From assembly GCA_004299705.1 (NCBI GenBank), contig SCQS01000061.1, positions 32,420 to 96,419 on the forward strand: a stretch of DNA of 64,000 nucleotides, given 5' to 3'. The notes beneath the pieces are model-generated. The model worked only from the letters and a program-made list of their open reading frames with translations. It was not told the origin of the DNA and did no database searches. Below are positions 1 to 64,000 of this stretch, one piece after another. The stretch's first letter is position 1. The number at the start of each line of letters is the position of its first letter. Position numbers and translations under genes: made by a program. Origin of the DNA: Rhodanobacteraceae bacterium. GTDB taxonomy: Bacteria; Pseudomonadota; Gammaproteobacteria; Xanthomonadales; Rhodanobacteraceae.

Positions 1-6
1 CGCGTT

Positions 7-1236
7 TCAATGCGTGCCGGATTCGGCGGGCGGTTCGAGGATGAGCGGCGCGCCCTTGAAGTCTTCGTGGGCGACGCTTTCCGGCACCACCCCTTTCGGG
101 GAGTGGCTGAGTGCCCAGATGATCTGGGCCTCGCGCTCGCGGTACGGCCTGCCGTCCTTGTGCAGAAGGTCGTGGAACCACACGATCGGTTGCTGGAGGG
201 TGTAGGGCCGCTGCCATGAATTCCACGGCAGGTTGGTTTGCGTCTTGCCGTTTACGAACCCCCAATTGATCATGCCCACGTCGAGCCGCTTGCCCACGGG
301 CATCACGTCGTCAATGGTCGAGCCGGCGCTGCGTGCCATGTATTCGGTGCAGATGATGGGGCGGCCGTAGACCCGAAGCTGCGCGACACGGCGTTCGAAG
401 TCTTCGGGCCAGCCGTAGTTGTGGAAACTGATGATGTCGGACTCATCGAGTTGGATGCGCTCGATCGCATTGAGGTCTTTCGAATTGCTCCAGTCGCCGC
501 CGTGCCACAGGCCGCTGGTCAATGGTTGGATCGGGTGCACACTACGCGCCCAGGCGAAGACCTTGGGCAGCAGATATTCGACACGGGCGAACTTGTCCTT
601 GGGTTCCTCCGCGGCGTAGTCGCCGCCACCCGGATTGTCGGGTTCGTTCCAGACGTCCCAAGCGAGGATGCGATCATCCTTGGCGAAGGCCCCGACAACC
701 CCTTTCACGTACGCTTCGAGCCGCGGGTATTGAGCCGTATCATCCATCGCCACGCCCGGCGACTGCACCCAACCCGAGTTGTGCACGCCCGGGATCGGCG
801 GGTGCTGCGGACCCAGTTTGGGCTCGGGATCCCAGCACGAATCGAACAGGACAAAAATTGGCTTGATGTGGTGCCTGGCCGCAATATCGAGAAATATTCC
901 GATGCGCTTTTTGAAGCCTTCCGGATCCTGCTTCCACAACAAGTCGTGCAGGAAAACGCGCATCGTGTCCATCCCGAGCGCCTGGGCCCAGCCGAGTTCG
1001 AGATCAATGCGTCTGGGATCGAACGTTGCCGCTTGCCACATCTCCAATTGGTTGATGGCGTTGGACGGAATGTAATTGCTGCCCACCAGCCACGGCTGCT
1101 TGGCATACCACGCGTTGGCCTGGGCTTTGGACCATCGGCCTGTACTTGCTGTGGACGAGGCCGCGCGCGCGGGACACGGGATGCCGGCAGTGGCCGTGAA
1201 CAGTGCGACCAGCAACACACACAGCAGTTTTTTCAT
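7..1236 (-). CDS. Secreted glycoside hydrolase, family 5-like (cellulase/xylanase-type TIM barrel)
   Basis: ORF 7..1281. Start placed at MKKLLCVLLVALF, which gives a Sec signal peptide ending ARA. Contains the GH5-type acid/base motif WDVWNEPDN and a nucleophile region ICTEYMAR. Confidence 0.8.
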   Translation of the reverse strand: MKKLLCVLLVALFTATAGIPCPARAASSTASTGRWSKAQANAWYAKQPWLVGSNYIPSNAINQLEMWQAATFDPRRIDLELGWAQALGMDTMRVFLHDLLWKQDPEGFKKRIGIFLDIAARHHIKPIFVLFDSCWDPEPKLGPQHPPIPGVHNSGWVQSPGVAMDDTAQYPRLEAYVKGVVGAFAKDDRILAWDVWNEPDNPGGGDYAAEEPKDKFARVEYLLPKVFAWARSVHPIQPLTSGLWHGGDWSNSKDLNAIERIQLDESDIISFHNYGWPEDFERRVAQLRVYGRPIICTEYMARSAGSTIDDVMPVGKRLDVGMINWGFVNGKTQTNLPWNSWQRPYTLQQPIVWFHDLLHKDGRPYREREAQIIWALSHSPKGVVPESVAHEDFKGAPLILEPPAESGTH

Positions 1237-1329
1237 GGAACCTCCAGTCAGGAATCGCCGATCACATTCGCGTGACCACACCAGGTGACGGTGATCGGAA
1301 CGCGCAGCGACCCATGCGCAACGTGGTTT

Positions 1330-2478
1330 TCAGCCGCCTTTGCCCTTTTCCACCGAGAACACGTAGGTGATGTCGTTGTGGTAGGTCTGTCCGGGCAACA
1401 GCACAGCCGAGCCGAAATTCGGATGATTCGGCGTATCGGGAAACAACTGTGGCTCCAGCACGAATGCGTCGCCCTGGCGGTAGATGTGTCCCGAAGGGCC
1501 GACGCTTGTGCCGTCCAGATAATTGCCGGAATAGAACTGCAGGCCGGGTTGCCTCGAATACAACTCCAGCACGCGGCCGCTGTGAGGATCGACCACTTTG
1601 GCCATCAGGCGTGGCGCCGGGGCCTTGTGCCGGCTGATCACCCAGTTCATGTCATAGCCGTGGCCGTAGATCAGCTGGATGTCTTTGCCGTCACGGATGT
1701 CCTGCCCAATTGGCTTGGGTTTGCGGAAATCGAAGTCGGTGCCTGCCACGGGCATGAACTTGCCGGTGGGGATCTGGGTGGCGTCCGTCGGCGTGATTTC
1801 ATTCGCAGGGATCGTCAGGATGTCGTCCAGCACGCTGCCCGAGCCTTCGCCGCTCAAGTTCCAGTACGTGTGGTTGGTGATGTTCACGATCGTGGGCGCG
1901 TCGGTGATCGCCGTGTAGTCGATCTCGAGCTTGTGCCCGGCCTTGAGCGTGTATGTCGCGGTGGCCGTCAGCTTGCCGGGAAAGCCTTGATCCCCGCTGG
2001 GGCTGATGTATTGCATGGTCACGCTGGGATCGGGCGACTTGACGATCTTGAGGATCTTCCAGTCAACCATGTTGAAGCCACGTTTGCCGCCGTGCAGCGT
2101 GTTCCCGTTATTGTTGATGGGGAGTTGGTACTGCTTGCCGTCCAGCGTGAATCGGCCCTTCGCGATCCGGTTCGCATAGCGCCCCACCGATGCGCCGAAG
2201 TACTGGGGATCGGTCAGGTAATCGTGAAGGTTGTTATAAGCCAGTACCACGTCCGTGAATTTGCCGTTGCGATCCGGCAGTGTGAGCCACTGCAACGCAG
2301 CGCCCAGGCTGATCACGCGTGCGGTGAAACCATGCCCGTCGTCGAGGGTGACCACGTAGACCTTGCGTCCGTCGGGCATCGTGCCGAACACGGCGCGGCT
2401 GGCGGTTGCCGCGCTGGCCATGGGGGTTGCGATAAGCAGTGACATCGCGAGCGCGTACCATCCCGAGTGTTTGATCAT
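1330..2478 (-). CDS. galM: Aldose 1-epimerase (galactose mutarotase), exported
   Basis: ORF 1330..2517. Start placed at MIKHSGWYALAMSLLIATPMASA (signal peptide). Carries mutarotase family motifs: GASVGRYANRIAKGRFTLDGKQYQL, NNNGNTLHGG and NITNHTYWNL. Confidence 0.85.
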   Translation of the reverse strand: MIKHSGWYALAMSLLIATPMASAATASRAVFGTMPDGRKVYVVTLDDGHGFTARVISLGAALQWLTLPDRNGKFTDVVLAYNNLHDYLTDPQYFGASVGRYANRIAKGRFTLDGKQYQLPINNNGNTLHGGKRGFNMVDWKILKIVKSPDPSVTMQYISPSGDQGFPGKLTATATYTLKAGHKLEIDYTAITDAPTIVNITNHTYWNLSGEGSGSVLDDILTIPANEITPTDATQIPTGKFMPVAGTDFDFRKPKPIGQDIRDGKDIQLIYGHGYDMNWVISRHKAPAPRLMAKVVDPHSGRVLELYSRQPGLQFYSGNYLDGTSVGPSGHIYRQGDAFVLEPQLFPDTPNHPNFGSAVLLPGQTYHNDITYVFSVEKGKGG

Positions 2479-2902
2479 GGCCTGCTCCCGACTGGATCGA
2501 GAGTCTATTCTTACCATATGATAAGACTATTGGCAAATCATTCGGGGCACCCCCAGGGCATCCGGATGTCGAGGAGCAGAAGTCGATTGCGCGCCTGTTG
2601 GTCCGCAAGATCAGGGCAACTGACCCGGGCGCGTGAAGGAAAACGCGCCACCTCGACCGCCCACGCGATCTCGCAGTCACGCCGTCGGCACGGCAGCACG
2701 ACCCCTCGCCCTGACCGGCGCTTGCGGGGCAGGTATGCCTTCCGGCCCATGTTGGCGGTGACTGGCCGGGCGTATCATCGGCCGGCTGCATCTCTGCAGT
2801 GTGTACGAATCATCGAGTCGGGATTTCCGGCGGTCTGATCGGACGCCGGATTGAACGCCGGGGTTCGTTGCCCAACTGGATCTGACCGAGGGGTACTTGG
2901 TG

Positions 2903-5900
2903 ATGACTCGTGCGCGTCGTTATTGGGTTGCGTGGCTGGTGCTGGGTTTGTTGTGGATGGTGCCCGCGGCGTATGCCGCATCGGTGCCGGCTGCGAAACT
3001 GACCAGCGCCCTGCACTGGCGCAGCATCGGCCCGTACATGGGCGGGCGCGTGACCTCGGTCGCGGGCGTGGCGGGCGAACCCAACCGGTTCTACGCGGGT
3101 TATGCCGGCGGCGGGGTCTGGGAAACCACCGATTACGGCGGGCACTGGAAAAACCTCAGCGACAAGTACTTCTCGCCCGCGACCAGCGGCACGGTCGGCG
3201 CGATGGCGGTGGCGCCGTCCAACCCGAAGATCATCTATGTGGGCACCGGCGATTCCGCACCGCGCAACACCGTGCTGACCGGGCACGGCGTGTACAAGAG
3301 CACGGACGGCGGCAAGACCTGGAAATTCATCGGGCTCGGCGATACCCACATCATCACCTGGATTCTGGTGGATCCGAAGAATCCCAACGTCGTGTACGTC
3401 GGCGCGCTGGGGCATCTGTTCGCGCCCAACGCGGATCGCGGCGTATTCAAGAGCACCGACGGCGGCAAGACCTGGAAGAAGATCCTGTTCGTCGATGACG
3501 GCACCGGCGTCGCCACGATGGCGATGGACCCGAAGAACCCGAACGTGCTGTATGCATCGATGTGGCAGATGAGCCGCGAGCCGTGGAGCTTTTCCAGCGG
3601 CGGTCCGTCCAGCGGCATCTACAAGAGCACGGATGGCGGCGCGCACTGGCAGAACATCAGCCACAACCCCGGTCTGCCGAGCGGCGTCCTCGGCAAGGTC
3701 GGGCTGGCGGTGGCGCCGTCCGACCCGAACGTGGTGTACGCGCTGGTGCAGGCGCACGTGACCGACAGCGCGCCGGGCGGCCTGTATCGCTCGAACGACG
3801 CCGGCAAGACCTGGAAGCTGGTGAACACCAGCATGGCGATCACCCAGCGCGCGTTCTATTACATGCGCGTGTACGTGGATCCGAAAGACGCCAACACGAT
3901 CTGGTTGCCGAATGTCGATCTCTTGGTGTCGCACGACGGCGGCAAGACCCTCAAGAAAGTGTCGACGCCGCACGGCGACAACCACGCGTTGTGGGTCAAC
4001 CCGAACAACCCGCAGATCATGATCGAGGGCAACGACGGCGGCGCCACGGTCACTTTGAATGGCGGCAAGAGCTGGAGTTCGGAAATGAACCAGCCGACCG
4101 GGCAGTTCTACCACGCCAACCTCGACAACCAGTTCCCGTTCCACATCTACGGCGCGCAGCAGGATCGAGGTTCGGTCGAGGGGCCGAGTGCAGCGCGCGG
4201 CTCGACGATTCCACCGGTGTGGAAGAACGTGATCGGCGGCGAACTTGGCTGGGTGGTGCCGACGCCGGGGCAACCGTGGGTGAGCTACGGCAGCGGCTAC
4301 TACGGCCTGAACTACAAGGAGAACCGCCGCATCGCGGTGCTCACCAACGTCACGCCGTATCCCGGCTACCAGTTCGGCCACAAGGGCGCGAGCATCAAAT
4401 ATCGGTTCGGCTGGACCTTCCACCCGATCGCGTTCGCGCCCAGCAATCCGAAGATGCTGCTGGTCGGCGCGAACGTGGTGTTCAAGACCCTGGACGAGGG
4501 CATCCACTGGACGGTGATCAGTCCCGACCTGACCCGCAACGACAAGAGCAAGCAGCAACGTCCCGGCGGCCCGATCAGCGCCGACGTCACCGGCGAGGAG
4601 ATGTACGACACCATTTCGTCGATCGCGATCTCGCCGTTCTCCGACGACACCATCTGGGTCGGCACCGACGACGGACTGGTGCAGTTGACCACCGATGGCG
4701 GCAAGACCTGGAACCAGGTGCGCCCGCCCGACATGCCGACCTGGGCCATCGTGTCCAGCATCGACGCGTCGCCGACGGCTCGCGGTACCGCCTACGTCAC
4801 GGCCAGCCGCTACATGTGGGACGACTTCCATCCCTACGTGTACAAGACCACCGACTTCGGCAAGCACTGGACGACGATCACCAACGGCTTGCCGACCGAC
4901 GAATATGCGATGAGCATCCGCCAGGATCCGGTGAACCCGAAGTTGCTGTTCCTCGGCACCAGCGCCAGCGTCTACATGAGCCTGGATGGTGGCGCGCACT
5001 GGCAGTCGCTGGCGCTGAACCTGCCGGCAGTGGTGGTGAGCGACATCCAGATCCAGCCCGAGCAGCACGCCGTGGTGCTGTCCACCTTCGGCCGTGCGTT
5101 CTGGGTGCTGGACAACCTGCAGTTCCTGGAACAGCTCGGCAGCGCGGACGTGAGGAAGGACTCGCCGTATTTGTTCAAACCGCAGCAGGCGTGGCTGGTG
5201 AAGCGCAGCACGCAGGGTTCGGACAAGCGCATCGGCGGCACGAACCTGCCCGCGGGCGCGACCGTGTTCTTCCATCTGCCTGCGGACTACAACGGCAAGA
5301 CCGAGGTGAAGCTCGACATCGAGGATGCGTCCGGCAAACTGGTCAACAGTTACACCTTGCCGGTCAAGCCCGAACCCAAGCAGGACAAGATAAAAGACGA
5401 GTTCGCTGCACCCAAGAAGCCACCGGCGAAACTGCACCCCGGCATGAACAGCTTCCACTGGAACCTGCGCTATCCGGATGCGGTGGACGTGAAGGGCGTT
5501 TTCCACACCTTCGTTTCGGCGCAGAAGCCGGTCGGCCCCGAAGTGATGCCAGGAAAATACTTCGCGGTATTGCACTACGGGCGCACCACGCAGAAGCAAC
5601 CGTTCGAAGTCAAGCTCGATCCACGCATGGACACCACGCAGGCGGGCTTGCAGCAACGCTTCGACCTGTTGATGCGGATCCACGACGCGATCAACAGCCT
5701 GGACCGGCAGATCAACCAGGCCATCGACACACGCAGCGCCTTGCAGAAGGCGCTGGCGAAGAAGCGCGTGGATGCGAACGCAGCCAACCAGGCCGTCGCG
5801 ACCCTGGATCGCGACATCGATGGCGTGGTGAACCTCAAGATCCAATCGGACGAAGGCGGCCTGGTGTATGCGCCGCAGTTGCGCGCGTGGCTGTCGGCGA

Positions 5901-6043
5901 TCTCGGACCAGGTGAGTTTCGCGTTCGTGCGGCCGACACCGTCGATGGTGGAAGTGGCCAACGACTACATCGCGGAGTCGGGCAAGGCGGTGCAGCGCTT
6001 GCAGTCCGACACGGCCGCGGCCAAGGCGGTGCTGAAGCATTGA
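2903..6043 (+). CDS. Secreted BNR/Asp-box repeat protein (sortilin/VPS10- or GH74-like beta-propeller)
   Basis: ORF 2897..6043; first ATG is at 2903 and is followed by a signal peptide. At least 9 Asp-box repeats of type S-x-D-x-G-x-T-W, e.g. KSTDGGKTWK (x2), KSTDGGAHWQ, RSNDAGKTWK, TTDGGKTWNQ, SLDGGAHWQS. Confidence 0.8.
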   Translation: MTRARRYWVAWLVLGLLWMVPAAYAASVPAAKLTSALHWRSIGPYMGGRVTSVAGVAGEPNRFYAGYAGGGVWETTDYGGHWKNLSDKYFSPATSGTVGAMAVAPSNPKIIYVGTGDSAPRNTVLTGHGVYKSTDGGKTWKFIGLGDTHIITWILVDPKNPNVVYVGALGHLFAPNADRGVFKSTDGGKTWKKILFVDDGTGVATMAMDPKNPNVLYASMWQMSREPWSFSSGGPSSGIYKSTDGGAHWQNISHNPGLPSGVLGKVGLAVAPSDPNVVYALVQAHVTDSAPGGLYRSNDAGKTWKLVNTSMAITQRAFYYMRVYVDPKDANTIWLPNVDLLVSHDGGKTLKKVSTPHGDNHALWVNPNNPQIMIEGNDGGATVTLNGGKSWSSEMNQPTGQFYHANLDNQFPFHIYGAQQDRGSVEGPSAARGSTIPPVWKNVIGGELGWVVPTPGQPWVSYGSGYYGLNYKENRRIAVLTNVTPYPGYQFGHKGASIKYRFGWTFHPIAFAPSNPKMLLVGANVVFKTLDEGIHWTVISPDLTRNDKSKQQRPGGPISADVTGEEMYDTISSIAISPFSDDTIWVGTDDGLVQLTTDGGKTWNQVRPPDMPTWAIVSSIDASPTARGTAYVTASRYMWDDFHPYVYKTTDFGKHWTTITNGLPTDEYAMSIRQDPVNPKLLFLGTSASVYMSLDGGAHWQSLALNLPAVVVSDIQIQPEQHAVVLSTFGRAFWVLDNLQFLEQLGSADVRKDSPYLFKPQQAWLVKRSTQGSDKRIGGTNLPAGATVFFHLPADYNGKTEVKLDIEDASGKLVNSYTLPVKPEPKQDKIKDEFAAPKKPPAKLHPGMNSFHWNLRYPDAVDVKGVFHTFVSAQKPVGPEVMPGKYFAVLHYGRTTQKQPFEVKLDPRMDTTQAGLQQRFDLLMRIHDAINSLDRQINQAIDTRSALQKALAKKRVDANAANQAVATLDRDIDGVVNLKIQSDEGGLVYAPQLRAWLSAISDQVSFAFVRPTPSMVEVANDYIAESGKAVQRLQSDTAAAKAVLKH

Positions 6044-6051
6044 TGCTTGCT

Positions 6052-6098
6052 GGCGCGGCTTGCGTCCCGATCGCGGGATGCAGGCCGCGCCTTGTTTT
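6052..6098 (+). terminator. Rho-independent terminator candidate after the BNR-repeat gene
   Basis: GC stem GGCGCGGC (6052-6059) pairs with GCCGCGCC (6084-6091), with an inner hairpin tcccgatcgcggga. It is followed by TTGTTTT, 9 nt after the stop codon. Confidence 0.55.
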
Positions 6099-6174
6099 GA
6101 TGCGCCCGCCGCGCTTGTGCGGCCGCCAGCCCGCGCGCTAACGTAGCGATTCCAACGATTGCCGGGGAGCGACA

Positions 6175-8226
6175 ATGAACTTTCGCCTTGCCGCCTGCGC
6201 GCTGGCGCTGGCCGCTGCATCGGGAGCCGCGATGGCCGCTCAACATCCTTTCAATGCGCACGATCTCGCGATCATGGATCGGGTGTCCGACCCGCACCTG
6301 TCGCCGAACGGCAACGAGGTGGCCTTTATCGTGCGTTCGACCGACTGGGACGCCAACAAGGGCGTGACCAGCGTGTGGCTGCTCGACCTGTCTCACAAGG
6401 GCGCCGAACCACGTCGCGTCACCGATCTGAAGCTCAACGCCGGCAGCCCGGCGTTCTCGCCCGATGGCAAGACGCTTTATTTCCTTGCGACCGAAAAGGA
6501 TTCCACGCAACTGTGGTCGGCGCCGGTCGCGGGCGGCGCGCCTGCGCAGGTGACGCATCTGCCGCTCGATGTCGACAACTTCAAATTGTCGCCGGATGGC
6601 AAGTCGCTGCTGTTTTCTTCTCAGATGTTCGAGGATTGCGCGACGCTGGAGTGCACGCGCGAGAAGCTCGACGCGCAGAAGAAGGTCAAGGCCACCGGGC
6701 GCCTGTATCACCGCCTGTTCGTGCGGCACTGGGACGAATGGTCCGACCATCGCCGCGGCCAGTTGTTCGTGATGCCGCTGGATGGTTCGGCCAAACCGAT
6801 CCTGCTGACCCGCGGCATCGACGGCGACGTGCCATCCAAGCCCGATGGCAGCAATGCCGAGTACGCATGGTCGCCGGATGGCAAGATGGTGTACTTCGAT
6901 GTGCGCATCGCCGGCAAGACCGAACCCTGGTCCACCAACTTCGACGTGTATTCCGTGCCCGCCGATGCTTCGTCCGCGCCGAAGAACCTGACCGCAGAGA
7001 ACAAGGCGTGGGATGCGTTCCCGTTGCCGTCACGCGACGGCAAGACGCTGTATTACCTGGCGATGAAGGTGCCGGGATTCGAGGCCGACCGCTTCGGCAT
7101 CATGGCGCTGGATCTGGCGAGCGGCGCCCGCCGTGAAATCGATCCGCACTGGGATCGTTCGGCCGGGCCGCTGGAACTGTCGGCCGATGGCAAGACGCTG
7201 TACACGGCCGTGGCCGATGAGGGCAACGTCGCGTTGTACGCGATCGATGTCGCCACCGGCAAACCGACGAAGCTGCTGTCCGATGGCAGTGTGATGGGCT
7301 TCGATGTCGTGGGTGACAAAGTCGTTGCCGCACGCCAGGACTTCACGCACCCGACCGATCTGTACACGTTGACGGCGCAGGGCAAGGATCTCGCGCAAGT
7401 CACGCACTTCAACCAAGCACGCCTTGCCGACATCGAGTTTTCCAAGGCGCACTGGTTCACCTTCAAGGGCTGGAACGGCGACACCGTGCACGGCTACGTG
7501 ATGCCGCCGGTGGACGCCAAGCCGGGGCAAAAATATCCCGTCGCGTTCCTGATCCACGGCGGCCCGCAGGGCGCGTGGCCCGACGAGTTCCACTACCGCT
7601 GGAACCCGCAGACCTACGCCGGTGCGGGTTTCGCGGTGGTCGCGATCAATTTCCACGGCTCGGTGGGCTACGGGCAGGCCTTCACCGATGCGATCAGCCA
7701 GCATTGGGGCGATCGCCCGCTGGAAGATTTGCAGAAGGGCTGGGCTGCCGCACTCAAGCAATTCCCGTATCTCGACGCCAACAACGCCTGCGCGCTGGGC
7801 GCGAGCTATGGCGGCTACATGGTGTACTGGATGGCCGGCGTGTGGAACAAACCCTGGAAATGCTTCGTCGATCACGACGGCGTGTTCGACGCACGCATGA
7901 TGTATTACGCGACCGACGAGTTGTGGTTCGAGGAACACGAAAACGGCGGCACGCAGTTCGAGCACCCGGAGCACTACGAAAAATTCAACCCCATCGACCA
8001 CGTCAAGGACTGGCGCGTGCCGATGCTGGTCGTCCACGACAGCCGCGATTACCGCATTCCGGTTTCACAAGGACTGGGCGCGTTCACCGCGCTGCAGCGG
8101 CGCGGCATCCCCAGCGAGTTCCTCAACTTCCCCGACGAGGACCACTTGGTGCTGAAGCCGCAGAACAGCGTGATGTGGCACGAGACGGTGATCGATTGGC
8201 TGAAGCGCTGGACACAACAGGATTAA
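6175..8226 (+). CDS. S9 family serine peptidase (prolyl oligopeptidase / acylaminoacyl-peptidase type), exported
   Basis: Signal peptide MNFRLAACALALAAASGAAMA, then an N-terminal beta-propeller region with repeated SPDGK motifs. C-terminal alpha/beta hydrolase with HGGPQGAW and the nucleophile elbow GASYGGYM. Confidence 0.9.
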   Translation: MNFRLAACALALAAASGAAMAAQHPFNAHDLAIMDRVSDPHLSPNGNEVAFIVRSTDWDANKGVTSVWLLDLSHKGAEPRRVTDLKLNAGSPAFSPDGKTLYFLATEKDSTQLWSAPVAGGAPAQVTHLPLDVDNFKLSPDGKSLLFSSQMFEDCATLECTREKLDAQKKVKATGRLYHRLFVRHWDEWSDHRRGQLFVMPLDGSAKPILLTRGIDGDVPSKPDGSNAEYAWSPDGKMVYFDVRIAGKTEPWSTNFDVYSVPADASSAPKNLTAENKAWDAFPLPSRDGKTLYYLAMKVPGFEADRFGIMALDLASGARREIDPHWDRSAGPLELSADGKTLYTAVADEGNVALYAIDVATGKPTKLLSDGSVMGFDVVGDKVVAARQDFTHPTDLYTLTAQGKDLAQVTHFNQARLADIEFSKAHWFTFKGWNGDTVHGYVMPPVDAKPGQKYPVAFLIHGGPQGAWPDEFHYRWNPQTYAGAGFAVVAINFHGSVGYGQAFTDAISQHWGDRPLEDLQKGWAAALKQFPYLDANNACALGASYGGYMVYWMAGVWNKPWKCFVDHDGVFDARMMYYATDELWFEEHENGGTQFEHPEHYEKFNPIDHVKDWRVPMLVVHDSRDYRIPVSQGLGAFTALQRRGIPSEFLNFPDEDHLVLKPQNSVMWHETVIDWLKRWTQQD

Positions 8227-8232
8227 AAGAAA

Positions 8233-8393
8233 TCGTAGGGCGGGAGAAGCCGCGTAGCGGCGACAAATTCGTCTGGAACGAATTTGGACGGCCGTAGGCC
8301 GGCTCCGAGCGTAAGCGAGGGGTGAGCATCAGGGACGATGCGAACAATCCCGCCGGAAGAGGGCAGGCGGGATTACTCCCGCCCTACGCACTG
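8233..8393. repeat. REP/MITE-like palindromic element, long copy (two halves split by an 84-nt insert)
   Basis: The left half tcgtagggcgggagaagccgcgtagcggcg (8233-8262) and right half atcccgccggaagagggcaggcgggattactcccgccctacgcactg (8347-8393) match the compact copy at 8591-8668. The termini gtagggcgggag / ctcccgccctac are inverted. Confidence 0.8.
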
Positions 8394-8590
8394 GCGTGGC
8401 TCAAGAGGTGGACGGGGCCGGATGCTTCCACAACGCAGCAATCAACTCATCCGGCGAAGGCGAAAGACGCCAAGTAATTGCGCGATTCATTTTTCAGCAT
8501 GTTGATTGGCCGAGCCGCTGCGTGGCTCGGCCTGATGATTGGCGCAGGGTTTCCTTTGCGAGTTCGGGGGAAGGCAGCTCGCATGAGTAT

Positions 8591-8668
8591 TCGTAGGGCG
8601 GGAGAAGCCGCGTAGCGGCGTATCCCGCCGGAAGAGGGCAGGCGGGATTACTCCCGCCCTACGCACTG
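8591..8668. repeat. REP/MITE-like palindromic element, compact copy
   Basis: Same two halves as 8233-8393, joined by a single nucleotide. The right end overlaps the dxs stop codon (TAG at 8659-8661) and the last codons. Confidence 0.8.
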
Positions 8669-10464
8669 CGACGTGTCGATGCGTACTGCGGAAACCGCGC
8701 AAGGATCGCGCGCCGGATGCCGTCGGCATCCAGCCCCGTTTCGGTGAGCAGTTGCTCGCGCGTCGCGTGTTCGAGGAACTGGTCGGGCAGGCCGAGTTGC
8801 AGCAGCGGAATTTGGATGCCATTCGTCGCGAGCCATTCGGCGACCGCGGAACCCGCACCACCGGCAATCACGTTGTCTTCCAGCGTGACCAACGCATCGT
8901 GCGTGCGGGCCAGTTCCAGAATCAACGCTTCGTCCAGCGGCTTGACGAAGCGCATGTTGACGACAGTCGCGCCGAATTCGTCGCCCACGACTTGCGCAGG
9001 GGCCAGCGTGCAGCCGAACGCCAGCAGGGCGAGCCGCGAACCATGCCGACGCACTTCGGCCTTGCCGATCGGCAGTCCGTCCAGCGCGGAATCGATCGCG
9101 ACACCAGGGCCGCCGCCGCGTGGATAACGGATCGCGGCGGGGCCGGCGTGACGAAAACCGGTCGTCAGCAACTGTCGGCATTCGTTCTCGTCCGCGGGCG
9201 CCATCACGATCATGTTGGGAATGCAGCGCAAGTACGAAAGATCGAAGCTGCCCGCGTGGGTGGGGCCATCGGGGCCGACCACGCCCGCGCGGTCGATGGC
9301 GAAGGTGACGTCGAGATTCTGCAGCGCGACGTCGTGGATCAACTGGTCGTAGGCACGCTGCAGGAAGGTCGAATAGATCGCAACGACCGGCTTTAGGCCT
9401 TCGCACGCGAGTCCCGCAGCCAGCGTGACCGCGTGCTGTTCGGCGATCGCGACATCGAAATAGCGGTCGGGGAATTCCTGCGAGAACCGCACCAGGCCGG
9501 AGCCTTCGCGCATCGCCGGTGTGATCGCGGCCAGGCGCTTATCCACGCGCGCCATGTCGCACAACCAATCGCCGAACACTTCGCTGTAGGTCGGCGCTTT
9601 CGACGCGCGCGGTGCGACGCCGCGCGCGGGGTCGAACTGGCCGACCGCGTGGTATTCGATCTGCGCGCGTTCGGCCGGTGCGTAGCCCTTGCCCTTGGTG
9701 GTGACGACGTGCAGCAGTTGCGGGCCGCGCCGATCCTTTACCGTGCGCAGTGCCGCAAGCAGTTTCGGCAGGTCATGACCGTCGACCGGACCGGAATAGG
9801 CGAAACCCAATTCCTCGAACAGCGCCTCGGGATGCGGCCCCGATTCGCCGGCCTCGCCCGCGCGCAGGCGCGCGAGGGTGCGGTCGAGCCCGCCCACGTT
9901 TTCGCTGATCGACATGCCGTTGTCGTTCAACACCACCAGCAAGTCGGGCGCGACGCCGCCGGCGTGGTTCAAGGCTTCGTAGGCCATGCCGCCGGTGATT
10001 GCGCCGTCGCCGATCACCGCGACCACCTTGCGATCGTCACCGCGGCGCTGCAGCGCGATCGCCATGCCCAGCGCGGCGGAAATGGACGTTGATGCGTGGC
10101 CGACGCCGAAAGTGTCGTATTCGCTTTCTTCCCGCTTCAGGAAAGGCGCGAGTCCGCCTTTCTTCTTGATGGTGGTGATGGCGTCGCGACGGCCGGTGAG
10201 GATCTTGTGCGGATAGCCCTGGTGCCCGACGTCCCACACGATGCGGTCGCGTGGTGCTTCGTAGAGGTAATGCAGGGCGATCGAAAGTTCGACCACCCCG
10301 AGGCCCGCACCGAAGTGGCCGCCCACGCTGGCGACCGATTCGATCAGGTAGGCGCGCAGCTCCTCCGCGAGCTTCGGCAAGTCCGCTTCGGGAATGTGCT
10401 TCAGGTCGGCCGGTGAATCGATGCGGGCCAGCAGGGGGTAGCGAACGTAGTCGATCATCTGCAC
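8659..10464 (-). CDS. dxs: 1-deoxy-D-xylulose-5-phosphate synthase
   Basis: Aligns along its full length to the Dxs family: [52 protein letters not shown], the ThDP motif [18 protein letters not shown] and [12 protein letters not shown]. Confidence 0.95.
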
Positions 10465-10524
10465 ATTGTCGCGCAGTGGGGGTCAGGTTGCTTGCGAAGA
10501 CGGGGGTCATCCTGCGCTTCGCGC

Positions 10525-10620
10525 ACATCCCCCCGATGCTTCGCATCGACCCCCTTCCTGCGGAAGGGGGTACACGGCACTCCCCCTTCGGAACGAAGGG
10601 GGATCAAGGGGGATGGCTTC
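10525..10620. repeat. REP family B: CCCCCTTC-loop-GAAGGGGG hairpins
   Basis: Two hairpins, cccccttcctgcggaaggggg (10550-10570) and cccccttcggaacgaaggggg (10582-10602). They are flanked by catcccccc and agggggatggc. The family recurs at 13.5, 23.7 and 35.9 kb. Confidence 0.8.
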
Positions 10621-10643
10621 TTCGCTCGCGCAGGAAGCGTGGC

Positions 10644-12641
10644 TTACGACACCTTGGCTTCGTCCGTCGCGCGCGAACGACCGCCGAACCGCCGCAGCGT
10701 CTGACGAATGCGGATCTGCCGGCTGACGTCGCGCATTTCGTGGATGCGCTTGGCGTTGGCCTTGAGCACATCGCTGCGGGTGAGCACGCCGACCATGTGG
10801 GTCGGGTTGTCGCGTTCGACCACGATCAGCCGGCCGACGTTCTCGGCCACCATCAGGTCGGAGGCATCACGCAGGTTGTGGTCTTCGAACACCACAATCG
10901 GCCCGCGCTTCAGCATGTCGCCGATGCGGGTGAGGCCGGGCTTGTCGGGGTCCTGCAATTCGCGTCGCGTGATCACGCCGCGCACCCGGCCGGCGTCGTC
11001 CAGCACCGGATAACCCTGGTGCTGGGCGCGTTCGCGGCCCGAGTTAAGCCAGCGGCGCACGTCGCCGAGTTCGTCCGAGGTTTTCAGCGCGCGCACGTCG
11101 CGGGTGCAGGCGTTGCCGACCTGCACCTGCTCCAGCGCGTCGGCGGCGTATTCGCTGGGCACCTTGACACCGCGACGCTCGATTTTCTCGGTCATGATGG
11201 TGCTGCGCATGGTCAGCGCCGAGATCAGGTAGGCGGCCGCGCAGCCGCCCAGCAGCGGCAGGAACGCCGCCGGCTGGCGGGTGGTTTCGAAGCAGAAGAT
11301 CACCGCCGTCAACAGCGCGCGTGCCGAGCCGGCGAACATTGCGCCCATGCCGACCAGCGCGGCGATGCGCGGATCGATGCCGAAGCCCGGCCACACGTAG
11401 TTGATGCCGATGCCGACCAGCGCGCCGGCGGATCCGCCGATCATGAACAACGGCGCCAGCGTGCCGCCCGAGGTGCCGCTGCCCAGCGCGATCACCCACG
11501 ACAGGAATTTCAGCGCGCCGAAGGTCAGCAACAGCATCACGCCGAAGTGTCCCTGCACCAGCGCGTCGATGTTGTCGTAGCCGACGCCCAGGGTGTGCGG
11601 CGAGAAATAACCGATCACGCCGGCCGCGACCGCGCCCAGCGCCGGCCACCACATCCAGTGGATCGGCAATTTCGCGAAGGCGTCTTCGACGCCATACACG
11701 GCGCGTGTCACCCACACGCTGGCGTAGCCCACGATCGCGCCCAGCACGATGTAGCCCGCCAGTGCCCAGCCGCCCGGTTCGGCGACGTTCGGCATCGCGA
11801 ACACCGCATGCGCGCCGAAAGTGGCGTAGCGCACACCCGTCGCGGTCACCGTGGCCAGCGCCACCGGGATCAACGAACGCGGGCGCAGTTCGAACAACAA
11901 CAGCTCGACTGCCATCACCACCGACGCGACCGGCGCGCCGAACACTGCCGCCATGCCGGCCGCGGCGCCGGCCGCCAGCAGCACCTTGCGTTCCTGCGCG
12001 GTGACGCTCAGCAATTGTCCGATCAGCGAACCCAGCGCACCGCCGGTCGAGATGATCGGGCCTTCGGCGCCGAACGGGCCGCCGGTACCGATCGCGAAGG
12101 CCGACGACACCGGCTTCAACCAGGTGACGCGTGGCGGGATGTTGGATTCGTGTTCGAGGATGCGCTCCATCGCCTCGGGGATGCCGTGGCCCTGGATCGC
12201 GCGCGAACCCCAGCGCGCCATGACACCGGCCAGCAGGCCGCCGATCACCGGCATCACGATCACCCACAGGCCAAGGTGGTTGTGCGCGGGCGACAGCACG
12301 CTTCCGTCGTAGTGGACGCTGGGCCCGATCACGTCGGAGATGCGCCCGTAGAAGCAGATGTCGGTGATCAGGTTGATCATCAGCATCAACAGTTGCGCGA
12401 CGCCGGCCGCGACCGCGCCGAGCACGATCGCGAGGCCGCCGATCAGCAGGATGCGGCGGTCGACCAGGGTCGACTTCAGCGGCATCCGCGCCTGGTCGAG
12501 CGAAGCGCCCAGCGCCGGCGCAACCGGCAGCGCTTCGGTACTGCCGGTGGTGCGCACGCTTTCGCGATCGCTCGGCGAGCTGTTTTCGGCGCGCAGCGGA
12601 TCGCGATCCGGCGCGGCGGAAGTCGGGTCTTGTGGGGTCAT
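10644..12641 (-). CDS. ClC-family chloride channel / H+-Cl- antiporter with C-terminal CBS pair
   Basis: ORF 10644..12836. Start placed at MTPQDPTS (ATG 12641). ClC motifs GSGIPE-like (GHGIPEA), GAEGPI and GTSGGTLAPLF, with 10 or more TM segments. The C-terminal CBS region includes VGRLIVVERDNPTHMVGVLTRSDV. Confidence 0.85.
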   Translation of the reverse strand: MTPQDPTSAAPDRDPLRAENSSPSDRESVRTTGSTEALPVAPALGASLDQARMPLKSTLVDRRILLIGGLAIVLGAVAAGVAQLLMLMINLITDICFYGRISDVIGPSVHYDGSVLSPAHNHLGLWVIVMPVIGGLLAGVMARWGSRAIQGHGIPEAMERILEHESNIPPRVTWLKPVSSAFAIGTGGPFGAEGPIISTGGALGSLIGQLLSVTAQERKVLLAAGAAAGMAAVFGAPVASVVMAVELLLFELRPRSLIPVALATVTATGVRYATFGAHAVFAMPNVAEPGGWALAGYIVLGAIVGYASVWVTRAVYGVEDAFAKLPIHWMWWPALGAVAAGVIGYFSPHTLGVGYDNIDALVQGHFGVMLLLTFGALKFLSWVIALGSGTSGGTLAPLFMIGGSAGALVGIGINYVWPGFGIDPRIAALVGMGAMFAGSARALLTAVIFCFETTRQPAAFLPLLGGCAAAYLISALTMRSTIMTEKIERRGVKVPSEYAADALEQVQVGNACTRDVRALKTSDELGDVRRWLNSGRERAQHQGYPVLDDAGRVRGVITRRELQDPDKPGLTRIGDMLKRGPIVVFEDHNLRDASDLMVAENVGRLIVVERDNPTHMVGVLTRSDVLKANAKRIHEMRDVSRQIRIRQTLRRFGGRSRATDEAKVS

Positions 12642-12774
12642 GGTGGGCAACAACGCGAAAGCTGCTGCGGCGCAGCATAGCGCGTATGCGGGTTGCGGCC
12701 AAGCACACTGGGTCGCATCGTTTGGCTGCGGGCCAGCCGAAGCGCCGACGGACGGCTTCGGCTGCGGGCTGTCA

Positions 12775-13395
12775 TCAGGCCGCCGGGCGGCGATCCCGCG
12801 GCAGGTGATGGACCAGGAATTCCATCTGGTCGGCAAGGATATTGCGGTTGGAGAGGATCAGGTGCTCGACCCAGCTCGGCTTGTAGGGAACGGCCAAGAG
12901 CGGCATCCCCGCCTGCTGCGGCGAGCGGCCGCCCTTCTTCAAGTTGCAGGCCAGGCACGCCGACACCACGTTTTCCCAGGTGTCCTGGCCGCCGCGCGAC
13001 AGCGGCATCACGTGGTCGCGGGTCAATTCGCCGCGCGTGCAATGGCGCCCGCAATACAGGCACAGGTAGCGGTCGCGCGCGAACAACGCCGCGTTGCTGA
13101 GCGCCGGCGAGGGATCGACCGCACCGCTCGCGCAATGCCCGCGGCTGGCGACGATCGGGTGCAGGCGCAGGATGCTCTGGTCGCCGGAATCCCGGTGCCA
13201 ACCACCGTGCAGCGTGAGACAGGGTTCACCCAGCGTCCACGCGACCGCTTCGCGCACGTACAGGCAGGCCGCGTCCTGCCAGCTGATCCAGTCGAGGATG
13301 CGCCCGCCCGCGTCGAGCGACAACACGCGCGTCGTGTGCAGATCCGCGACCGTGCACGCGGGATGTTCGATGGAACTGGCTGTGTGCGAGTCCAT
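12775..13395 (-). CDS. HNH endonuclease family protein
   Basis: ORF 12775..13416; start at MDSHT. The HNH core is CLYCGRHCTRGELTRDHVMPLSRGGQDTWENVVSACLACNLKKG, i.e. Cys4 zinc ligands with His/Asn/Asn. Confidence 0.8.
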   Translation of the reverse strand: MDSHTASSIEHPACTVADLHTTRVLSLDAGGRILDWISWQDAACLYVREAVAWTLGEPCLTLHGGWHRDSGDQSILRLHPIVASRGHCASGAVDPSPALSNAALFARDRYLCLYCGRHCTRGELTRDHVMPLSRGGQDTWENVVSACLACNLKKGGRSPQQAGMPLLAVPYKPSWVEHLILSNRNILADQMEFLVHHLPRDRRPAA

Positions 13396-13488
13396 GATTC
13401 GCGCAGCATAGAACAATTCCGTGAACGGGCGTTAGCGGCGTCTGTCCAATGGCCACCTGTCCTTGCGGGACGACAGCCCGTGTAGAGC

Positions 13489-13765
13489 CATCCCCCCGCC
13501 GCTGCGCGGCGACCCCCTTCCTGCGGAAGGGGGTGAGCGGGTGCCGGTATCCGTTTGTCTTCCCCCGCTTGCGAAGGAAAAGCAAGATGACTTCCCCTTC
13601 GTTTGCGAAGGAGCAGCAGGATGACCTCCCCCTTCGCCTGCGAAGGGGGAGCGCAGCGAACGCGCGCGCAGCGCGAGAGGGGGATGGCTTTTCGCACGTG
13701 GCGGTGCATCCCCCCGCACGCCTGCGGCATGCGACCCCCTTCGTGTCGAAGGAGGTGAATGAGCG
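13489..13765. repeat. Cluster of REP family B hairpins (about 5 units)
   Basis: Units include cccccttcctgcggaaggggg, ccccttcgtttgcgaagg, cccccttcgcctgcgaaggggg and cccccttcgtgtcgaaggagg. They are interspersed with catccccccgc and agagggggatggc motifs. Confidence 0.8.
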
Positions 13766-13787
13766 CAGCGCTGCATCCCGCTCACGC

Positions 13788-13901
13788 CGTCATTCCGGGG
13801 CCGCCCAAGGCGGAACCCGGAAGCTGCTTTTCATCTCATCCGACACCTTGAATTGAAACGGCAGATTCCGGGTTCTGTGCTGCGCACAGCCCCGAATGAC
13901 G
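13788..13901. repeat. REP family D pair (cgtcattccgg...ccggaa hairpins in inverted orientation)
   Basis: cgtcattccggggccgcccaaggcggaacccggaagc (13788-13824) and its inverted relative gattccgggttctgtgctgcgcacagccccgaatgacg (13864-13901). The pair lies just 3' of the SLOG-SLATT gene. Confidence 0.7.
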
Positions 13902-13912
13902 AAATGATGGAG

Positions 13913-15829
13913 TCACATCCTGCCCGCTTCCAGCGGCCGTTCGCGGTGCATCACCGCCCATTCCACGTGCTCGGCCAGCGCGGCTTCGCCGAGCGCGCGC
14001 AGGATGCCACGTTGTTCTTCCAGGTTGTCGGTGCGGTCGAGCGCCTTGCGCGCGTCGCCGAACACGCGGCCCATGAAACGGTATTGCCGGATCAGTTCGC
14101 GGTCGGCCTTGCGGAACGAATACGCCTCGCGCACCGCGGCGATGATCGAGAACACCGCCATGATCACGATCAGGTCGTTCTTGGCGTCGTAGGAAAGCTG
14201 GCGCAGGAATACCGCCATGAACACGCTGATCAGGATCGCCGCCAGCAGGCAGATCGCGCCGATCATCTCGTTGATGTGGTGGGTACGCTCGCGCTGTTCG
14301 GTGCGGTGCCGGTAATAACCCAGCTCGCCATGTTCCTCGTCGCCGACCCAGTCCTCGATCACCCCGCGCACCTGCTGCGCGTCCGGGCTCGACACATGGG
14401 CGCAGGCAGAAAGCCCGGCGCTGCGCATCACGTTGCGCACCCAGCCGAGTTCGATGTCCTGCTTCTGCATCAGGCTGTCGTGCGCGAACTCGGGATCGGT
14501 GGTCAGCGAGATGCCCGCGCGCCGCCAGTAACACTGCACGCGCAGACCCTCCGCCAGTGCGCGATAGTCGAGGTACTTGCGGTGCCAGGCGCGCCGTTTG
14601 GCGATGAAGCTGGTCACCACGCCGACCACGAACAGCAGCAGGAACACGTACAGCATGTTGTCCGAGCGTGGCAGGTTGTCGTACACCGTGAAGGCAATAC
14701 CCATCAGCGCAGCGGCGGTGTAGATGATGCGCAGCCCCAGCAGCACGCGCCTCTGGAAGTGCACGGCCAGCCAGTCGGCGGCGGCGAACAGGCCGGCGGC
14801 AGTGCCGCAGGCCTGCGCGCCGTGGCGCTCGTCGATCTCGGCGTGGAACGCGGCGATTTCCTCGCGGTACTTCGCGGCGTCAAGGTTGAATTCGTTGGCG
14901 TTTGCGAACACCCGTCGGAAAGCCGGTGGCATCGGCGCGTCCGGCTGGCCGGTTGCGTCAGGGGTGCGCCAGATCATTTGCCCCGCTTGCAGCGACGCCG
15001 CCGGCGCGCCATCCGGCGCTTCGCGCGCACAGACGAGGTGGCACAGCAGCCGTTCATCGCCGCCACCGGCCAGCCAGCGCGGCGCGCGGCGGCGGCGATC
15101 GAAAGCGCTGGGCAGGGCGCCGGTCAGGTAGTAATCCACGATTTGCGCGGTGCCCCCGAGCTTGCTGCTGTCCTTGCCGTCCCAGATCGCCAGCAGCACG
15201 TGGCAATGCCGTGCCACGAACATGCCGGCCTGCGCGTACTGGCGGTCGCGGTCGACGCCGTTGCGGTGGAGTCCGTCCGCACTGTGTCCGGGCAGCAGCG
15301 GCAGCTCGATCACCTGCGCCTGCGCGCACAGCGATTCGAATTGCCCTCGCGTGGCGGCATCTGCGAAGTCCCGCGCGTACAACGCGTGCGGCAGTGGCAG
15401 CGGAGCGATCAGCCGCGCACCCAGCTTCAGGCCTTCCTCCGCCACCAGCTGGTCGCCGCCCTCGGCCAGTGGCGACAGGATGGTCAGCGGGGAATTCGGG
15501 AACTCGCCCTGTAGTTGCATCAGCCACGCCCGCACGCGGGCGCGGATCGGCGCGATTTCGGCCGTTGCCAAATTGCGGTGGCTGGTGATGCCGATGACCA
15601 GCGGCGAGGCGACAGCGTGGATGGGTGAAGCCGCAACGCTCGCAGGTCCTGGTGCGTCATCCGCAGGCGTGGATTGAAGTTCGCCCGCCGCACCGGGTAC
15701 GTCGCCCACGGACGGCGCTCGACCCTCTCGCGTCATGCCGGGGCCAGCGCCGGCGTTGCCGGCGATGGAACCCGGAATCTGGAAATTTTGTTCGTTGTTT
15801 TGCATGAAAACTGGAAACACTTGTTGCAC
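13913..15829 (-). CDS. SLOG-like (DprA/LOG-superfamily Rossmannoid) domain fused to two 2-TM SLATT-like modules; candidate nucleotide-gated membrane effector
   Basis: ORF 13913..15829 with a GTG start; alternative ATG at 15805. Low-complexity N-terminus. Motifs VIGITSHRN, ILSPLAEGGDQLVAEEG, LIAPLPLP, HCHVLLAIWDG and GGTAQIVDYY resemble the SLOG/DprA-LOG pattern. Two TM pairs follow: LRIIYTAAALMGIAFTV/MLYVFLLLFVVGVVTSFI and IGAICLLAAILISVFMAVFL/LIVIMAVFSIIAAV. Each pair is followed by an amphipathic helix, as in SLATT/DUF4231. The CDS itself is high confidence; the domain call needs HMM or structure confirmation. Confidence 0.6.
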   Translation of the reverse strand: MQQVFPVFMQNNEQNFQIPGSIAGNAGAGPGMTREGRAPSVGDVPGAAGELQSTPADDAPGPASVAASPIHAVASPLVIGITSHRNLATAEIAPIRARVRAWLMQLQGEFPNSPLTILSPLAEGGDQLVAEEGLKLGARLIAPLPLPHALYARDFADAATRGQFESLCAQAQVIELPLLPGHSADGLHRNGVDRDRQYAQAGMFVARHCHVLLAIWDGKDSSKLGGTAQIVDYYLTGALPSAFDRRRRAPRWLAGGGDERLLCHLVCAREAPDGAPAASLQAGQMIWRTPDATGQPDAPMPPAFRRVFANANEFNLDAAKYREEIAAFHAEIDERHGAQACGTAAGLFAAADWLAVHFQRRVLLGLRIIYTAAALMGIAFTVYDNLPRSDNMLYVFLLLFVVGVVTSFIAKRRAWHRKYLDYRALAEGLRVQCYWRRAGISLTTDPEFAHDSLMQKQDIELGWVRNVMRSAGLSACAHVSSPDAQQVRGVIEDWVGDEEHGELGYYRHRTEQRERTHHINEMIGAICLLAAILISVFMAVFLRQLSYDAKNDLIVIMAVFSIIAAVREAYSFRKADRELIRQYRFMGRVFGDARKALDRTDNLEEQRGILRALGEAALAEHVEWAVMHRERPLEAGRM

Positions 15830-15867
15830 CTTCTGGAGGGCCGTGGCGATTGGCTTGCTTCTCGCTT

Positions 15868-15920
15868 CGTCATTCCAGGGCGGCCTGCAGCCTCATCGCA
15901 GGCCGAACCCGGAATCCAGC
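15868..15920. repeat. REP family D hairpin between the small secreted gene A3 and the SLOG-SLATT gene
   Basis: cgtcattccagggcggcctgcagcctcatcgcaggccgaacccggaatccagc, with inverted arms cattcc.ggg / cccggaatc. Confidence 0.7.
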
Positions 15921-15978
15921 TTTTGCTAACTGAGTCGGGGAGGCGCGAAAGCGCGCCTCCCCAAAGTGCAGCGTTCAA

Positions 15979-16216
15979 TCAACAGTTGTCGATCGTTGGG
16001 TTGGTAGTGACGTCGGGCGTCACCGAACCCGCTCCACCTGCTGCGGCCATGCAAGCGTTCTGGTTGCCGAACGCACATTCCACATCTTGCACCACGTACT
16101 GGAACCATGAGCCTGAGGAAGCAGTCGGTGCGGCATTGGCCACACTGGCGCTACCGGCGAGAAGCAACCCGATCAGCACGGCCACGGTGCGGGGGGGGGG
16201 TAAGTTTGCGTTTCAT
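15979..16216 (-). CDS. Small secreted Cys-containing protein (module A, A3); frame broken by a C10 tract in the signal-peptide codons
   Basis: ATG at 16216 has the SD AGAAGGAGAG and encodes MKRKLTPP..., then hits the homopolymer at 16191-16200. The downstream frame (ORF 15979..16185) reads VAVLIGLLLAGSASVANA|APTASS... and ends TNPTIDNC. Removing 1 nt (or adding 2) restores a continuous ~78-aa precursor. The leader and SD are near-identical to those of the paralog at 19965. Confidence 0.5.
16191..16200. repeat. G10 (C10 on the coding strand) homopolymer tract inside A3
   Basis: Printed as gggggggggg at 16191-16200. It places the ATG at 16216 out of frame (31 nt) with the signal-peptide ORF starting at 16185. 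Confidence 0.85.
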
Positions 16217-16236
16217 GATGCTCTCCTTCTGTGTTT

Positions 16237-16252
16237 GCGGCAGGATTGCCGC
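16237..16252 (-). promoter_or_regulatory. Conserved leader hairpin upstream of A3 (paralog at 19987-20002)
   Basis: Minus-strand GCGGCAatccTGCCGC lies about 9 nt upstream of the SD AGAAGGAGAG. About 45 nt of leader is conserved with module B. Confidence 0.45.
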
Positions 16253-16317
16253 GGTGAAACGGCGTCAGAAATACGCGAATTCTCGAAGTCGCAAGTCGTG
16301 TACACGCGATCGAAGAG

Positions 16318-16662
16318 TCATTTGTTATCGACTGTCGGATCACCCGGATTCCCTCCGACTCCGGATCCCGTGCAACAAGTCTGGCTCGGATTCCCATAGG
16401 ACACGCAAAGCGTGTAGGGATAGACGATTACAGGTCCGTTGTTCTGGTTGTTGTCGGTAACGGTGATCTCGCCGTCTGTTACGGTCGGGGTGCCGAAGAT
16501 CGATGTCGGCAGTTCGGTGAGTGAAGCGAACGTGAAATCCTGATTTTCGGCCGGTAGCCAGTTGATGGGGGCCGTGCCCCGATCCATTTGAAGATGCGGA
16601 GGATCGCAGGTGACCACCGGTGGGTTCACGCTGGTATCAAGGGAAACATGGACGTCTGGCAT
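16318..16662 (-). CDS. Small cytoplasmic beta-rich protein (module A, A2), C-terminal DP-x-V-x-NK motif
   Basis: ORF 16318..16800; start placed at MPDVHVSLD (ATG 16662), 114 aa, no signal peptide. Ends GDPTVDNK. Features ITVTDNNQNNGPVIVYPYTLCV. Lies 59 nt downstream of TIR-A. Confidence 0.65.
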   Translation of the reverse strand: MPDVHVSLDTSVNPPVVTCDPPHLQMDRGTAPINWLPAENQDFTFASLTELPTSIFGTPTVTDGEITVTDNNQNNGPVIVYPYTLCVSYGNPSQTCCTGSGVGGNPGDPTVDNK

Positions 16663-16720
16663 GGGAATGATCCTTTTTGATGCGCGGCACTCGGAAGGCG
16701 GGCCGCATCGCCTCGCTGCT

Positions 16721-19009
16721 TCAGTGTGCCTCGCCTGCGTGTCGCGGCGCGTTTGACGGGCGGCGTCCTTCGGCAATATCGGACTGCATGATTTGCGCAA
16801 GCCGTTGCTGGAATGCCGCGTTGGCTGGATAGCCGATGTGATGGCTGGCCAGCAGCGCCACGAAGTCCGGCGTGCGAAAACCCATGGCGTTGAGTTTGGC
16901 GATTGCCGGCTGCGCGGCTTGCGTTTGACCCAGGCTTAGCAGTGCTTCTGCATAGGCCGCGAGGAAGTTCGGGTCGTCACCCGCGCGCAACGTGGGTTGC
17001 AGCAGATTGCGCGCCTGTGCCCACTCGCGCTGTGCGGCGGCACTGTCGCGGCGTCGTGCGGCGATCGTCCCCAGCAGGATGTCGGCTTGCGCTCCGAGCA
17101 GGATCAGGCCGCGATCGTCCGGCATCTTCGTGCGCAATTTGGCAACAATGGCCGCCGCGGCTGCGGCTGCCTTGTCCGCGCCTTCGATGTCGGTGCGCGC
17201 CAGTTGCAAGCGTGCAGCTTCCAGCTGCGCCTGCGCCAAATCCGGTGGCCAATCAGTACTGGTTGGATCTTTCGCACTCAGCTCGCTCAACACCCGCACG
17301 GCATCAGCGTCGGCCGTCGCCGCGTCGCCGAGCCGCCCTGCTTGCCGCTGCAGCCCCCCCAACTGTTGGCTGTAGAGGCCGTAGTAGTCCTGCCAGCCGG
17401 AGTCAGTCGGGTCGAAAACCGTCAGTGCCTTGGCGCTGTCCACCGCTGCGGTGGTGAAGCGCAGTGCGTTGTCCAGATCGCCGCACCATCCCAGCGTGCG
17501 GCCCAGGATCGCGTCACTGATCAGCAGATAGGTTTGTGCATGATGATCGCTTGGACTGCCGGCAGCCAGCGACGCCTTGATGCGCTGGTCGGCGCGATAG
17601 TCCGTAATTGCCAGATCGAGCCGGCCTTGTTCCAGCGCCAGTTTTCCCAGGCTGTCGTATTGGTTGCCCAGGTACAACTGCCAACGCGCTTGCTTGGGTT
17701 GACGAGCGCGCCAACGCGTGTAGATGTTCAACGCGGCTTCGTACTGGATTCCGGCGTCGTCGAAATCTCCACGGTGGTCCAGCACGTAACCGCTGTCGTG
17801 ATACGCCGCAGCGAGTTCGAATGCGAGTTCGCTGTCATCGGGCTTCGCCGTTGCGGCTTTCTGCAGGGCGGCAGTGGCGGCCCGGAAGTCTTGCAGTGCG
17901 CGCGGCATGTCGCCCTGATACAAATGAGCCTGGCCGACCCATTTGAGGCTGTTGCCGTAGGCGGCTTGGCGAGACGAATTATCGGGCGCGCGCCTGACGA
18001 GTTCGGCGGCCAGTTTGGAGGCGTCTTGATACGCCCGCAGCGCCGCTTGTGTCTTGCCCTGATCCATGCGCACGCTGCCGATTTTTTCAAGTGCGGTGAC
18101 GCGCATCTCAAGTGATGCGTCCGTTGCGTCGGCGACGGGCAACGATTCGAAGTATGCAAGCGCCTTGTCGTCCACGGCCTGCATGATGTCCAAGCGATCT
18201 ACTTGCGCCAGTTTGTCGTTGAGGTCGCCGAGCATGAAGTTGACCAACCCCTCGGCCTGCTTCTGCCGGCGCTCGGCGGCCTGCTTGGCGGTCACGGCTT
18301 CGTGTTGCGCGATCACGGCGCGATGACGGGAAACCAAGGCCGCGATGGCCAGTACGATGGTCACGGCCATCACCACGACCGCGATCGCGGTGACGGCCGC
18401 CATCCGGCGCATCTGCCGGCGCTGCTCGCGCTGCTTCAGCGCATCGAAGCCGACGTCGAGCATCCCGGCGATCAGTTTCAGTTTCGCGTTGGGTTTGCCG
18501 TCCTTGCCGGGGCGTGCGTCGGCAGCGATCGGTTCGGCGCGTTTGGCGATGGGCCGGCCCTCGGCATCCGTGGCGAAGCGCAGCGCAGGGCAGAAGCATT
18601 CTTCCGCTTCGCGACCGGAGATGTCGGAAGCACTCGGTTCGCCATCCACGATCAGGCAGAAAATTCGATCGCCGCGGCCCATCCGCTTGTACGCCAGCAC
18701 TTCCTCGTTGACCCAGCGCGACGCTGCCGAGGCGGGCGAGCAGATCACGATCAGGTTTTCGGACTGCGAGAGCGCCTGGTTGATCCTGGCGCCGAGCTCG
18801 GGCGCGCTGGAAAGCTCGTCGCGGTCGCGGAAGACCGGGTTCAGGCGGCGCGGGATCGCGCCGTGCGCGGTCTGCTTGCCGACCAGCCGCGACGGCACGC
18901 GATACGTCTCCAACGCCTTGTGCAGCCAGCCCGCCCACGCCTTGTCGCGGTGGCTGTAGCTCAAGAAGGCGCGATAGATGGGCGTCTGCTGGGTGATGGG
19001 GTCCGGCAT
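16721..19009 (-). CDS. TIR domain - single TM - TPR-like repeat protein (TIR-A)
   Basis: N-terminal TIR motifs YRAFLSYSHRDKAWAGWLHKALE, RDRDEL, LIVICSPASAASRWVNEEV (conserved Glu) and IFCLIVDGEP. TM helix MAAVTAIAVVVMAVTIVLAIAALV (about aa 203-226). About 530 aa of Ala/Leu/Gln-rich TPR-like helical repeats follow. Confidence 0.9.
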   Translation of the reverse strand: MPDPITQQTPIYRAFLSYSHRDKAWAGWLHKALETYRVPSRLVGKQTAHGAIPRRLNPVFRDRDELSSAPELGARINQALSQSENLIVICSPASAASRWVNEEVLAYKRMGRGDRIFCLIVDGEPSASDISGREAEECFCPALRFATDAEGRPIAKRAEPIAADARPGKDGKPNAKLKLIAGMLDVGFDALKQREQRRQMRRMAAVTAIAVVVMAVTIVLAIAALVSRHRAVIAQHEAVTAKQAAERRQKQAEGLVNFMLGDLNDKLAQVDRLDIMQAVDDKALAYFESLPVADATDASLEMRVTALEKIGSVRMDQGKTQAALRAYQDASKLAAELVRRAPDNSSRQAAYGNSLKWVGQAHLYQGDMPRALQDFRAATAALQKAATAKPDDSELAFELAAAYHDSGYVLDHRGDFDDAGIQYEAALNIYTRWRARQPKQARWQLYLGNQYDSLGKLALEQGRLDLAITDYRADQRIKASLAAGSPSDHHAQTYLLISDAILGRTLGWCGDLDNALRFTTAAVDSAKALTVFDPTDSGWQDYYGLYSQQLGGLQRQAGRLGDAATADADAVRVLSELSAKDPTSTDWPPDLAQAQLEAARLQLARTDIEGADKAAAAAAAIVAKLRTKMPDDRGLILLGAQADILLGTIAARRRDSAAAQREWAQARNLLQPTLRAGDDPNFLAAYAEALLSLGQTQAAQPAIAKLNAMGFRTPDFVALLASHHIGYPANAAFQQRLAQIMQSDIAEGRRPSNAPRHAGEAH

Positions 19010-19101
19010 GGGTCTGACTCTTTGCTCGTGCTTTCCGGCGCCTGCCGGGAATGCGTCGTTGCGCTTGGGCGTTGGCCGAGGAAACTCTGATTAACCTGCT
19101 A

Positions 19102-19137
19102 CGTCGTCATTTCCGCGAAAGTGGAAATCCAGTGACG
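19102..19137. repeat. REP family D hairpin in the spacer between modules A and B
   Basis: cgtcgtcatttccgcgaaagtggaaatccagtgacg. Confidence 0.65.
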
Positions 19138-19266
19138 TTGCGCAACGTACTGAAGAAGGCACTGGATTGACTCGCGCCATCCTTGGCGCTCTCCCCCGAT
19201 CAGAAGCGCCTCGGGGCAGGCTCTGCGGACAGCCTGCGGCGTCTCGCGTTGGCAATCCTGCCAATG

Positions 19267-19308
19267 CATTCGGGGCACCGCGATGGAGCTGCCGTGGCCC
19301 CGAATGAC
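19267..19308. repeat. REP family D-like hairpin in the inter-module spacer
   Basis: cattcggggcaccgcgatggagctgccgtggccccgaatgac. A further hairpin, ccgggttacc...ggtaacccgg, lies at about 19345-19388. Confidence 0.65.
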
Positions 19309-19464
19309 CAATTGCTTCCACGTCATCAGAGCGGCTGGATAAATTCCGGGTTACCGTGCGACGTCATGGAGTGGTAACCCGGATTACAGCTTTGTTTCGA
19401 TGGACGGGAGGCCGGTTTCGGGCTTCCGTTTCCGATGCATCGTGACATCAGATCATCAGCTGAG

Positions 19465-19965
19465 TTATTTGTTGATGATCATTGGGTCAATGATGGCCAG
19501 TGTTCCATCCGAACGCTGGATCGTGAGGGTGAATTCGAATTCATCCGGAGTGGGGTCGGCGTCGAACACGGACAATCGCGTAGTGTTAGCGCGAGCAACG
19601 AGCGTTCGCATCGGAAATGCAGTGCTCCCGATTGAATCGCTGGTACCGCCCGATACCTCCTTGAAGCTGATGCCGACCGGGCTGTATGTGGTTCCATCAG
19701 CCCCCTGGATGATGAAACGAATCTCGGTAGGCCCGTTCACGGTCAGAGCGCCGCTCGAATCCATGGACACCATGCTGCCCCCGTTATACAGCTGGTACGA
19801 TGCGGGCGATGACAATGACAGCGGCAGGGCTTGCACGACGGTGACAACGACGGTCGGTACGTTTACCGAGGCTGATGCGGATTGGGCGTAAGCCAATCTA
19901 ACCCCCCCCAAGCCGATACCAGCCAACGCTAATGCGATTGCCGCGGATGACAGAATACGTTTCAT
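19465..19965 (-). CDS. Secreted beta-rich protein (module B, B3), C-terminal DPMIINK motif
   Basis: ORF 19465..20037. Start placed at MKRILSSAAIALALAGIGLGGVRLAYA|QSAS (signal peptide) with SD AGAAGGAGAG; 166 aa. Ends IIDPMIINK. GC is lower than in the flanking sequence. Confidence 0.75.
   Translation of the reverse strand: MKRILSSAAIALALAGIGLGGVRLAYAQSASASVNVPTVVVTVVQALPLSLSSPASYQLYNGGSMVSMDSSGALTVNGPTEIRFIIQGADGTTYSPVGISFKEVSGGTSDSIGSTAFPMRTLVARANTTRLSVFDADPTPDEFEFTLTIQRSDGTLAIIDPMIINK
19902..19909. repeat. C8 (G8 on the coding strand) homopolymer inside the B3 signal-peptide codons
   Basis: acccccccca at 19901-19910. It encodes the GLGG part of the signal peptide and is currently in frame. 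Confidence 0.8.
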
Positions 19966-19986
19966 GATGCTCTCCTTCTGCGTGTG

Positions 19987-20002
19987 CGGCGGAATTGCCG
20001 CA
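19987..20002 (-). promoter_or_regulatory. Conserved leader hairpin upstream of B3 (paralog of 16237-16252)
   Basis: Minus-strand GCGGCaattccGCCGC, followed by cacacgcAGAAGGAGAGcatcATG, which is identical in register to the A3 leader. Confidence 0.45.
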
Positions 20003-20301
20003 GTTAAACAACAGGGGTCAACATGATTTTCCAGCATGGGTGCCCCAACCGGATCGGATAGTTCCTACGGTTTCGCCGCGACCCGGTGGTGGATTTGTCT
20101 CACAGGGATTGCCCTTGACGGTGGCGTGCAACAGCTAGAACCCGGTGATTTTTTCGCAACGCTTGATGTGCCAAGGCGTTGGCAAACGCGCCGCATCCTG
20201 CGGCTTCCCGTCAAGCCATCGGCTGCGCCGATGTTCGTTTCGACATCCTCCCTGCACGGTTCGGATCGCGATTCCGGGATGATGGGTTGAGTCGATGTTT
20301 C

Positions 20302-20712
20302 CTAGACCGGCTTGTTCTGGATCATCGGGTCGCAGGGGATGGTCACGTTCTCGGTGGTGTCGAGCACCGTCACCTTGTAGCGCGCATCGATGGCCGCGTC
20401 GCAGCGGTCGTTGATCGCGCGCGTCCGCGGCGCGTTGCCTTGCGCCGTCAATTGATTGGCGTTGTCGTTGACGAAGCTGATTTCGGCGAACCGGTATCGC
20501 GCATCGGTGTTCGCGGCGAACATCAGCGTGGTCGCCGCGTGGCCGCCGCCGATGCCATACACGATCGAACCGTTGTTGGTGGGTTGATTGCCGCCGCTGT
20601 ACTTGTAACTGTAGGTCTGGCCGTTGGACGCCATAACGTTGGTCCAGCCGTCGCCATTGCTGGGAAAGTTGCGGATGTCCAGGGATACGTTGGTCGGGTT
20701 GTTGGCGGGCAT
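20302..20712 (-). CDS. Small cytoplasmic beta-rich protein (module B, B2), C-terminal CDPMIQNKPV motif
   Basis: ORF 20302..21039; start placed at MPANNPTNV (ATG 20712) with SD GGAG 8 nt upstream; 136 aa, no signal peptide. Lies 103 nt downstream of TIR-B. Confidence 0.7.
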   Translation of the reverse strand: MPANNPTNVSLDIRNFPSNGDGWTNVMASNGQTYSYKYSGGNQPTNNGSIVYGIGGGHAATTLMFAANTDARYRFAEISFVNDNANQLTAQGNAPRTRAINDRCDAAIDARYKVTVLDTTENVTIPCDPMIQNKPV

Positions 20713-20815
20713 CGTCTTTACTCCGGTTGCAGGACTGGCCGTTGGGGGCCGGGGTGGCGGTCGCGCGTTGCATCGGTGCGATGCAGGCGCGACCGATGGG
20801 TGCTGGCGTAGTGGA

Positions 20816-22957
20816 TCATTGCGAGGTAACCGTGGCTTGCGCGATCGGCGTTTGCTTCCATGGGTACAGCGGCACATAGCCGCTGTGGTCGAGCTTTGCC
20901 AGATACGGCGCGGCGTCGGCGTCACGGTGCTGTGCCAGCAGCACGCGCACCAGCAAGGGGAGGCGGTCGAACGCCGGCGGATCGCTGCCTTCGCGCAGGA
21001 TGTGTTCGGCCTCGGCCCACGCCGCGCGCGCGGCTGCAACGTCGCCGCGCTGCGCGGCGACGTTGCCTTGCAGCCAGTGCAATTCCGCCGGCAGCAAGCC
21101 GTAGCCGTCGTTGCCTTGTTGGCTCGTCGCAGCCGCTTTCAGCCCGGCATCGGCCTGCGACAGCCAGGCGGACGCTCCGTCGAGGTCACTGCGCCGCCAG
21201 GCCAACTCACCCAGCAGCACCCGGGCTTTCGCCAGCCAATGCTGGGCCAGGCCGTCGTTGGGCTCGGCGGCGTGCACCGCAGAAGCGGCGCGTTCTGCCT
21301 TGCGCGCCGCTGCTTGCGCTTGCGCAGGTGACACGAGTGAGTCCAGCCGCGCCTGCCACCAGTAGTCCATGCCGAGTTGCAGCTGCCACGCCTTGTTGGT
21401 AGGGTCTTGGCGGGTCAGCGTTTCCGAAAGCGCAGCCGCTTCCGCCGCGCCACTGCGCGCGTCGGCGACTCCGCCGGTCTCGGCCTGCACCTGTACGAGG
21501 AACAGCCGTGCATCCGGCCACTGCGCTTGCCATTGCGCATTGGCGGGCTCTGCGGCGCGGTTGGCCGAGATGTAGTCGACCTGTTCGGTGAAGCGGGAGC
21601 GCGCCTCGGCGAGACGGCCATCCTTCATGGCCAGGCTGCCGAGGTAGGAAGCCACGGTCGCGGCCTCGTCGCGCAAGTCGGCGACGTGCGGATGCGTCTT
21701 GATCCAGCCGAGGTACAGCGCGTACGCAGACTGGAAGATCGTTTCGGCCTGCTGGTCGCGGTTGCGGGCGAGGTCGAGCGTGCCGAGGTTCACGTCGCCG
21801 TAAGCGACCTCGCGTTGCCACGCGAAGTTGCTTCGATCCATCGCCGCCAGCCGCAGCGCGCTGTCGCGATAGCGGGTCAGCCAGGCTTTGGCGTCGTCGA
21901 GGCGACCCTGGCGCCAGAACACGAAGCCAATCCAGTATTCGGCCTGGGCCAGGTCGAACAGCCGTTGGCCGTTGCCGGGCTGGCGCTGGTGCAGCTCGTT
22001 GCTGCGCGCATAGGCGTCGCGGAACGCCTGCATGGCCTTGTCGGCGTGGCCCTGGTCCAGCCGCACCTGACCGATGCCGGTCAACAGGCGCGCTTGCTCT
22101 TCCAGCGCGTGTTCGCTCAGGTCGCGGGGCTGCAGGGTGTCGAAATACGTGGTGGCCTTGTCGTCCACCGCGACCATCAGGTCGAGCCGTCCGACCGTGG
22201 ACAGTTTCTTGCGCAGGTCGCCCAGCATGAAGCCCAGGATGTCCTCGGCCTGGGCCTGGCGGCGCTGGGCATCGTTGCGTGCGACGTAGGCGCTGACCGC
22301 AAGCACGCTGGTGATCGCCATGCCAACCAGCGCTGCCGTCGTGATGGCCAGCAGCCGGTGGCGGTGGCGACGCGCTTCTCGGCGCGCCAAGGCATCGAAG
22401 CCGACATCCAGCATCCCGGCGATCAGTTTCAGCTTGGCGTTTTGCTTGCCGTCCTTGCCGGGACGCACGTCGGCGGCGATCGGTTCGGTGCGTTCGCCCG
22501 TCGGTTGGCCGTTCGCATCGAGTTGGAATCTCAACGCGGGGCAGAAACATTCTTCCGCTTCGCGGCCGGGCATGTCGGTGGCGTCGGGCTCGCCGTCCAC
22601 GATCAGGCAGAATATGCGTCCGGCGCGGCCCATACGCTTGTATGCCAGCACTTCCTCGTTGACCCAGCGCGAGGTGGTCGACGCAGGCGAGCAGACCACG
22701 ATCAGGTTTTCGGATCGCGCCAGCGCCTCGTTGACCCTGCGGCCAAGGTCGGTCGCGCTGGCGAGTTCCTCGCGGTCGCGGAAGATCGGGTTGAGGCGGC
22801 GCGGGATTTCACCGTGCGCGGTGCGGGTGCCGACCAGCCGCGACGGCACGCGATACGTTTCCAGTGCCCGATGCAACCAGTCCGCCCACGCCTTGTCGCG
22901 GTGGCTGTAGCTGATGAAGGCGCGGTAGGTGAAGCTGGCAACGGACGGATCGGGCAT
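20816..22957 (-). CDS. TIR domain - single TM - TPR-like repeat protein (TIR-B), paralog of TIR-A
   Basis: ORF 20816..23077; start placed at MPDPSVASFTYRAFISYSHRDKAWADWLHRALE (coordinate +/-1 by my count). The TIR, juxtamembrane region and LKLIAGMLDVGFDAL are nearly identical to TIR-A. TM helix LLAITTAALVGMAITSVLAVSAYV. The TPR-like C-terminal region is divergent. Confidence 0.9.
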   Translation of the reverse strand: MPDPSVASFTYRAFISYSHRDKAWADWLHRALETYRVPSRLVGTRTAHGEIPRRLNPIFRDREELASATDLGRRVNEALARSENLIVVCSPASTTSRWVNEEVLAYKRMGRAGRIFCLIVDGEPDATDMPGREAEECFCPALRFQLDANGQPTGERTEPIAADVRPGKDGKQNAKLKLIAGMLDVGFDALARREARRHRHRLLAITTAALVGMAITSVLAVSAYVARNDAQRRQAQAEDILGFMLGDLRKKLSTVGRLDLMVAVDDKATTYFDTLQPRDLSEHALEEQARLLTGIGQVRLDQGHADKAMQAFRDAYARSNELHQRQPGNGQRLFDLAQAEYWIGFVFWRQGRLDDAKAWLTRYRDSALRLAAMDRSNFAWQREVAYGDVNLGTLDLARNRDQQAETIFQSAYALYLGWIKTHPHVADLRDEAATVASYLGSLAMKDGRLAEARSRFTEQVDYISANRAAEPANAQWQAQWPDARLFLVQVQAETGGVADARSGAAEAAALSETLTRQDPTNKAWQLQLGMDYWWQARLDSLVSPAQAQAAARKAERAASAVHAAEPNDGLAQHWLAKARVLLGELAWRRSDLDGASAWLSQADAGLKAAATSQQGNDGYGLLPAELHWLQGNVAAQRGDVAAARAAWAEAEHILREGSDPPAFDRLPLLVRVLLAQHRDADAAPYLAKLDHSGYVPLYPWKQTPIAQATVTSQ

Positions 22958-22961
22958 CGCG

Positions 22962-22971
22962 GCCCCCCCCC
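22962..22971. repeat. C9-10 (G-run on the coding strand) homopolymer 5 nt upstream of the TIR-B start codon
   Basis: The minus strand reads ...ACGC-G(9-10)-CCGCG-ATG. The G-run occupies the SD position. Confidence 0.75.
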
Positions 22972-23117
22972 GCGTCGGTACGACAACCATCCCTGGCAGG
23001 ACACGACCCTTGGGCGCGACGCGCCTGCCGGTCGCCGCGATCCGGCGATCCCGGATGCTGGGTGCCGAACCTAACACAAAACGTGAACTGTGTCTCGTTT
23101 CTTGATGGGTCGCCCTG

Positions 23118-23612
23118 TCAGGTCAGGGGTTTGGCCATCCGGATCATGTCGGGCGAGAAACCCGAGTGTTCGTACAGCGCGCGCGCCCGCGCGTTGCCGG
23201 GGAGCACGTTGAGCGTCAGCCATTTGCAACGATGAGCTTTTGCCCACCTGTGCGCGTTCGCCAGCAGGGCGCCACCGATGCCTTGGCCGTCGTGGCTGCG
23301 CACCACTGCGATATTCGAAATGTGGCAGGCGCGTTGGCCGGACACGAAATCGCGTTCCGCCCTGAGGTGCAGGAAACCGCAAAGGTGGCCGGCTGCATCT
23401 TCGGCAATGAAGAACCGTTCAGCGGGCCGCGGTTCGCGCAAGGCGCGCTGGATTTCCGAACGGATGGCTGAGGTGACCCCGCGCTTGCTGCGGCCTTTCG
23501 GAAGCTTGAATGATGCAAAGCGCGGCACCAGCGACAGGATGAAATCCGCGTCGGCGGGGGTGGCGGGGCGGATCGCAATCTTGCAACGATGCTGTTTGTG
23601 CTCGCGCGACAT
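23118..23612 (-). CDS. GNAT family N-acetyltransferase
   Basis: ORF 23118..23780; start at MSREHKQH. Acetyl-CoA binding motif VVRSHDGQGIGGALL and C-terminal NARARALYEHSGF. Confidence 0.85.
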   Translation of the reverse strand: MSREHKQHRCKIAIRPATPADADFILSLVPRFASFKLPKGRSKRGVTSAIRSEIQRALREPRPAERFFIAEDAAGHLCGFLHLRAERDFVSGQRACHISNIAVVRSHDGQGIGGALLANAHRWAKAHRCKWLTLNVLPGNARARALYEHSGFSPDMIRMAKPLT

Positions 23613-23656
23613 GGTGTTTGCAGTGAGCCCTTCTGGTTCACTTCGCTGGAAACGTC

Positions 23657-23765
23657 TTCCCCCTTCCGCAGGAAGGGGGATCGAGGGGGATGGCCTTTGG
23701 CGTGCCTTGGCACATCCCCCCGTGTGCCTCAGCACGCGACCCCCTTCGTGCCGAAGGGGGTGATC
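23657..23765. repeat. REP family B element
   Basis: cccccttccgcaggaaggggg, atcgagggggatggc, cacatccccccg and cccccttcgtgccgaaggggg. It abuts the stop codon of the acyl-CoA dehydrogenase gene. Confidence 0.8.
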
Positions 23766-25557
23766 ACCCAAACAACGCATCCGGCATCGCCAGCACGCTG
23801 TCGGCGCCGGCCTTCATCGCGGCCAGGTGGGTGCGGGTGCGCGGCAGGATGCGGTCGTAATAGAAGCGCGCGGTCAGGCGCTTGGCCTGCCTGAAATCGT
23901 CCGGGTGCGGTGATGCTTCCGCGGCCGCCACGCTGCGCGCCCACGCCCAGGCCAGCGCGACGTAACCGGAATACATCAGGTAATCGTAGGCCGCGGCGCC
24001 GATTTCGTCGGCGTTCGAGACGGCGCGTTTGCCGAGATGCTGCGTGACCTCGGTCCATTCCTTTGCCAGCGCTGACAGTTTCGGAATGAAGTCCTGCAGC
24101 GCTTCGTCATGGGCATGTTGCGTGCAGAACGCGCCGAGGTGTTCGAGGAACAACTGCAGCCCCTCGCCGCGTTGCTGCATGATCTTGCGGCCCAGAAGGT
24201 CCAGCGCCTGGATGCCGGTGGTGCCTTCGTAGATCGTGGTGATGCGCGCATCGCGCGCGTACTGCTCCATGCCTTGCTCGGCGATGTAGCCGTGGCCGCC
24301 GTAGATCTGCAGCGCCAGGCTGGTGCACTCGTTGGCGTTCTCGGTCAAGAGCGCCTTGACGATGGGCGTGAGGAACGACACCAGCACGTCGGCGCGTTTG
24401 GCTTCTTGTGCGTCGCTCGAACGATGCTGGATGTCGACCAGCGTCGCGGCGTACAGGCCCAGCGCGCGGCCGCCTTCGATCAGCGCTTTCTGCGTCAGCA
24501 GCATGCGCCGGATGTCGCCGTGCACGATCAGCGGATCGGCCGGTTTGTCGGGAAACTTCGGACCCGACAGCGCGCGCATCTGCAGGCGTTCGCGTGAGTA
24601 GCTCAAGGCGTTTTGGTAGGCGCGTTCGGACAGCGCCAAACCCTGCAAGCCGACCGCGAGCCGCGCGGTGTTCATCATGGTGAACATCGCGTTGAGGCCC
24701 TTGTTGGGCTCACCGATCAGCCAGCCTTGCGCGCCGTCGAAATTCATCACGCAGGTGGCGGAACCCTTCAAGCCCATCTTGTGCTCGATCGCGCCACAGC
24801 GCAGTGCATTGCGTTCGCCCGGCTTGCCGTCCTTGCCGACCTTGAACTTCGGCACGATGAAAAGCGAAATGCCCTTCACGCCCTTGGGCGCATCCGGCAA
24901 GCGTGCCAATACCAGGTGCACGATGTTGTCGGTGAAATCGTGCTCGCCCGCGGTGATGAAGATCTTGGTGCCGCTGATCGCGTGGCTGCCGTCGGGGTTC
25001 GGTTCGGCGCGGGTTTTCAGAAGACCAAGGTCGGAACCGCAGTGCGGCTCGGTCAGGCACATGGTGCCGGTCCACGCGCCCGAGACGACCGGTTTGAGGA
25101 AGGCCTCTTTCTGCCAGTCCGCGCCGTGCACGCGCAGCGCTTCGGTCGCACCGTGCGAGAGCAGCGGATAGGTACCCCACGCGAGGTTGGCCGAGTCGAT
25201 CATTTCCTTGACCGGCGCGCCGACGGTTTCCGGCAGGCCCTGTCCGCCGAAGGCTTCCGGCGCGGTCAAGCCGGCCCAGCCGGCTTCGACGTATTGTGCG
25301 TAGGCTTGTTTGAAACCCTTGGGCGTTGCCACCGAGCCGGTGTTCTTGTCGAACGAGCAACCCAATTGGTCACCGATTTCGTTCAAGGGTGCCAGCACGG
25401 TTTGCGCGAACTTCGCGGCCTCGTCCATCACCGCGTCGATCAGTTCGCGGTTGAGTGCATCGCAACCGGGAAGTGTGGCGAACAGCTTTTCGACATCCAG
25501 CAGGTCGTACAGGCAGAAACGGATGTCGGCGAGCGGGGCGGTGTAGTGCGTGGTCAT
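23764..25557 (-). CDS. Long-form acyl-CoA dehydrogenase (FadE-like, with extra C-terminal domain)
   Basis: ORF 23764..25686; start at MTTHYTAPLADIRF (ATG 25557). ACAD motifs MCLTEPHCGSDLG, SGTKIFITAGEHD and IYGGHGYIAEQGMEQYARDARITTIYEGTTGIQ. Confidence 0.9.
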   Translation of the reverse strand: MTTHYTAPLADIRFCLYDLLDVEKLFATLPGCDALNRELIDAVMDEAAKFAQTVLAPLNEIGDQLGCSFDKNTGSVATPKGFKQAYAQYVEAGWAGLTAPEAFGGQGLPETVGAPVKEMIDSANLAWGTYPLLSHGATEALRVHGADWQKEAFLKPVVSGAWTGTMCLTEPHCGSDLGLLKTRAEPNPDGSHAISGTKIFITAGEHDFTDNIVHLVLARLPDAPKGVKGISLFIVPKFKVGKDGKPGERNALRCGAIEHKMGLKGSATCVMNFDGAQGWLIGEPNKGLNAMFTMMNTARLAVGLQGLALSERAYQNALSYSRERLQMRALSGPKFPDKPADPLIVHGDIRRMLLTQKALIEGGRALGLYAATLVDIQHRSSDAQEAKRADVLVSFLTPIVKALLTENANECTSLALQIYGGHGYIAEQGMEQYARDARITTIYEGTTGIQALDLLGRKIMQQRGEGLQLFLEHLGAFCTQHAHDEALQDFIPKLSALAKEWTEVTQHLGKRAVSNADEIGAAAYDYLMYSGYVALAWAWARSVAAAEASPHPDDFRQAKRLTARFYYDRILPRTRTHLAAMKAGADSVLAMPDALFG

Positions 25558-25572
25558 GTAGGCTCCTTGTGT

Positions 25573-25624
25573 GTCGCGGTCGCCTGCAGGCAGGCTCCTA
25601 CGTAGGAGCGCGCCTGCGCGCGAC
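25573..25624. repeat. Back-to-back REP pair (gtaggagcgcgcctgcgcgcgac type)
   Basis: gtcgcggtcgcctgcaggcaggctcctac is immediately followed by gtaggagcgcgcctgcgcgcgac. This is the typical Xanthomonadales-style REP. Confidence 0.7.
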
Positions 25625-25633
25625 CCGTTCGAA

Positions 25634-26131
25634 TCATCGCCAGATATTCGACACGCCGGGAACAGGCGAGATGTAACCCTTGCCATCCAGCTTGAACGGT
25701 TGCGGCTTGCCCTGGGTGCCCTTGCCGACCGACAGCGTGCCCTTCAGTTCATAGCTGATCGCGTTGCGCTTGGCGGCGGCCAGCGCGGCGGCGCCGGCGG
25801 CATCCGGCTTGAAGGTTGCGGTGGCTATGTCGGCGTCCATCGCAGGAATGTCCAGCGCGGGCGAAATCGCGACATGGCCGGCCGGCTTGCCGTTCAAGCT
25901 CAAGTCGGCGTCGATCGCGTAGACGTGCATGCCGGTGTCGTAGCTGTAATTCTGGAAGCGCACCACCGCGGCCCAGGTGCCGTCGCTGTTGACGGTGAGT
26001 TGCTGGATGCCGGCGGTCGGCGGCTGGAGCTTGGTGCCGGCGCCGAAGCAGCCGGCGAGAAGCATCAGCACAGTCGCGATGGCGAGGGTCTGCAGCGTGC
26101 GCACAAGGACGTGCGACGGGTGGATGATCAT
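25634..26131 (-). CDS. Lipoprotein, putative LEA-2/NDR1-like fold
   Basis: ORF 25634..26242; start at MIIHPSHVLVRTLQTLAIATVLMLLAGC (lipobox LAGC). The family call is tentative and rests on size and the beta-rich pattern. Confidence 0.5.
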   Translation of the reverse strand: MIIHPSHVLVRTLQTLAIATVLMLLAGCFGAGTKLQPPTAGIQQLTVNSDGTWAAVVRFQNYSYDTGMHVYAIDADLSLNGKPAGHVAISPALDIPAMDADIATATFKPDAAGAAALAAAKRNAISYELKGTLSVGKGTQGKPQPFKLDGKGYISPVPGVSNIWR

Positions 26132-26191
26132 TGGGCCGGCTCCTTGATGGGCAGGGCGAATCGACAAGATCCTCTGACCAGCTTCTTTTAT

Positions 26192-26292
26192 TCGTCGCCC
26201 CGGCGCAGGCCGGGGCCCAGTGTGGTGTTGCGTCGCGGCCATGGCCGCGATCCGTTTCCCTGCTGGATACCGGCCTGCGCCGGTATGACGAG
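26192..26292. repeat. REP family D hairpins
   Basis: tcgtcgccccggcgcaggccggggc (26192-26216) and ggataccggcctgcgccggtatgacgag (26265-26292). Confidence 0.65.
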
Positions 26293-26317
26293 CAAAATCA
26301 GGGATTCGGCGGATACT

Positions 26318-27016
26318 TTAACCCGCCGCAAGCAAGTGCGGCGCATCCAATGACTTCACCGATGCCCTGAAAGTTTCAATGTCATCGAGGGCCGCCAACC
26401 GCCCGTCCTCGATCCGCGCGACGCTGTCGGCCAGCGCGATCACCTCGTCGGGCTGGTGGCTGACCAGGATCGTGGTGAGCGCGAAGCCGCGCTTCAAGCC
26501 GCGCAGGTGTTCCAGCACTTCCATGCGTGCCTCGCGGTGCAGGTTGGCGAGCGGTTCGTCCAGCAGCAGCGCGTGCGGCTGGCGCAACAGCGCACGGCCG
26601 ATCGCGACCCGCCGAATCTGTCCACCCGAGAGCTGTCCGGGCCTGCGTTTCAACAGGGCGGACAATCCCAGCAGTTGCACCACATCGTCGAATGCCGTGG
26701 CCGTGGCACCGCGCGGCATGCCGTAGCGCAGGTTTTCGCGCGCCGTGAAATGCGGGAACAGGCGCGCATCCTGGAACACCACGCCCAGTTCGCGACGCGC
26801 CGGCGGCAGGTCGATGCGCGCGTCGCCATCGAACAACACGTGCTCGCCGATGGCGATGCGCCCCTTGCGCGGATGCAGCAGGCCCGCGATCGCGAGCAGG
26901 GTCGAGGTCTTGCCGCAGCCGGAGTGCCCGAACAACGCCAGCGCGCGGGCGGGTGACGCGAGCGCAAGTTCCAATGCGAACTCGCCGCGATCGAGCGCAA
27001 TGTCGAGTTCGATCAT
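26318..27016 (-). CDS. modC: Molybdate ABC transporter ATP-binding protein (short form, no TOBE domain)
   Basis: Walker A GHSGCGKTS, signature LSGGQIRRVAIGRAL and Walker B LLLDEP. Its 4-nt ATGA overlap with modB suggests translational coupling. Confidence 0.8.
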   Translation of the reverse strand: MIELDIALDRGEFALELALASPARALALFGHSGCGKTSTLLAIAGLLHPRKGRIAIGEHVLFDGDARIDLPPARRELGVVFQDARLFPHFTARENLRYGMPRGATATAFDDVVQLLGLSALLKRRPGQLSGGQIRRVAIGRALLRQPHALLLDEPLANLHREARMEVLEHLRGLKRGFALTTILVSHQPDEVIALADSVARIEDGRLAALDDIETFRASVKSLDAPHLLAAG

Positions 27017-27711
27017 GCCTCGGCTTCCGTGCGGCGCGCGCCGCCGCGCAGCAGCATCATCGCGGCGATCAACGAGGCCAGCAGCGCCACGATCACCGCG
27101 ACCAGCGTCAACCGCAGCGCGCCGCCTTCGCCGCCGGGGGTGGAAATCAGTTCGTACAGCTCGATCGGCAGCGTGCGGGTCTGGCCGGGGATCGACGACA
27201 CGAAGGTGATGGTGGCGCCGAATTCGCCGAACGCACGCGCGAACGCCAGCGCGAGCCCCGCGACCAACCCGCGCAGCGACAGCGGCAAGGTGATGCCGAA
27301 GAAAATGCGCCAGGCACCGGCACCGAGCGTTGCGGCCGCGTTTTCGAGTTTGCGATCGACCGATTCGAACGCGTTGCGCAGCGCCACCACCAGCAACGGA
27401 AACGCCATCACCGCCGCGGCCAGCGCGGCGCCGGTCCAGCGGAACGCGATCGAGAGCCCCGCTTCATCGAGCAGGTGCCCGATCGGCCCGTGGTGGCCGA
27501 ACACCATCAGCAGGATGTAGCCGGTCACCACCGGCGGCAGGATCAACGGCAGCAACAGCAGCCCTTCGAACAGCGGCTTGCCGAAGAAGCGCGTGCGCGC
27601 GAGCAGCCACGCGCAGCCGACCGCGACCGGCAGCGAGCACAGCACACCGACCAGCGACACCTTGAAGCTCAAGGCCAGCGCGACGGTTTCGGCGTGGGTG
27701 AGTGGATTCAT
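27013..27711 (-). CDS. modB: Molybdate ABC transporter permease
   Basis: ModB-type MetI permease: PLILPPVVTGY, the EAA-loop region and AFGEFGATITFVSSIPGQTRTLPIELY. Confidence 0.9.
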   Translation of the reverse strand: MNPLTHAETVALALSFKVSLVGVLCSLPVAVGCAWLLARTRFFGKPLFEGLLLLPLILPPVVTGYILLMVFGHHGPIGHLLDEAGLSIAFRWTGAALAAAVMAFPLLVVALRNAFESVDRKLENAAATLGAGAWRIFFGITLPLSLRGLVAGLALAFARAFGEFGATITFVSSIPGQTRTLPIELYELISTPGGEGGALRLTLVAVIVALLASLIAAMMLLRGGARRTEAEA

Positions 27712-27742
27712 GTGGTGCCTTGACGATTGAAGAGCTGTTTAT

Positions 27743-27824
27743 CCGCAAATGAACGCAAAAAACGCAAATAACAGCAAAAGCGCCATGGCCAAAATCATTT
27801 GCGTTCATTCGCGTTCATTTGCGG
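27743..27824. repeat. REP family C element in the modA-modB intergenic region
   Basis: Left arm ccgcaaatgaacgc(aaaaaacgcaaa), right arm (tttgcgttcattc)gcgttcatttgcgg. The right arm covers the modA stop codon (27815-27817) and the last codons. Confidence 0.75.
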
Positions 27825-28615
27825 ACTGTCTGCTCTGCTTCCGGCAATACCGTGAACCCCCAATGCCGAAACACCTTGCCTGCTTGCGCGGACTCCAATG
27901 CCGCCAGCAGCGCGCGCGCGGCCGCGTTGTCGTGGCCCTTCACGATCGCGACCGGATACACGATCGGCTTGTGCGAGGCAGCGGGAAACGTCGCCAATAC
28001 CTTCACGCGTGGTTCCGACACCGCGTCGGAGCGATACACGATGCCGAGCGGGCATTGCCGCAGCACCACCAGGTTCAGCGCCGCGCGCACGTCGCGCGCC
28101 ATCGCCATGCGCGGCTGCAGCGCCTGCCACAGGCCGAGCCTGGTCAGCGATTGCCTGGCGTAGATGCCGGCGGGCACCGAGTCGGGCAGGGCGATCGCGA
28201 GGCGTCCGTCCTTGCCCAGTGCCTTCAAAAAAGGTGCCGTGCCGTGCGTGACACCCACCTCCGCGTGCGAATCAGCCGGCGCGATCAGCACCAGCGCGTT
28301 GCCCAGCAGGTTCACGCGCGTGTCCGTCAGCACGGCGCCATGTTGCGCGGCATCGTTCATCCAGCGTTCGTCGGCGGAAATGAAGATGTCGGCCGGCGCG
28401 CCGCTTTCGATCTGGCGCGCCAGTGCCGCCGACGACGCATACACCAATTGCGGTGCCGGTGAGCCCAGCTGGCCCGCGTGCGCCATCTGGTCGAGCGCGG
28501 GTTGCAGGCTGGCCGCGGCGAAGATCGTGGGCGGCGCGGCCAATGCAGCCAGCGGCATGCACAATGCGAACAGCGCCAGGCCACGGCGTGCAATACGAAT
28601 GAAAGCTCGCGTCAT
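27815..28615 (-). CDS. modA: Molybdate ABC transporter periplasmic binding protein
   Basis: Signal peptide ...LAALAA, then the ModA family pattern IFAAASL, VYASSAALARQIESGAPADIFISAD and IVYRSDA. Confidence 0.9.
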   Translation of the reverse strand: MTRAFIRIARRGLALFALCMPLAALAAPPTIFAAASLQPALDQMAHAGQLGSPAPQLVYASSAALARQIESGAPADIFISADERWMNDAAQHGAVLTDTRVNLLGNALVLIAPADSHAEVGVTHGTAPFLKALGKDGRLAIALPDSVPAGIYARQSLTRLGLWQALQPRMAMARDVRAALNLVVLRQCPLGIVYRSDAVSEPRVKVLATFPAASHKPIVYPVAIVKGHDNAAARALLAALESAQAGKVFRHWGFTVLPEAEQTVRK

Positions 28616-28651
28616 TAGACTTCCCGAACACTGCCCGGAGCGATTCTACCG

Positions 28652-29329
28652 ATGAACAGCAACGCATCCGCACTCGCGCCCCGCCGCGCCACGACGCCAT
28701 GGTGGCCACTGGTCATCGCCTGCCTGCTGATCCTGATCGGATTCGCGGGGCTGCTGCTGCCGTCCGTGCATGCCCTGGATATCCGCACCCTGCTGGCGAT
28801 GCGGCATCCCGCCGACCCTTCCCAACTGCTTGGGCCGCGCTGGCTGCAGGAAGGCTTGCGCGATTTCATGGGGCTGGGCGGCATCGGCGTGCTGGTGTTG
28901 TTCATCGGCACCGGCATCGTGCTGCTGTGGCTCGCGGAGCGTCGGCGCGACGCCGGCTGGTTCCTGGGCGGCGTGATCGGAGCCTTCATCATCGCGTCGG
29001 TGCTGAAGCACGTGATCGGCCGTCCGCGCCCCGAGTTGATCCCGCACGAAACGTACGTGTTCACCGCGAGCTTCCCGAGTGGCAACACGCTGATGGCGAC
29101 CGTCGTGTGGTTGCTGCTGGCGCTGGTGCTGGCCGATGCCACGCGCCGGCGCCTGTTGCGCGAGTTCGCCGTGCTGGTGGCGCTGGTGATCGCGTTGCTG
29201 GTCGGCGTCAGCCGCGTGTACATGGGCGTGCACTGGCCCAGCGACGTGATCGAAGCGTGGGGCCTGGCGATGGCATGGGTGTGGCTGTTGCGCAGATTCT
29301 GGCACGCGGGCGTCAACGGCCCCAGGTGA
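28652..29329 (+). CDS. PAP2 family phosphatase (membrane)
   Basis: PAP2 motifs KHVIGRPRP, SFPSGNT and SRVYMGVHWPSDV, with multiple TM helices. Confidence 0.85.
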   Translation: MNSNASALAPRRATTPWWPLVIACLLILIGFAGLLLPSVHALDIRTLLAMRHPADPSQLLGPRWLQEGLRDFMGLGGIGVLVLFIGTGIVLLWLAERRRDAGWFLGGVIGAFIIASVLKHVIGRPRPELIPHETYVFTASFPSGNTLMATVVWLLLALVLADATRRRLLREFAVLVALVIALLVGVSRVYMGVHWPSDVIEAWGLAMAWVWLLRRFWHAGVNGPR

Positions 29330-29858
29330 CATCGAGCGTGGCTTTGGCGAGCGTGTGTTGCCTGATCGCCGCCAATGCGTCTTGGCGGCTGAAGTGCGCG
29401 GCGAGGCCGAGTTCCGGCACGTTCAGCGCGTACACCGTGATCACGTAGTGGTGCGGCGCGCCGGGCGGCGGGCAGGGGCCTGAATAGCCCGCGTTACCGA
29501 AATCATTCTTCAGTTGCTCGGTGTCGCCCGGTGCATTGCCGCTGTGCGGGGTGCCGGCGCCGGCGTTCAGGCCGTGCGCACCGACCGAAATGTCGAATGC
29601 GATCCAGTGCCAGAAACCGCCCTTGACGCTGGTGTCGTACATGGTGACGGCGTAGCTTTCGGTGCCCGCTGGCGGGTCGTGCCATTGCAGCGGTGGCGAC
29701 TGGTTGCCGCCGCCGCATTCGGTATAGACATTAGTCAGCGGCATGCTGGCGCCCGCGTGCAGGGTCGGGCTGTCTAGGCTGAAGCCTTGCGCGGCCAGTG
29801 CGATGGCCGGCGCCAGCGCGAGACACGACCAGAGCAACATCCGGCGTATCGCGGTCAT
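29313..29858 (-). CDS. YbhB/YbcL family Raf-kinase-inhibitor-like (PEBP) protein, exported
   Basis: Lies within ORF 29313..30257; start at MTAIRRMLLWSCLALAPAIALAA. PEBP motifs SPPLQW, YAVTMYD, FWHWIAFDI and YSGPCPPPGAPHHYVITVYAL. Confidence 0.85.
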   Translation of the reverse strand: MTAIRRMLLWSCLALAPAIALAAQGFSLDSPTLHAGASMPLTNVYTECGGGNQSPPLQWHDPPAGTESYAVTMYDTSVKGGFWHWIAFDISVGAHGLNAGAGTPHSGNAPGDTEQLKNDFGNAGYSGPCPPPGAPHHYVITVYALNVPELGLAAHFSRQDALAAIRQHTLAKATLDVTWGR

Positions 29859-30229
29859 GCCGTGGCCCGCTTGCGCGACGCGTGTTCGCGCAGGTATTCG
29901 GCCAGCACCACCGCGTTGCAGTGTTTTTCGTCGTGCGCCATGAACAACAGGGTCGCGTTGGGATGTTCCTTCAGCAGGCCCTGCAGTTCCGCGACCGCAT
30001 CGGGATTCGCGTCCAACTCGGCGCGGTAGCGTTTGCGGAACTCTTCCCACTTCGCGGGATCGTGTCCGAACCACTTGCGCAGCTCGGTGCTGGGCGCGAT
30101 GTCGCGCACCCACGCGGTCAGCTGCAGTTTCTCTTTCGATTGGCCGCGCGGCCACAGCCGGTCGATGAGGATACGCGCGCCGTCGGCGCGGGTCAGCGGT
30201 TCGGTCACGCGTTTGATCTTGAATGCCAT
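29855..30229 (-). CDS. DUF488 family protein
   Basis: Lies within ORF 29855..30643; start at MAFKIKRVTEP. DUF488 pattern ILIDRLWPRG and WVRDIAPSTELRKWFGHDPAKWEEFRKRY. It shares a 4-nt ATGA overlap with the PEBP gene. Confidence 0.8.
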   Translation of the reverse strand: MAFKIKRVTEPLTRADGARILIDRLWPRGQSKEKLQLTAWVRDIAPSTELRKWFGHDPAKWEEFRKRYRAELDANPDAVAELQGLLKEHPNATLLFMAHDEKHCNAVVLAEYLREHASRKRATA

Positions 30230-30296
30230 GGCAACCTCCGTTGTGTGATGGCTGCACATCGCGGCATCATACGCGTTTGTCCGCGAAAGGTTCACC

Positions 30297-30758
30297 ATGA
30301 CTCGTCGTTTGATCGTGCGTCGCTCACCCATCCACGGCAACGGCGTGTATGCCGCGGTCGATATTCCCGCGCGCACCGTGTTGATCCAGTACAAGGGCCG
30401 ACTGATTACCCACGCCGAAGCCGACCGCCTGTACGACGACGGCGCCGATACCGGCCACACCTTCCTGTTCACGCTCAACGACCAGTACATCGTCGATGCC
30501 AACGTCAGTGGCAACAGCGCACGCTGGATCAACCATTCCTGCGCGCCGAACTGCCGCGCTTGGATCGAGGAAGTCGACGGCGCGAAAAAGGACAAGGTAC
30601 TCATCGAGTCGAAGCGCGCGATCAAGGCCGGCGAGGAACTCACCTACAACTACGGCATCGTGCTGGACGTGCCGCACACGCCGAAGATGAAGAAGCTTTG
30701 GGCCTGCCGCTGCGGTGCCAGGAAGTGCACGGGCACGCTTCTGCAGCCCAAGCGCTGA
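30297..30758 (+). CDS. SET domain protein (putative protein-lysine methyltransferase)
   Basis: SET motifs SPIHGNGVYA, ARWINHSCAPNC, ELTYNY and the post-SET Cys cluster CRCGARKCTG. Confidence 0.85.
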   Translation: MTRRLIVRRSPIHGNGVYAAVDIPARTVLIQYKGRLITHAEADRLYDDGADTGHTFLFTLNDQYIVDANVSGNSARWINHSCAPNCRAWIEEVDGAKKDKVLIESKRAIKAGEELTYNYGIVLDVPHTPKMKKLWACRCGARKCTGTLLQPKR

Positions 30759-30905
30759 CCGTTCGACGCGATATCGCGCTCGACGTGTGACGGCCTGCGG
30801 CCCCAAGGAGTCGCTGACCACCGGCGGCTCTCGGGAAAACGCACTTCAAAGCTTGATCTCGGCTGCCCGCAGCCTCCATAGCGTGATGATGGCCGGCTGT
30901 GGGGA

Positions 30906-31823
30906 CTATTGAGCGTTGCTGGCCAACAGTCGAGCCACTATCTGCGAGCGAACTTCTGCGCTGCCGAGAAGCTGGTGCCCGGCGTCTGGTATGAAGTGGG
31001 TTTCGCATCCGGGAATCAATTTGGAAAATTCACGGGCGGTGGATATGGGCACATTCGTGTCAGCGGTGCCGTGCCACATGAATACGGGGGCTGTCAGCCT
31101 CCCAAGGTCAAGGTGCCAGGGCCGACTGACTAGCAGCAGGTCGCGATAGGGGCCGTCACCGCCTTGGCGAAACGCCTCCTGCAAAATCAGCCGCATGTTT
31201 TCTCCACCTTGCCCTTCCAAGAGCCGCCTATCCCATTCGGGCAGGCCTGCGAGTTGTTTCGCCTTTACGCGCGCCAACTTCCGTGCCTGTCTTGAATCAG
31301 GCTCAGGTTGTGATAGCCGCTTCTTCATGGCTTTGGCTTGGAGCGCGAACATCCCCCTGAGAACCAAGGGCGCATATCTCGCCAGGAAGAAAACAATCCT
31401 ATTCCCTCTATTCATCTCCTTCGATGGTGGCATCACCTCTGGTGGCCCCCCGCTGCAAATCAAGGTCACCGACAGCACTCGCTCCGGAGAATGGATTGCG
31501 CAGGCCAGCGCATAAGGGCCGCCACCCGACCCACCGGCAACGTGGTAGCGAGCCAATCCAAGGTGGTTGGCCAACTGCTCCACATCCGTTGCCCAGTCCA
31601 TGATCGTGCGTTTGCGATCCGGATCGGAAAGACCATAGCCGGGGCGGTCGGGGATAATGATGCGAAGGCCGTTTTCGTTGATCCACGGCGCGGTTTCCAA
31701 CCGCTTCATGATGCGGCAGCCAGGTGTGCCGTGAAATAGCAGTAGCGGAATGCCATCTGCTTTGCCGTACTCGGCAAAGCCTAGTTTTCTACCGTCGCGC
31801 AACGTTGTCGTGTTGTCTTGCAT
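30906..31823 (-). CDS. Alpha/beta hydrolase
   Basis: ORF 30906..31949; start at MQDNTTTLRDGRKLGF. Oxyanion HGTPG, nucleophile elbow GGSGGG(PY) and C-terminal DAGH. GC is lower than in the surroundings. Confidence 0.8.
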   Translation of the reverse strand: MQDNTTTLRDGRKLGFAEYGKADGIPLLLFHGTPGCRIMKRLETAPWINENGLRIIIPDRPGYGLSDPDRKRTIMDWATDVEQLANHLGLARYHVAGGSGGGPYALACAIHSPERVLSVTLICSGGPPEVMPPSKEMNRGNRIVFFLARYAPLVLRGMFALQAKAMKKRLSQPEPDSRQARKLARVKAKQLAGLPEWDRRLLEGQGGENMRLILQEAFRQGGDGPYRDLLLVSRPWHLDLGRLTAPVFMWHGTADTNVPISTAREFSKLIPGCETHFIPDAGHQLLGSAEVRSQIVARLLASNAQ

Positions 31824-31863
31824 TGGTTTCCCTTTTCGCTTTGCCGAATAGGCCGTCCGTGAA

Positions 31864-32412
31864 TCAATCGGGCTTCGCGTGTTTCTCGGGCAGAGTGACG
31901 ATGGATACAGTGCGCCGTATCCGATGCTCGCCAGGCCCGCGTTTTGCAAATTTGTTGATGAGCGCCATCAAGGCTTCCATGAAGCGGGTGAATTCCTCTG
32001 CCGAAGCGAGGATGGGTACCTGCAAATAGTGAACGTCATCGCGCTGTACATCGACATCACCGCTGCGGATGTATCGGCCAAAGTCTTCGAGCAACGATGC
32101 GACAAAAACCGAGAAGTACTTCTGATGTGCCTCTGGATCGATGGCCCCGATCTCTTCCGCTGGTACCGCGACGGCTTTGGGATTGATGCGATAGCTTCGT
32201 TCCAGGGCGCCGCGCACGGGCGTTTCCGCAGTCACGGTCAAGACGCCGACTTGCGTCAATCGGCTCAAGTGCCTGTAGAGCGTGGCCTGTGGAACATCGT
32301 CAAGCATGTTTGCCAGATCTCTGGCGGTGCGTTCACCCGTCCCCGCAAATGCACGCACGATCCGCATGCGGGTAGGGTGCAGCAAGACATCCAAGACGGT
32401 CTTTCTAGTCAT
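31864..32412 (-). CDS. Winged-helix (ArsR-like) transcriptional regulator
   Basis: ORF 31864..32421 (TTG); ATG at 32412 (MTRKTVLDVLLHPTRMRIV). HTH region ARDLANMLDDVPQATLYRHLSRLTQVGVL. Lies upstream of, and co-directional with, the hydrolase gene. Confidence 0.7.
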   Translation of the reverse strand: MTRKTVLDVLLHPTRMRIVRAFAGTGERTARDLANMLDDVPQATLYRHLSRLTQVGVLTVTAETPVRGALERSYRINPKAVAVPAEEIGAIDPEAHQKYFSVFVASLLEDFGRYIRSGDVDVQRDDVHYLQVPILASAEEFTRFMEALMALINKFAKRGPGEHRIRRTVSIVTLPEKHAKPD

Positions 32413-32420
32413 AATAGTCA

Positions 32421-32444
32421 ACCTTTATCAGTAATGATAAAGGT
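32421..32444. promoter_or_regulatory. Perfect 10-bp inverted repeat; candidate operator of the ArsR-like regulator
   Basis: ACCTTTATCA-gtaa-TGATAAAGGT starts 9 nt upstream of the regulator ATG, in an AT-rich stretch. Confidence 0.5.
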
Positions 32445-32735
32445 ATGTCAGAGTTATGATCTGTGTCAAGCTGCGGTGCCAACAAGGACAAGGCATTGTG
32501 GGCGGGTTGCCGCGCTTTGTTGTGCGACACAGCCTGAAAAGCGCCCAATGGCGGGTTTACGGTAGTGCGCTTGGGGGCGCGACAGTCGGCAGTGGGTCGA
32601 TTTCAACAATGTACGGGTGTGCCGCTTGTCGGGCGCTTGCCGCAATATCGCTAGCGGACTTGTCTTCATCCGGGATGAAGGGGTTGTCGCTGACTGGGTA
32701 CATGGCACCGAACCGGGGTCGGTGCGCCGGCGTCG

Positions 32736-34787
32736 TCAATCCTCATCCACTTTGGGCTTGTACGCTTCGGTGAGTTGCTTCTGGATCTGCGCCGGCACCG
32801 GATCGTAGTGCGACAGTTCCATCGCGAAGCGGCCCTCGCCGCCGGTCAGCGAGCGCAACTCGGTCTGGTAATCCACGACTTCGGCCAACGGTGCCTGCGC
32901 CTTGATTACCAGCACGCCGCCGCGCAGCGAATCGGTGCCGTTGATGCGCGCGCGCTTGGAGGCGAGTCCGCCGGTGACGTCGCCCATGTATTGCTCGGGC
33001 ACGTTGACGTCGAGGTTGACGATGGGTTCCAGCACCATCGGTTTGGCTTTCGACACCGCATCGAGGAACGCCTTCTTGCCGGCCGACACGAACGCGACTT
33101 CCTTGGAATCGACCGGGTGGTACTTGCCGTCGTACACGACCACGCGCACATCCTGCATCGGGTAGCCGGCGACCGCGCCGTGCTCCAGTACCTGGCGCAC
33201 GCCCTTCTCGATCGCCGGGATGTACTGGTTGGGAATCACGCCGCCCTTGCTCTCGTCGGCGAACTCGAAGCCCGCCCCGCGCGGCAGCGGTTCCACGCGC
33301 AGGAACACCTCGCCGAACTGGCCGGCGCCGCCGGTCTGCTTCTTGTGACGATGATGGCCTTCGGCCTTGGCGCCGATGGTTTCGCGATAGGCGATGCGCG
33401 GCGGGTGGGTGACGACTTCCACGCCGTATTTGTCGCGCATCCTTGCCAGCGTGAGTTTCAGGTGCAGGTCGGACAGGCCGCGCAGCACGGTTTCGTTCAG
33501 CTCCTTGTTGTGCTCGACGCCGAGGCAGGGGTCCTCCTCGGCGAGCTTCGCCAGCGCGGTCGCGAGTTTCTGGTCCTGGCCCTTGTGTTTGGGCTCCACC
33601 GCCAAGCCGAACATCGACAACGGATAGGCAAGCGGCCGCAGGTGGATCGCATCCTCGTCGTGCGAATCGTGCAGCACCGCGTCGAAATGGATTTCCTCGA
33701 CCTTGGCGACGCCCGCGATGTCGCCCGGAATCGCCTGCTCGATCTCGATGTGGTCCTTGCCCTGCAATCTCAGCAGGTGCCCGACCTTGAACGGCTTCTT
33801 GCCGTCGTCGATGAACAGTTGCGAATCCTTCTTCACCGTGCCCTGCCACACCCGGAACACCGCGAGCTTGCCGACGAAGGGATCGTTGATGATCTTGAAC
33901 ACGTCGGCGAGCACGTGCGCGTCGGGGTCGGGTTTGGCTTCGATGGGTTTGGCGCCGCCGCCGGTTCCCTTCATGAACGGCGGCGGATTGGCTTCACCCG
34001 GATGCGGCAAAAGTTTCTGCGCGATCTGCAGCCACTCCGCGACGCCCGCGCCGCTGCGCGCGGAGGTGAAACAGATCGGCACCAGGTGTCCCTCGCGCAG
34101 GCATTGCTCGAACGCCAAGTGCAGGTCCTCCGGCGAGAGTTTCTCCTCGCCGTCTTCCAGGTAACGCCCCATCAATCGCTCGTTGATTTCGACCACCTGG
34201 TCGATGATGCGCTGGTGAGCGTCGGCCACTGAACCTAGGTCGCTCGCGCCCGCGTGTGTGAAAAAGCAATCGACGACCTTCGCGCCATGTTCGGCCGGCA
34301 GGTTCACAGGCAGGCATTCCGCACCGAATTCGTCGCGCAGCGCATCCACGAGCGCGGCAAGGTCGAGGTCCTCCATGTCGATGCGGTTGATCACCAGCAT
34401 CCGCGCGAGACCGCGTTGCTTCGCGTAGTGCATCAGGCGGCGCGTGCCGTGTTCGATGCCGATGGTGGCATTCACCACCACCGCGCAGGTTTCCACCGCG
34501 GCCAGTGCCGACAGCGTCTCGCCGCGGAAATCCGCGTAGCCCGCGGTGTCGATCAGGTTGATATGGCAGCCTGCGGCGTCCAGCGATGCGATCGATGCGT
34601 GGATGGAGTGCTGGCGCTCGCGCTCCTGTTCGTCGAAATCGGACACGGTGCTGCCGCGCTCGACCGTGCCGGCCGTTTGCAACGCGCCGCCGGCGTGCAA
34701 CAGGGCTTCGAACAGGGTGGTCTTGCCGGCGCCGGCGTGGCCGGCCAAGGCCACGTTGCGGATGTCCACGGTGGAGTAGGCGCTCAT
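32736..34787 (-). CDS. Elongation factor G paralog (EF-G2-like translational GTPase)
   Basis: G1 AGHAGAGKTT, G3 DTAGYADF and G4 NRID, with EF-G domains II-V conserved along the full length. It is not in a ribosomal str-operon context. Confidence 0.9.
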   Translation of the reverse strand: MSAYSTVDIRNVALAGHAGAGKTTLFEALLHAGGALQTAGTVERGSTVSDFDEQERERQHSIHASIASLDAAGCHINLIDTAGYADFRGETLSALAAVETCAVVVNATIGIEHGTRRLMHYAKQRGLARMLVINRIDMEDLDLAALVDALRDEFGAECLPVNLPAEHGAKVVDCFFTHAGASDLGSVADAHQRIIDQVVEINERLMGRYLEDGEEKLSPEDLHLAFEQCLREGHLVPICFTSARSGAGVAEWLQIAQKLLPHPGEANPPPFMKGTGGGAKPIEAKPDPDAHVLADVFKIINDPFVGKLAVFRVWQGTVKKDSQLFIDDGKKPFKVGHLLRLQGKDHIEIEQAIPGDIAGVAKVEEIHFDAVLHDSHDEDAIHLRPLAYPLSMFGLAVEPKHKGQDQKLATALAKLAEEDPCLGVEHNKELNETVLRGLSDLHLKLTLARMRDKYGVEVVTHPPRIAYRETIGAKAEGHHRHKKQTGGAGQFGEVFLRVEPLPRGAGFEFADESKGGVIPNQYIPAIEKGVRQVLEHGAVAGYPMQDVRVVVYDGKYHPVDSKEVAFVSAGKKAFLDAVSKAKPMVLEPIVNLDVNVPEQYMGDVTGGLASKRARINGTDSLRGGVLVIKAQAPLAEVVDYQTELRSLTGGEGRFAMELSHYDPVPAQIQKQLTEAYKPKVDED

Positions 34788-34963
34788 GCTGACCTCACTT
34801 TCCGATGGCGGCAGGCATGAAACCTTGCGCCCAAAACCCTGTCCCGGTCAAGCGCAGCGGAACCTGCGCCGCATGTGGTGGTCTGAACACCGTCACGAGC
34901 GGGCGATCACCGCGCATCCCCTACACTGCAAGGCGCGCACAGGCGCGCGCATCGGTCGGCCGC

Positions 34964-35860
34964 ATGCCCCGCAATCAAGGACTGCAAATCGAGGAGCAGA
35001 ACTCATCCCCGGACCGCAGGGTTGGTTTCGATGCCGCGGCCGAGCTGGCGGGGTTGCCGTATGTACGCTTGACCCAGCGCCTGCCGCCGCCGCGCGACCG
35101 GCGCGAGTTGTGGTGGCTGCTGGCGCTGGTGTTGCTGGGCCACGCGCTGCTGGGCTGGGTGGCGTGGATGATTCTGCGGCCCTCGTTGAATTTTCGTGGC
35201 GAGAACGGGGTGATCACGGTGAGCGTGATCGAGCCGGCTGCGAGCCTGCCGCCGCCACCACTGATCGCACCGCCGCCACCGTTGCCGGGCCAACCGCCGC
35301 CACCGCCAACCGCGCCACGACGACACTTGCACTACGTGCCGCCCGCCAAGGGCGCGATCCAGGCCACGTTGCAAGGCGTGAAAGGGCCGCCACTGGATCT
35401 GTACCAGTCGAACGGACAGATCCGGATGCCGCCGAACGCGCCGCCGCCACCGCCGTCTGCGCCGGCCTACCGCACGCCGCAAATCCAGGGTTCGCAGATC
35501 GGCGGCGGCAAATCGCCGGTGCCGTACAAGCCGACCCGGTTTGCGCAGGGTTTCGCGCCGACCAACCAGTCGCTGGGTGCCAAGGCGGCGGACAAGATCG
35601 GTGAGGTGTATGACAAGGCGGTCGAAAAGACCACGATCAAGAAGACGATCAAACTGCCGGGTGGCATGAAGCTCCATTGCGCCGTGGCGCCGCTGCTTCT
35701 CGGCGGTGGTTGCGTACCCAATCCGCCGCAGCCTCCGCCGAAGAACGACAACGACGTCCGCCTGTCGATGCCGCCGCCGGAAACGTTGACCGGCAAGAAA
35801 GTGCCGGTGCCGAAGTCGGAGCCGAGCGTGGTGCCTTCCGCTGCCTCGAGTTCGCATTGA
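34964..35860 (+). CDS. Proline-rich single-pass membrane protein, unknown function
   Basis: Lies within ORF 34805..35860; start placed at MPRNQG. TM helix WWLLALVLLGHALLGWVAWMIL. Poly-Pro tracts PPPPLIAPPPPLPGQPPPPPTAP and NAPPPPPSAP. No recognisable TonB C-terminal domain. Confidence 0.5.
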   Translation: MPRNQGLQIEEQNSSPDRRVGFDAAAELAGLPYVRLTQRLPPPRDRRELWWLLALVLLGHALLGWVAWMILRPSLNFRGENGVITVSVIEPAASLPPPPLIAPPPPLPGQPPPPPTAPRRHLHYVPPAKGAIQATLQGVKGPPLDLYQSNGQIRMPPNAPPPPPSAPAYRTPQIQGSQIGGGKSPVPYKPTRFAQGFAPTNQSLGAKAADKIGEVYDKAVEKTTIKKTIKLPGGMKLHCAVAPLLLGGGCVPNPPQPPPKNDNDVRLSMPPPETLTGKKVPVPKSEPSVVPSAASSSH

Positions 35861-35894
35861 CGCGATGGGGCTTGCTTTCCGCAAGGAGCAAAAA

Positions 35895-35990
35895 GCCATC
35901 CCCCTCACTCCCCCTTCCTTTGGAAGGGGGAAGAATGCCTTGCCCCCTTCCAAAGGAAAGGGGGTCGCGCCGCAGGCGCGGGGGGATGTC
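35895..35990. repeat. REP family B element
   Basis: gccatccccct, cccccttcctttggaaggggg, cccccttccaaaggaaaggggg and ggggggatg. Confidence 0.8.
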
Positions 35991-36007
35991 CAGCTACAAT
36001 CCCGCAG

Positions 36008-36565
36008 ATGCCCACACCCCCCGAGATACTTGCGACGCGCCAAGCGCGCGACAGCCGTTTCCTGCATATCGAGGAGGTCGACCTCGCGTTTTCCAACGGC
36101 GCGCGCCGCACCTTCGAGCGTTTGACCGCATCCGGGATGGGCGCAGTATTCATCGTCGCGCTGCGCGATGCCGACACGGTGTTGCTGGTGCGCGAGTACG
36201 GTGCCGGCGTCAACCGCTATGAGCTGGGCGTGCCCAAGGGCAGGATCGACAGAGGCGAAACCGCGCTGGCCGCCGCCGATCGCGAGTTGCAGGAAGAGGT
36301 CGGTTTCGGTGCACGCAAGCTGACGCCGCTGGCCACCTTGTCGCTCTCGCCCGCCTACATGACCCACAAGGCGCAAGTGGTGCTGGCAGAGGATCTGTAT
36401 CCGCAACGCCGGCCCGGCGATGAACCGGAGCCGCTGGACGTAGTGCCGTGGAAGTTGTCGGAACTGCACACCCTGCTGGCGCGCGACGATGTTTCGGAAG
36501 GCCGCTCGATCGCGGCGCTGTTCATCGCGCGCGAATATCTCGAAGGAAGGTACAAGCCCGCATGA
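36008..36565 (+). CDS. nudE: ADP compounds hydrolase NudE (Nudix)
   Basis: Collinear with E. coli NudE: FSNG..R.ER, LVREYGAGVNRYELGVPKG, Nudix box AAADRELQEEVGFGA and GDEPEPL. Confidence 0.8.
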   Translation: MPTPPEILATRQARDSRFLHIEEVDLAFSNGARRTFERLTASGMGAVFIVALRDADTVLLVREYGAGVNRYELGVPKGRIDRGETALAAADRELQEEVGFGARKLTPLATLSLSPAYMTHKAQVVLAEDLYPQRRPGDEPEPLDVVPWKLSELHTLLARDDVSEGRSIAALFIAREYLEGRYKPA

Positions 36566-37365
36566 GCAGCCTCGATCGCATCGCACGTGAAAGTTGCAGC
36601 CTCGCGCGCCGCGCCGGCGCGGCGATCCTGGAAATCTACGCGGGCAGTTTCGCGGTCGAGCACAAGGCCGACTCATCGCCGTTGACCGCCGCCGACATGG
36701 CTTCGCATCGACTGATCGTTGCGGGGCTGCAAGCATTGACGCCGGACATCCCGGTGCTGTCCGAGGAATCGAAGGACATCGATTGGAACACGCGGCGCGT
36801 CTGGGATCGCTACTGGCTGGTCGATCCGCTGGACGGCACCCGCGAGTTCGTCAAGCGCAACGGCGAGTTCACCGTCAACATCGCGTTGATCGAACAGCGC
36901 GCGCCGGTACTGGGCGTGGTGCTGGTTCCGGTGACCGGCGAATTGTATTTCGGTGTTGCGGGCGAAGGTGCGTTCCTGGAAACCGCACCCGGCGCCTTGC
37001 CACAGCCGATCGCGACGCGCGCGGCTGGGAAGGTTCCGGTGGTCGCGGGCAGCCGCTCGCACGGCAACGAACGACAGGCGGCGATGCTCGCGAACCTTGG
37101 CGGGCACAGGCTGGTGGCGGTGGGCTCGTCGATCAAGTTCTGCATGGTCGCGCGCGGTGACGCCGATCTGTACCTGCGCCTCGGCCCGACTTCCGAATGG
37201 GACACCGCGGCGGCGCAGTGCGTGCTGGAACAGGCCGGCGGTGCGGTGCTGGATCTGCAAGGGCAGCCGCTGCGCTACAACACCAAGGATTCGTTGCTCA
37301 ATCCCGAATTCCTGGCGCTGGGCGACGCTTCGGTCGATTGGCTGGCGCGGCTGCGGGTTACTTGA
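36562..37365 (+). CDS. cysQ: 3'(2'),5'-bisphosphate nucleotidase
   Basis: Lies within ORF 36448..37365; start at MSSLDRIA, with an ATGA overlap on the nudE stop. Inositol-monophosphatase family motifs LSEES, WLVDPLDGTREF and WDTAAAQCVLEQAGG. Confidence 0.85.
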   Translation: MSSLDRIARESCSLARRAGAAILEIYAGSFAVEHKADSSPLTAADMASHRLIVAGLQALTPDIPVLSEESKDIDWNTRRVWDRYWLVDPLDGTREFVKRNGEFTVNIALIEQRAPVLGVVLVPVTGELYFGVAGEGAFLETAPGALPQPIATRAAGKVPVVAGSRSHGNERQAAMLANLGGHRLVAVGSSIKFCMVARGDADLYLRLGPTSEWDTAAAQCVLEQAGGAVLDLQGQPLRYNTKDSLLNPEFLALGDASVDWLARLRVT

Positions 37366-37385
37366 GACTTTCTGCGAAGGTCGGA

Positions 37386-37501
37386 AAGCATTGGACGCGG
37401 ATAAAGGCGGATAAGAGCGGATAAAAAACATGAATAGGATTTGCCGCGCCGCTTTGCTCCATCCGCTTTTATCCGCGTGAATCCGCGTCAAGGAATGCTT
37501 T
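37386..37501. repeat. REP family C element (tandemly duplicated arm plus inverted arm)
   Basis: aaagcattggacgcggataaaggcggataagagcggataaaa ... ccgcttttatccgcgtgaatccgcgtcaaggaatgcttt, between cysQ and mazG. Confidence 0.75.
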
Positions 37502-37513
37502 GCATCCCGAGTC

Positions 37514-38395
37514 ATGAGCGACGACAAAAAATCCACGTCATCCGAAAACGGCATCGCAGGCCTGCTCGCGATCATGGCGCGGCTGCGTGATCCGGATCAC
37601 GGCTGTCCATGGGACGTCGGGCAAACCTTCGACAGCATCGCGCCGTACACCATCGAAGAAGCCTACGAAACCGCGGACGCGATCGACCGCAAGGACTACG
37701 CGGCGCTGAAAGACGAACTTGGCGATCTGCTGCTGCAGGTGGTGTTCCACGCGCGCATGGCCGAGGAACAAGGCTTGTTCGAGTTCGGCGATGTAGTGGA
37801 CGCGATCAGCGCCAAGCTGGTGCGCCGTCATCCGCACGTGAAATGGGGTCAGGTGAAATGGGGTCAGGTTCATTTTTCCGGGAAGGGCGTGGACACTCCA
37901 TCCGGTGGTTCGAAAAATGAACCTGACCCCATTTCATGGGACGAGATCAAGCGCGCCGAACGCGGAGCCCAGGGCAAGGCCGCCGATGCCAGTGTGCTGG
38001 CCGGCGTATCGCACGGCCTGCCCGAGTGGCGACGCGCGCTGAAGTTGTGCGACCGCGCCGCGACGGTCGGCTTCGACTGGCCCGGACCGGAACCCGTGCT
38101 GGACAAGTTGCAGGAAGAAATCGCAGAAGTGCGTGCCGAGTTTGCGGCTGGCTCGGGTCACGATCGCCTGCTCGACGAGATCGGCGACGTGGCCTTCGTG
38201 CTGGTCAACCTCGCGCGGCACGCCAAGGTGGATTTCTCGGCGGCGTTGCGCCACGCCAATGCCAAGTTCGAGCGGCGATTCAGGCGCATGGAGTCCCTGG
38301 CGGCAGAATCCGGCGGGAAGCTCGACGGCAAATCGCTGGCCGAGCAGGATGCGTTGTGGAATCGCGCCAAGGCTGAAGAGCGGGATCGACCCTGA
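37514..38395 (+). CDS. mazG: Nucleoside triphosphate pyrophosphohydrolase MazG (with an in-frame 33-codon repeat-derived insert)
   Basis: Collinear with E. coli MazG: RLRDPDHGCPWDVGQTF, YTIEEAYETADAI, ELGDLLLQVVFHARMAEE and RRHPHV; second domain EEIAEV, EIGDVAFVLVNLARH and NAKFERRFR. The segment KWGQVKWGQVHFSGKGVDTPSGGSKNEPDPIS corresponds to a palindromic repeat. Confidence 0.9.
   Translation: MSDDKKSTSSENGIAGLLAIMARLRDPDHGCPWDVGQTFDSIAPYTIEEAYETADAIDRKDYAALKDELGDLLLQVVFHARMAEEQGLFEFGDVVDAISAKLVRRHPHVKWGQVKWGQVHFSGKGVDTPSGGSKNEPDPISWDEIKRAERGAQGKAADASVLAGVSHGLPEWRRALKLCDRAATVGFDWPGPEPVLDKLQEEIAEVRAEFAAGSGHDRLLDEIGDVAFVLVNLARHAKVDFSAALRHANAKFERRFRRMESLAAESGGKLDGKSLAEQDALWNRAKAEERDRP
37838..37936. 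repeat. REP family C-like palindromic element inside the mazG coding sequence
   Basis: Direct repeat gtgaaatggggtcag x2 (37838-37867). Perfect 25-bp inverted repeat tgaaatggggtcaggttcatttttc (37854-37878) / gaaaaatgaacctgaccccatttca (37912-37936) with a 33-nt loop. Total about 99 nt, i.e. 33 codons. Confidence 0.8.
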
Positions 38396-38430
38396 CCGAC
38401 CCGCACCCGTTGGACGTCAAGAGTGGTTTT

Positions 38431-38517
38431 CCGCGAAGGACGCGAAGGACGCAAATGGTTCGTAGCTGTTGTGCTTCCTTGGCAATCCTTGCGTTCTTCG
38501 CGAACGGCCGTTTTTTT
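38431..38517 (+). terminator. REP family C-like hairpin with T7 tail; likely mazG terminator
   Basis: ccgcgaaggacgcgaaggacgcaa ... ccttgcgttcttcgcgaacgg is followed by ccgTTTTTTT (38511-38517). Confidence 0.6.
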
Positions 38518-38636
38518 GAATAGACAGCTTTCCCATAGGCCGCAAGTCATGCGGACTTTGGGCACATGAGCATGCCGGCCATCATGGTTATGCTTCTTTC
38601 GACCCACCGCACCAGCGGTGCCGCCGGAGAGTCGCA

Positions 38637-39596
38637 ATGCGCAAATCCACCCTGTTGCTTGCCAGCGCTTCGCTGCTGGCGCTGTCGTTCGGCGCGATGG
38701 CGGCCGAACAATGCCGTTACAGCGCGCCGCGCAATGCCGAGATCGATGCCGCGGGCCTGAAGCAGCTCGCAGTCCAGATCGGCCCCGATGACCTCAACAT
38801 CCACGGCGACCCCGGCGTTACCACGATCGTGGTGCATGGCACCGCCTGTGCGTCGAACCAGAAGTGGCTGCCGGACATCAAGCTCGAAGCCGCGCGCCAC
38901 GGCGACAGTGCCAGCGTGGTCGCGCACGACGGCGATCACATCGATCTCTTTTCCCTGTTCGGCAGCAATTATGCCTACCTGAAACTCGATGTCAGCGTGC
39001 CGCAAACGCTCGCGGTCAAGTTGATGGAAGGTTCCGGCGACGCCCAGGCCCGTTCGCTGGCCGCGCTGGATGCTTCGCTGGGTTCGGGCGATCTCAAGGT
39101 CAACGGCGTGTCCGGTGCATTCGGCCTGAGCGTGGGCTCGGGTGACGCGGTTGCCGGCGATGTCGGCAGCCTCGACCTGTCCAGCCTCGGCTCCGGCGAC
39201 GTGACGGTCGATGGCGTGCACGCCAATGCGCACGTCGGCTCGGTCGGTTCGGGCGACCTGCATCTTGCCAACGTCAAGGGCGATGTCGCGATCGGTTCGA
39301 TCGGCTCCGGTGATGCGAAGGTCGCGACGGTCGGCGGCAGCCTCAAGGCCGACAGCGTGGGCTCGGGCAGTCTGGTTGTTCGCGATGTCACGCGGAACGT
39401 CGCGGTCGGGTCGATTTCGTCCGGCGAGGTTGGCATCACCCACGCGGGCGGCAGCGTGCACGCCGACAGTCTGGGTTCGGGCGATTTCGGCGCGGACGGC
39501 GTGGGCGGTGATTTCAGCGTCGGCGCGGTGGGTAGCGGCGACGTCCATCACCACGGCGTCAAGGGCAAGGTCAGCGTGCCGAAAAGCGACGATTGA
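38637..39596 (+). CDS. Secreted GSGD-repeat beta-helix protein (DUF2807/DUF4097 'GIN'-like)
   Basis: Signal peptide MRKSTLLLASASLLALSFGAMA. At least 10 repeats about 20 aa long centred on G-S-G-D, e.g. GSGDLKVNGV, GSGDAVAGDV, GSGDVTVDGV, GSGDLHLANV, GSGDAKVATV. Confidence 0.7.
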   Translation: MRKSTLLLASASLLALSFGAMAAEQCRYSAPRNAEIDAAGLKQLAVQIGPDDLNIHGDPGVTTIVVHGTACASNQKWLPDIKLEAARHGDSASVVAHDGDHIDLFSLFGSNYAYLKLDVSVPQTLAVKLMEGSGDAQARSLAALDASLGSGDLKVNGVSGAFGLSVGSGDAVAGDVGSLDLSSLGSGDVTVDGVHANAHVGSVGSGDLHLANVKGDVAIGSIGSGDAKVATVGGSLKADSVGSGSLVVRDVTRNVAVGSISSGEVGITHAGGSVHADSLGSGDFGADGVGGDFSVGAVGSGDVHHHGVKGKVSVPKSDD

Positions 39597-39602
39597 GGAA
39601 AC

Positions 39603-39637
39603 GCCGGCCGCGGACGCTTTGATTGCCCGCGGCCGGC
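39603..39637 (+). terminator. GC-rich hairpin 3' of the GSGD-repeat gene (no U-tail)
   Basis: 11-bp stem GCCGGCCGCGG / CCGCGGCCGGC with a 13-nt loop, 7 nt after the stop codon. Confidence 0.35.
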
Positions 39638-39872
39638 GCGCATCACAAACGCGGCGGACAGCGGGGAGTGCTGCCCGTCGCGCCGTCACTCGTGATGCCA
39701 GGCGGTCGTTGCCCCGCCCATGCATGACAACGCGGCCTGGCGGGATCGGTTGACACCGGCCGAGGTGTCGCGTTGCATGCAGCCGTTCACGCCGCGATCA
39801 CCGCCGCGACGGCACATTGTCGCCTGCAGCCCACAGTACGGGCCGCGAGTTGCGACGGGGGGAGAGGTGAAC

Positions 39873-40616
39873 ATGACCGAGGCCGAACGCGAAATGCAAA
39901 CGGGACTGGTGCTGCTGGTCGAAGACAACAGCGGCATCGCCGAAATGGTGGGCGAGTTCCTGGAGCGCCGTGGTTACACCGTCGATTTCGCCGGCGACGG
40001 CGTCAGCGGCCTGCACCTGGCGGTGACCAATTCGTACGACGTGGTGGTGCTGGATTTGATGTTGCCGGGCATGGATGGCCTGGACGTTTGCCGCAAGCTG
40101 CGCGGCGAAGCCAAGAAATCCACGCCGGTGCTGATGCTGACCGCGCGCGACACGCTGGAAGACAAACTGGTCGGCCTGGATGCCGGCGCCGACGATTACC
40201 TGGTCAAGCCGTTCGAGCCACGCGAACTGGAAGCGCGCATCCGCGCGCTGATCCGGCGCGAACGTCGGCAGGTTTCCAGCGAGGTGTACGAGATCGGCGG
40301 GCTGGTGCTGGATACCGCGACGCTGCGCCTGACCCGCGATGGCGAGGAACTGCAGGTTTCGCCGATCGGCCTGAAGCTGCTCGCGATCCTGATGCGCGAA
40401 TCGCCGCGGGTGGTGTCGCGGCACGACATCGAGCGCGAAATCTGGGGCGACACGCTGCCCGATTCCGACACCCTGCGCTCGCACCTGTACAACTTGCGCC
40501 GCGTGGTCGACAAGCCGTACGCCAAGCCGCTGGTGCACACCATCCACAGCGCGGGCTACCGGGTCGCCGACCTGGATGCCGAAGCCGAGGCCAGCGCGGC
40601 GGCGGCCAACCGTTGA
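39873..40616 (+). CDS. OmpR-family response regulator
   Basis: Lies within ORF 39720..40616; start at MTEAEREMQTGLVLLVEDN with SD GGGGGAGAGG. Receiver domain DVVVLDLMLPGMDG, LMLTARD and DDYLVKPF, plus a winged-helix output domain. Confidence 0.9.
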   Translation: MTEAEREMQTGLVLLVEDNSGIAEMVGEFLERRGYTVDFAGDGVSGLHLAVTNSYDVVVLDLMLPGMDGLDVCRKLRGEAKKSTPVLMLTARDTLEDKLVGLDAGADDYLVKPFEPRELEARIRALIRRERRQVSSEVYEIGGLVLDTATLRLTRDGEELQVSPIGLKLLAILMRESPRVVSRHDIEREIWGDTLPDSDTLRSHLYNLRRVVDKPYAKPLVHTIHSAGYRVADLDAEAEASAAAANR

Positions 40617-40685
40617 CTTGCGCCAGCCGTGCGGCGCGGCCCACAATCCGGGCACGCACACGGCATGGCGGGTAATCTTTAGCGC

Positions 40686-42044
40686 ATGGCCAGATACACC
40701 GGCATCGGCCACCGATTCTGGGTGATGTTCTCGCTGTGGGTGGCGGCCATCAGCGTGGTGACCGCGCTCGGCGTGTACGCGGCGGCCAGCTCCAGCCGCA
40801 AGGCCATCGCACAACAGGAACTCGACCGCGAACTCGTCTATTACAACGGCCAACTGGCGCGCAATCCGCGCACGCCGTTGCCGGACACCTGGTTGCTGCG
40901 CGGTTACCTGCGCACGCCAGATGGTTCCTTGGACAGCGTGCCCCGGCGTCTCGCGCGCCTTGCACCCGGCTACCACCAGATCGACCAGCCCGACGGCACG
41001 CAGGGCACCGTGCTGGTGTCGGATACGCCGCGCGGCCGATTGTTCCTGCTGTTCAACAACGACCGTCCCAACAGCGTGGTGATGCTGTTCGGGTTGATCC
41101 CGGTCGTGCTGGTGGTGCTGATCATCTACTTCGCAACCTGGCTGATGTATCGCGCGTCGCGTCGCGCGCTGTCGCCGGTGATCGAACTGGCCAAGGTGGT
41201 GCGGCGCTGGAATCCCGATCACCCCGACCCCGCGTCGCTGGCTCCGGACAAGCTGCCCGCCGCCACCGACAGCGACGTGGAGGTGCTGGTCGCAGCGCTG
41301 TACAACTTCGCCAATCGACTGGATGCCTTCGTCGAACGCGAGCGCAACTTCACCCGCGACGCCAGTCACGAGTTGCGCACGCCGCTGACCGTGATGAAGG
41401 TCGCCGTCGACGTGCTGGCCGACGAGGACATGAGCCCGTTCGCGCAGCGTTCGCTGGCGCGCATCCGCCGCTCGGTGCGCGAAATGGAAGCCCTGATCGA
41501 AACCTTCCTGGTGCTGGCGCGCGAATCCGACTCGGGCCTGCGCGACGAGGACTTCCTCGCCAACGACGTGGTCGGCACCGAAGTGGCGCGCTACCGCGAG
41601 CTGCTGGCCGGCAAGCAGGTCGAACTCGCGATGATCGAGCACGCGCGCTTCGCGCTGCACGCACCGCCGCGCGTGTTCGCGGTGATGGTCGGCAACCTCA
41701 TCCGCAACGCCTGCCTGTACACCGAGCAGGGCTGCGTCAACGTCGAGGTGGAGGCGGACAAGGTGCGCGTCACCGACACCGGCTGCGGCATGAGCGAGGA
41801 AGATCTGGAACGCGCCTTCCAGGCTTTCTACCGCGGCAGCCGTACCGGCAACCGGGGCCACGGCATCGGCCTCGCGATCGTGCGCCGCATCGCCGACCGC
41901 TACGGCTGGCAAGTCACGCTGGAAAGCACGCTGGGCAGGGGCACCATCGCGACCGCGCACTTCCCGGCAGCGCAGCCGCCGGATGCGGCCTTGCCGGCAC
42001 CCGGTGCCGAAGCGCATTCCGTCGATGTGGAACGACGCCTGTGA
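40686..42044 (+). CDS. Sensor histidine kinase (2 TM, HisKA + HATPase_c)
   Basis: H-box FTRDASHELRTPLT, N-box GNLIRNACLYT, G1 DTGCGM and G2 GHGIGLAIV. Confidence 0.9.
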   Translation: MARYTGIGHRFWVMFSLWVAAISVVTALGVYAAASSSRKAIAQQELDRELVYYNGQLARNPRTPLPDTWLLRGYLRTPDGSLDSVPRRLARLAPGYHQIDQPDGTQGTVLVSDTPRGRLFLLFNNDRPNSVVMLFGLIPVVLVVLIIYFATWLMYRASRRALSPVIELAKVVRRWNPDHPDPASLAPDKLPAATDSDVEVLVAALYNFANRLDAFVERERNFTRDASHELRTPLTVMKVAVDVLADEDMSPFAQRSLARIRRSVREMEALIETFLVLARESDSGLRDEDFLANDVVGTEVARYRELLAGKQVELAMIEHARFALHAPPRVFAVMVGNLIRNACLYTEQGCVNVEVEADKVRVTDTGCGMSEEDLERAFQAFYRGSRTGNRGHGIGLAIVRRIADRYGWQVTLESTLGRGTIATAHFPAAQPPDAALPAPGAEAHSVDVERRL

Positions 42045-42186
42045 CATCAATCATGACGGCGGACTGCAACCCTCTGCGATCCCTCGAAGATGCGGGATGG
42101 ACGCCTGGAGATAACCCGGAGCCGGACGTGAACACGGACGATGCCGCGGTGCGGGCGCAACTGCATTTTGTCCGGCGTTGCAGTTT

Positions 42187-43113
42187 TCACTCGTGCTGTA
42201 CACGTTTGTCCCGATGGGACAGCCCGGTGTGCCCGCGTCGTTCGGTGAGGTGCAGCCATACGCCTGCTCCCATCAGGACGGCCGCCAGCCAGAACAGCCA
42301 CGAGGCGTGATCGTCGAACGCCAGGATCGCGATGGTCGCACCGATGAACGGCGCGGTCGAAAAATACGCGCCGGTCCGCGCCGAGCCGACGCCGCGCAGC
42401 GCCAGCACGAACAACACCAGGCTGATGCCGTAACCGAACAGGCCGACACCCAGCGCCATGCCGACGATGGGGCCCGAAGGGAAGCGCGCGCCCAGCCCGA
42501 TCGCGATCGCGGTGTTGACGATGCCCGCAACCCAGCCCTTCAACCCCGCGATGAACAGCGCGTCGGAAGTCGACACCCTGCAGGTGAAATTGTTGTCCAG
42601 CGCCCAGCACAGGCACGCACCGGCGATCAGCAAAGTGCCGTGGCCGAATCCCAGGTGTTGCGACGAACCGGGCAGCGCCAGCAACACCGCACCCGCTACG
42701 ATCAGGGTGAAACCGAGCACGATCCGGCGGTTGGCGTTCTCGTGAAACACGATCCACGCGATCAGGGCGGTCAGCACCGCCTCCAGATTCAACAACAGCG
42801 ATGCCGTGGCCGCTGGAGTCCGCGCCAGCCCCAGCATCAGCAACTCCGGACCCAGCATGCCGCCGAATACGACCGCCAGCAGCAGCCACCGCCACTCACT
42901 TCGCGTCATCGGAGGCGCACGCCAACCCCGATCACGCACCAGCCGAATCAGCGCGAGGCCAAGGCCACTGCCGAGATACAGCAGGCCGGCCAGCAGGACG
43001 GGGGGCAGGTCGTGCAGCAGCGCCTTGGCCAGCGGCGTACTGGCGCCGAACAGGACGGCTGCGCCGAGTGCCGCGAACGCCGAGGAAAGCGGAAATGCGT
43101 GATCCGTTTTCAT
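42187..43113 (-). CDS. DMT superfamily (EamA-like) transporter
   Basis: Lies within ORF 42187..43233; start at MKTDHAFPLSSAFAALGAAVLFG. Ten predicted TM segments in the two-EamA-repeat pattern. Confidence 0.85.
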   Translation of the reverse strand: MKTDHAFPLSSAFAALGAAVLFGASTPLAKALLHDLPPVLLAGLLYLGSGLGLALIRLVRDRGWRAPPMTRSEWRWLLLAVVFGGMLGPELLMLGLARTPAATASLLLNLEAVLTALIAWIVFHENANRRIVLGFTLIVAGAVLLALPGSSQHLGFGHGTLLIAGACLCWALDNNFTCRVSTSDALFIAGLKGWVAGIVNTAIAIGLGARFPSGPIVGMALGVGLFGYGISLVLFVLALRGVGSARTGAYFSTAPFIGATIAILAFDDHASWLFWLAAVLMGAGVWLHLTERRGHTGLSHRDKRVQHE

Positions 43114-43136
43114 TGCGTATACCGTAACCCTGTTCG

Positions 43137-43775
43137 ATGTCCGATGGGTGCGCGATGAGCCATACGACACGCGATCAATCCAGGCTGCTGGCACGCCTGC
43201 GGCGTGGCTGGGGGGACCCAGCCCGCTCGGCATTGCGCATCGCGTTCATCGCCAATCTGGCCATGTTCGCAATCGGCCTCATCGGCTGGGCCGTGGCCGA
43301 TTCGACCGCCTTGCTTGCGGATGCCTTCGATATGCTGGTCGACGCCTCGGCCTTCGTGTTCGCGTATCTCGCCGTGGGCAGATCAAGGCGCCTGCAAAAA
43401 CTGGCCGCCCGCTGGAGCAGCGTGCTCCTGGTTGCACTGGGGTTGGGCGTGATTGCCGAAGTCGTCGAGCATTGGCTGCACGGCAGCGAGCCCTTGGGGC
43501 TCGCCATCGTCGGCTTTTCATTGCTGTCTCTCGTTGTGAACGGCGGTGTCCTCGCGTTGCTCTCCGGCTATCGACACGCGAGCGAAGTGCAACTGCGCGC
43601 GGCATGGCGCGACGCGCGCGCCGACATCCTGGTCAACATCGGTGTCCTCTTGTCGGGCGTTGCCATTGCCTTGACCGGCTACCGCTACATCGACCTCGCG
43701 GTCGGGCTGGTGATCAGCGCGTTCGTGATCCACGAGGGCATCGAGATTTGGGGCGACGCTTCCCGGGAGAGTTGA
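43137..43775 (+). CDS. Cation diffusion facilitator-type transporter, TM domain only
   Basis: CDF TM2/TM5 metal-site motifs: ALLADAFDMLVDA and the RDARADILVNIGVL region. It lacks the cytoplasmic C-terminal domain. An alternative start lies at 43155. Confidence 0.7.
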   Translation: MSDGCAMSHTTRDQSRLLARLRRGWGDPARSALRIAFIANLAMFAIGLIGWAVADSTALLADAFDMLVDASAFVFAYLAVGRSRRLQKLAARWSSVLLVALGLGVIAEVVEHWLHGSEPLGLAIVGFSLLSLVVNGGVLALLSGYRHASEVQLRAAWRDARADILVNIGVLLSGVAIALTGYRYIDLAVGLVISAFVIHEGIEIWGDASRES

Positions 43776-44265
43776 GCATCCAACCTTGGCGTGGCGCGTG
43801 ATTCTCTCGCGTGCGCCATTCTCGCCCGACCAGCACCACCACGATGACATCGAGCAACGTGAACAGTCCCAGCGCCAACGACGGAAAATGTGCCAAACGG
43901 TAGAGTTGGTAGCCGATGAACGCCGTCAGGACCACCAGCGCCACCGGGAACACCCAACGCAGGCCGCGCAACAAACCCGCGACCAGCGCCAGCTTGATCA
44001 CGCCGTGCACGAGCAGGTAAGCGGCGGCAAAATGCTGGGTACCCGCAGTCAGGTGTTGCGCCATGTTTACCGCATGGGTGGCAAAAAAATCGGTGGGATC
44101 TTCGGCCAGCTCCTCGCGGGCCAGCCATGCAACCATGTGCTGGATCTCGGGCCGTGTAGTCACGAACAGGGCGATGGCTCCGATCAGTTCGAGGAAGCCG
44201 TCTGCACCCTTGAAGATCATTCCAACAAGAAAGGCGCGGTGTACGAGGCGGTCGGCCTTTACCAT
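43714..44265 (-). CDS. DUF2127-like small membrane protein
   Basis: C-terminal 183 aa of ORF 43714..45060; start at MVKADRLVHRAFLVGMIFKGADGFLELIG. Four TM helices. The 3' end overlaps the convergent CDF gene by about 62 nt. Confidence 0.55.
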   Translation of the reverse strand: MVKADRLVHRAFLVGMIFKGADGFLELIGAIALFVTTRPEIQHMVAWLAREELAEDPTDFFATHAVNMAQHLTAGTQHFAAAYLLVHGVIKLALVAGLLRGLRWVFPVALVVLTAFIGYQLYRLAHFPSLALGLFTLLDVIVVVLVGREWRTRENHAPRQGWMLNSPGKRRPKSRCPRGSRTR

Positions 44266-44355
44266 GAGCCCTGATTCCGCGTTGCCGATGGCGAGCTCGA
44301 AGCCGCCGATGACACCGGAGCGTAGCAAAGCCTCCTGAACCGGGATTCCTGCGCC

Positions 44356-45036
44356 ATGCGGGTATTGATCGCCGAAGACGAAACGAAAACGCAACGCTAC
44401 CTTCAGCAGGGCTTGCGCGAACTCGGATTTTCGGTCGAGGCCGTGGGTGACGGCAATGCGGCACTGACCTTGCTGCGTGAGCACAACTTCGATGCAGCCG
44501 TGCTGGACGTGATGCTGCCGGGCCAGGATGGCTGGAGCATCGTGAAGGCCTTGCGCGCGGAGGCCAATCACACCCCAGTGCTGTTCCTGACCGCGCGTGA
44601 TCACGTCGAGGACCGGGTACGCGGGTTCGAGCTCGGCGCCGACGACTACCTGATCAAGCCGTTTGCCTTCGCGGAGCTGGTGGCGCGCCTGCGCAACATC
44701 GCACGGCACTCGGAACCGGCTGGCGAGTCCGCGCAACTGGAAGTGGGTGACGTGCGTTTCGACCTGTTGCGGCATCGGGTCGCGCGGGCAGGGCAGGTGT
44801 TGCAACTGACGCCGAAGGAATACGCATTGCTGCTCCTGCTGGCCCGCAACCGCGGCCGTGTGCTGGGACGCACCTTGATCGCCGAAAGCGTCTGGGGGTT
44901 GTGCTTCGATGCGCAAACCAATGCCGTCGACGTGCTGGTGCGTCGGTTGCGGGCCAAACTGGATGCGCCGTTCCCGGCCCCGATGTTGCGCACCGTGCGC
45001 GGCGTCGGCTACGTGCTGGACGTCGATGCCGGCTGA
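44356..45036 (+). CDS. Heavy-metal response regulator (CusR/CopR family, OmpR class)
   Basis: MRVLIAEDETKTQRYLQQGLRE, DVMLPGQDGW, FLTARD and DDYLIKPFAFAEL, with a winged-helix C-terminal domain. Confidence 0.9.
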   Translation: MRVLIAEDETKTQRYLQQGLRELGFSVEAVGDGNAALTLLREHNFDAAVLDVMLPGQDGWSIVKALRAEANHTPVLFLTARDHVEDRVRGFELGADDYLIKPFAFAELVARLRNIARHSEPAGESAQLEVGDVRFDLLRHRVARAGQVLQLTPKEYALLLLLARNRGRVLGRTLIAESVWGLCFDAQTNAVDVLVRRLRAKLDAPFPAPMLRTVRGVGYVLDVDAG

Positions 45037-46474
45037 GTCCACCAGGCGCACGCTCTCCATTGGCGCCCGTCTGACGGTGCTCTACACCGTGGTGGTGCTG
45101 GGTGTGATGGTGCTGTTTGCCGCGGCGGTGATGTGGCAGTTGTCGGCGACTTTCAATGCCGAGCACCAGCGCTTTCTCAAAGACAAGGTTGCCGAATTGC
45201 AGACCGATCTGGACGGCGGCCATGGCAGTCCCGGGGCGTTGCTCGCGGAGATCGGCCGTGAAACCGCCGACCGCGGTGTTCGCCAGTACGAGGCGCGCGT
45301 ACTGGCTGCGGACGGTCGTGTGCTGGGCGAAACCCCCGGCATGCGCACGAGTTTGCCGATCGCCTTTTTCGCCAGGACCGCGGCGCCCGGTGCTGCATTC
45401 CGGAACCGAACGGTCGGCACGCGGGTATTCGCGCTCGCCACGGTGCCACTGCGGGATCAAACCGGGGCGGCGGTCGTGCAGTTGCAGATTGCACTGGACA
45501 TCACCCGCGACCATCGGCTGTTGACCGCGTTGAGTCACGCGATCTGGCTGACGTTCGCACTGCTGACCCTGCTGCTGGTGCTGGCGGGGTACGCGGTATC
45601 CACCAAAGGGTTGGCGCCACTCAAACGTATCGTGGGCGCGGCGCGTGAAGTGACACCGACGCGTCTGTCCGCACGTATCCCGACCGACCCGCCTTGGCCG
45701 CGCGAACTGGCGGAACTGGTGTGGGTCTTCAACGCGATGCTCACGCGATTGGAGGAGGCCTTCGCACGCTTGTCGCGGTTCTCGGCCGATCTTGCCCACG
45801 AGTTGCGCACGCCGCTCGGCAACATGAGTGGCGCGCTCGAGGTTTGTCTTTTGCGCGAACGCGAAGGCGATGACTATCGCTCGGTGCTGGAATCCAACCT
45901 CGAAGAGTGCCGCCGCCTTGGCGCGTTGATCGACAACCTGTTGTTCATGGCCCGCGTCGAGCGCGCGGACCAGGCGATCCGCGTCGAGACATTCGATGGA
46001 CGCGAGGCTTGCGAATGGGTGCTGGCGCAACAGGCGCAAGCCGCAGCGTCGCGTGGACTGGCCATCGACGTATCGGGCGACGCGCGAATCACGGCCGACC
46101 CGGTGCTGTTCCGGCAGGCGCTGACCAATCTCGTGGCCAATGCCATCCTGCATGCCGGCGCCGGCGTGGGCTCGAGCGTTCGCATCGAACTCGCAGCCGA
46201 TGAAGGAAGCCGTGTCGTACGCGTCATCGACCGTGGCGTCGGCATCGATGCCGCGCACTTGCCGCACCTGTTCGACCGGTTTTACCGGGTCGACCCGGCC
46301 CGCGTGCGTGGCAACGGACAGGGCACCGGCCTCGGGCTGTCGATCGTCAAGACCATCGTCGATCTGCATGGCGGCACGGTCGACATCCGAAGTGCGCGTG
46401 GCGAGGGCACCCAGGTCACCTTGCGGTTTCCTGCGCCGGATCGCCAAGACTTCTCGACTCGCGAGGCGATCTGA
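45026..46474 (+). CDS. Heavy-metal sensor histidine kinase (CusS/CopS family)
   Basis: Lies within ORF 44909..46474; start at MPAESTRRTLSIGARL overlaps the regulator's 3' end. H-box FSADLAHELRTPL, N-box NLVANAILHA and G-boxes DRGVGI, GTGLGLSIV. Confidence 0.9.
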   Translation: MPAESTRRTLSIGARLTVLYTVVVLGVMVLFAAAVMWQLSATFNAEHQRFLKDKVAELQTDLDGGHGSPGALLAEIGRETADRGVRQYEARVLAADGRVLGETPGMRTSLPIAFFARTAAPGAAFRNRTVGTRVFALATVPLRDQTGAAVVQLQIALDITRDHRLLTALSHAIWLTFALLTLLLVLAGYAVSTKGLAPLKRIVGAAREVTPTRLSARIPTDPPWPRELAELVWVFNAMLTRLEEAFARLSRFSADLAHELRTPLGNMSGALEVCLLREREGDDYRSVLESNLEECRRLGALIDNLLFMARVERADQAIRVETFDGREACEWVLAQQAQAAASRGLAIDVSGDARITADPVLFRQALTNLVANAILHAGAGVGSSVRIELAADEGSRVVRVIDRGVGIDAAHLPHLFDRFYRVDPARVRGNGQGTGLGLSIVKTIVDLHGGTVDIRSARGEGTQVTLRFPAPDRQDFSTREAI

Positions 46475-46598
46475 TTCAAGGCGGAACCTGCTTGCGCCAC
46501 ATGACAAAAATGTCATGCAAACGAGCGGCTTTTGACGCCATGGCCTGCCTAGACTCTACCCCATGCCGGCCGCGTGCCGGCACCGGAGTCAGTCACGG

Positions 46599-47603
46599 AT
46601 GCGATGGCACGCAGCCTTGCTTGTGATATGGGCGATACCAGCCGTGGCGGCGGCGCCCGTCACGCTGCCCGCGCGCGCCGTGCAGTATCGGCCGGAAGTG
46701 CGTGCGTGGGCGCAAGTGGAATCACTCGCGCCGCTGGTATTGCGAACCCAGGTTGTCGCGCGGGTCGACCAGGTGCTGGTCGTTCCCGGCCAGACCGTGC
46801 AAGCGGGCGAACCCCTGGTCACGCTGGGCGGCCCGACCCTGGCGGGGGAACTGTCGGCGGCGCGCGCGCGTACACAAGCTGCGCAACAGGAACTCGCGGC
46901 GGCGCAGCACACGTTGGCGTCGGCGAAGCGTACCTATCCCGTGGTCACCGACCGCAAGACCCTCGATGCCGCACAAGCGGGATTGGCCGCTGCGGAAAAC
47001 GATGCGGCCGCGGCGCACACTGCGCTCGCAACGTTGCAGGCCCAGCAAACGTTGAGGAGTCCTGCAGCCGCCATCATCGGCCAGGTGGAGGCTGCGCCGG
47101 GCGCCGATCTCACCGCGGGCGCGCCGGTCTTGACCCTGCATTCGCACGGATCGTTGTGGTTGCGCGCAGAGGTGTTCGGCGACCAGGTGTTGCCCGCAAC
47201 GGCGACGGCACGATTCGCGCCGGCCGATGGGGGAGCGGCCATCGCGGTGCGCCGGGTCGCGGAGTTGCCGGCACGTGCGCAGAATGGAGCGCGCGTTTTC
47301 AACTTCATCGCAGCGGGTGCCGCGCCTTGGCAGGCTGGGGAAACCGGCGACCTGGTTTGGCAGGGAACGCAACGTACTGCCGTGGCGGTGCCGTCCGAAG
47401 CGCTGGTGCTCAATGCAGGACATTGGTACGTGCTGACCGATGTGCACGGCAAGCTTGTCGCCCAGGCAGTGACACCGGGGCCCACGCGCGGAACCGATGT
47501 GTTGATCACGCACGGCCTGCGCGCGGGCGTCCCCGTGGTCGTGCGCCAGGCGTATCTGCTGTTCCACCGTGACTTCTCGGCGCAGTACGCGCCGCTCGAC
47601 TGA
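46599..47603 (+). CDS. RND efflux periplasmic adaptor (MFP) subunit
   Basis: ORF 46563..47603; start placed at MRWHAALLVIWAIPAVAAA (signal peptide). Contains a coiled-coil hairpin region (ELSAARARTQAAQQELAAAQ) and beta-barrel motifs. Confidence 0.75.
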   Translation: MRWHAALLVIWAIPAVAAAPVTLPARAVQYRPEVRAWAQVESLAPLVLRTQVVARVDQVLVVPGQTVQAGEPLVTLGGPTLAGELSAARARTQAAQQELAAAQHTLASAKRTYPVVTDRKTLDAAQAGLAAAENDAAAAHTALATLQAQQTLRSPAAAIIGQVEAAPGADLTAGAPVLTLHSHGSLWLRAEVFGDQVLPATATARFAPADGGAAIAVRRVAELPARAQNGARVFNFIAAGAAPWQAGETGDLVWQGTQRTAVAVPSEALVLNAGHWYVLTDVHGKLVAQAVTPGPTRGTDVLITHGLRAGVPVVVRQAYLLFHRDFSAQYAPLD

Positions 47604-50600
47604 TGCGCGTTCCCGACTGGCTGCAGCGTCCGCTGGTATGGGGCATGCTGTACACCGTGCTGCTGGGGTTTGGCGCCTGGGCGTTGTGGCATATCCCCGC
47701 CGAAGTGCTGCCGCGCTTCACCTTCCCGGAGATCAGCGTGGTCGTGCATGCGCCGGGCTACGCCACGCTGGAAATGGAGTCGCTCGTCGCGCGGCCGCTG
47801 GAAGGCCAGTTGATGGGGTTGCAAGGGTTGACGTCACTGCACACGACGATCGACCAGGGCAGCACGGAGCTGGATGCGCGCTTCACCCAAGGCACGAATC
47901 CGCAACTGGCGTTGCAGGCGGTTTACAGCGCGATTGACCGCGCACGCGCCAACCTGCCTCCCGGGGTGGCGCCGTATGCGGAGATCATGGGCAACGCGGT
48001 CAACGAGGTGGCCGACTATGCGGTGTCGCTGCCCCCCGGCGTGCCCGCCTGGGTAGCCGAAAATGCGATCCGTGCCCACGTATTGCCCGCGCTGCGTTCC
48101 TTGCCGGGCGTGCAGCGCGTGGAGTTGTTCGGCGCGGGACCGCCCACGCTGTGGATCCAGCCGAATCCCCGGGCGTTGATCCAGCACCATGTAGGCGTCG
48201 AAGCCTTGGCCAAAGCCATCGGCGATGCGGTGGTGCTGGCGCCCGCGGGGCGGCTGGTGCTCGGCCACCAGGATGTGTTGCTCGAATTGCGTGATCTGCC
48301 CCAGTCCGCGCACGACCTGCTCGGCATTCCAGTGCCCACGCCGGCCGGGCCGGTACCGCTTGAAGCGTTGGCGCGCGTCGTGGATGCGCCCCCCGCCGTG
48401 CACTATGGCGTGCAACTGGATGGTCGTCCCAGCCTGGGGCTGGTGGTGCTCAAACAACCGGATGCCTCGACGGTTCCGGTCGATGCCGCGGTTGCACGCA
48501 CGCTCAAAGCCTTGCAGGGACAACTGCCACCGGGCGCCCGCTGGGTGACGATCTATCGCCAGGCGCACCTGGTATCCCTGATCGGAACCGACCTCTCGCG
48601 CGACATGCTGATCGGCGGGGTACTCGCGATCCTGGTGCTGATCTGGCTGCTGGGCCGCCATCACGGGGTCGGCGTACTGGCGCTCAGCATCCCCACCGTG
48701 ATCGTGCTGGCAATCGGCGGTCTGTACGCGTTCGGCCAGAGCCTCAACCTGTTGACGCTCGGCGCGCTGACCCTGGCCGTGGGCCTGCTGGTGGACGATG
48801 GCATCATCGTGCTGGAAGCGATCCAGCATCGCTGGGAGAACGGCACGCAAGGCTGGGCCGGCGTGCGCGCCGGGGTCGCCGACATCGCGCTTGCCGACAT
48901 CACCGGCACGCTCACCACGATCGCGTCCTACCTGCCGCTGCTCGCGATCTCCGGTTTGGCCGGCTTGTTCATGCGGCCTTTCGCACTCGCGATGAGTCTC
49001 GCGCTGCTCGCATCGCTGCTGGTGTCGTTGACGCTGATTCCGCTGGTGCTGGGGCGCCGAAGTCATGTCGGCAAGGCATCGGTCAGCGGTCAGCGTTTTC
49101 TTGCCAGCTTGACGCGCGGCAACGGACGGCTGCTCGACTTCACGCTGCGGCGTCCGGGCTTGAGCCTCACCGGTGCCGCCGTGCTGTTCGTGATCTCGCT
49201 GGGCGCACTGGTGCTGGTGCCGGTGAATTTCCTGCCGCTGCCGAACGAGGGCGTGTTGCTCGACAGTTTTACCCTGTCGCCTGGAACCTCGCTCGACCAG
49301 ACCCTGGCGACGGTGGATCGCATGAGTGCGGCGCTCAAGGCCGATCCTGCGGTTGCGCACGTGTACGCACGGATCGGTTCCGCCGAAGACACCGCCTACA
49401 CCGAGAAGACCTCAGCGGGTGAAATCCAGATCGTGCTGAAGCCGGGTGTCGGCATCAACAACTTGAGCAAGCTTGCCGCGCACTTGCGCGAAGTGGCCCG
49501 ACAGCCCGGGGTGGTACAGAGCATCGATACCCCGACCATCGAGCGGGTCGGGGAAAGTCTTTCGGGTTTGCCGCAGCCGTTCGAAATCACGCTGTTCGGC
49601 AACAGCGTCGACACCCTGCGCCGCCTGTCACAACAAATTACAGCGCGGCTCAAGACGGTGCCTGCGCTCACCGACATCTTCAACAACGATGCCTACCCGG
49701 TCACCCAACTGCAAATCGAGCCCCGCGCGGAGGTTTTGCGCAGCCTCGGCCTCACGCCAGCCAGTCTGGCCCGGCAACTCGGTTTGCTGCTGCGCGGTGA
49801 GGTGCTCGCCAGCGTGCCGTATGGCGCGAGCCGGCTCGACCTCTACCTGCGTCAGGCCGATGCGCCCTACCTCGACCTCGCACAACTCGCGCGCGAACCC
49901 ATCTTCACACCCAAGGGTTGGGTGCCGTTGTCGCAGGTCGCGAAACTCGACCTGCAGGCACAACCCAATCGACTCGAACACTTCGGTGGCGAACGCGCCT
50001 TGACCATCCTGGCCACGCCGTTGCGGGCGCTCGGCAGCGTGGCTGCCGATGCCAAGGCGGCGTTGCACGGGCTCAAGCTGCCGCCGGGCTATCGCATCAG
50101 CTTCGGGGGCTTGTACCCGGAATTGATCCATACCGTCGAAGCGATCGGCCTTGCGATCGTGGTGGCGCTGGCCCTGATGCTGGGCATCCTCGCGTTGCAG
50201 TTCGGTGGTTGGCGGTTGCCGTTGATCTTGTTGCTGCAAGCGCCGCTCGCATTCACGGGCGGCGTGTTGTTGCTGGCGATGACCGGGGTGGGCCTGAATG
50301 CCACGGGCCTGATCGGGTTGCTCACGCTGGTGGGGATCAGCCTCAACCACGGCATCGTGCTGCTGACCTACGTGCGCGCGCATGAAAAACAGGGCATGTC
50401 ACCCGAAGACGCCGTCCGTACCGCCACGCGCGAACGCCTGCGGCCCATCGTGCTGACGGCGCTCACTGCCGCGCTGGGCATGCTGCCTATCGCATTGGGA
50501 TTCGGTGAAGGCGCCGCACCCGAACAGGGCCTCGCGATCGTGGTGCTGGGCGGCGTGCTGTGGAGTTCGGTACTTTCCACCAACCTGTTGCCGGCGCTGT

Positions 50601-50629
50601 ACCTGCGCTGGGGGCGGGCGCGGTCATGA
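47603..50629 (+). CDS. RND efflux permease (CusA/CzcA-like heavy-metal efflux family)
   Basis: 1008 aa with 12 TM segments and two large periplasmic loops. Conserved LGALTLAVGLLVDDGIIVLE in TM4. The start abuts the MFP stop. Confidence 0.9.
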   Translation: MRVPDWLQRPLVWGMLYTVLLGFGAWALWHIPAEVLPRFTFPEISVVVHAPGYATLEMESLVARPLEGQLMGLQGLTSLHTTIDQGSTELDARFTQGTNPQLALQAVYSAIDRARANLPPGVAPYAEIMGNAVNEVADYAVSLPPGVPAWVAENAIRAHVLPALRSLPGVQRVELFGAGPPTLWIQPNPRALIQHHVGVEALAKAIGDAVVLAPAGRLVLGHQDVLLELRDLPQSAHDLLGIPVPTPAGPVPLEALARVVDAPPAVHYGVQLDGRPSLGLVVLKQPDASTVPVDAAVARTLKALQGQLPPGARWVTIYRQAHLVSLIGTDLSRDMLIGGVLAILVLIWLLGRHHGVGVLALSIPTVIVLAIGGLYAFGQSLNLLTLGALTLAVGLLVDDGIIVLEAIQHRWENGTQGWAGVRAGVADIALADITGTLTTIASYLPLLAISGLAGLFMRPFALAMSLALLASLLVSLTLIPLVLGRRSHVGKASVSGQRFLASLTRGNGRLLDFTLRRPGLSLTGAAVLFVISLGALVLVPVNFLPLPNEGVLLDSFTLSPGTSLDQTLATVDRMSAALKADPAVAHVYARIGSAEDTAYTEKTSAGEIQIVLKPGVGINNLSKLAAHLREVARQPGVVQSIDTPTIERVGESLSGLPQPFEITLFGNSVDTLRRLSQQITARLKTVPALTDIFNNDAYPVTQLQIEPRAEVLRSLGLTPASLARQLGLLLRGEVLASVPYGASRLDLYLRQADAPYLDLAQLAREPIFTPKGWVPLSQVAKLDLQAQPNRLEHFGGERALTILATPLRALGSVAADAKAALHGLKLPPGYRISFGGLYPELIHTVEAIGLAIVVALALMLGILALQFGGWRLPLILLLQAPLAFTGGVLLLAMTGVGLNATGLIGLLTLVGISLNHGIVLLTYVRAHEKQGMSPEDAVRTATRERLRPIVLTALTAALGMLPIALGFGEGAAPEQGLAIVVLGGVLWSSVLSTNLLPALYLRWGRARS

Positions 50630-51987
50630 AGGCGCGTCGTCTCACGTGGCTGCTGCTTCTGCTGCTTACCGGCTGCGCCACGTACCAGCCGCTGCCGTTG
50701 AATCAACACGCCCGCGCACCCGCCCATCCGGCTGACATCAAGGTCGCCTCTTCGGTCCTGAAGTTGTTTCCACCCCGTCATCACCGCTTCGATCCCAGTC
50801 GCGGACTGGACATGACCGACGTCGCGATCCTCGCGGTGGCCAACAATCCGCGGCTGAAACTCGCACGCGATGAACGCGGCATCGCACATGCCCAGGCCTT
50901 CGCCGCGGGCCTGCTGCCCGACCCCGTGCTGGACCTCGCGCACGGCACGCCGACGGCCGGGCCTTACGAAACCTCGTCCTTCGATCTCGGCCTTTCCTAC
51001 GACATCGAAGCGTTGCTCGTCCACCCGTTGGCCAAGCGCGCCGCGAACGCCTCGGCGCGCGAAGTCGACCTGAATCTGCTGTGGATGGAGTGGCAAGTGA
51101 TCGGGGCGGCCCGCCAGCTCTTCGTGCGCGATGTCTATCAGGCGAACATGCTTGCGGTGTTGCGTGAAGAAACGGGCGTGCTCGCGAAACAGCATGCGCG
51201 ACTGGTCGCGGTGAGCAAGGACGGCGGTGTCTCGCAGGCCGCGGTCGCCGCCGATCTTGCCAGCCTGCAGGCTGTCGAAACCCGTCTGCACGATGGTGAA
51301 CGCCAGTTGCTCAAGACCCGGCAGGACCTGAACGCTTTGCTGGGTTTGTCGCCCAAGGCGCATCTGCACCTGGTCGGACCGACAACCGTCCCCGCGCTCG
51401 GTGACGCCGATGTGGCACGCGCACTCGACGCACTTCCGCATCGACGCCCTGATTTGCTGGCCCTGCAGGCAGGTTACCGAAGTGCCGATGCACGTTACCG
51501 TCAGGCGATTCTGGAGCAGTTTCCGGCCATCCAGATCGGCTTCACGCGGGCACGTGATGCCGACGCCATCTACACCCGTGGTTTCCAGATCTCGCTGACC
51601 CTGCCGATCTTCAACCGCAACCGCGGCAACGTCGCGATCACGAAGGCCACGCGCAAGGAGCTGCACGACCAGTACGCCATTCGCCTGTCGCAGGCACGCG
51701 CTCAGGCCGAGCAAATCCTTCAGGACCAGGCGTTGTTTGCGCGCCAACGCGCGCAGGTCCGGCAAGCGACGAAGTTCACTTCAGAAACCCTCGACCATGC
51801 CCGTGCAATCGCACTGCCAGGCGACATGTCCGGCATGTCCCAAGCCCAACTCCAAGCCAACGCATTCGATCGCAAACTGGCGCTGTTGAGCATCAATGAA
51901 TCCATGCTGGAGCAGGGGGTGGCGCTGCAGGCGCTTTTGGGGACGATCGCACCGTACAGCCTGGGCAAAACCCTCAAGTCGCGCTGA
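50626..51987 (+). CDS. Outer-membrane efflux lipoprotein (TolC/OMF family)
   Basis: Lies within ORF 50560..51987; start at MKARRLTWLLLLLLTGC (lipobox), with an ATGA overlap on the RND stop. Shows the duplicated OEP repeat pattern. Confidence 0.85.
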   Translation: MKARRLTWLLLLLLTGCATYQPLPLNQHARAPAHPADIKVASSVLKLFPPRHHRFDPSRGLDMTDVAILAVANNPRLKLARDERGIAHAQAFAAGLLPDPVLDLAHGTPTAGPYETSSFDLGLSYDIEALLVHPLAKRAANASAREVDLNLLWMEWQVIGAARQLFVRDVYQANMLAVLREETGVLAKQHARLVAVSKDGGVSQAAVAADLASLQAVETRLHDGERQLLKTRQDLNALLGLSPKAHLHLVGPTTVPALGDADVARALDALPHRRPDLLALQAGYRSADARYRQAILEQFPAIQIGFTRARDADAIYTRGFQISLTLPIFNRNRGNVAITKATRKELHDQYAIRLSQARAQAEQILQDQALFARQRAQVRQATKFTSETLDHARAIALPGDMSGMSQAQLQANAFDRKLALLSINESMLEQGVALQALLGTIAPYSLGKTLKSR

Positions 51988-52196
51988 GCCTTGCATTCAC
52001 CAGCCGAAACGGCAAGGCACATTGTCTCCGTTGATCTGCGGCGTCCGTTCATGCACGGCCAGCGGACGCTGGCGCACGGATAGATCGCCAGCTTCGGCTT
52101 GGGGCCGCGCAGAGCCGCAGGCTTTCGACTGGCTCGCTTGCCAACATGAGATGGTGCGAAACTGTCGCGCTGAACCCTGACAGTCGGAGTGTTTGC

Positions 52197-53147
52197 ATGA
52201 ATCACGCCGCGGTTTCGCCGGTGTTGCTCGTCCATGGCGGCGCAGGCGTCATCCGTCGCGACATGGATGCGGCGACCGAGCATGCGGTGCGCGATGCACT
52301 GGCCGAAGCGCTGCGGCGCGGGCATGCGCGGCTCGCGGCGGGTGGTTCCGCCTTGGATGCGGTGGCCGCGGCGGTGACCACGCTGGAAGACGCGCCGTAT
52401 TTCAACGCCGGCCACGGCGCGGTATTCACGCATGATGGCCACAACGAACTCGATGCCGCGATCATGGATGGCGCCGCGCTGCGTGCGGGCGCGATCGCCG
52501 GCGTGCAGCGCGTACGCAATCCGATCGTGCTCGCGCGCGCGGTGATGGAACACTCGCAGCACGTGATGCTGGCGGGTGCGGGCGCTGAATCCTTCGCGGA
52601 GGCGCAGGGCGTCGCGTTGGTCGATCCCGGTTACTTCCGCACGGAGCGACGCTGGCGCGAACTCGAAGCGGCCAAGACACAAGCCCGGCAGGGCGGGCCG
52701 GTCGATCACTTCGGCACCGTCGGCGCGGTGGCGCTGGATGCTCAGGGTCGCCTCGCCGCCGCGACCTCGACCGGCGGCATGACCGACAAGCGCTGGGGTC
52801 GCATCGGCGATGCGCCGGTGATCGGCGCTGGCACCTATGCCAACGCGGCTTGCGCGATGAGCGGCACCGGTTGGGGCGAGTTCTACATCCGCACCGCCGC
52901 CGCGCACGCGGTGTGCATGCGGGTGGCGGCGATGCACGAGACGGTCGGCGAAGCGGCTGCGCGCGTCATCAACGGGGAAATACCGGCGCTCGGTGGCAGC
53001 GGTGGCGCGATCGTGCTGGGTGCGGATGGCGCCTTCGCGATGCCGTTCAACACCGACGGCATGTATCGCGGACGCGTGGGGTCGGACGGCGTGCCGCACG
53101 TGGCGATCTGGCCGGACGAAAACACCTGGGCCGCGGCGCAAGGGTGA
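52197..53147 (+). CDS. Isoaspartyl peptidase / L-asparaginase (Ntn hydrolase)
   Basis: Lies within ORF 52146..53147; start at MNHAAVSPVLLVHGGAG. Autoprocessing site DHFGTVGAVALD and motif GTGWGEFYIR. Confidence 0.9.
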   Translation: MNHAAVSPVLLVHGGAGVIRRDMDAATEHAVRDALAEALRRGHARLAAGGSALDAVAAAVTTLEDAPYFNAGHGAVFTHDGHNELDAAIMDGAALRAGAIAGVQRVRNPIVLARAVMEHSQHVMLAGAGAESFAEAQGVALVDPGYFRTERRWRELEAAKTQARQGGPVDHFGTVGAVALDAQGRLAAATSTGGMTDKRWGRIGDAPVIGAGTYANAACAMSGTGWGEFYIRTAAAHAVCMRVAAMHETVGEAAARVINGEIPALGGSGGAIVLGADGAFAMPFNTDGMYRGRVGSDGVPHVAIWPDENTWAAAQG

Positions 53148-53202
53148 CGTCCGTTGCCGGTTCTGCGACCATCATGCCGGGTTCGCTGCAGGGCAGGGAT
53201 CG

Positions 53203-54204
53203 ATGAACGCGACTGCACCGCTGCACTGGCTTCCGCCTCATGCGCAGTACACGGGCCTGCACGCCGGGTTCTGGCGACGTGTGCTGGCGTACCTGATCGA
53301 CGGCGTGATCCTCGCGCCCGCGTTCGCGGTGTTGTATCTGGGGGTCGCGGGGCCGGCGTGGTTTCCGGCATTCGTGCAACAGGACGCGCCAGTGGCGTGG
53401 CGCGTGTTGTCGCCGTGGTGGATGCTGTGGCTGGTGGTTCCATGGCTGTACTTCGCGCTGTGCGAGGCGTCGCCGTGGCAGGCCACACCGGGCAAGCTGG
53501 CGCTGGGGTTGGGGGTCACCGATGAATACGGGCGCCGGATCGGCTTCGGGCGCTCGAGCGGACGCTTCTTCGGCAAGTTGCTGTCCGGCCTGATCCTGGA
53601 CATCGGTTACATGCTCGCCGGTTGGACGCCGCGCAAGCAGGCGCTGCACGATTTGATGGCGGGTTGCTGCGTGGTGCGCACGCGAGGATTGCTGGCGTGG
53701 CAACACGAGCAGGCAGCGGCGCCCGAGTCGCTGGACGCAGCCGGCGCGCGCGCGGCACTGCCGCAAACCGGCATGCCGGGCTGGGCGATCGCGCTGCTCG
53801 TGGCCGTCGTGGGCGTGTTCGTGGTGCTGCCGGTCGCCGGCGTGCTGGCCGTGATCGCGGTCCCCGTGTACCAGGGTTACGCCGTGCGCGCGGAAGTGGC
53901 ACAAGGCATCGGGTTGACCCGGCGCGCACGCTCGCTGATCGCCGAATACATCGGCGAGCGCGGCGCGCTGCCCGAGGACAACGCCGCGCTTGGCCTGCCG
54001 AAACCCGAAGCCATCCACGCCCGTTACGTCACCAGCGTGCGCGTTGCCGGCGGCAAGGTGGTGGTCACCTACGGCAACCGGGCCAACGCCTGGATCCGCG
54101 GCGGCCACGTGGTGATGGCACCGCTGGGCAATGCCGCCAAGCTGCGCTGGCAATGCAGCAGCCCCGACATTCGCGACTGGTACCTGCCCGAGAGTTGCCG
54201 CTGA
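53203..54204 (+). CDS. RDD-domain membrane protein fused to a type IV pilin-like C-terminal domain
   Basis: Lies within ORF 52993..54204; start at MNATAPLHW. The RDD region is FWRRVLAYLIDGVIL...GRRIGFGRSSGRFFGKLLSGLILDIGY...ALHDLMAGCCVV. The C-terminal part LAVIAVPVYQGYAVRAEVAQGIGLTRRARSLIAEYIGERGALPEDNAALGLP...LRWQCSSPDIRDWYLPESCR resembles the pilin alpha1-C helix, head domain and disulfide loop. There is no prepilin cleavage motif. Confidence 0.65.
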   Translation: MNATAPLHWLPPHAQYTGLHAGFWRRVLAYLIDGVILAPAFAVLYLGVAGPAWFPAFVQQDAPVAWRVLSPWWMLWLVVPWLYFALCEASPWQATPGKLALGLGVTDEYGRRIGFGRSSGRFFGKLLSGLILDIGYMLAGWTPRKQALHDLMAGCCVVRTRGLLAWQHEQAAAPESLDAAGARAALPQTGMPGWAIALLVAVVGVFVVLPVAGVLAVIAVPVYQGYAVRAEVAQGIGLTRRARSLIAEYIGERGALPEDNAALGLPKPEAIHARYVTSVRVAGGKVVVTYGNRANAWIRGGHVVMAPLGNAAKLRWQCSSPDIRDWYLPESCR

Positions 54205-54211
54205 GCGGCAC

Positions 54212-55591
54212 TCAGTATTCGATGTGCGCGCGGATGCCGATGAAGCGCGCCGGGCCACGGTCGCGGTTGTAGCCGGGGTTGCGGATGAACTGGAAATCGG
54301 GGCTCAGCGTGAGGTGCGGCAACAACTGGATCGCGTAATAGGCCTCCGCGATTTCCTCGTGCCCGTAGTTCAACTTGCCGTCGCAAAGCAGGAAGCCGCA
54401 GCCGCCGGCGGCAAGATAATCGCGATGTTCATGTGACAACGCATTCATGGCGAAGGCAATACCGAGGCGGTCCTGCGCGCGGTGCCAGTGCACGCCCGAA
54501 ACCTGCGCACCGATACTGGCGTCGCGGTCGACCTCGGTGAACACGAACGATTCGGTGTGGCCGTCGTTCCAGCCGTAGCGCGCGAACAGTCCGGTGTCGC
54601 CGCCGTCGGCCAGCGGCAGTTCGGCGTTGATCGCGTAGCCGTACTTGCGGCGGCCATCGCGATCGTCGGCGACGATGTCCGGTTGCGTGCCGGTGGCTTT
54701 CGCAATCGCAAGCGCGTCGCGATAGCTGCCCATTCGCCCGATATTGCGAAACACCAGCAGGCGTAGCGCCCAGCCGTCCGGCGCACCGCGCAAGGTCAGT
54801 TGCGCCTGTGCGCCACGTGCCCGCGTCAGTGGTGCTTCCAGGGTCTGGCCGTTCGCGAAGGTCGGCATCTGGTACACACCGTAGCGCAAGGTCCAGTGCG
54901 GGTTCACCCAGGCGATCATCACGCCGTTGCTGTAGCCGCGGGTGTCGGCCGCGAAGTCCCAGGCCGGGTTGTTCCACAGCGTCCAGTTCATGAACTGGGT
55001 GCGCGTGGAGTTGGCGTAGCGGTTCTTGTCGAAGTCGTCGTTGACCGCCATCTTGCCGAGCTTCACCTCGACAAACCGCGACGCCTGCGTGCCCGGCAAC
55101 TGATCCTGCGCGCGTTCCACCGGTTGCGTGTCGTTGTCCAGCGGCAAGGTCCATTGCAGATAGCGGCGCGCCACGTAGGCGCGCTTGCCGAGTTGCACCG
55201 CGCCCGAGCGGATCACGTCGCCATTGGTGAGCCCGGCAAGGCCGGTCGCGCCACTGACGCCCTCGCCCTTGAACATCTCGATGTCGAAATAGAACTGCAG
55301 GTGCGCGGGCAGTTGCACGCCGAAATAGGCACCGAAGGTGTGCGACTGCTCGGTGTCGCCGCCGGCCTTCAGGCTCAAGGGGCCGGAGTAGGGCGAGCGC
55401 AGCGCGTCCTGATGCTGATCGACGAAGGTGTATTGCGCACCCAGCAACTGCGGCACGAACAGGCGCGGCGACTCATCGGCGCAGGCGAGGCCGGGAAGCA
55501 GGATCGCGGTCAACAGGATGCAGGCGAAACGCACGGGCAACCCTCCTGCGGCATCGTCTTCGCGGCGCGGCCGCCACGCGCGCCGGCTCAT
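54212..55591 (-). CDS. Carbohydrate-selective porin (OprB family)
   Basis: ORF 54212..55636; start placed at MSRRAWRP, with signal peptide ...LLPGLACA. OprB-like beta-barrel pattern ending in the terminal aromatic IRAHIEY. Confidence 0.75.
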   Translation of the reverse strand: MSRRAWRPRREDDAAGGLPVRFACILLTAILLPGLACADESPRLFVPQLLGAQYTFVDQHQDALRSPYSGPLSLKAGGDTEQSHTFGAYFGVQLPAHLQFYFDIEMFKGEGVSGATGLAGLTNGDVIRSGAVQLGKRAYVARRYLQWTLPLDNDTQPVERAQDQLPGTQASRFVEVKLGKMAVNDDFDKNRYANSTRTQFMNWTLWNNPAWDFAADTRGYSNGVMIAWVNPHWTLRYGVYQMPTFANGQTLEAPLTRARGAQAQLTLRGAPDGWALRLLVFRNIGRMGSYRDALAIAKATGTQPDIVADDRDGRRKYGYAINAELPLADGGDTGLFARYGWNDGHTESFVFTEVDRDASIGAQVSGVHWHRAQDRLGIAFAMNALSHEHRDYLAAGGCGFLLCDGKLNYGHEEIAEAYYAIQLLPHLTLSPDFQFIRNPGYNRDRGPARFIGIRAHIEY

Positions 55592-57078
55592 TGTGCGCCC
55601 GCCGTCGTGGAAGCAGCGTGGTCCGCATGCCACCAACCACCGCCCAGCGCCTGGAACAGCGCGGCGGTGTCACCGTAGCGGTTGACGCGGGCTTGCACCA
55701 GGGCGATGCGTGCTTGCTGATCGGCCTGTTCGGCCTGCAGCACGGCCAGATGGTCGATGTCGCCCAACGCGAACTGGCGGCGTGCGATATCGAGGCTGTG
55801 CGCCGTCGCGCGTGCGGCGGTTTCGGCCGCGGCCAGCGCGTCGGCATCGCTCTTCAATGCGTACAGCGTGTCGGCCACGTTCTGCAGCGCCGCAATCACG
55901 CTGGCACGATATTGTGCCTTGGCTGCGGCGAATGCCGCTTCGGCCGCGCGCTGCTGGTGCTTCAGACTGCCGGCGTCGAACACGGGTTCGGCGATGTCAG
56001 CGGCGAGGCTCCAGAACAAGGTGCCGTGCGCGAACAGCTTGGCGATGTCGGTGGGCGCACTGCCGGCATCGGCGCTCAGGGTGAATTTCGGCAGGCGGTT
56101 GGCGATGGCGACGCCGACCTCGGCACTGGCCGCGTGCAGTTCGGCCTCGGCCGCGCGCACGTCGGGACGACGCTCGACCAGTTGCGCGGGCATGGTGAGC
56201 GGCAGCTCGCGCGGTAGCCGCAGGTCGGCGAGTTCGAACCGGGTCGCCGGCGCATCGGAAGGTGCCTCGCCCAGCAGCGCGGCCAGCGCGTCGCCTTGCT
56301 GTTCCAATTGTTTTTGCAGGGGCGGCAGTGCGGCTTCGGTCTGCGCCAGCGCGGCCTGCTGCGCGGCGACGGCGGCTTCCGGCACCGCGCCCAGCGCGAG
56401 CTGGCGTTGCAGTGAAACCAGCGTGGCACGTTGGCCGGCGATGATTTGTCGCGTGGCCTCGATCTGCGCGCGGAGGCCGGCCTGGTTGATCGCCGCCACC
56501 ACCACGTTCGCGCTCAGGCTCAGGCGTGCGGCTGCGAGCTGGAAGCGTTGCACGTCGACCTGGGCGCGCAGCGCTTCGAGCTGGCGACGGGTGCCGCCGA
56601 ACAGGTCCGGTGCCCACGACACGTCGACTTGCGCGGTGTGCAGGGTGTAGTAATCGACGTTTGACGCGAGCGGGCTGGCCAGCGTGGCGGCGGTGCGCTG
56701 GCGCGACACGTTGTAGTCGGCCGTGGCATTCGGATACAACGCACCCTTGCCAGCCGCGAGATTTTCCCGGGCCTCGCGCAGCGCCGCCTGCGCGGCGGCC
56801 ATGTTCGGATTGGCCGCGAGCGCCTGCCGCACCAGCGCATCCAGTGGCTGCGAGTGGAACAGTGTCCACCACTCGGCGGGCACGTCCGTGCCAGTGACGA
56901 GGCGCTGCGCATCGCCGCCGTGCCCGAGTTCGGCGGGCAAGGATTGCGCGGTGTAACGATCGGCATGCGGCGGCGCGGGACGGTGGAAATCCGGCACCGC
57001 CATGCAGCCACCGAGGGCGAACGTGGCCACCGCCAATGACAGCGCGCGCAGCACGAACGAGGGATTGCGGGTTGTCAT
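55588..57078 (-). CDS. RND efflux outer-membrane lipoprotein (NodT family)
   Basis: C-terminal 496 aa of ORF 55588..58383; start at MTTRNPSFVLRALSLAVATFALGGC (lipobox), ATG at 57078. NodT motifs WWTLFHSQPLDALV and LFQALGGGW. Confidence 0.9.
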   Translation of the reverse strand: MTTRNPSFVLRALSLAVATFALGGCMAVPDFHRPAPPHADRYTAQSLPAELGHGGDAQRLVTGTDVPAEWWTLFHSQPLDALVRQALAANPNMAAAQAALREARENLAAGKGALYPNATADYNVSRQRTAATLASPLASNVDYYTLHTAQVDVSWAPDLFGGTRRQLEALRAQVDVQRFQLAAARLSLSANVVVAAINQAGLRAQIEATRQIIAGQRATLVSLQRQLALGAVPEAAVAAQQAALAQTEAALPPLQKQLEQQGDALAALLGEAPSDAPATRFELADLRLPRELPLTMPAQLVERRPDVRAAEAELHAASAEVGVAIANRLPKFTLSADAGSAPTDIAKLFAHGTLFWSLAADIAEPVFDAGSLKHQQRAAEAAFAAAKAQYRASVIAALQNVADTLYALKSDADALAAAETAARATAHSLDIARRQFALGDIDHLAVLQAEQADQQARIALVQARVNRYGDTAALFQALGGGWWHADHAASTTAGAQ

Positions 57079-60000
57079 GGCAGCACCTCGTCTTGCGTCG
57101 GCGCGGGGTTTGCGGGGCGCGGCGCTTGCCGCCGTTCGCACCAGCTCTCCATCGCGTAGTACAGCGACGGCAGCAGGTACAGCGTGAGCAGGGTCGCGAG
57201 CGCGAGGCCGCCAACCACCACGGTCGCGAGTTCGCGCTGCACGTCGGTGCCGATGCCGCTGGCGAGCGCGGCGGGCAGCATGCCAAGGGTGGCGACAGTC
57301 GCTGTCATCAGCACCGGGCGGAAGCGTTCGCTGGCGCCCTCGATCACGGCCTTCGCCAACGGCAGGCCTTCGCGGCGGTGCCGGTTGATGTTGGCGATCA
57401 TGATGATGCCGTTTTGCACCGCCACCCCGAACAAGGCGATGAAGCCCACCGCGGTCGCGATGTTGAGCGTGTAGCCGCGCAGGTGCAGCGCCGCCAGTCC
57501 GCCCAGCGTCGCCAGCGGCACCACGATGAGCACCAGCAGCGCCACGCGCAGCTTGCCGAATTCGCCATACAGCAGCACCAGCATGATCGCCAGCATCATG
57601 CCCATCACCACGACCAGGCGTGCCTGCGCGCGCTGCGCCTCCTGGAAGGAACCGGCCCACTGCAGGGAAAAGCGTTGCGGATCGTAGTGCACCTTGCGCG
57701 CGAGCAGCCGCTGCGCATCGGCCACGAAGCTGGACAGCGCCATGCGGTCGTTGCTGACGGTGATCGACAACTCGCGCCGTCCCATGTTGTGGTCGATGGT
57801 GCCTTCGCCGGTCTGGAACGCGATGTGCGCGACCAACGCCAGCGGAACCTGAGCGCCGTTGGCCGCGGTCAGTGGCAGCCGGCCGATCGCCTGCGCATTG
57901 TCCGCCACGGCGTTCGGCACCCGCGCGGTGACGTTGTAGACGCGGTCGCCGACATACGCCTGCGTGATCGGCGCGCCGCCGATCGCGGTCTGGATCAGGT
58001 TGGTGATGTCGGCGATGTTGATGCCGTAGCGCGCGGCGGCGGCGCGATCGGTGCGGATCACCAGTTGCGTGATCGGCGGCTCCTCGAAGATCGAGGCTTC
58101 GGTGCCGGGGATCGTCTTCAGCGTGTCCACGACCCGTCCGGCGATGCGGCGCATGGCCTTGAAATCCTTGCCGTAGACGTACAGCACCAGTGCGCTGTGC
58201 GCGCCACTGATGAGGTCGTTCAAGTTGTCCGCGATCGGCTGGCTGACGCGGATGGACATGGCCGGCAGTTCCTTGTCGAGCCGTGTCTGGAACGCGCGCA
58301 GGAAACGGGCGCGATCCATGCCCGCTGGCCAGTCGGAATAGGGTTTCAGGATGATGTCGGCTTCGATGTGCGAGGGCGTCCACGGATCGGTACCGTCGTC
58401 GCTGCGGCCGAGTTGGGTCACGGCGTAGGTGACTTCCGGGAACGTGCGCACCACGCGGCGCAGGCGTCCTGCCATCCGGCTGGCTTCATCAAGCGACAGG
58501 CCGGTCGGCATCTGCACCTGCAGCCACAGCGCGCCTTCGTCGAGGTTGGGCATGAACTCGCTGCCCAGCGTCAAGCCGAGCCCGGTCACCGCGACGAATG
58601 CCAGCCCGGTGGCGGCGAGCGCGAGGCGCGGCCGCCGCAGCAACTTGCCGAGGCCCGAGCGGAAGCCGCGCTGCATCCGTTCCAGCGGGCGGTTGTGGAA
58701 GGGCTTGCGCGGTTTGCGCAGCGCAAGATACGCCAGTCCCGGAATCAGGGTGATCGTGCACAACAGCGCGGCCAGCAGCGCGTAGCTCACGGTGAACGCG
58801 ATCGGACGCGACAGGCGGCCGGCGGCGTGCTCGAACGCGAACAGCGGCAGGTAGGCGGTGATGATGATGAGGATCGCGAAGAAGATCGGCTTGCCGACCT
58901 GGGTCGCGGCACCCAGCACGCTGGTGGGCGCGAGCGCCTCGCCGGGGCGGGCTTCGCGCCGCAGCAGGATCGCCTCGGTGACCACGATCGCGCCGTCCAC
59001 GATCACGCCGAAGTCGATCGCACCGATCGAGAACAGGTTCATCGGCATGTGCGTCAGGTGCATCACGATGAACACCGTGGCCAGCGACATCGGGATCGTC
59101 ACCGCCACCACCAGTGCGGGGCGCACGTCACCCAGGAACAGGAACAGCACGATGCAGACCAGCGCCACGCCTTCCAGCACGATGTGGAACACGTTGTCGA
59201 TGGTCGATTGCACCAGGTAATCGCGGTCGTAATAGGGCACGATGCGCACGCCCTGCGGCGCGAGCTGGCGGTTCAACTCGGCCACCCTGGCGTGCACGGC
59301 CTTCAGCACGTCGGACGCGTTTTCGCCATTCAGCAGATCGACGATGCCCTCGATGGTGTCCGGGTTGCCGTTCACGCCCAGGATGCCCTGGCGAATCTGG
59401 TGGCCGTAGCGCAAGGTGCCGAGATCGCGCACCAGCACCGGCACGCCGTGCGATTCGCTCACCACGATGTCGCCCAGATCCTTGAGCGTGTGCAACATGC
59501 CAATACCGCGCACGATGTAGCTCTGCTCGCCGCGGGTGATGCGGCCACCACCGGCGTTGGAGGTATTGGCCTGGATGGCCTGCGTCACCTGGCTGACGCC
59601 GACGCCGTAGCGCTGCAGGCTGGCCGGGTCCAGCACCAGCTGGAATTCCTTGGTGAAGCCGCCGAAGTTGTCCACGTTGGCGACGCCGGGAATCGCTTCC
59701 AGCGCCGGGATCACCGTCCAGTGCTGGATCCCGGAAATCTGCATCAGGTTTTTGGTATCGGACTCCAGCGTGTAGCGGTAGATTTCCCCGGCCGGCCCCG
59801 ACACGGGGTTGAGGCCGGGCGTGACGCCGGGCGGCAGCGTCACCTGCGCGAGGCGCGCCATCACGCGTTCGCGTTCCCAGTACTCGTCGCTGCCATCCTT
59901 GAACACCAGCGTGATCAGCGACAGGCCGAAAGTGCTGTTGGAACGCATGTGGATCAGCCCCGGCGTGCCGGCCAGCGCGCGCTCCAGCGGCGTCGTGATT

Positions 60001-60191
60001 TCCTGCTCGATCTCCTCGGCGGCGAGGCCCGGCACCTGCGTGGTCACCTGCACGTAGACGTCCGCCAGGTGCGGGTAGGCGGTGATCGACAGCTGCGTCC
60101 ACGCATACCAGCCGAACAGCACCACCAGCACGCTGACCACGAAGAACAGCTTGCGCCGCGTGAAGCACAGCTCGAGGATCCGGTCAATCAT
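57075..60191 (-). CDS. RND efflux permease (CzcA/CusA-like family)
   Basis: 1038 aa, MIDRILELCFTRRKLFFVVSVLVVLFGWYAW, with 12 TM segments. TM4 motif AIDFGVIVDGAIVVTE. Shares a 4-nt overlap with the downstream OMF gene. Confidence 0.9.
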   Translation of the reverse strand: MIDRILELCFTRRKLFFVVSVLVVLFGWYAWTQLSITAYPHLADVYVQVTTQVPGLAAEEIEQEITTPLERALAGTPGLIHMRSNSTFGLSLITLVFKDGSDEYWERERVMARLAQVTLPPGVTPGLNPVSGPAGEIYRYTLESDTKNLMQISGIQHWTVIPALEAIPGVANVDNFGGFTKEFQLVLDPASLQRYGVGVSQVTQAIQANTSNAGGGRITRGEQSYIVRGIGMLHTLKDLGDIVVSESHGVPVLVRDLGTLRYGHQIRQGILGVNGNPDTIEGIVDLLNGENASDVLKAVHARVAELNRQLAPQGVRIVPYYDRDYLVQSTIDNVFHIVLEGVALVCIVLFLFLGDVRPALVVAVTIPMSLATVFIVMHLTHMPMNLFSIGAIDFGVIVDGAIVVTEAILLRREARPGEALAPTSVLGAATQVGKPIFFAILIIITAYLPLFAFEHAAGRLSRPIAFTVSYALLAALLCTITLIPGLAYLALRKPRKPFHNRPLERMQRGFRSGLGKLLRRPRLALAATGLAFVAVTGLGLTLGSEFMPNLDEGALWLQVQMPTGLSLDEASRMAGRLRRVVRTFPEVTYAVTQLGRSDDGTDPWTPSHIEADIILKPYSDWPAGMDRARFLRAFQTRLDKELPAMSIRVSQPIADNLNDLISGAHSALVLYVYGKDFKAMRRIAGRVVDTLKTIPGTEASIFEEPPITQLVIRTDRAAAARYGINIADITNLIQTAIGGAPITQAYVGDRVYNVTARVPNAVADNAQAIGRLPLTAANGAQVPLALVAHIAFQTGEGTIDHNMGRRELSITVSNDRMALSSFVADAQRLLARKVHYDPQRFSLQWAGSFQEAQRAQARLVVVMGMMLAIMLVLLYGEFGKLRVALLVLIVVPLATLGGLAALHLRGYTLNIATAVGFIALFGVAVQNGIIMIANINRHRREGLPLAKAVIEGASERFRPVLMTATVATLGMLPAALASGIGTDVQRELATVVVGGLALATLLTLYLLPSLYYAMESWCERRQAPRPANPAPTQDEVLP

Positions 60192-61527
60192 TGAGCAGCA
60201 CTCCGCCCGCCACGATCACGCGCTCGCCGGCCTTGAGGCCCTTCAACACGCGCGCATCCGTGCTTTCCTCGTAACCCAGTTCCACCGTGCGGCGCGCGAA
60301 CGTCCACGGCGCCACCTCGACGAACACCGTGGTGCTGTCGTTGTTCATCAGCAACGCCGATTGCGGCACGAACACTTGCGCCGGCTGCCGCGCGGCAATG
60401 CTGGCGCGCGCGTACATGTTGGGTTTCAGCGCGTGGTCGGCGTTGTCGATCACGATGCGCACCGGGTTGCGGTGCGTGTCGGGATCGAGCACCGCGCCGA
60501 TCGAATCGACCTTGCCTTGGAATACGCGGCCTGGCCAGGCCGGCACACTGGCTTCTGCAGCCTGGCCGTTCTGCACGAGCCCCAGTTCGTCCGCGGGCAC
60601 CTGCGCGGTCACCCAGACGCGGTCGATGTTGGCGATGGTCATCAGCGACGCCGTCGGATCATTCACGAACATGCCCGGCGACACCGACAGCGCGGTGATG
60701 GTGCCTGCGATCGGCGCGCGCACCTGGATCGGGCGCGGCGCCTGTGCGGAAGGATTGCCACCCAGCGCCTGCAACCGCGCCTGCGCGCGCCTGTATTCGG
60801 TTTCGGCCTGCACCACACCGCTCTGCGCGGCTTCCAGATCCTTGCCGGCCGCGCCGCCGGCGCGCTCGACGCCGCGGGTACGGATTAGGGTTTTTTGCGC
60901 AAGCGTGAGTGCATCGCGCGCCTTGGCCACGTCGGCGTACGCCTGCGCCATGTCGCCCGAATCGATCACCGCCAGCAACTGGCCACGCCTGACGCGTTGG
61001 CCGAGATCGACGTGCAGTTCGACTACGCGCCCGACGAGTGCCGGCAGCACGTTCGCGACGTGCGCGGGGTCGGCTTCGACGGTGGCAGGAAAATCGAGTT
61101 CATGCGGCGCCTGGTGCAGTTCGACCGTGGCGACCCTGATCCGCTGGCGCAGCGGTGAGGCGGCCGGCACTTCGATCAGGGCGCCTTTGCGGACGAAGGC
61201 GGGCGTTGCGGCGGCGGCTTGCGTGCCGTGCGAACAGCCGCCCAGCAGCGCCACGCTGCCGCAAGCCAACATGGCGGTGGCCAAGCGCGTGAGGAAGGTG
61301 CCGCGACTGCTTGCGGGAATGTCGTCCGGACTCGCGTCCGTCGCGCGTCGGGCGTCGTCGCGGTGCCATGTGGCATGCGGGCGGCGGGAAGCCGGGTCGG
61401 ATTTCCACGCGCACTGCAGTGCGCTGTCGCGCAAGCCAGCACGGCGCAGGCGCGCGTCGGCCTGCATGCGCGCAATACCGCGCAGGCAACGTGCCCGCGC
61501 GAGACGGAATGCTTGGATGAAACGCAT
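60184..61527 (-). CDS. RND efflux periplasmic adaptor (MFP) subunit
   Basis: ORF 60184..61527, with a strong SD GGAGGTGAG 3-6 nt before the ATG at 61527. It has an unusually long Arg-rich N-terminus before the lipobox-like LLGGC; an internal start at 61272 (MLACGSVALLGGC) is possible. HlyD-type barrel-sandwich and beta-barrel motifs. Confidence 0.75.
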   Translation of the reverse strand: MRFIQAFRLARARCLRGIARMQADARLRRAGLRDSALQCAWKSDPASRRPHATWHRDDARRATDASPDDIPASSRGTFLTRLATAMLACGSVALLGGCSHGTQAAAATPAFVRKGALIEVPAASPLRQRIRVATVELHQAPHELDFPATVEADPAHVANVLPALVGRVVELHVDLGQRVRRGQLLAVIDSGDMAQAYADVAKARDALTLAQKTLIRTRGVERAGGAAGKDLEAAQSGVVQAETEYRRAQARLQALGGNPSAQAPRPIQVRAPIAGTITALSVSPGMFVNDPTASLMTIANIDRVWVTAQVPADELGLVQNGQAAEASVPAWPGRVFQGKVDSIGAVLDPDTHRNPVRIVIDNADHALKPNMYARASIAARQPAQVFVPQSALLMNNDSTTVFVEVAPWTFARRTVELGYEESTDARVLKGLKAGERVIVAGGVLLND

Positions 61528-61735
61528 GACTCACCTCCGATCCCGCGGGACGGAGGCGAGCGAATCAGCTACAGCCGATTACCCGCCCGCGTGAGGCCGC
61601 GGATCGTCAACGGGTTTTCATTGGCCAACGCAGACGCGCGCACGGTCGGGCGGGCGTCTGCGCTGGTACTCGGGTAGCTGTCCATTGGATGCCTGAAAGG
61701 AAATCGAAAGCTTCTGGATGGCCAAAAGCGCGCGC

Positions 61736-61764
61736 ACGATACGACCGCCCGCGCCGGGCGTCAA
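61736..61764 (-). promoter_or_regulatory. Candidate sigma70 promoter for the minus-strand RND operon
   Basis: The minus strand reads TTGACG - 17 nt - TATCGT, about 210 nt upstream of the adaptor start. Pattern match only. Confidence 0.3.
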
Positions 61765-61978
61765 CAGAAATTTCTCGGATGCAAGCGCCGGTTGCGGCGC
61801 GTTCACCAGGATGGACGGCTGGCGCGCGGACGACACGCACTTCGAAACACGGAATCGCCGGGTCTCGCCGGCTGCGTGCCGTTGCGGGTTTTTCCCGACG
61901 TGGTGGCTTCACGGCATCTTGGCTTCATGTATGCAACGTTATAACATATCAAAAGTATTCGAAACGGAGCAGCAACGC

Positions 61979-64000
61979 ATGCACTTGAAAGCCTTGTTCC
62001 TGGCCACGACGGCCGCACTGGGCGCAGGCATCCCGTTGGCCGCGGCGCTGGCCCAGGGAGCCCCGCAGACCACGCAAAATGGATCGGCGGCGGCCGGCAA
62101 CGCCAAGCCTGCAAGCCCCAAGACACTCGACACCATCCACGTGATCGCAACGCTGGATCGATCACGCAACGCGCTGTCGCCCGATACCGGCACCAGCGAA
62201 ACCCTGTTCACCCAGCAGACCCTGCAGCAGATGCCGCAGGGCGACAACGCGCCGCTGAACCAGGTGCTGTTGCAGGCGCCCGGCGTGGTGCAGGATTCGT
62301 TCGGGCAACTGCACGTGCGCGGCAACCACGGCAACCTGCAATACCGCATCAACGGCATCATCATTCCCGAAAGCATCAGCGGCTTCGGCCAGACGCTGGA
62401 CACGCGCGCGATCGAGTCGATGCAATTCCTGACCGGCGCGCTGCCGGCGCAATACGGCTACCGCACCGCCGGCGTGGTCAACATCACCACCAAGAACGGC
62501 GCGCAACTCGGCAACGGCGGCAACTTCACCTTGTACGGCGGCTCGTTCGGCACCTTCAACCCCAGCTTCGAACTCCACGGCGATGAGGGGCGCTGGTCGT
62601 ATTACCTGACCGCGAATTTCCTCCGGAACAACATCGGCATCCAGAATCCGACGCCGTCGCGCAACGCCATCCACGACCATACCGACCAGTTGCAGTCGTT
62701 CGGTTACGTGTCGTACCTGATCGACTCGACCACCCGCGCCGGTTTCTATTTCGGCACCGCGGACAACCGCTTCCAGATTCCGGACAATCCCGGCCAGCAG
62801 CCCGGATTCGCTTACGGCGACATCACGGATTTCAACTCGGCGGACTTGAACGAGAACCAGCGCGAGGTCACGCGCTTCGGCATCTTCAGCCTGCAGGGGC
62901 ACTCGGAAGCCCTGCAGACCGATTACCAGATCGCGATCGGCCAGCGCTTCAGCAGCATCGATTTCCAGCCCGATCCGATCGGCGACCTGATGTTCAACGG
63001 CGTCGCCTCCACGATCGGCAACCGCAACCGCGCCAACACCCTGCAGGCCGATTTCTCGACCCCGATCGGTGATGCACACCTGTTGCGCTATGGGCTGTTC
63101 GTCGAGCAGCAACGGGCCATCGCCAACAACAGTTCGCTGGTATTCCCGGCCGATGCGGACGGCAACCAGACCTCCACGATCCCGTTCACGATCGTCGATG
63201 ACCACGCCAAGATCGCGCATCTCTACGGTGCGTACGTGCAGGACCAGTGGCAGGTCGCCGACAACCTGGTGGTCAACTACGGCCTGCGCGCGGATCGCGT
63301 CAGCGCCTACGTGCACGAAGGCCAGGTCAGCCCGCGTCTCGGCATGGTCTGGAACGTGACGCCGAATACGACCTTGCATGCCGGGTATTCACGCTACTTC
63401 ACGCCGCCCGACACCGAGCTGATCTCGCCCACCGACATCGCGCTGTTCCAGGGCACCACCAACCAGGTGCGCAGCGAGGTCAATACCGAGGTGAAGTCTG
63501 AACGTTCGAACTATTACGACGTGGGCGTGCAGCAACAGGTCGGCAGGTACCTGACGCTGGGACTCGATGGTTACTACAGCGAGGTCACCGACCTGCAGGA
63601 CGAGGGCCAGTTCGGCGCGGCGCTGGTGTACTCGCCGTTCAACTACGCGCGCGGACGTGTGCGCGGCATCGAATTTTCGGCCAACTACCAGCGCGGCGCG
63701 TGGAGCGCGTACTTCAACCTCGCGCAGAGCCGCGCGATGGGCAAGGACGTTGTCTCCGACCAGTTCAATTTCGATCCGCAGGAGCTGGCTTACATCGCCA
63801 GTCATTGGGTGCACCTGGACCACGACCAGAAACTCGCGGCCTCGGGTGGGGTGAATTACGCGATCGATGCCGATACCCGCGTGGGTGCGGATTTCCTGTA
63901 CGGCAGCGGCTTGCGTCGCGGTTTCGCCAACACCAGTTCGCTGCCTTCGTATTTCCAGTTGAACCTGAGCCTGGAACACGGCTTCAGGCTGCCGGGCTTC
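61979..64000 (+). CDS. TonB-dependent receptor (3'-truncated by the window end)
   Basis: Not in the ORF track because it has no stop codon. My own translation from the ATG at 61979 gives MHLKALFLATTAALGAGIPLAAALAQG... then the plug domain DTIHVIA, NAPLNQVLLQAPGVVQDSFGQLHVRGNHGNLQYRINGI and LTGALPAQYGYRTAGVVNITTK. The frame stays open to 64000. Confidence 0.85.
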   Translation, partial: MHLKALFLATTAALGAGIPLAAALAQGAPQTTQNGSAAAGNAKPASPKTLDTIHVIATLDRSRNALSPDTGTSETLFTQQTLQQMPQGDNAPLNQVLLQAPGVVQDSFGQLHVRGNHGNLQYRINGIIIPESISGFGQTLDTRAIESMQFLTGALPAQYGYRTAGVVNITTKNGAQLGNGGNFTLYGGSFGTFNPSFELHGDEGRWSYYLTANFLRNNIGIQNPTPSRNAIHDHTDQLQSFGYVSYLIDSTTRAGFYFGTADNRFQIPDNPGQQPGFAYGDITDFNSADLNENQREVTRFGIFSLQGHSEALQTDYQIAIGQRFSSIDFQPDPIGDLMFNGVASTIGNRNRANTLQADFSTPIGDAHLLRYGLFVEQQRAIANNSSLVFPADADGNQTSTIPFTIVDDHAKIAHLYGAYVQDQWQVADNLVVNYGLRADRVSAYVHEGQVSPRLGMVWNVTPNTTLHAGYSRYFTPPDTELISPTDIALFQGTTNQVRSEVNTEVKSERSNYYDVGVQQQVGRYLTLGLDGYYSEVTDLQDEGQFGAALVYSPFNYARGRVRGIEFSANYQRGAWSAYFNLAQSRAMGKDVVSDQFNFDPQELAYIASHWVHLDHDQKLAASGGVNYAIDADTRVGADFLYGSGLRRGFANTSSLPSYFQLNLSLEHGFRLPGF

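Follow-up and report, generated by a model that had tools for sequence, protein, structure and literature searches.

Two genes for membrane-anchored TIR proteins, TIR-A and TIR-B, mark two cassettes of a modular receptor family which, with a probability of about 0.55, would relay an extracytoplasmic cue through the TIR domain to a SLOG/SLATT protein in a Thoeris-like manner. The locus lies in a stretch of 64 kb from a Rhodanobacteraceae bacterium (hereafter the window) and seems to be a so far undescribed form of bacterial immune signalling that senses the outside of the cell. This reading is built on the architecture of the cassettes (Table 1), their predicted topology, fold assignments, linkage statistics and evolutionary pattern, for which 52 relatives were compared and linkage was counted over 32 loci.

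Table 1. Receptor cassettes and adjoining SLOG-2xSLATT gene, in window coordinates.
Feature	Residues	Position	Strand	Basis
SLOG-2xSLATT membrane protein P0121	569 aa as called	13913..15622	minus	AF2, Foldseek, SLATT profiles
A3, secreted-peptide mini-gene, ends ...TTNPTIDNC	signal peptide + ~45 aa	15979..16216	minus	
A2, A-type-specific partner, beta-rich, no signal peptide, ends ...GNPGDPTVDNK	114 aa	16318..16662	minus	
TIR-A, bitopic receptor	762 aa	16721..19009	minus	Pfam, AF2, Foldseek, orthologues
TIR-A, TIR module	aa 1-200	18410-19009	minus	
TIR-A, putative catalytic Glu	103	18701-18703	minus	
TIR-A, TM helix	aa ~203-227	18329-18403	minus	
TIR-A, periplasmic part (predicted), A-type TPR superhelix, ~11 hairpins	aa 228-762		minus	
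B3, DP-EP/DUF1888-like, signal peptide, FDADPTPDEF, ends ...IIDPMIINK	166 aa	19465..19965	minus	
B2, B-type-specific partner, no signal peptide, ends ...IPCDPMIQNKPV	139 aa	20302..20721	minus	
TIR-B, bitopic receptor	713 aa from ATG	20816..22957	minus	Pfam, hydrophobicity, orthologues, C-domain tree
TIR-B, TIR module	aa 1-~199	22361-22957	minus	
TIR-B, TM helix	~aa 203-223	22289-22351	minus	
TIR-B, periplasmic juxtamembrane helices + B-type TPR superhelix (predicted)	aa 224-713		minus	

TIR-A and TIR-B are collinear over their whole length (BLASTP, 44% identity, E = 6e-152). Residues 15-125 of both proteins match Pfam TIR_2 (E = 2.3e-12 for TIR-A and 1.3e-13 for TIR-B) and both proteins match ThsB_TIR (E = 4e-8 and 2e-8, respectively), all above the gathering scores. 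For TIR-B, a longer open reading frame starting from GTG and extending up to position 23077 was set aside, as it finds no backing in the N-termini of homologues. Orthologues of TIR-A are present in L001 and L002 (75-77% identity) and those of TIR-B in L013 (83%), L041 and L043 (both 73%), the C-domain tree placing TIR-B in the B clade. In a global MAFFT alignment, divergence between the two window receptors is asymmetric rather than uniform: identity reaches 77% over residues 1-200, 48% in the TM segment, 54% over residues 226-300 and 22-34% over residues 301-700, with 33% overall for residues 226-762. The original prediction had described near-identical cytoplasmic parts and strongly diverged TPR parts. 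The N-terminal ~200 residues are indeed strongly alike and all the motifs it cited (YRAF[LI]SYSHRDKAW, IFCLIVDGEP, EAEECFCPALRF and NAKLKLIAGMLDVGFDAL) recur in the alignment, but 77-80% identity falls short of near-identity; likewise, the TPR parts are strongly diverged (~33%), yet their homology is clear and their order collinear.

Regarding membrane insertion, TIR-A and TIR-B are predicted from their sequences to be type-II bitopic inner-membrane proteins with an N-in/C-out orientation. A hydrophobicity scan detected a single TM segment in 51 of the 52 family members, L005 being the remaining one, with two hydrophobic groups which are probably parts of one segment. The Kyte-Doolittle mean over 19 residues is 3.07 in TIR-A and 2.14 in TIR-B, and across the family the K+R content averages 5.1 on the N-flank vs 2.2 on the C-flank. 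The TM segment and this charge bias bear out the order TIR, single TM helix and TPR, and the N-in/C-out topology, that had been predicted at the outset. A juxtamembrane helical segment, predicted to be periplasmic, is conserved across the whole receptor family. A reversed topology, or the absence of membrane spanning, would leave the TPR part in the cytoplasm, where it would bind small partner proteins devoid of a signal peptide. Such an arrangement is very unlikely: although the majority of the partners lack a signal peptide and AF2 confidence is low over residues 200-272, the strong hydrophobic segment recurs in every one of the 52 members, the positive-inside bias points to N-in, secreted partner variants occur and relatives join the same TIR-TM module to WD40/PQQ-like propellers. 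Moreover, an N-terminal TIR domain of 200 aa could hardly be exported in the absence of a signal peptide, and TIR requires cytoplasmic NAD+.

Beyond this low-confidence region, the AF2 model of TIR-A (overall pLDDT 82.5) contains ~22 paired helices at residues 297-742 with pLDDT > 90, and Foldseek matched the TPR part to OGT, LGN and designed consensus TPR superhelices (E ~1e-8 to 1e-6). Individual Pfam TPR matches of TIR-A and TIR-B are weak, near or below cut-offs. As modelled, the C-terminal part of the receptors is a TPR superhelix of ~11 repeats, a kind known to bind extended peptides. On the cytoplasmic side, E103 is invariant and W99 nearly invariant among 50 sequences, forming a W-x3-E motif in which E103 aligns with the Glu of SKWCLMEL (L6) and SRWCLDEL (RPV1), at the plant TIR WCxxE position. 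We take the Glu of this motif (E642 in SARM1, WCxxE in plants) to be the catalytic residue of TIR NADases, and the receptor TIR domain is probably catalytically competent.

Comparison of the 52 relatives revealed that the two halves of these receptors have followed different paths. The TIR module is 59-90% identical for any two members, regardless of TPR type, and the TPR parts fall in the C-domain tree into at least five deep clades, i.e. old types, of which the window carries A and B. As to the number of paralogues in related genomes, the genomes hold one or two receptor types, in differing combinations, at one syntenic locus. Matches to the TIR-TM module amount to at least 3,769 clusters at 50% identity (E < 1e-30), and in relatives this module is also found joined to WD40/PQQ-like propellers or Sel1 ectodomains. 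Judging from substitution patterns, each TPR type is kept by purifying selection: within types, whole domains have a dN/dS of 0.15-0.32 and 40-codon segments all give 0.02-0.43, while values between types (0.56-0.63) are uninformative because dS is saturated. The tandem arrangement had been attributed to a duplication of receptors under diversifying selection. A recent duplication under positive selection is contradicted by the family-wide asymmetry, the purifying within-type dN/dS and the mosaic genealogies described below. "Conserved output, diversified input" remains a fair description, but positive selection on the TPR parts does not; the input is diversified at the level of the repertoire, close relatives differing in type combination at the same locus.

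The site patterns further support an exchange of the output module. In a triplet site test, the C-part of TIR-B favours its own orthologue over TIR-A by 646:50, the corresponding numbers of informative sites in the N-module being 42 toward its own TPR orthologue vs 38 toward TIR-A. Synonymous codon identity at identical residues is ~0.70 for all pairs in the N-module (~0.48 expected) and 0.43-0.56 between types in the C-part (random expectation 0.39-0.47). The TIR-module genealogies are decoupled from the TPR genealogies, so that the receptor genes appear to be recombinant mosaics. According to these pairwise NG86 estimates and triplet counts on 552 sites, which may partly reflect site-specific codon bias, the TPR types have the TIR-TM module in common, with recombination exchanging or homogenising it between them. 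The low divergence of the 5' module would be partly due to this recombination, and TIR-A and TIR-B would be alike at the 5' end and unlike at the 3' end because they share the TIR-TM module and carry ancient, distinct TPR types.

Differential constraint alone, i.e. one old A/B duplication with a far more constrained TIR module and no recombination, is an unlikely explanation of the same pattern. It would account for the low N-module dN/dS (0.11-0.29 in all pairs) and for the identity plateau of this module at ~72-90% in most pairs, which a few saturating free sites can produce, and the A and B copies of the window are no more alike than A and the copies of other genomes. However, within types the rates are similar in both domains (dN 0.06-0.23 for TPR vs 0.08-0.17 for the TIR module), and the codon identity of ~0.70 between types in the N-module is opposed to near-random values in the C-part at equally conserved residues. 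In addition, the N-modules of close TPR orthologues diverge more than their C-parts (82.4% vs 87.4% nucleotide identity for window B and L013), and the N-modules of the L040 paralogues are nearer to each other than to their orthologues (74:38 sites, p = 9e-4).

The SLOG-2xSLATT protein P0121 is the candidate recipient of the TIR-derived signal. Its AF2 model (pLDDT 79.5 overall and ~85-95 in the N-domain) comprises a SLOG-fold N-domain at residues ~8-220, predicted to be cytoplasmic, and then four TM helices forming two putative 2TM SLATT modules; four hydrophobic segments, arranged as two pairs, are found in the sequence. The best Foldseek match of the N-domain is YpsA (2nx2, E = 1.3e-4, TMt 0.65), further matches being DprA, ShosA, Moco carrier/LOG-like proteins and PpnN; the SLOG domain gave no sequence-level match in Pfam or PDB. 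The SLATT profiles score below their cut-offs, in NCBIfam (SLATT_1, 28 bits for a cut-off of 41; SLATT_3, 25 bits for a cut-off of 45) as in Pfam (SLATT_3, 20.5 bits; DUF4231, 21.7 bits), and many close homologues have precomputed Pfam assignments to PF14015, PF18184 or PF18181. SLOG domains of the YpsA clade have been predicted to sense cADPR variants, and SLATT to act as a membrane effector gated by ADPR derivatives (PMC9503650, PMC7159879). P0121 is predicted to be both signal receiver and pore-forming effector. A gene of this kind is located 0.3-1.3 kb 3' of the last receptor gene in 26/32 loci, some of them outside the conserved synteny, and none was found downstream of L008, L010, L020, L021 and L033 (within 3.7 kb for L010 and 10 kb for the others).

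Many bacterial TIR proteins are terminal NADases, and the receptors could similarly act as stand-alone abortive-infection enzymes, the ligand turning TIR into an NAD+-depleting effector and the SLOG-SLATT gene being functionally separate. The five Rhodanobacteraceae-type cassettes lacking SLOG-SLATT in the available downstream sequence are in line with this model, which nevertheless seems quite improbable: the SLOG-SLATT gene adjoins in 26 loci, non-syntenic contexts included, SLOG is already known as a receptor domain for TIR products, and one effector gene after one or two receptor cassettes is the layout expected of a shared reader.

Regarding the input, each receptor gene is followed by small genes whose products end in a PxIxN tail. 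A tail scan of 8103 translated segments gave 57/58 matches directly 3' of a receptor gene and on the same strand, a count obtained with the stricter pattern and which varies with the pattern used. The partner family covaries with the receptor TPR type. Nineteen A2 homologues lie directly 3' of an A-type receptor gene, and B2-type genes are found 3' of B-type receptors in L002, L013, L039, L041 and L043. A2 and the partner family that goes with A'-type receptors are homologous (hhalign probability 98.6%), and the relation between B2 and A2 is weak (HMM-HMM probability 51%). The tails also covary per cassette, with PTVDN (A2) and PTIDN (A3) or PMIQN (B2) and PMIIN (B3) in the window, and PPITN and PPIIN in L039. 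In an alignment of 23 partner sequences, Pro and Asn of the tail never vary and Ile hardly does; the residue before Pro is Asp or Asn in the four partner genes of the window. This pattern indicates that the partner genes are co-inherited with their own TPR type, and makes the small proteins with a conserved C-terminal tail candidate endogenous ligands, an alternative to the phage or envelope-derived ligands evoked in the original prediction. The smallest self-encoded ligand candidate is a 36-aa precursor in L017. Most partners (A2, B2, A'-type partners and C-type DP-EP proteins) have no signal peptide and should be cytoplasmic, whereas a periplasmic location is predicted for the TPR domain, which counts against the relay from an extracytoplasmic cue.

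The secreted partners carry homopolymer tracts. In A3, a C10 tract (16191-16200) downstream of a conserved SD and ATG (16214-16216) places the rest of the open reading frame (15979-16185) out of frame; a C9 tract would restore MKRKLTPPRTVAVLIGLLLAGSASVANA running into APT... A3, one of the two secreted cognate proteins of the original prediction, is out of frame in the window, as read directly from the sequence. The same leader and tract pattern is present in nine genes. This C10 is the sole C/G run of at least 10 in the window, and two of the three runs of at least 8 are inside A3 and B3. In B3, for which an N-terminal hydrophobic segment was detected, a G8 tract (19902-19909) lies within the region coding for the signal peptide and the gene is in frame. 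Across the window and its relatives, tracts in the secreted partner genes differ in length, from C4 to C10 and from G6 to G8. About 20 of the 23 surveyed secreted partner genes are out of frame, with both shift directions, which is above the chance expectation of two-thirds; the three in-frame ones are B3, L073 and L017, the latter without tract. The secreted partner genes are apparently phase-variable, assembly error or transcriptional slippage being alternatives.

From these elements, we infer enzymatic signalling, TIR-to-SLOG coupling, a ligand and a role, either defence or kin, danger or peptide sensing. In the proposed pathway, a periplasmic cue would bind the TPR domain, and the best candidate for it is the conserved C-terminal PxIxN tail or peptide of the small proteins encoded in the cassettes. 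These cue proteins would be related to DUF1888/DP-EP, a family reported to self-cleave at the Asp-Pro of the tail motif, some of them being secreted and apparently phase-variable. Binding would change how the TIR domains oligomerise in the cytoplasm, and these domains would then convert NAD+ into a signal, for instance a cADPR isomer. This signal would be read by SLOG in the neighbouring SLOG-2xSLATT protein, leading to a change in membrane permeability, and several receptor types would feed one shared effector.

Whether such a relay would serve immunity has to be considered in light of the genomic context. The locus is flanked by an acyl-CoA dehydrogenase/GNAT pair and an HNH/ClC pair, which are kept across Rhodanobacteraceae and Lysobacterales, and its position is conserved and vertically inherited. 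A search for plasmid homologues returned no full-length receptor, and PADLOC assigned no defence-system model to the SLOG-SLATT protein or the partners, the receptors giving only a weak SAVED_TIR match. This syntenic housekeeping setting is at least as compatible with a physiological role as with defence against phages. A non-immune pathway reporting peptide-based kin, quorum or envelope status, in which an NAD-derived messenger gates a membrane channel, is thus a possible, if doubtful, alternative, which shares its mechanism with the preferred reading and differs from it only in biological role. Besides the conserved position between housekeeping pairs and the lack of plasmid copies and of a PADLOC system call, it is favoured by the self-encoded ligand candidates, some with signal peptides; TPR receptors of secreted peptides are also well known (e.g. 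the RRNPP family and AimR). However, the fast turnover of types between close relatives and the phase-variable-looking ligand genes are typical of conflict or recognition systems, and the TIR-SLOG and TIR-SLATT pairs characterised to date are anti-phage.

A more elaborate and speculative version of the relay, to which we give low odds, would be a Toll-like system. Its periplasmic TPR ectodomains, with several ancient specificities, would bind one cognate PxIxN peptide each, released from self-cleaving DUF1888-type proteins or secreted from phase-variable mini-genes and possibly serving as a kin, lysis ("danger") or quorum cue. Recognition would be passed across the membrane to a TIR enzyme, the NAD-derived product of which would gate the SLOG-SLATT pore. 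TIR signalling would then be triggered by peptides on the outside of the cell, and the ligands would be stochastically ON or OFF.

Bacterial TIR signalling systems characterised to date (Thoeris and relatives) are described as having cytosolic sensors of phage infection. The present locus suggests that a TIR to SLOG/SLATT output may be driven from outside the cytoplasm, via membrane receptors with large repeat ectodomains. Since the TIR-TM module is common, a function found here would annotate thousands of "TIR domain-containing proteins". The cassettes also offer a tractable model of receptor-repertoire diversification, combining old TPR types and their partners, a recombining output module and a shared effector, and the link to DUF1888, an orphan self-cleaving family, together with the apparently phase-variable secreted peptides leads to concrete ligand hypotheses.

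Among known systems, to our knowledge, ThsB proteins of Thoeris are small and cytosolic, whereas the TIR proteins described here are bitopic, with ~700-760 residues and a ~530-aa TPR domain predicted to be periplasmic. A ThsB of the bitopic TIR-TPR kind is not mentioned in a Thoeris survey (bioRxiv 10.64898/2025.12.03.692087). The cADPR isomers made by Thoeris TIRs act on SLOG in type I and on SLATT effectors in type VII; in type III, several TIR proteins go together with a SLOG effector (bioRxiv 10.64898/2025.12.03.692087). In these systems (type I, ThsB TIR and ThsA SIR2-SLOG; type III; type VII, TIR and SLATT ThsH, with cADPR), TIR gene(s) stand beside an effector gene, as they do here beside a single gene for a protein with a SLOG fold and putative SLATT 2TM modules. 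The putative catalytic Glu is conserved and the logic would be the same, a TIR-made NAD-derived signal acting via SLOG or SLATT to cause membrane damage. In contrast to Thoeris, the predicted effector here combines SLOG with two putative SLATT modules and no SIR2, additional partner genes with PxIxN tails are present, PADLOC makes no system call, and the locus occupies a conserved place on the chromosome instead of lying in a mobile defence island.

The partners recall SO1698 from Shewanella oneidensis (DUF1888/DP-EP, PDB 3NJH/3NJI), a beta-sandwich of ~125 aa ending in ...SPDPQIINR, since the window tails DPMIINK, DPMIQNKPV, DPTVDNK and NPTIDNC have the same form of motif as DPQIINR. A joint partner profile aligns full-length with 3NJH/3NJI, including the C-terminal DPQIINR (E = 0.14 vs 3NJI). 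Three of 23 partner proteins match Pfam DP-EP at E <= 0.1 (best 0.0028), B3 reaching E = 0.0047 and 17.7 bits, below the gathering score of 25; overall, the resemblance is weak and stays under curated cut-offs (E = 0.003-0.18). SO1698 is reportedly cleaved at Asp116-Pro117 of its tail motif, and we know of no link between this protein and TIR receptors. Osipiuk et al. (2012, as cited in PMC11655445) describe SO1698 as an endopeptidase that cleaves itself. Unlike in SO1698, the tail Pro of many A2-type members is preceded by Gly, Thr, Ala or Pro, so that self-cleavage cannot be universal.

In TPR peptide receptors (RRNPP, phage AimR) and binders of C-terminal peptides (PEX5, HOP, LGN), a superhelix is similarly paired with a genetically linked, covarying peptide or tail, here the ligand candidate; those receptors are however cytoplasmic and mostly transcription factors or phosphatases, whereas a periplasmic location and a TIR output are predicted here. 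Contingency genes of Neisseria, Haemophilus, Campylobacter and Bordetella likewise contain homopolymeric tracts; those of the secreted partner genes are poly-C or poly-G runs of 6-10 nt in the 5' coding region, of differing lengths among relatives and with both reading states, but the out-of-frame proportion here (~20/23) is above the two-thirds chance level. Finally, a resemblance to animal Toll-like receptors, to be taken as an analogy with no orthology implied, lies in the extracytoplasmic solenoid-repeat sensor, the one TM helix and the cytoplasmic TIR domain, as well as in the multiple paralogues with a conserved TIR and diverse ectodomains. The polarity is inverted here (N-terminal TIR, type II), the repeats are TPR (WD40 or Sel1 in relatives) instead of LRR, and the TIR domain, which keeps an NADase-type Glu, is probably an enzyme rather than an adaptor scaffold.

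TIR-A and TIR-B, the two TIR-TM-TPR membrane receptor genes of the window, are both found as minus-strand ORFs where the original prediction had placed them (see the table). The two proteins align end to end by BLASTP (44% identity, E = 6e-152), and Pfam TIR_2 is matched in TIR-A (E = 2e-12) and TIR-B (E = 1e-13), with weak TPR matches in both. In a global alignment, their identity is 77% over aa 1-200, 48% in the TM segment and 54% over aa 226-300, and it falls to 22-34% across the rest of the C-terminal part (33% over aa 226-762). The asymmetry which had been predicted between a conserved N-terminal and a diverged C-terminal part is thus real. The TIR parts are conserved, yet "near-identical" was too strong a term for them, and the strongly diverged TPR parts are still collinear homologues.

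Features of the receptor locus and its surroundings, in window positions
Feature	Position	Strand	Remarks
TIR-A	16721-19009	minus	762 aa
TIR-B	20816-22957	minus	713 aa, counted from the ATG matching homologue N-termini
A2	16318-16662		partner gene after TIR-A
A3	15979-16216		partner gene after TIR-A
B2	20302-20721		partner gene after TIR-B
B3	19465-19965		partner gene after TIR-B
Conserved leader	16217-16265 and 19966-20015	minus	..TTCACCGCGGCAATCCCGCCGCAAACACAGAAGGAGAGCATC then ATG AAA CGC
A3 tract	16191-16200		C10; out of frame, C9 would restore frame
B3 tract	19902-19909		G8; in frame
G9 run	22963-22971	minus (reading)	5 nt 5' of the TIR-B ATG, Shine-Dalgarno position
SLOG-2xSLATT membrane protein	13913-15622		~570 aa; SLOG-fold N-terminal domain and two SLATT-like 2TM modules
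HNH endonuclease	12775-13416	minus	213 aa; 76-92% identity across the family; weak PADLOC PtuB-like matches
PrrB/RsmZ-like Rfam match	20137-20245	minus	336-nt B2-B3 intergenic region; 20.4 bits vs gathering score 44, E = 0.25
Lipoprotein	25634-26242	minus	..LLAGC.., end ..SPVPGVSNIWR

Each receptor has one strong hydrophobic segment, which is the single segment detected in 51 of 52 family members; the 52nd, from homologous locus L005, shows two hydrophobic groups that probably form one segment. Since the 15 residues before this segment contain on average 5.1 Lys+Arg vs 2.2 in the 15 after it among family members, and since the receptors lack a signal peptide and start with a 200-aa TIR fold, an N-in/C-out topology is predicted, in agreement with what had been proposed. 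TIR-A was modelled with AlphaFold2 from 50 sequences (pLDDT 82.5): the TIR domain (aa 12-190) is followed by a long helix that holds the TM segment, its low confidence being expected when a monomer is modelled, then by juxtamembrane helices (two or three) and by ~11 TPR hairpins (aa 297-742, pLDDT >90). Foldseek relates the hairpin region to peptide-binding TPR superhelices, including OGT, LGN/Pins and designed consensus TPRs (E ~1e-8 to 1e-7). Invariant in 50 sequences, Glu103 aligns with the WCxxE glutamate of two plant TIR domains, L6 and RPV1, a residue that occupies the catalytic position of TIR NADases. The conservation of the juxtamembrane periplasmic stretch (aa ~245-300) in all TPR types suggests that it is a common transmission element.

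The TIR and TM part (N-module) and the TPR part (C-part) appear to have different histories. Any pair of the 52 family members shares 59-90% identity in the N-module, whatever the TPR type. C-part identity is 22-86%, with deep clades A (window A, the homologous loci L001, L002 and others), A', A'' (L013/L020), B and B' (window B, L013, L041, L043; L002, L039) and C. The original prediction attributed such a pattern to diversifying selection between the duplicates, which is not what was found. Purifying selection acts on the TPR part inside each type, with dN/dS values of 0.15-0.32 when computed over whole domains and of 0.02-0.43 across all 40-codon windows, and the TPR part evolves no faster there than the TIR module. 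Between types, dN/dS reaches 0.56-0.63 at saturated dS (at least 1.4) and is therefore silent on positive selection. With a within-type maximum of 0.43 and between-type ratios at saturation, positive selection on the receptors was rejected. A further reading considered was that A and B had recently undergone gene conversion within the window. The dS between TIR-A and TIR-B is 0.53 in the N-module and 1.44 in the C-part; N-module dS to copies in other genomes (0.41-0.66) matches the A-B value, and the N-module of A is nearer to that of L001 than to that of B. Window-specific conversion was therefore rejected in favor of family-wide mosaicism.

Evidence that these genes are mosaics comes from codon identity, the excess divergence of the N-module and triplet tests. 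1) At residues identical in both proteins, N-module codon identity is ~0.70 in all pairs, where codon usage predicts ~0.48; C-part codon identity is near random between types (0.43-0.56 observed vs 0.39-0.47 expected) and 0.76-0.79 between close orthologues. 2) Between close TPR orthologues, N-module divergence exceeds C-part divergence, nucleotide identity between window B and L013 being 82.4% in the N-module and 87.4% in the C-part. 3) In the C-part, triplet tests overwhelmingly favor the same-type orthologue (e.g., 646:50 sites); in the N-module, it is not favored (42:38 for the orthologue of window B vs window A), and at the homologous locus L040 the N-modules favor the co-resident paralogue (74:38, p = 9e-4). 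Collectively, these comparisons support recombination between a TIR-TM module common to the family and TPR modules that are ancient and specific to their type. Loci of close relatives, with flanking genes 88-90% identical, carry different type combinations (B+A in the window, A+C in L001, A+B' in L002 and B+A'' in L013). Diversification is a change of repertoire, not a continuing amino-acid change. The A cassette, i.e., TIR-A with its small partner genes, has a G+C content of 0.62 (window 16001-20000) vs 0.65-0.67 in the flanks, and GC3 is 0.77 in TIR-A and 0.83 in TIR-B; these values may hint at a later arrival of the cassette by exchange.

More than 4,800 receptor homologues were retrieved, nearly all from Rhodanobacteraceae/Lysobacterales genomes and metagenomes and annotated as nothing more specific than "TIR domain-containing" or "TPR repeat protein". 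A comparison of 47 genome loci gave a recurrent order of genes: acyl-CoA dehydrogenase, GNAT, one or two receptor units, the ~570-aa membrane protein, HNH and ClC, each receptor unit consisting of a TIR-TM-TPR gene and its small gene(s). Among the 16 loci spanning the whole interval, window included, ten have one receptor and six have two. The TIR+TM module alone matched at least 3,769 clusters at 50% identity (E < 1e-30), and its longer relatives are fused to one or two WD40 propellers and to Sel1 repeats. At L047 (positions 9989-14446), an alphaproteobacterial relative, 62% identical over aa 10-202, ends early at 341 aa and adjoins transposase-like ORFs, followed by a WD40-repeat ORF; it looks like a TIR-TM-WD40 receptor disrupted by an IS element. 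A promoter and terminator scan was uninformative: sigma-70-like sites were absent, and terminator-like sites were fewer than in shuffled sequence.

All receptor genes examined are followed by one or two small same-strand ORFs ending in [D/N/G]PxIxN[K/N/R] plus 0-4 residues. In a scan of 8,103 translated segments with a stricter pattern, 57 of 58 matches lay directly after a receptor gene on the same strand, a count which varies with the pattern. A looser form picks up the conserved lipoprotein ending PGVSNIWR, whose homologues precede the acyl-CoA dehydrogenase gene at many loci and which seems to have no relation to the partner families; its PxVxN match was dismissed as chance. The partner families track TPR type: A2-like proteins accompany type A in 19 cases, type A' has a homologous ~132-aa family (hhalign probability 98.6%), type B has B2 and type C has DP-EP-like proteins. 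Tails also co-vary inside a cassette (PTVDN/PTIDN in A2/A3, PMIQN/PMIIN in B2/B3, PPITN/PPIIN in L039), and type-specific extensions follow the tail Asn in B and C types. A B3 homologue search returned only 6 proteins, too small a set to model its structure reliably. The smallest secreted partner is a 36-aa precursor at locus L017, with a signal peptide and then VTPDTTTNPWIKNK. In the window, Rfam gave sub-threshold matches only; the PrrB/RsmZ-like one is probably due to chance.

A profile of 23 partners aligns over its full length with SO1698 from Shewanella oneidensis (PDB 3NJH/3NJI, E = 0.14), the C-terminus of which reads ...SPDPQIINR. Cleavage of SO1698 at the Asp-Pro of this tail motif reportedly frees a 9-residue C-terminal peptide. 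Pfam DP-EP/DUF1888 is also matched by three of the partners, the best at E = 0.0028. Osipiuk et al. 2012, as cited in PMC11655445, describe SO1698 as an endopeptidase that cleaves itself. Given this likeness, a PxIxN peptide, whether released or presented, is a plausible ligand of the TPR domain. The chief obstacle is that A2, B2, the partners of type A' and the DP-EP proteins of type C have no signal peptide; one is predicted in the B3 and A3 kinds alone.

In nine genomes, A3- and B3-type genes share a ~50-nt leader conserved at the nucleotide level, with a Shine-Dalgarno sequence and an ATG AAA CGC start. Immediately 5' of the Shine-Dalgarno sequence lies a short GC-rich inverted repeat (CGCGGC..GCCGC), which may, with the leader, be a regulatory element. 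Within the signal-peptide codons that follow, the A3 kind has a poly-C and the B3 kind a poly-G tract, ranging over genome and metagenome loci from C4 to C10 and from G6 to G8 (besides the window, in L001, L002, L015, L038, L039, L040, L062, L073, L074, L076 and L099-L125). About 20 of 23 genes are out of frame, with both +1 and +2 shifts, and their downstream ORFs are intact and conserved; the three in frame are the window B3, L073 and L017, which lacks a tract. Phase variation via slipped-strand mispairing is the simplest reading of these frame states, transcriptional slippage and assembly error being the alternatives. Only three C/G runs of at least 8 occur in the window, two in A3 and B3 and the third being the G9 run in the TIR-B Shine-Dalgarno region. 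The same site 5' of the equivalent start carries G4-G6 in other loci, and a change in tract length could tune TIR-B translation.

Of the 32 loci with sufficient sequence, 26 encode the SLOG-2xSLATT protein, a predicted signal receiver and effector, at a distance of 0.3-1.3 kb on the 3' side of the last receptor gene, and this adjacency is also seen outside the conserved synteny. The N-terminal domain of this protein (AF2 model, pLDDT 79.5) has YpsA as its first Foldseek match (E = 1e-4, TMt 0.65), with DprA, ShosA and LOG-like proteins next. SLATT_3 and SLATT_1 matches are sub-threshold, with four hydrophobic segments, and homologues carry PF14015, PF18184 or PF18181. PADLOC and NCBIfam, as well as PDB sequence searches with the SLOG protein and B3, gave nothing decisive. 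The HNH gene, the 3' end of which overlaps a long ClC ORF call, always lies between the SLOG-SLATT and ClC channel genes in syntenic loci. As it accompanies the SLOG gene in these loci only, it was excluded from the system.

The architecture, predicted topology, folds, conserved Glu at the catalytic position, linkage statistics and modular evolution documented here can be arranged, by analogy with known systems, into a signaling route. Periplasmic binding to the TPR domain would change TIR oligomerization, the TIR domain would produce an NAD-derived messenger, the SLOG domain would read it and the SLATT modules would alter membrane permeability. Conserved synteny, the absence of a PADLOC call and a plasmid search returning only remote N-domain matches and no full-length receptor homologue point to a resident, possibly physiological system. 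TPR-type turnover and the apparently phase-variable ligand candidates argue for a role in conflict or recognition. The locus may serve either phage defence or the sensing of kin, danger or peptides. In the literature searched, coverage of which was incomplete, no account was found of TIR proteins whose repeat sensor is periplasmic, nor of the PxIxN partner genes and their tracts.

Among known systems, Thoeris offers several points of comparison: in type I, a SLOG domain reads 3'cADPR, type III has a SLOG effector together with several TIR proteins, and type VII pairs cADPR with the SLATT effector ThsH (bioRxiv 10.64898/2025.12.03.692087). Aravind and colleagues predicted a sensing of cADPR variants for SLOG domains of the YpsA clade, and for SLATT the role of a membrane effector gated by ADPR derivatives (PMC9503650, PMC7159879). 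Like Thoeris, the window locus has TIR genes with an adjacent SLOG/SLATT effector gene; unlike Thoeris, it has neither a model-based (PADLOC) assignment nor a defence-island setting, and for this reason it is not filed as a member. Its closest known kind is Thoeris-like TIR signaling, and the locus would work like Thoeris without belonging to it.
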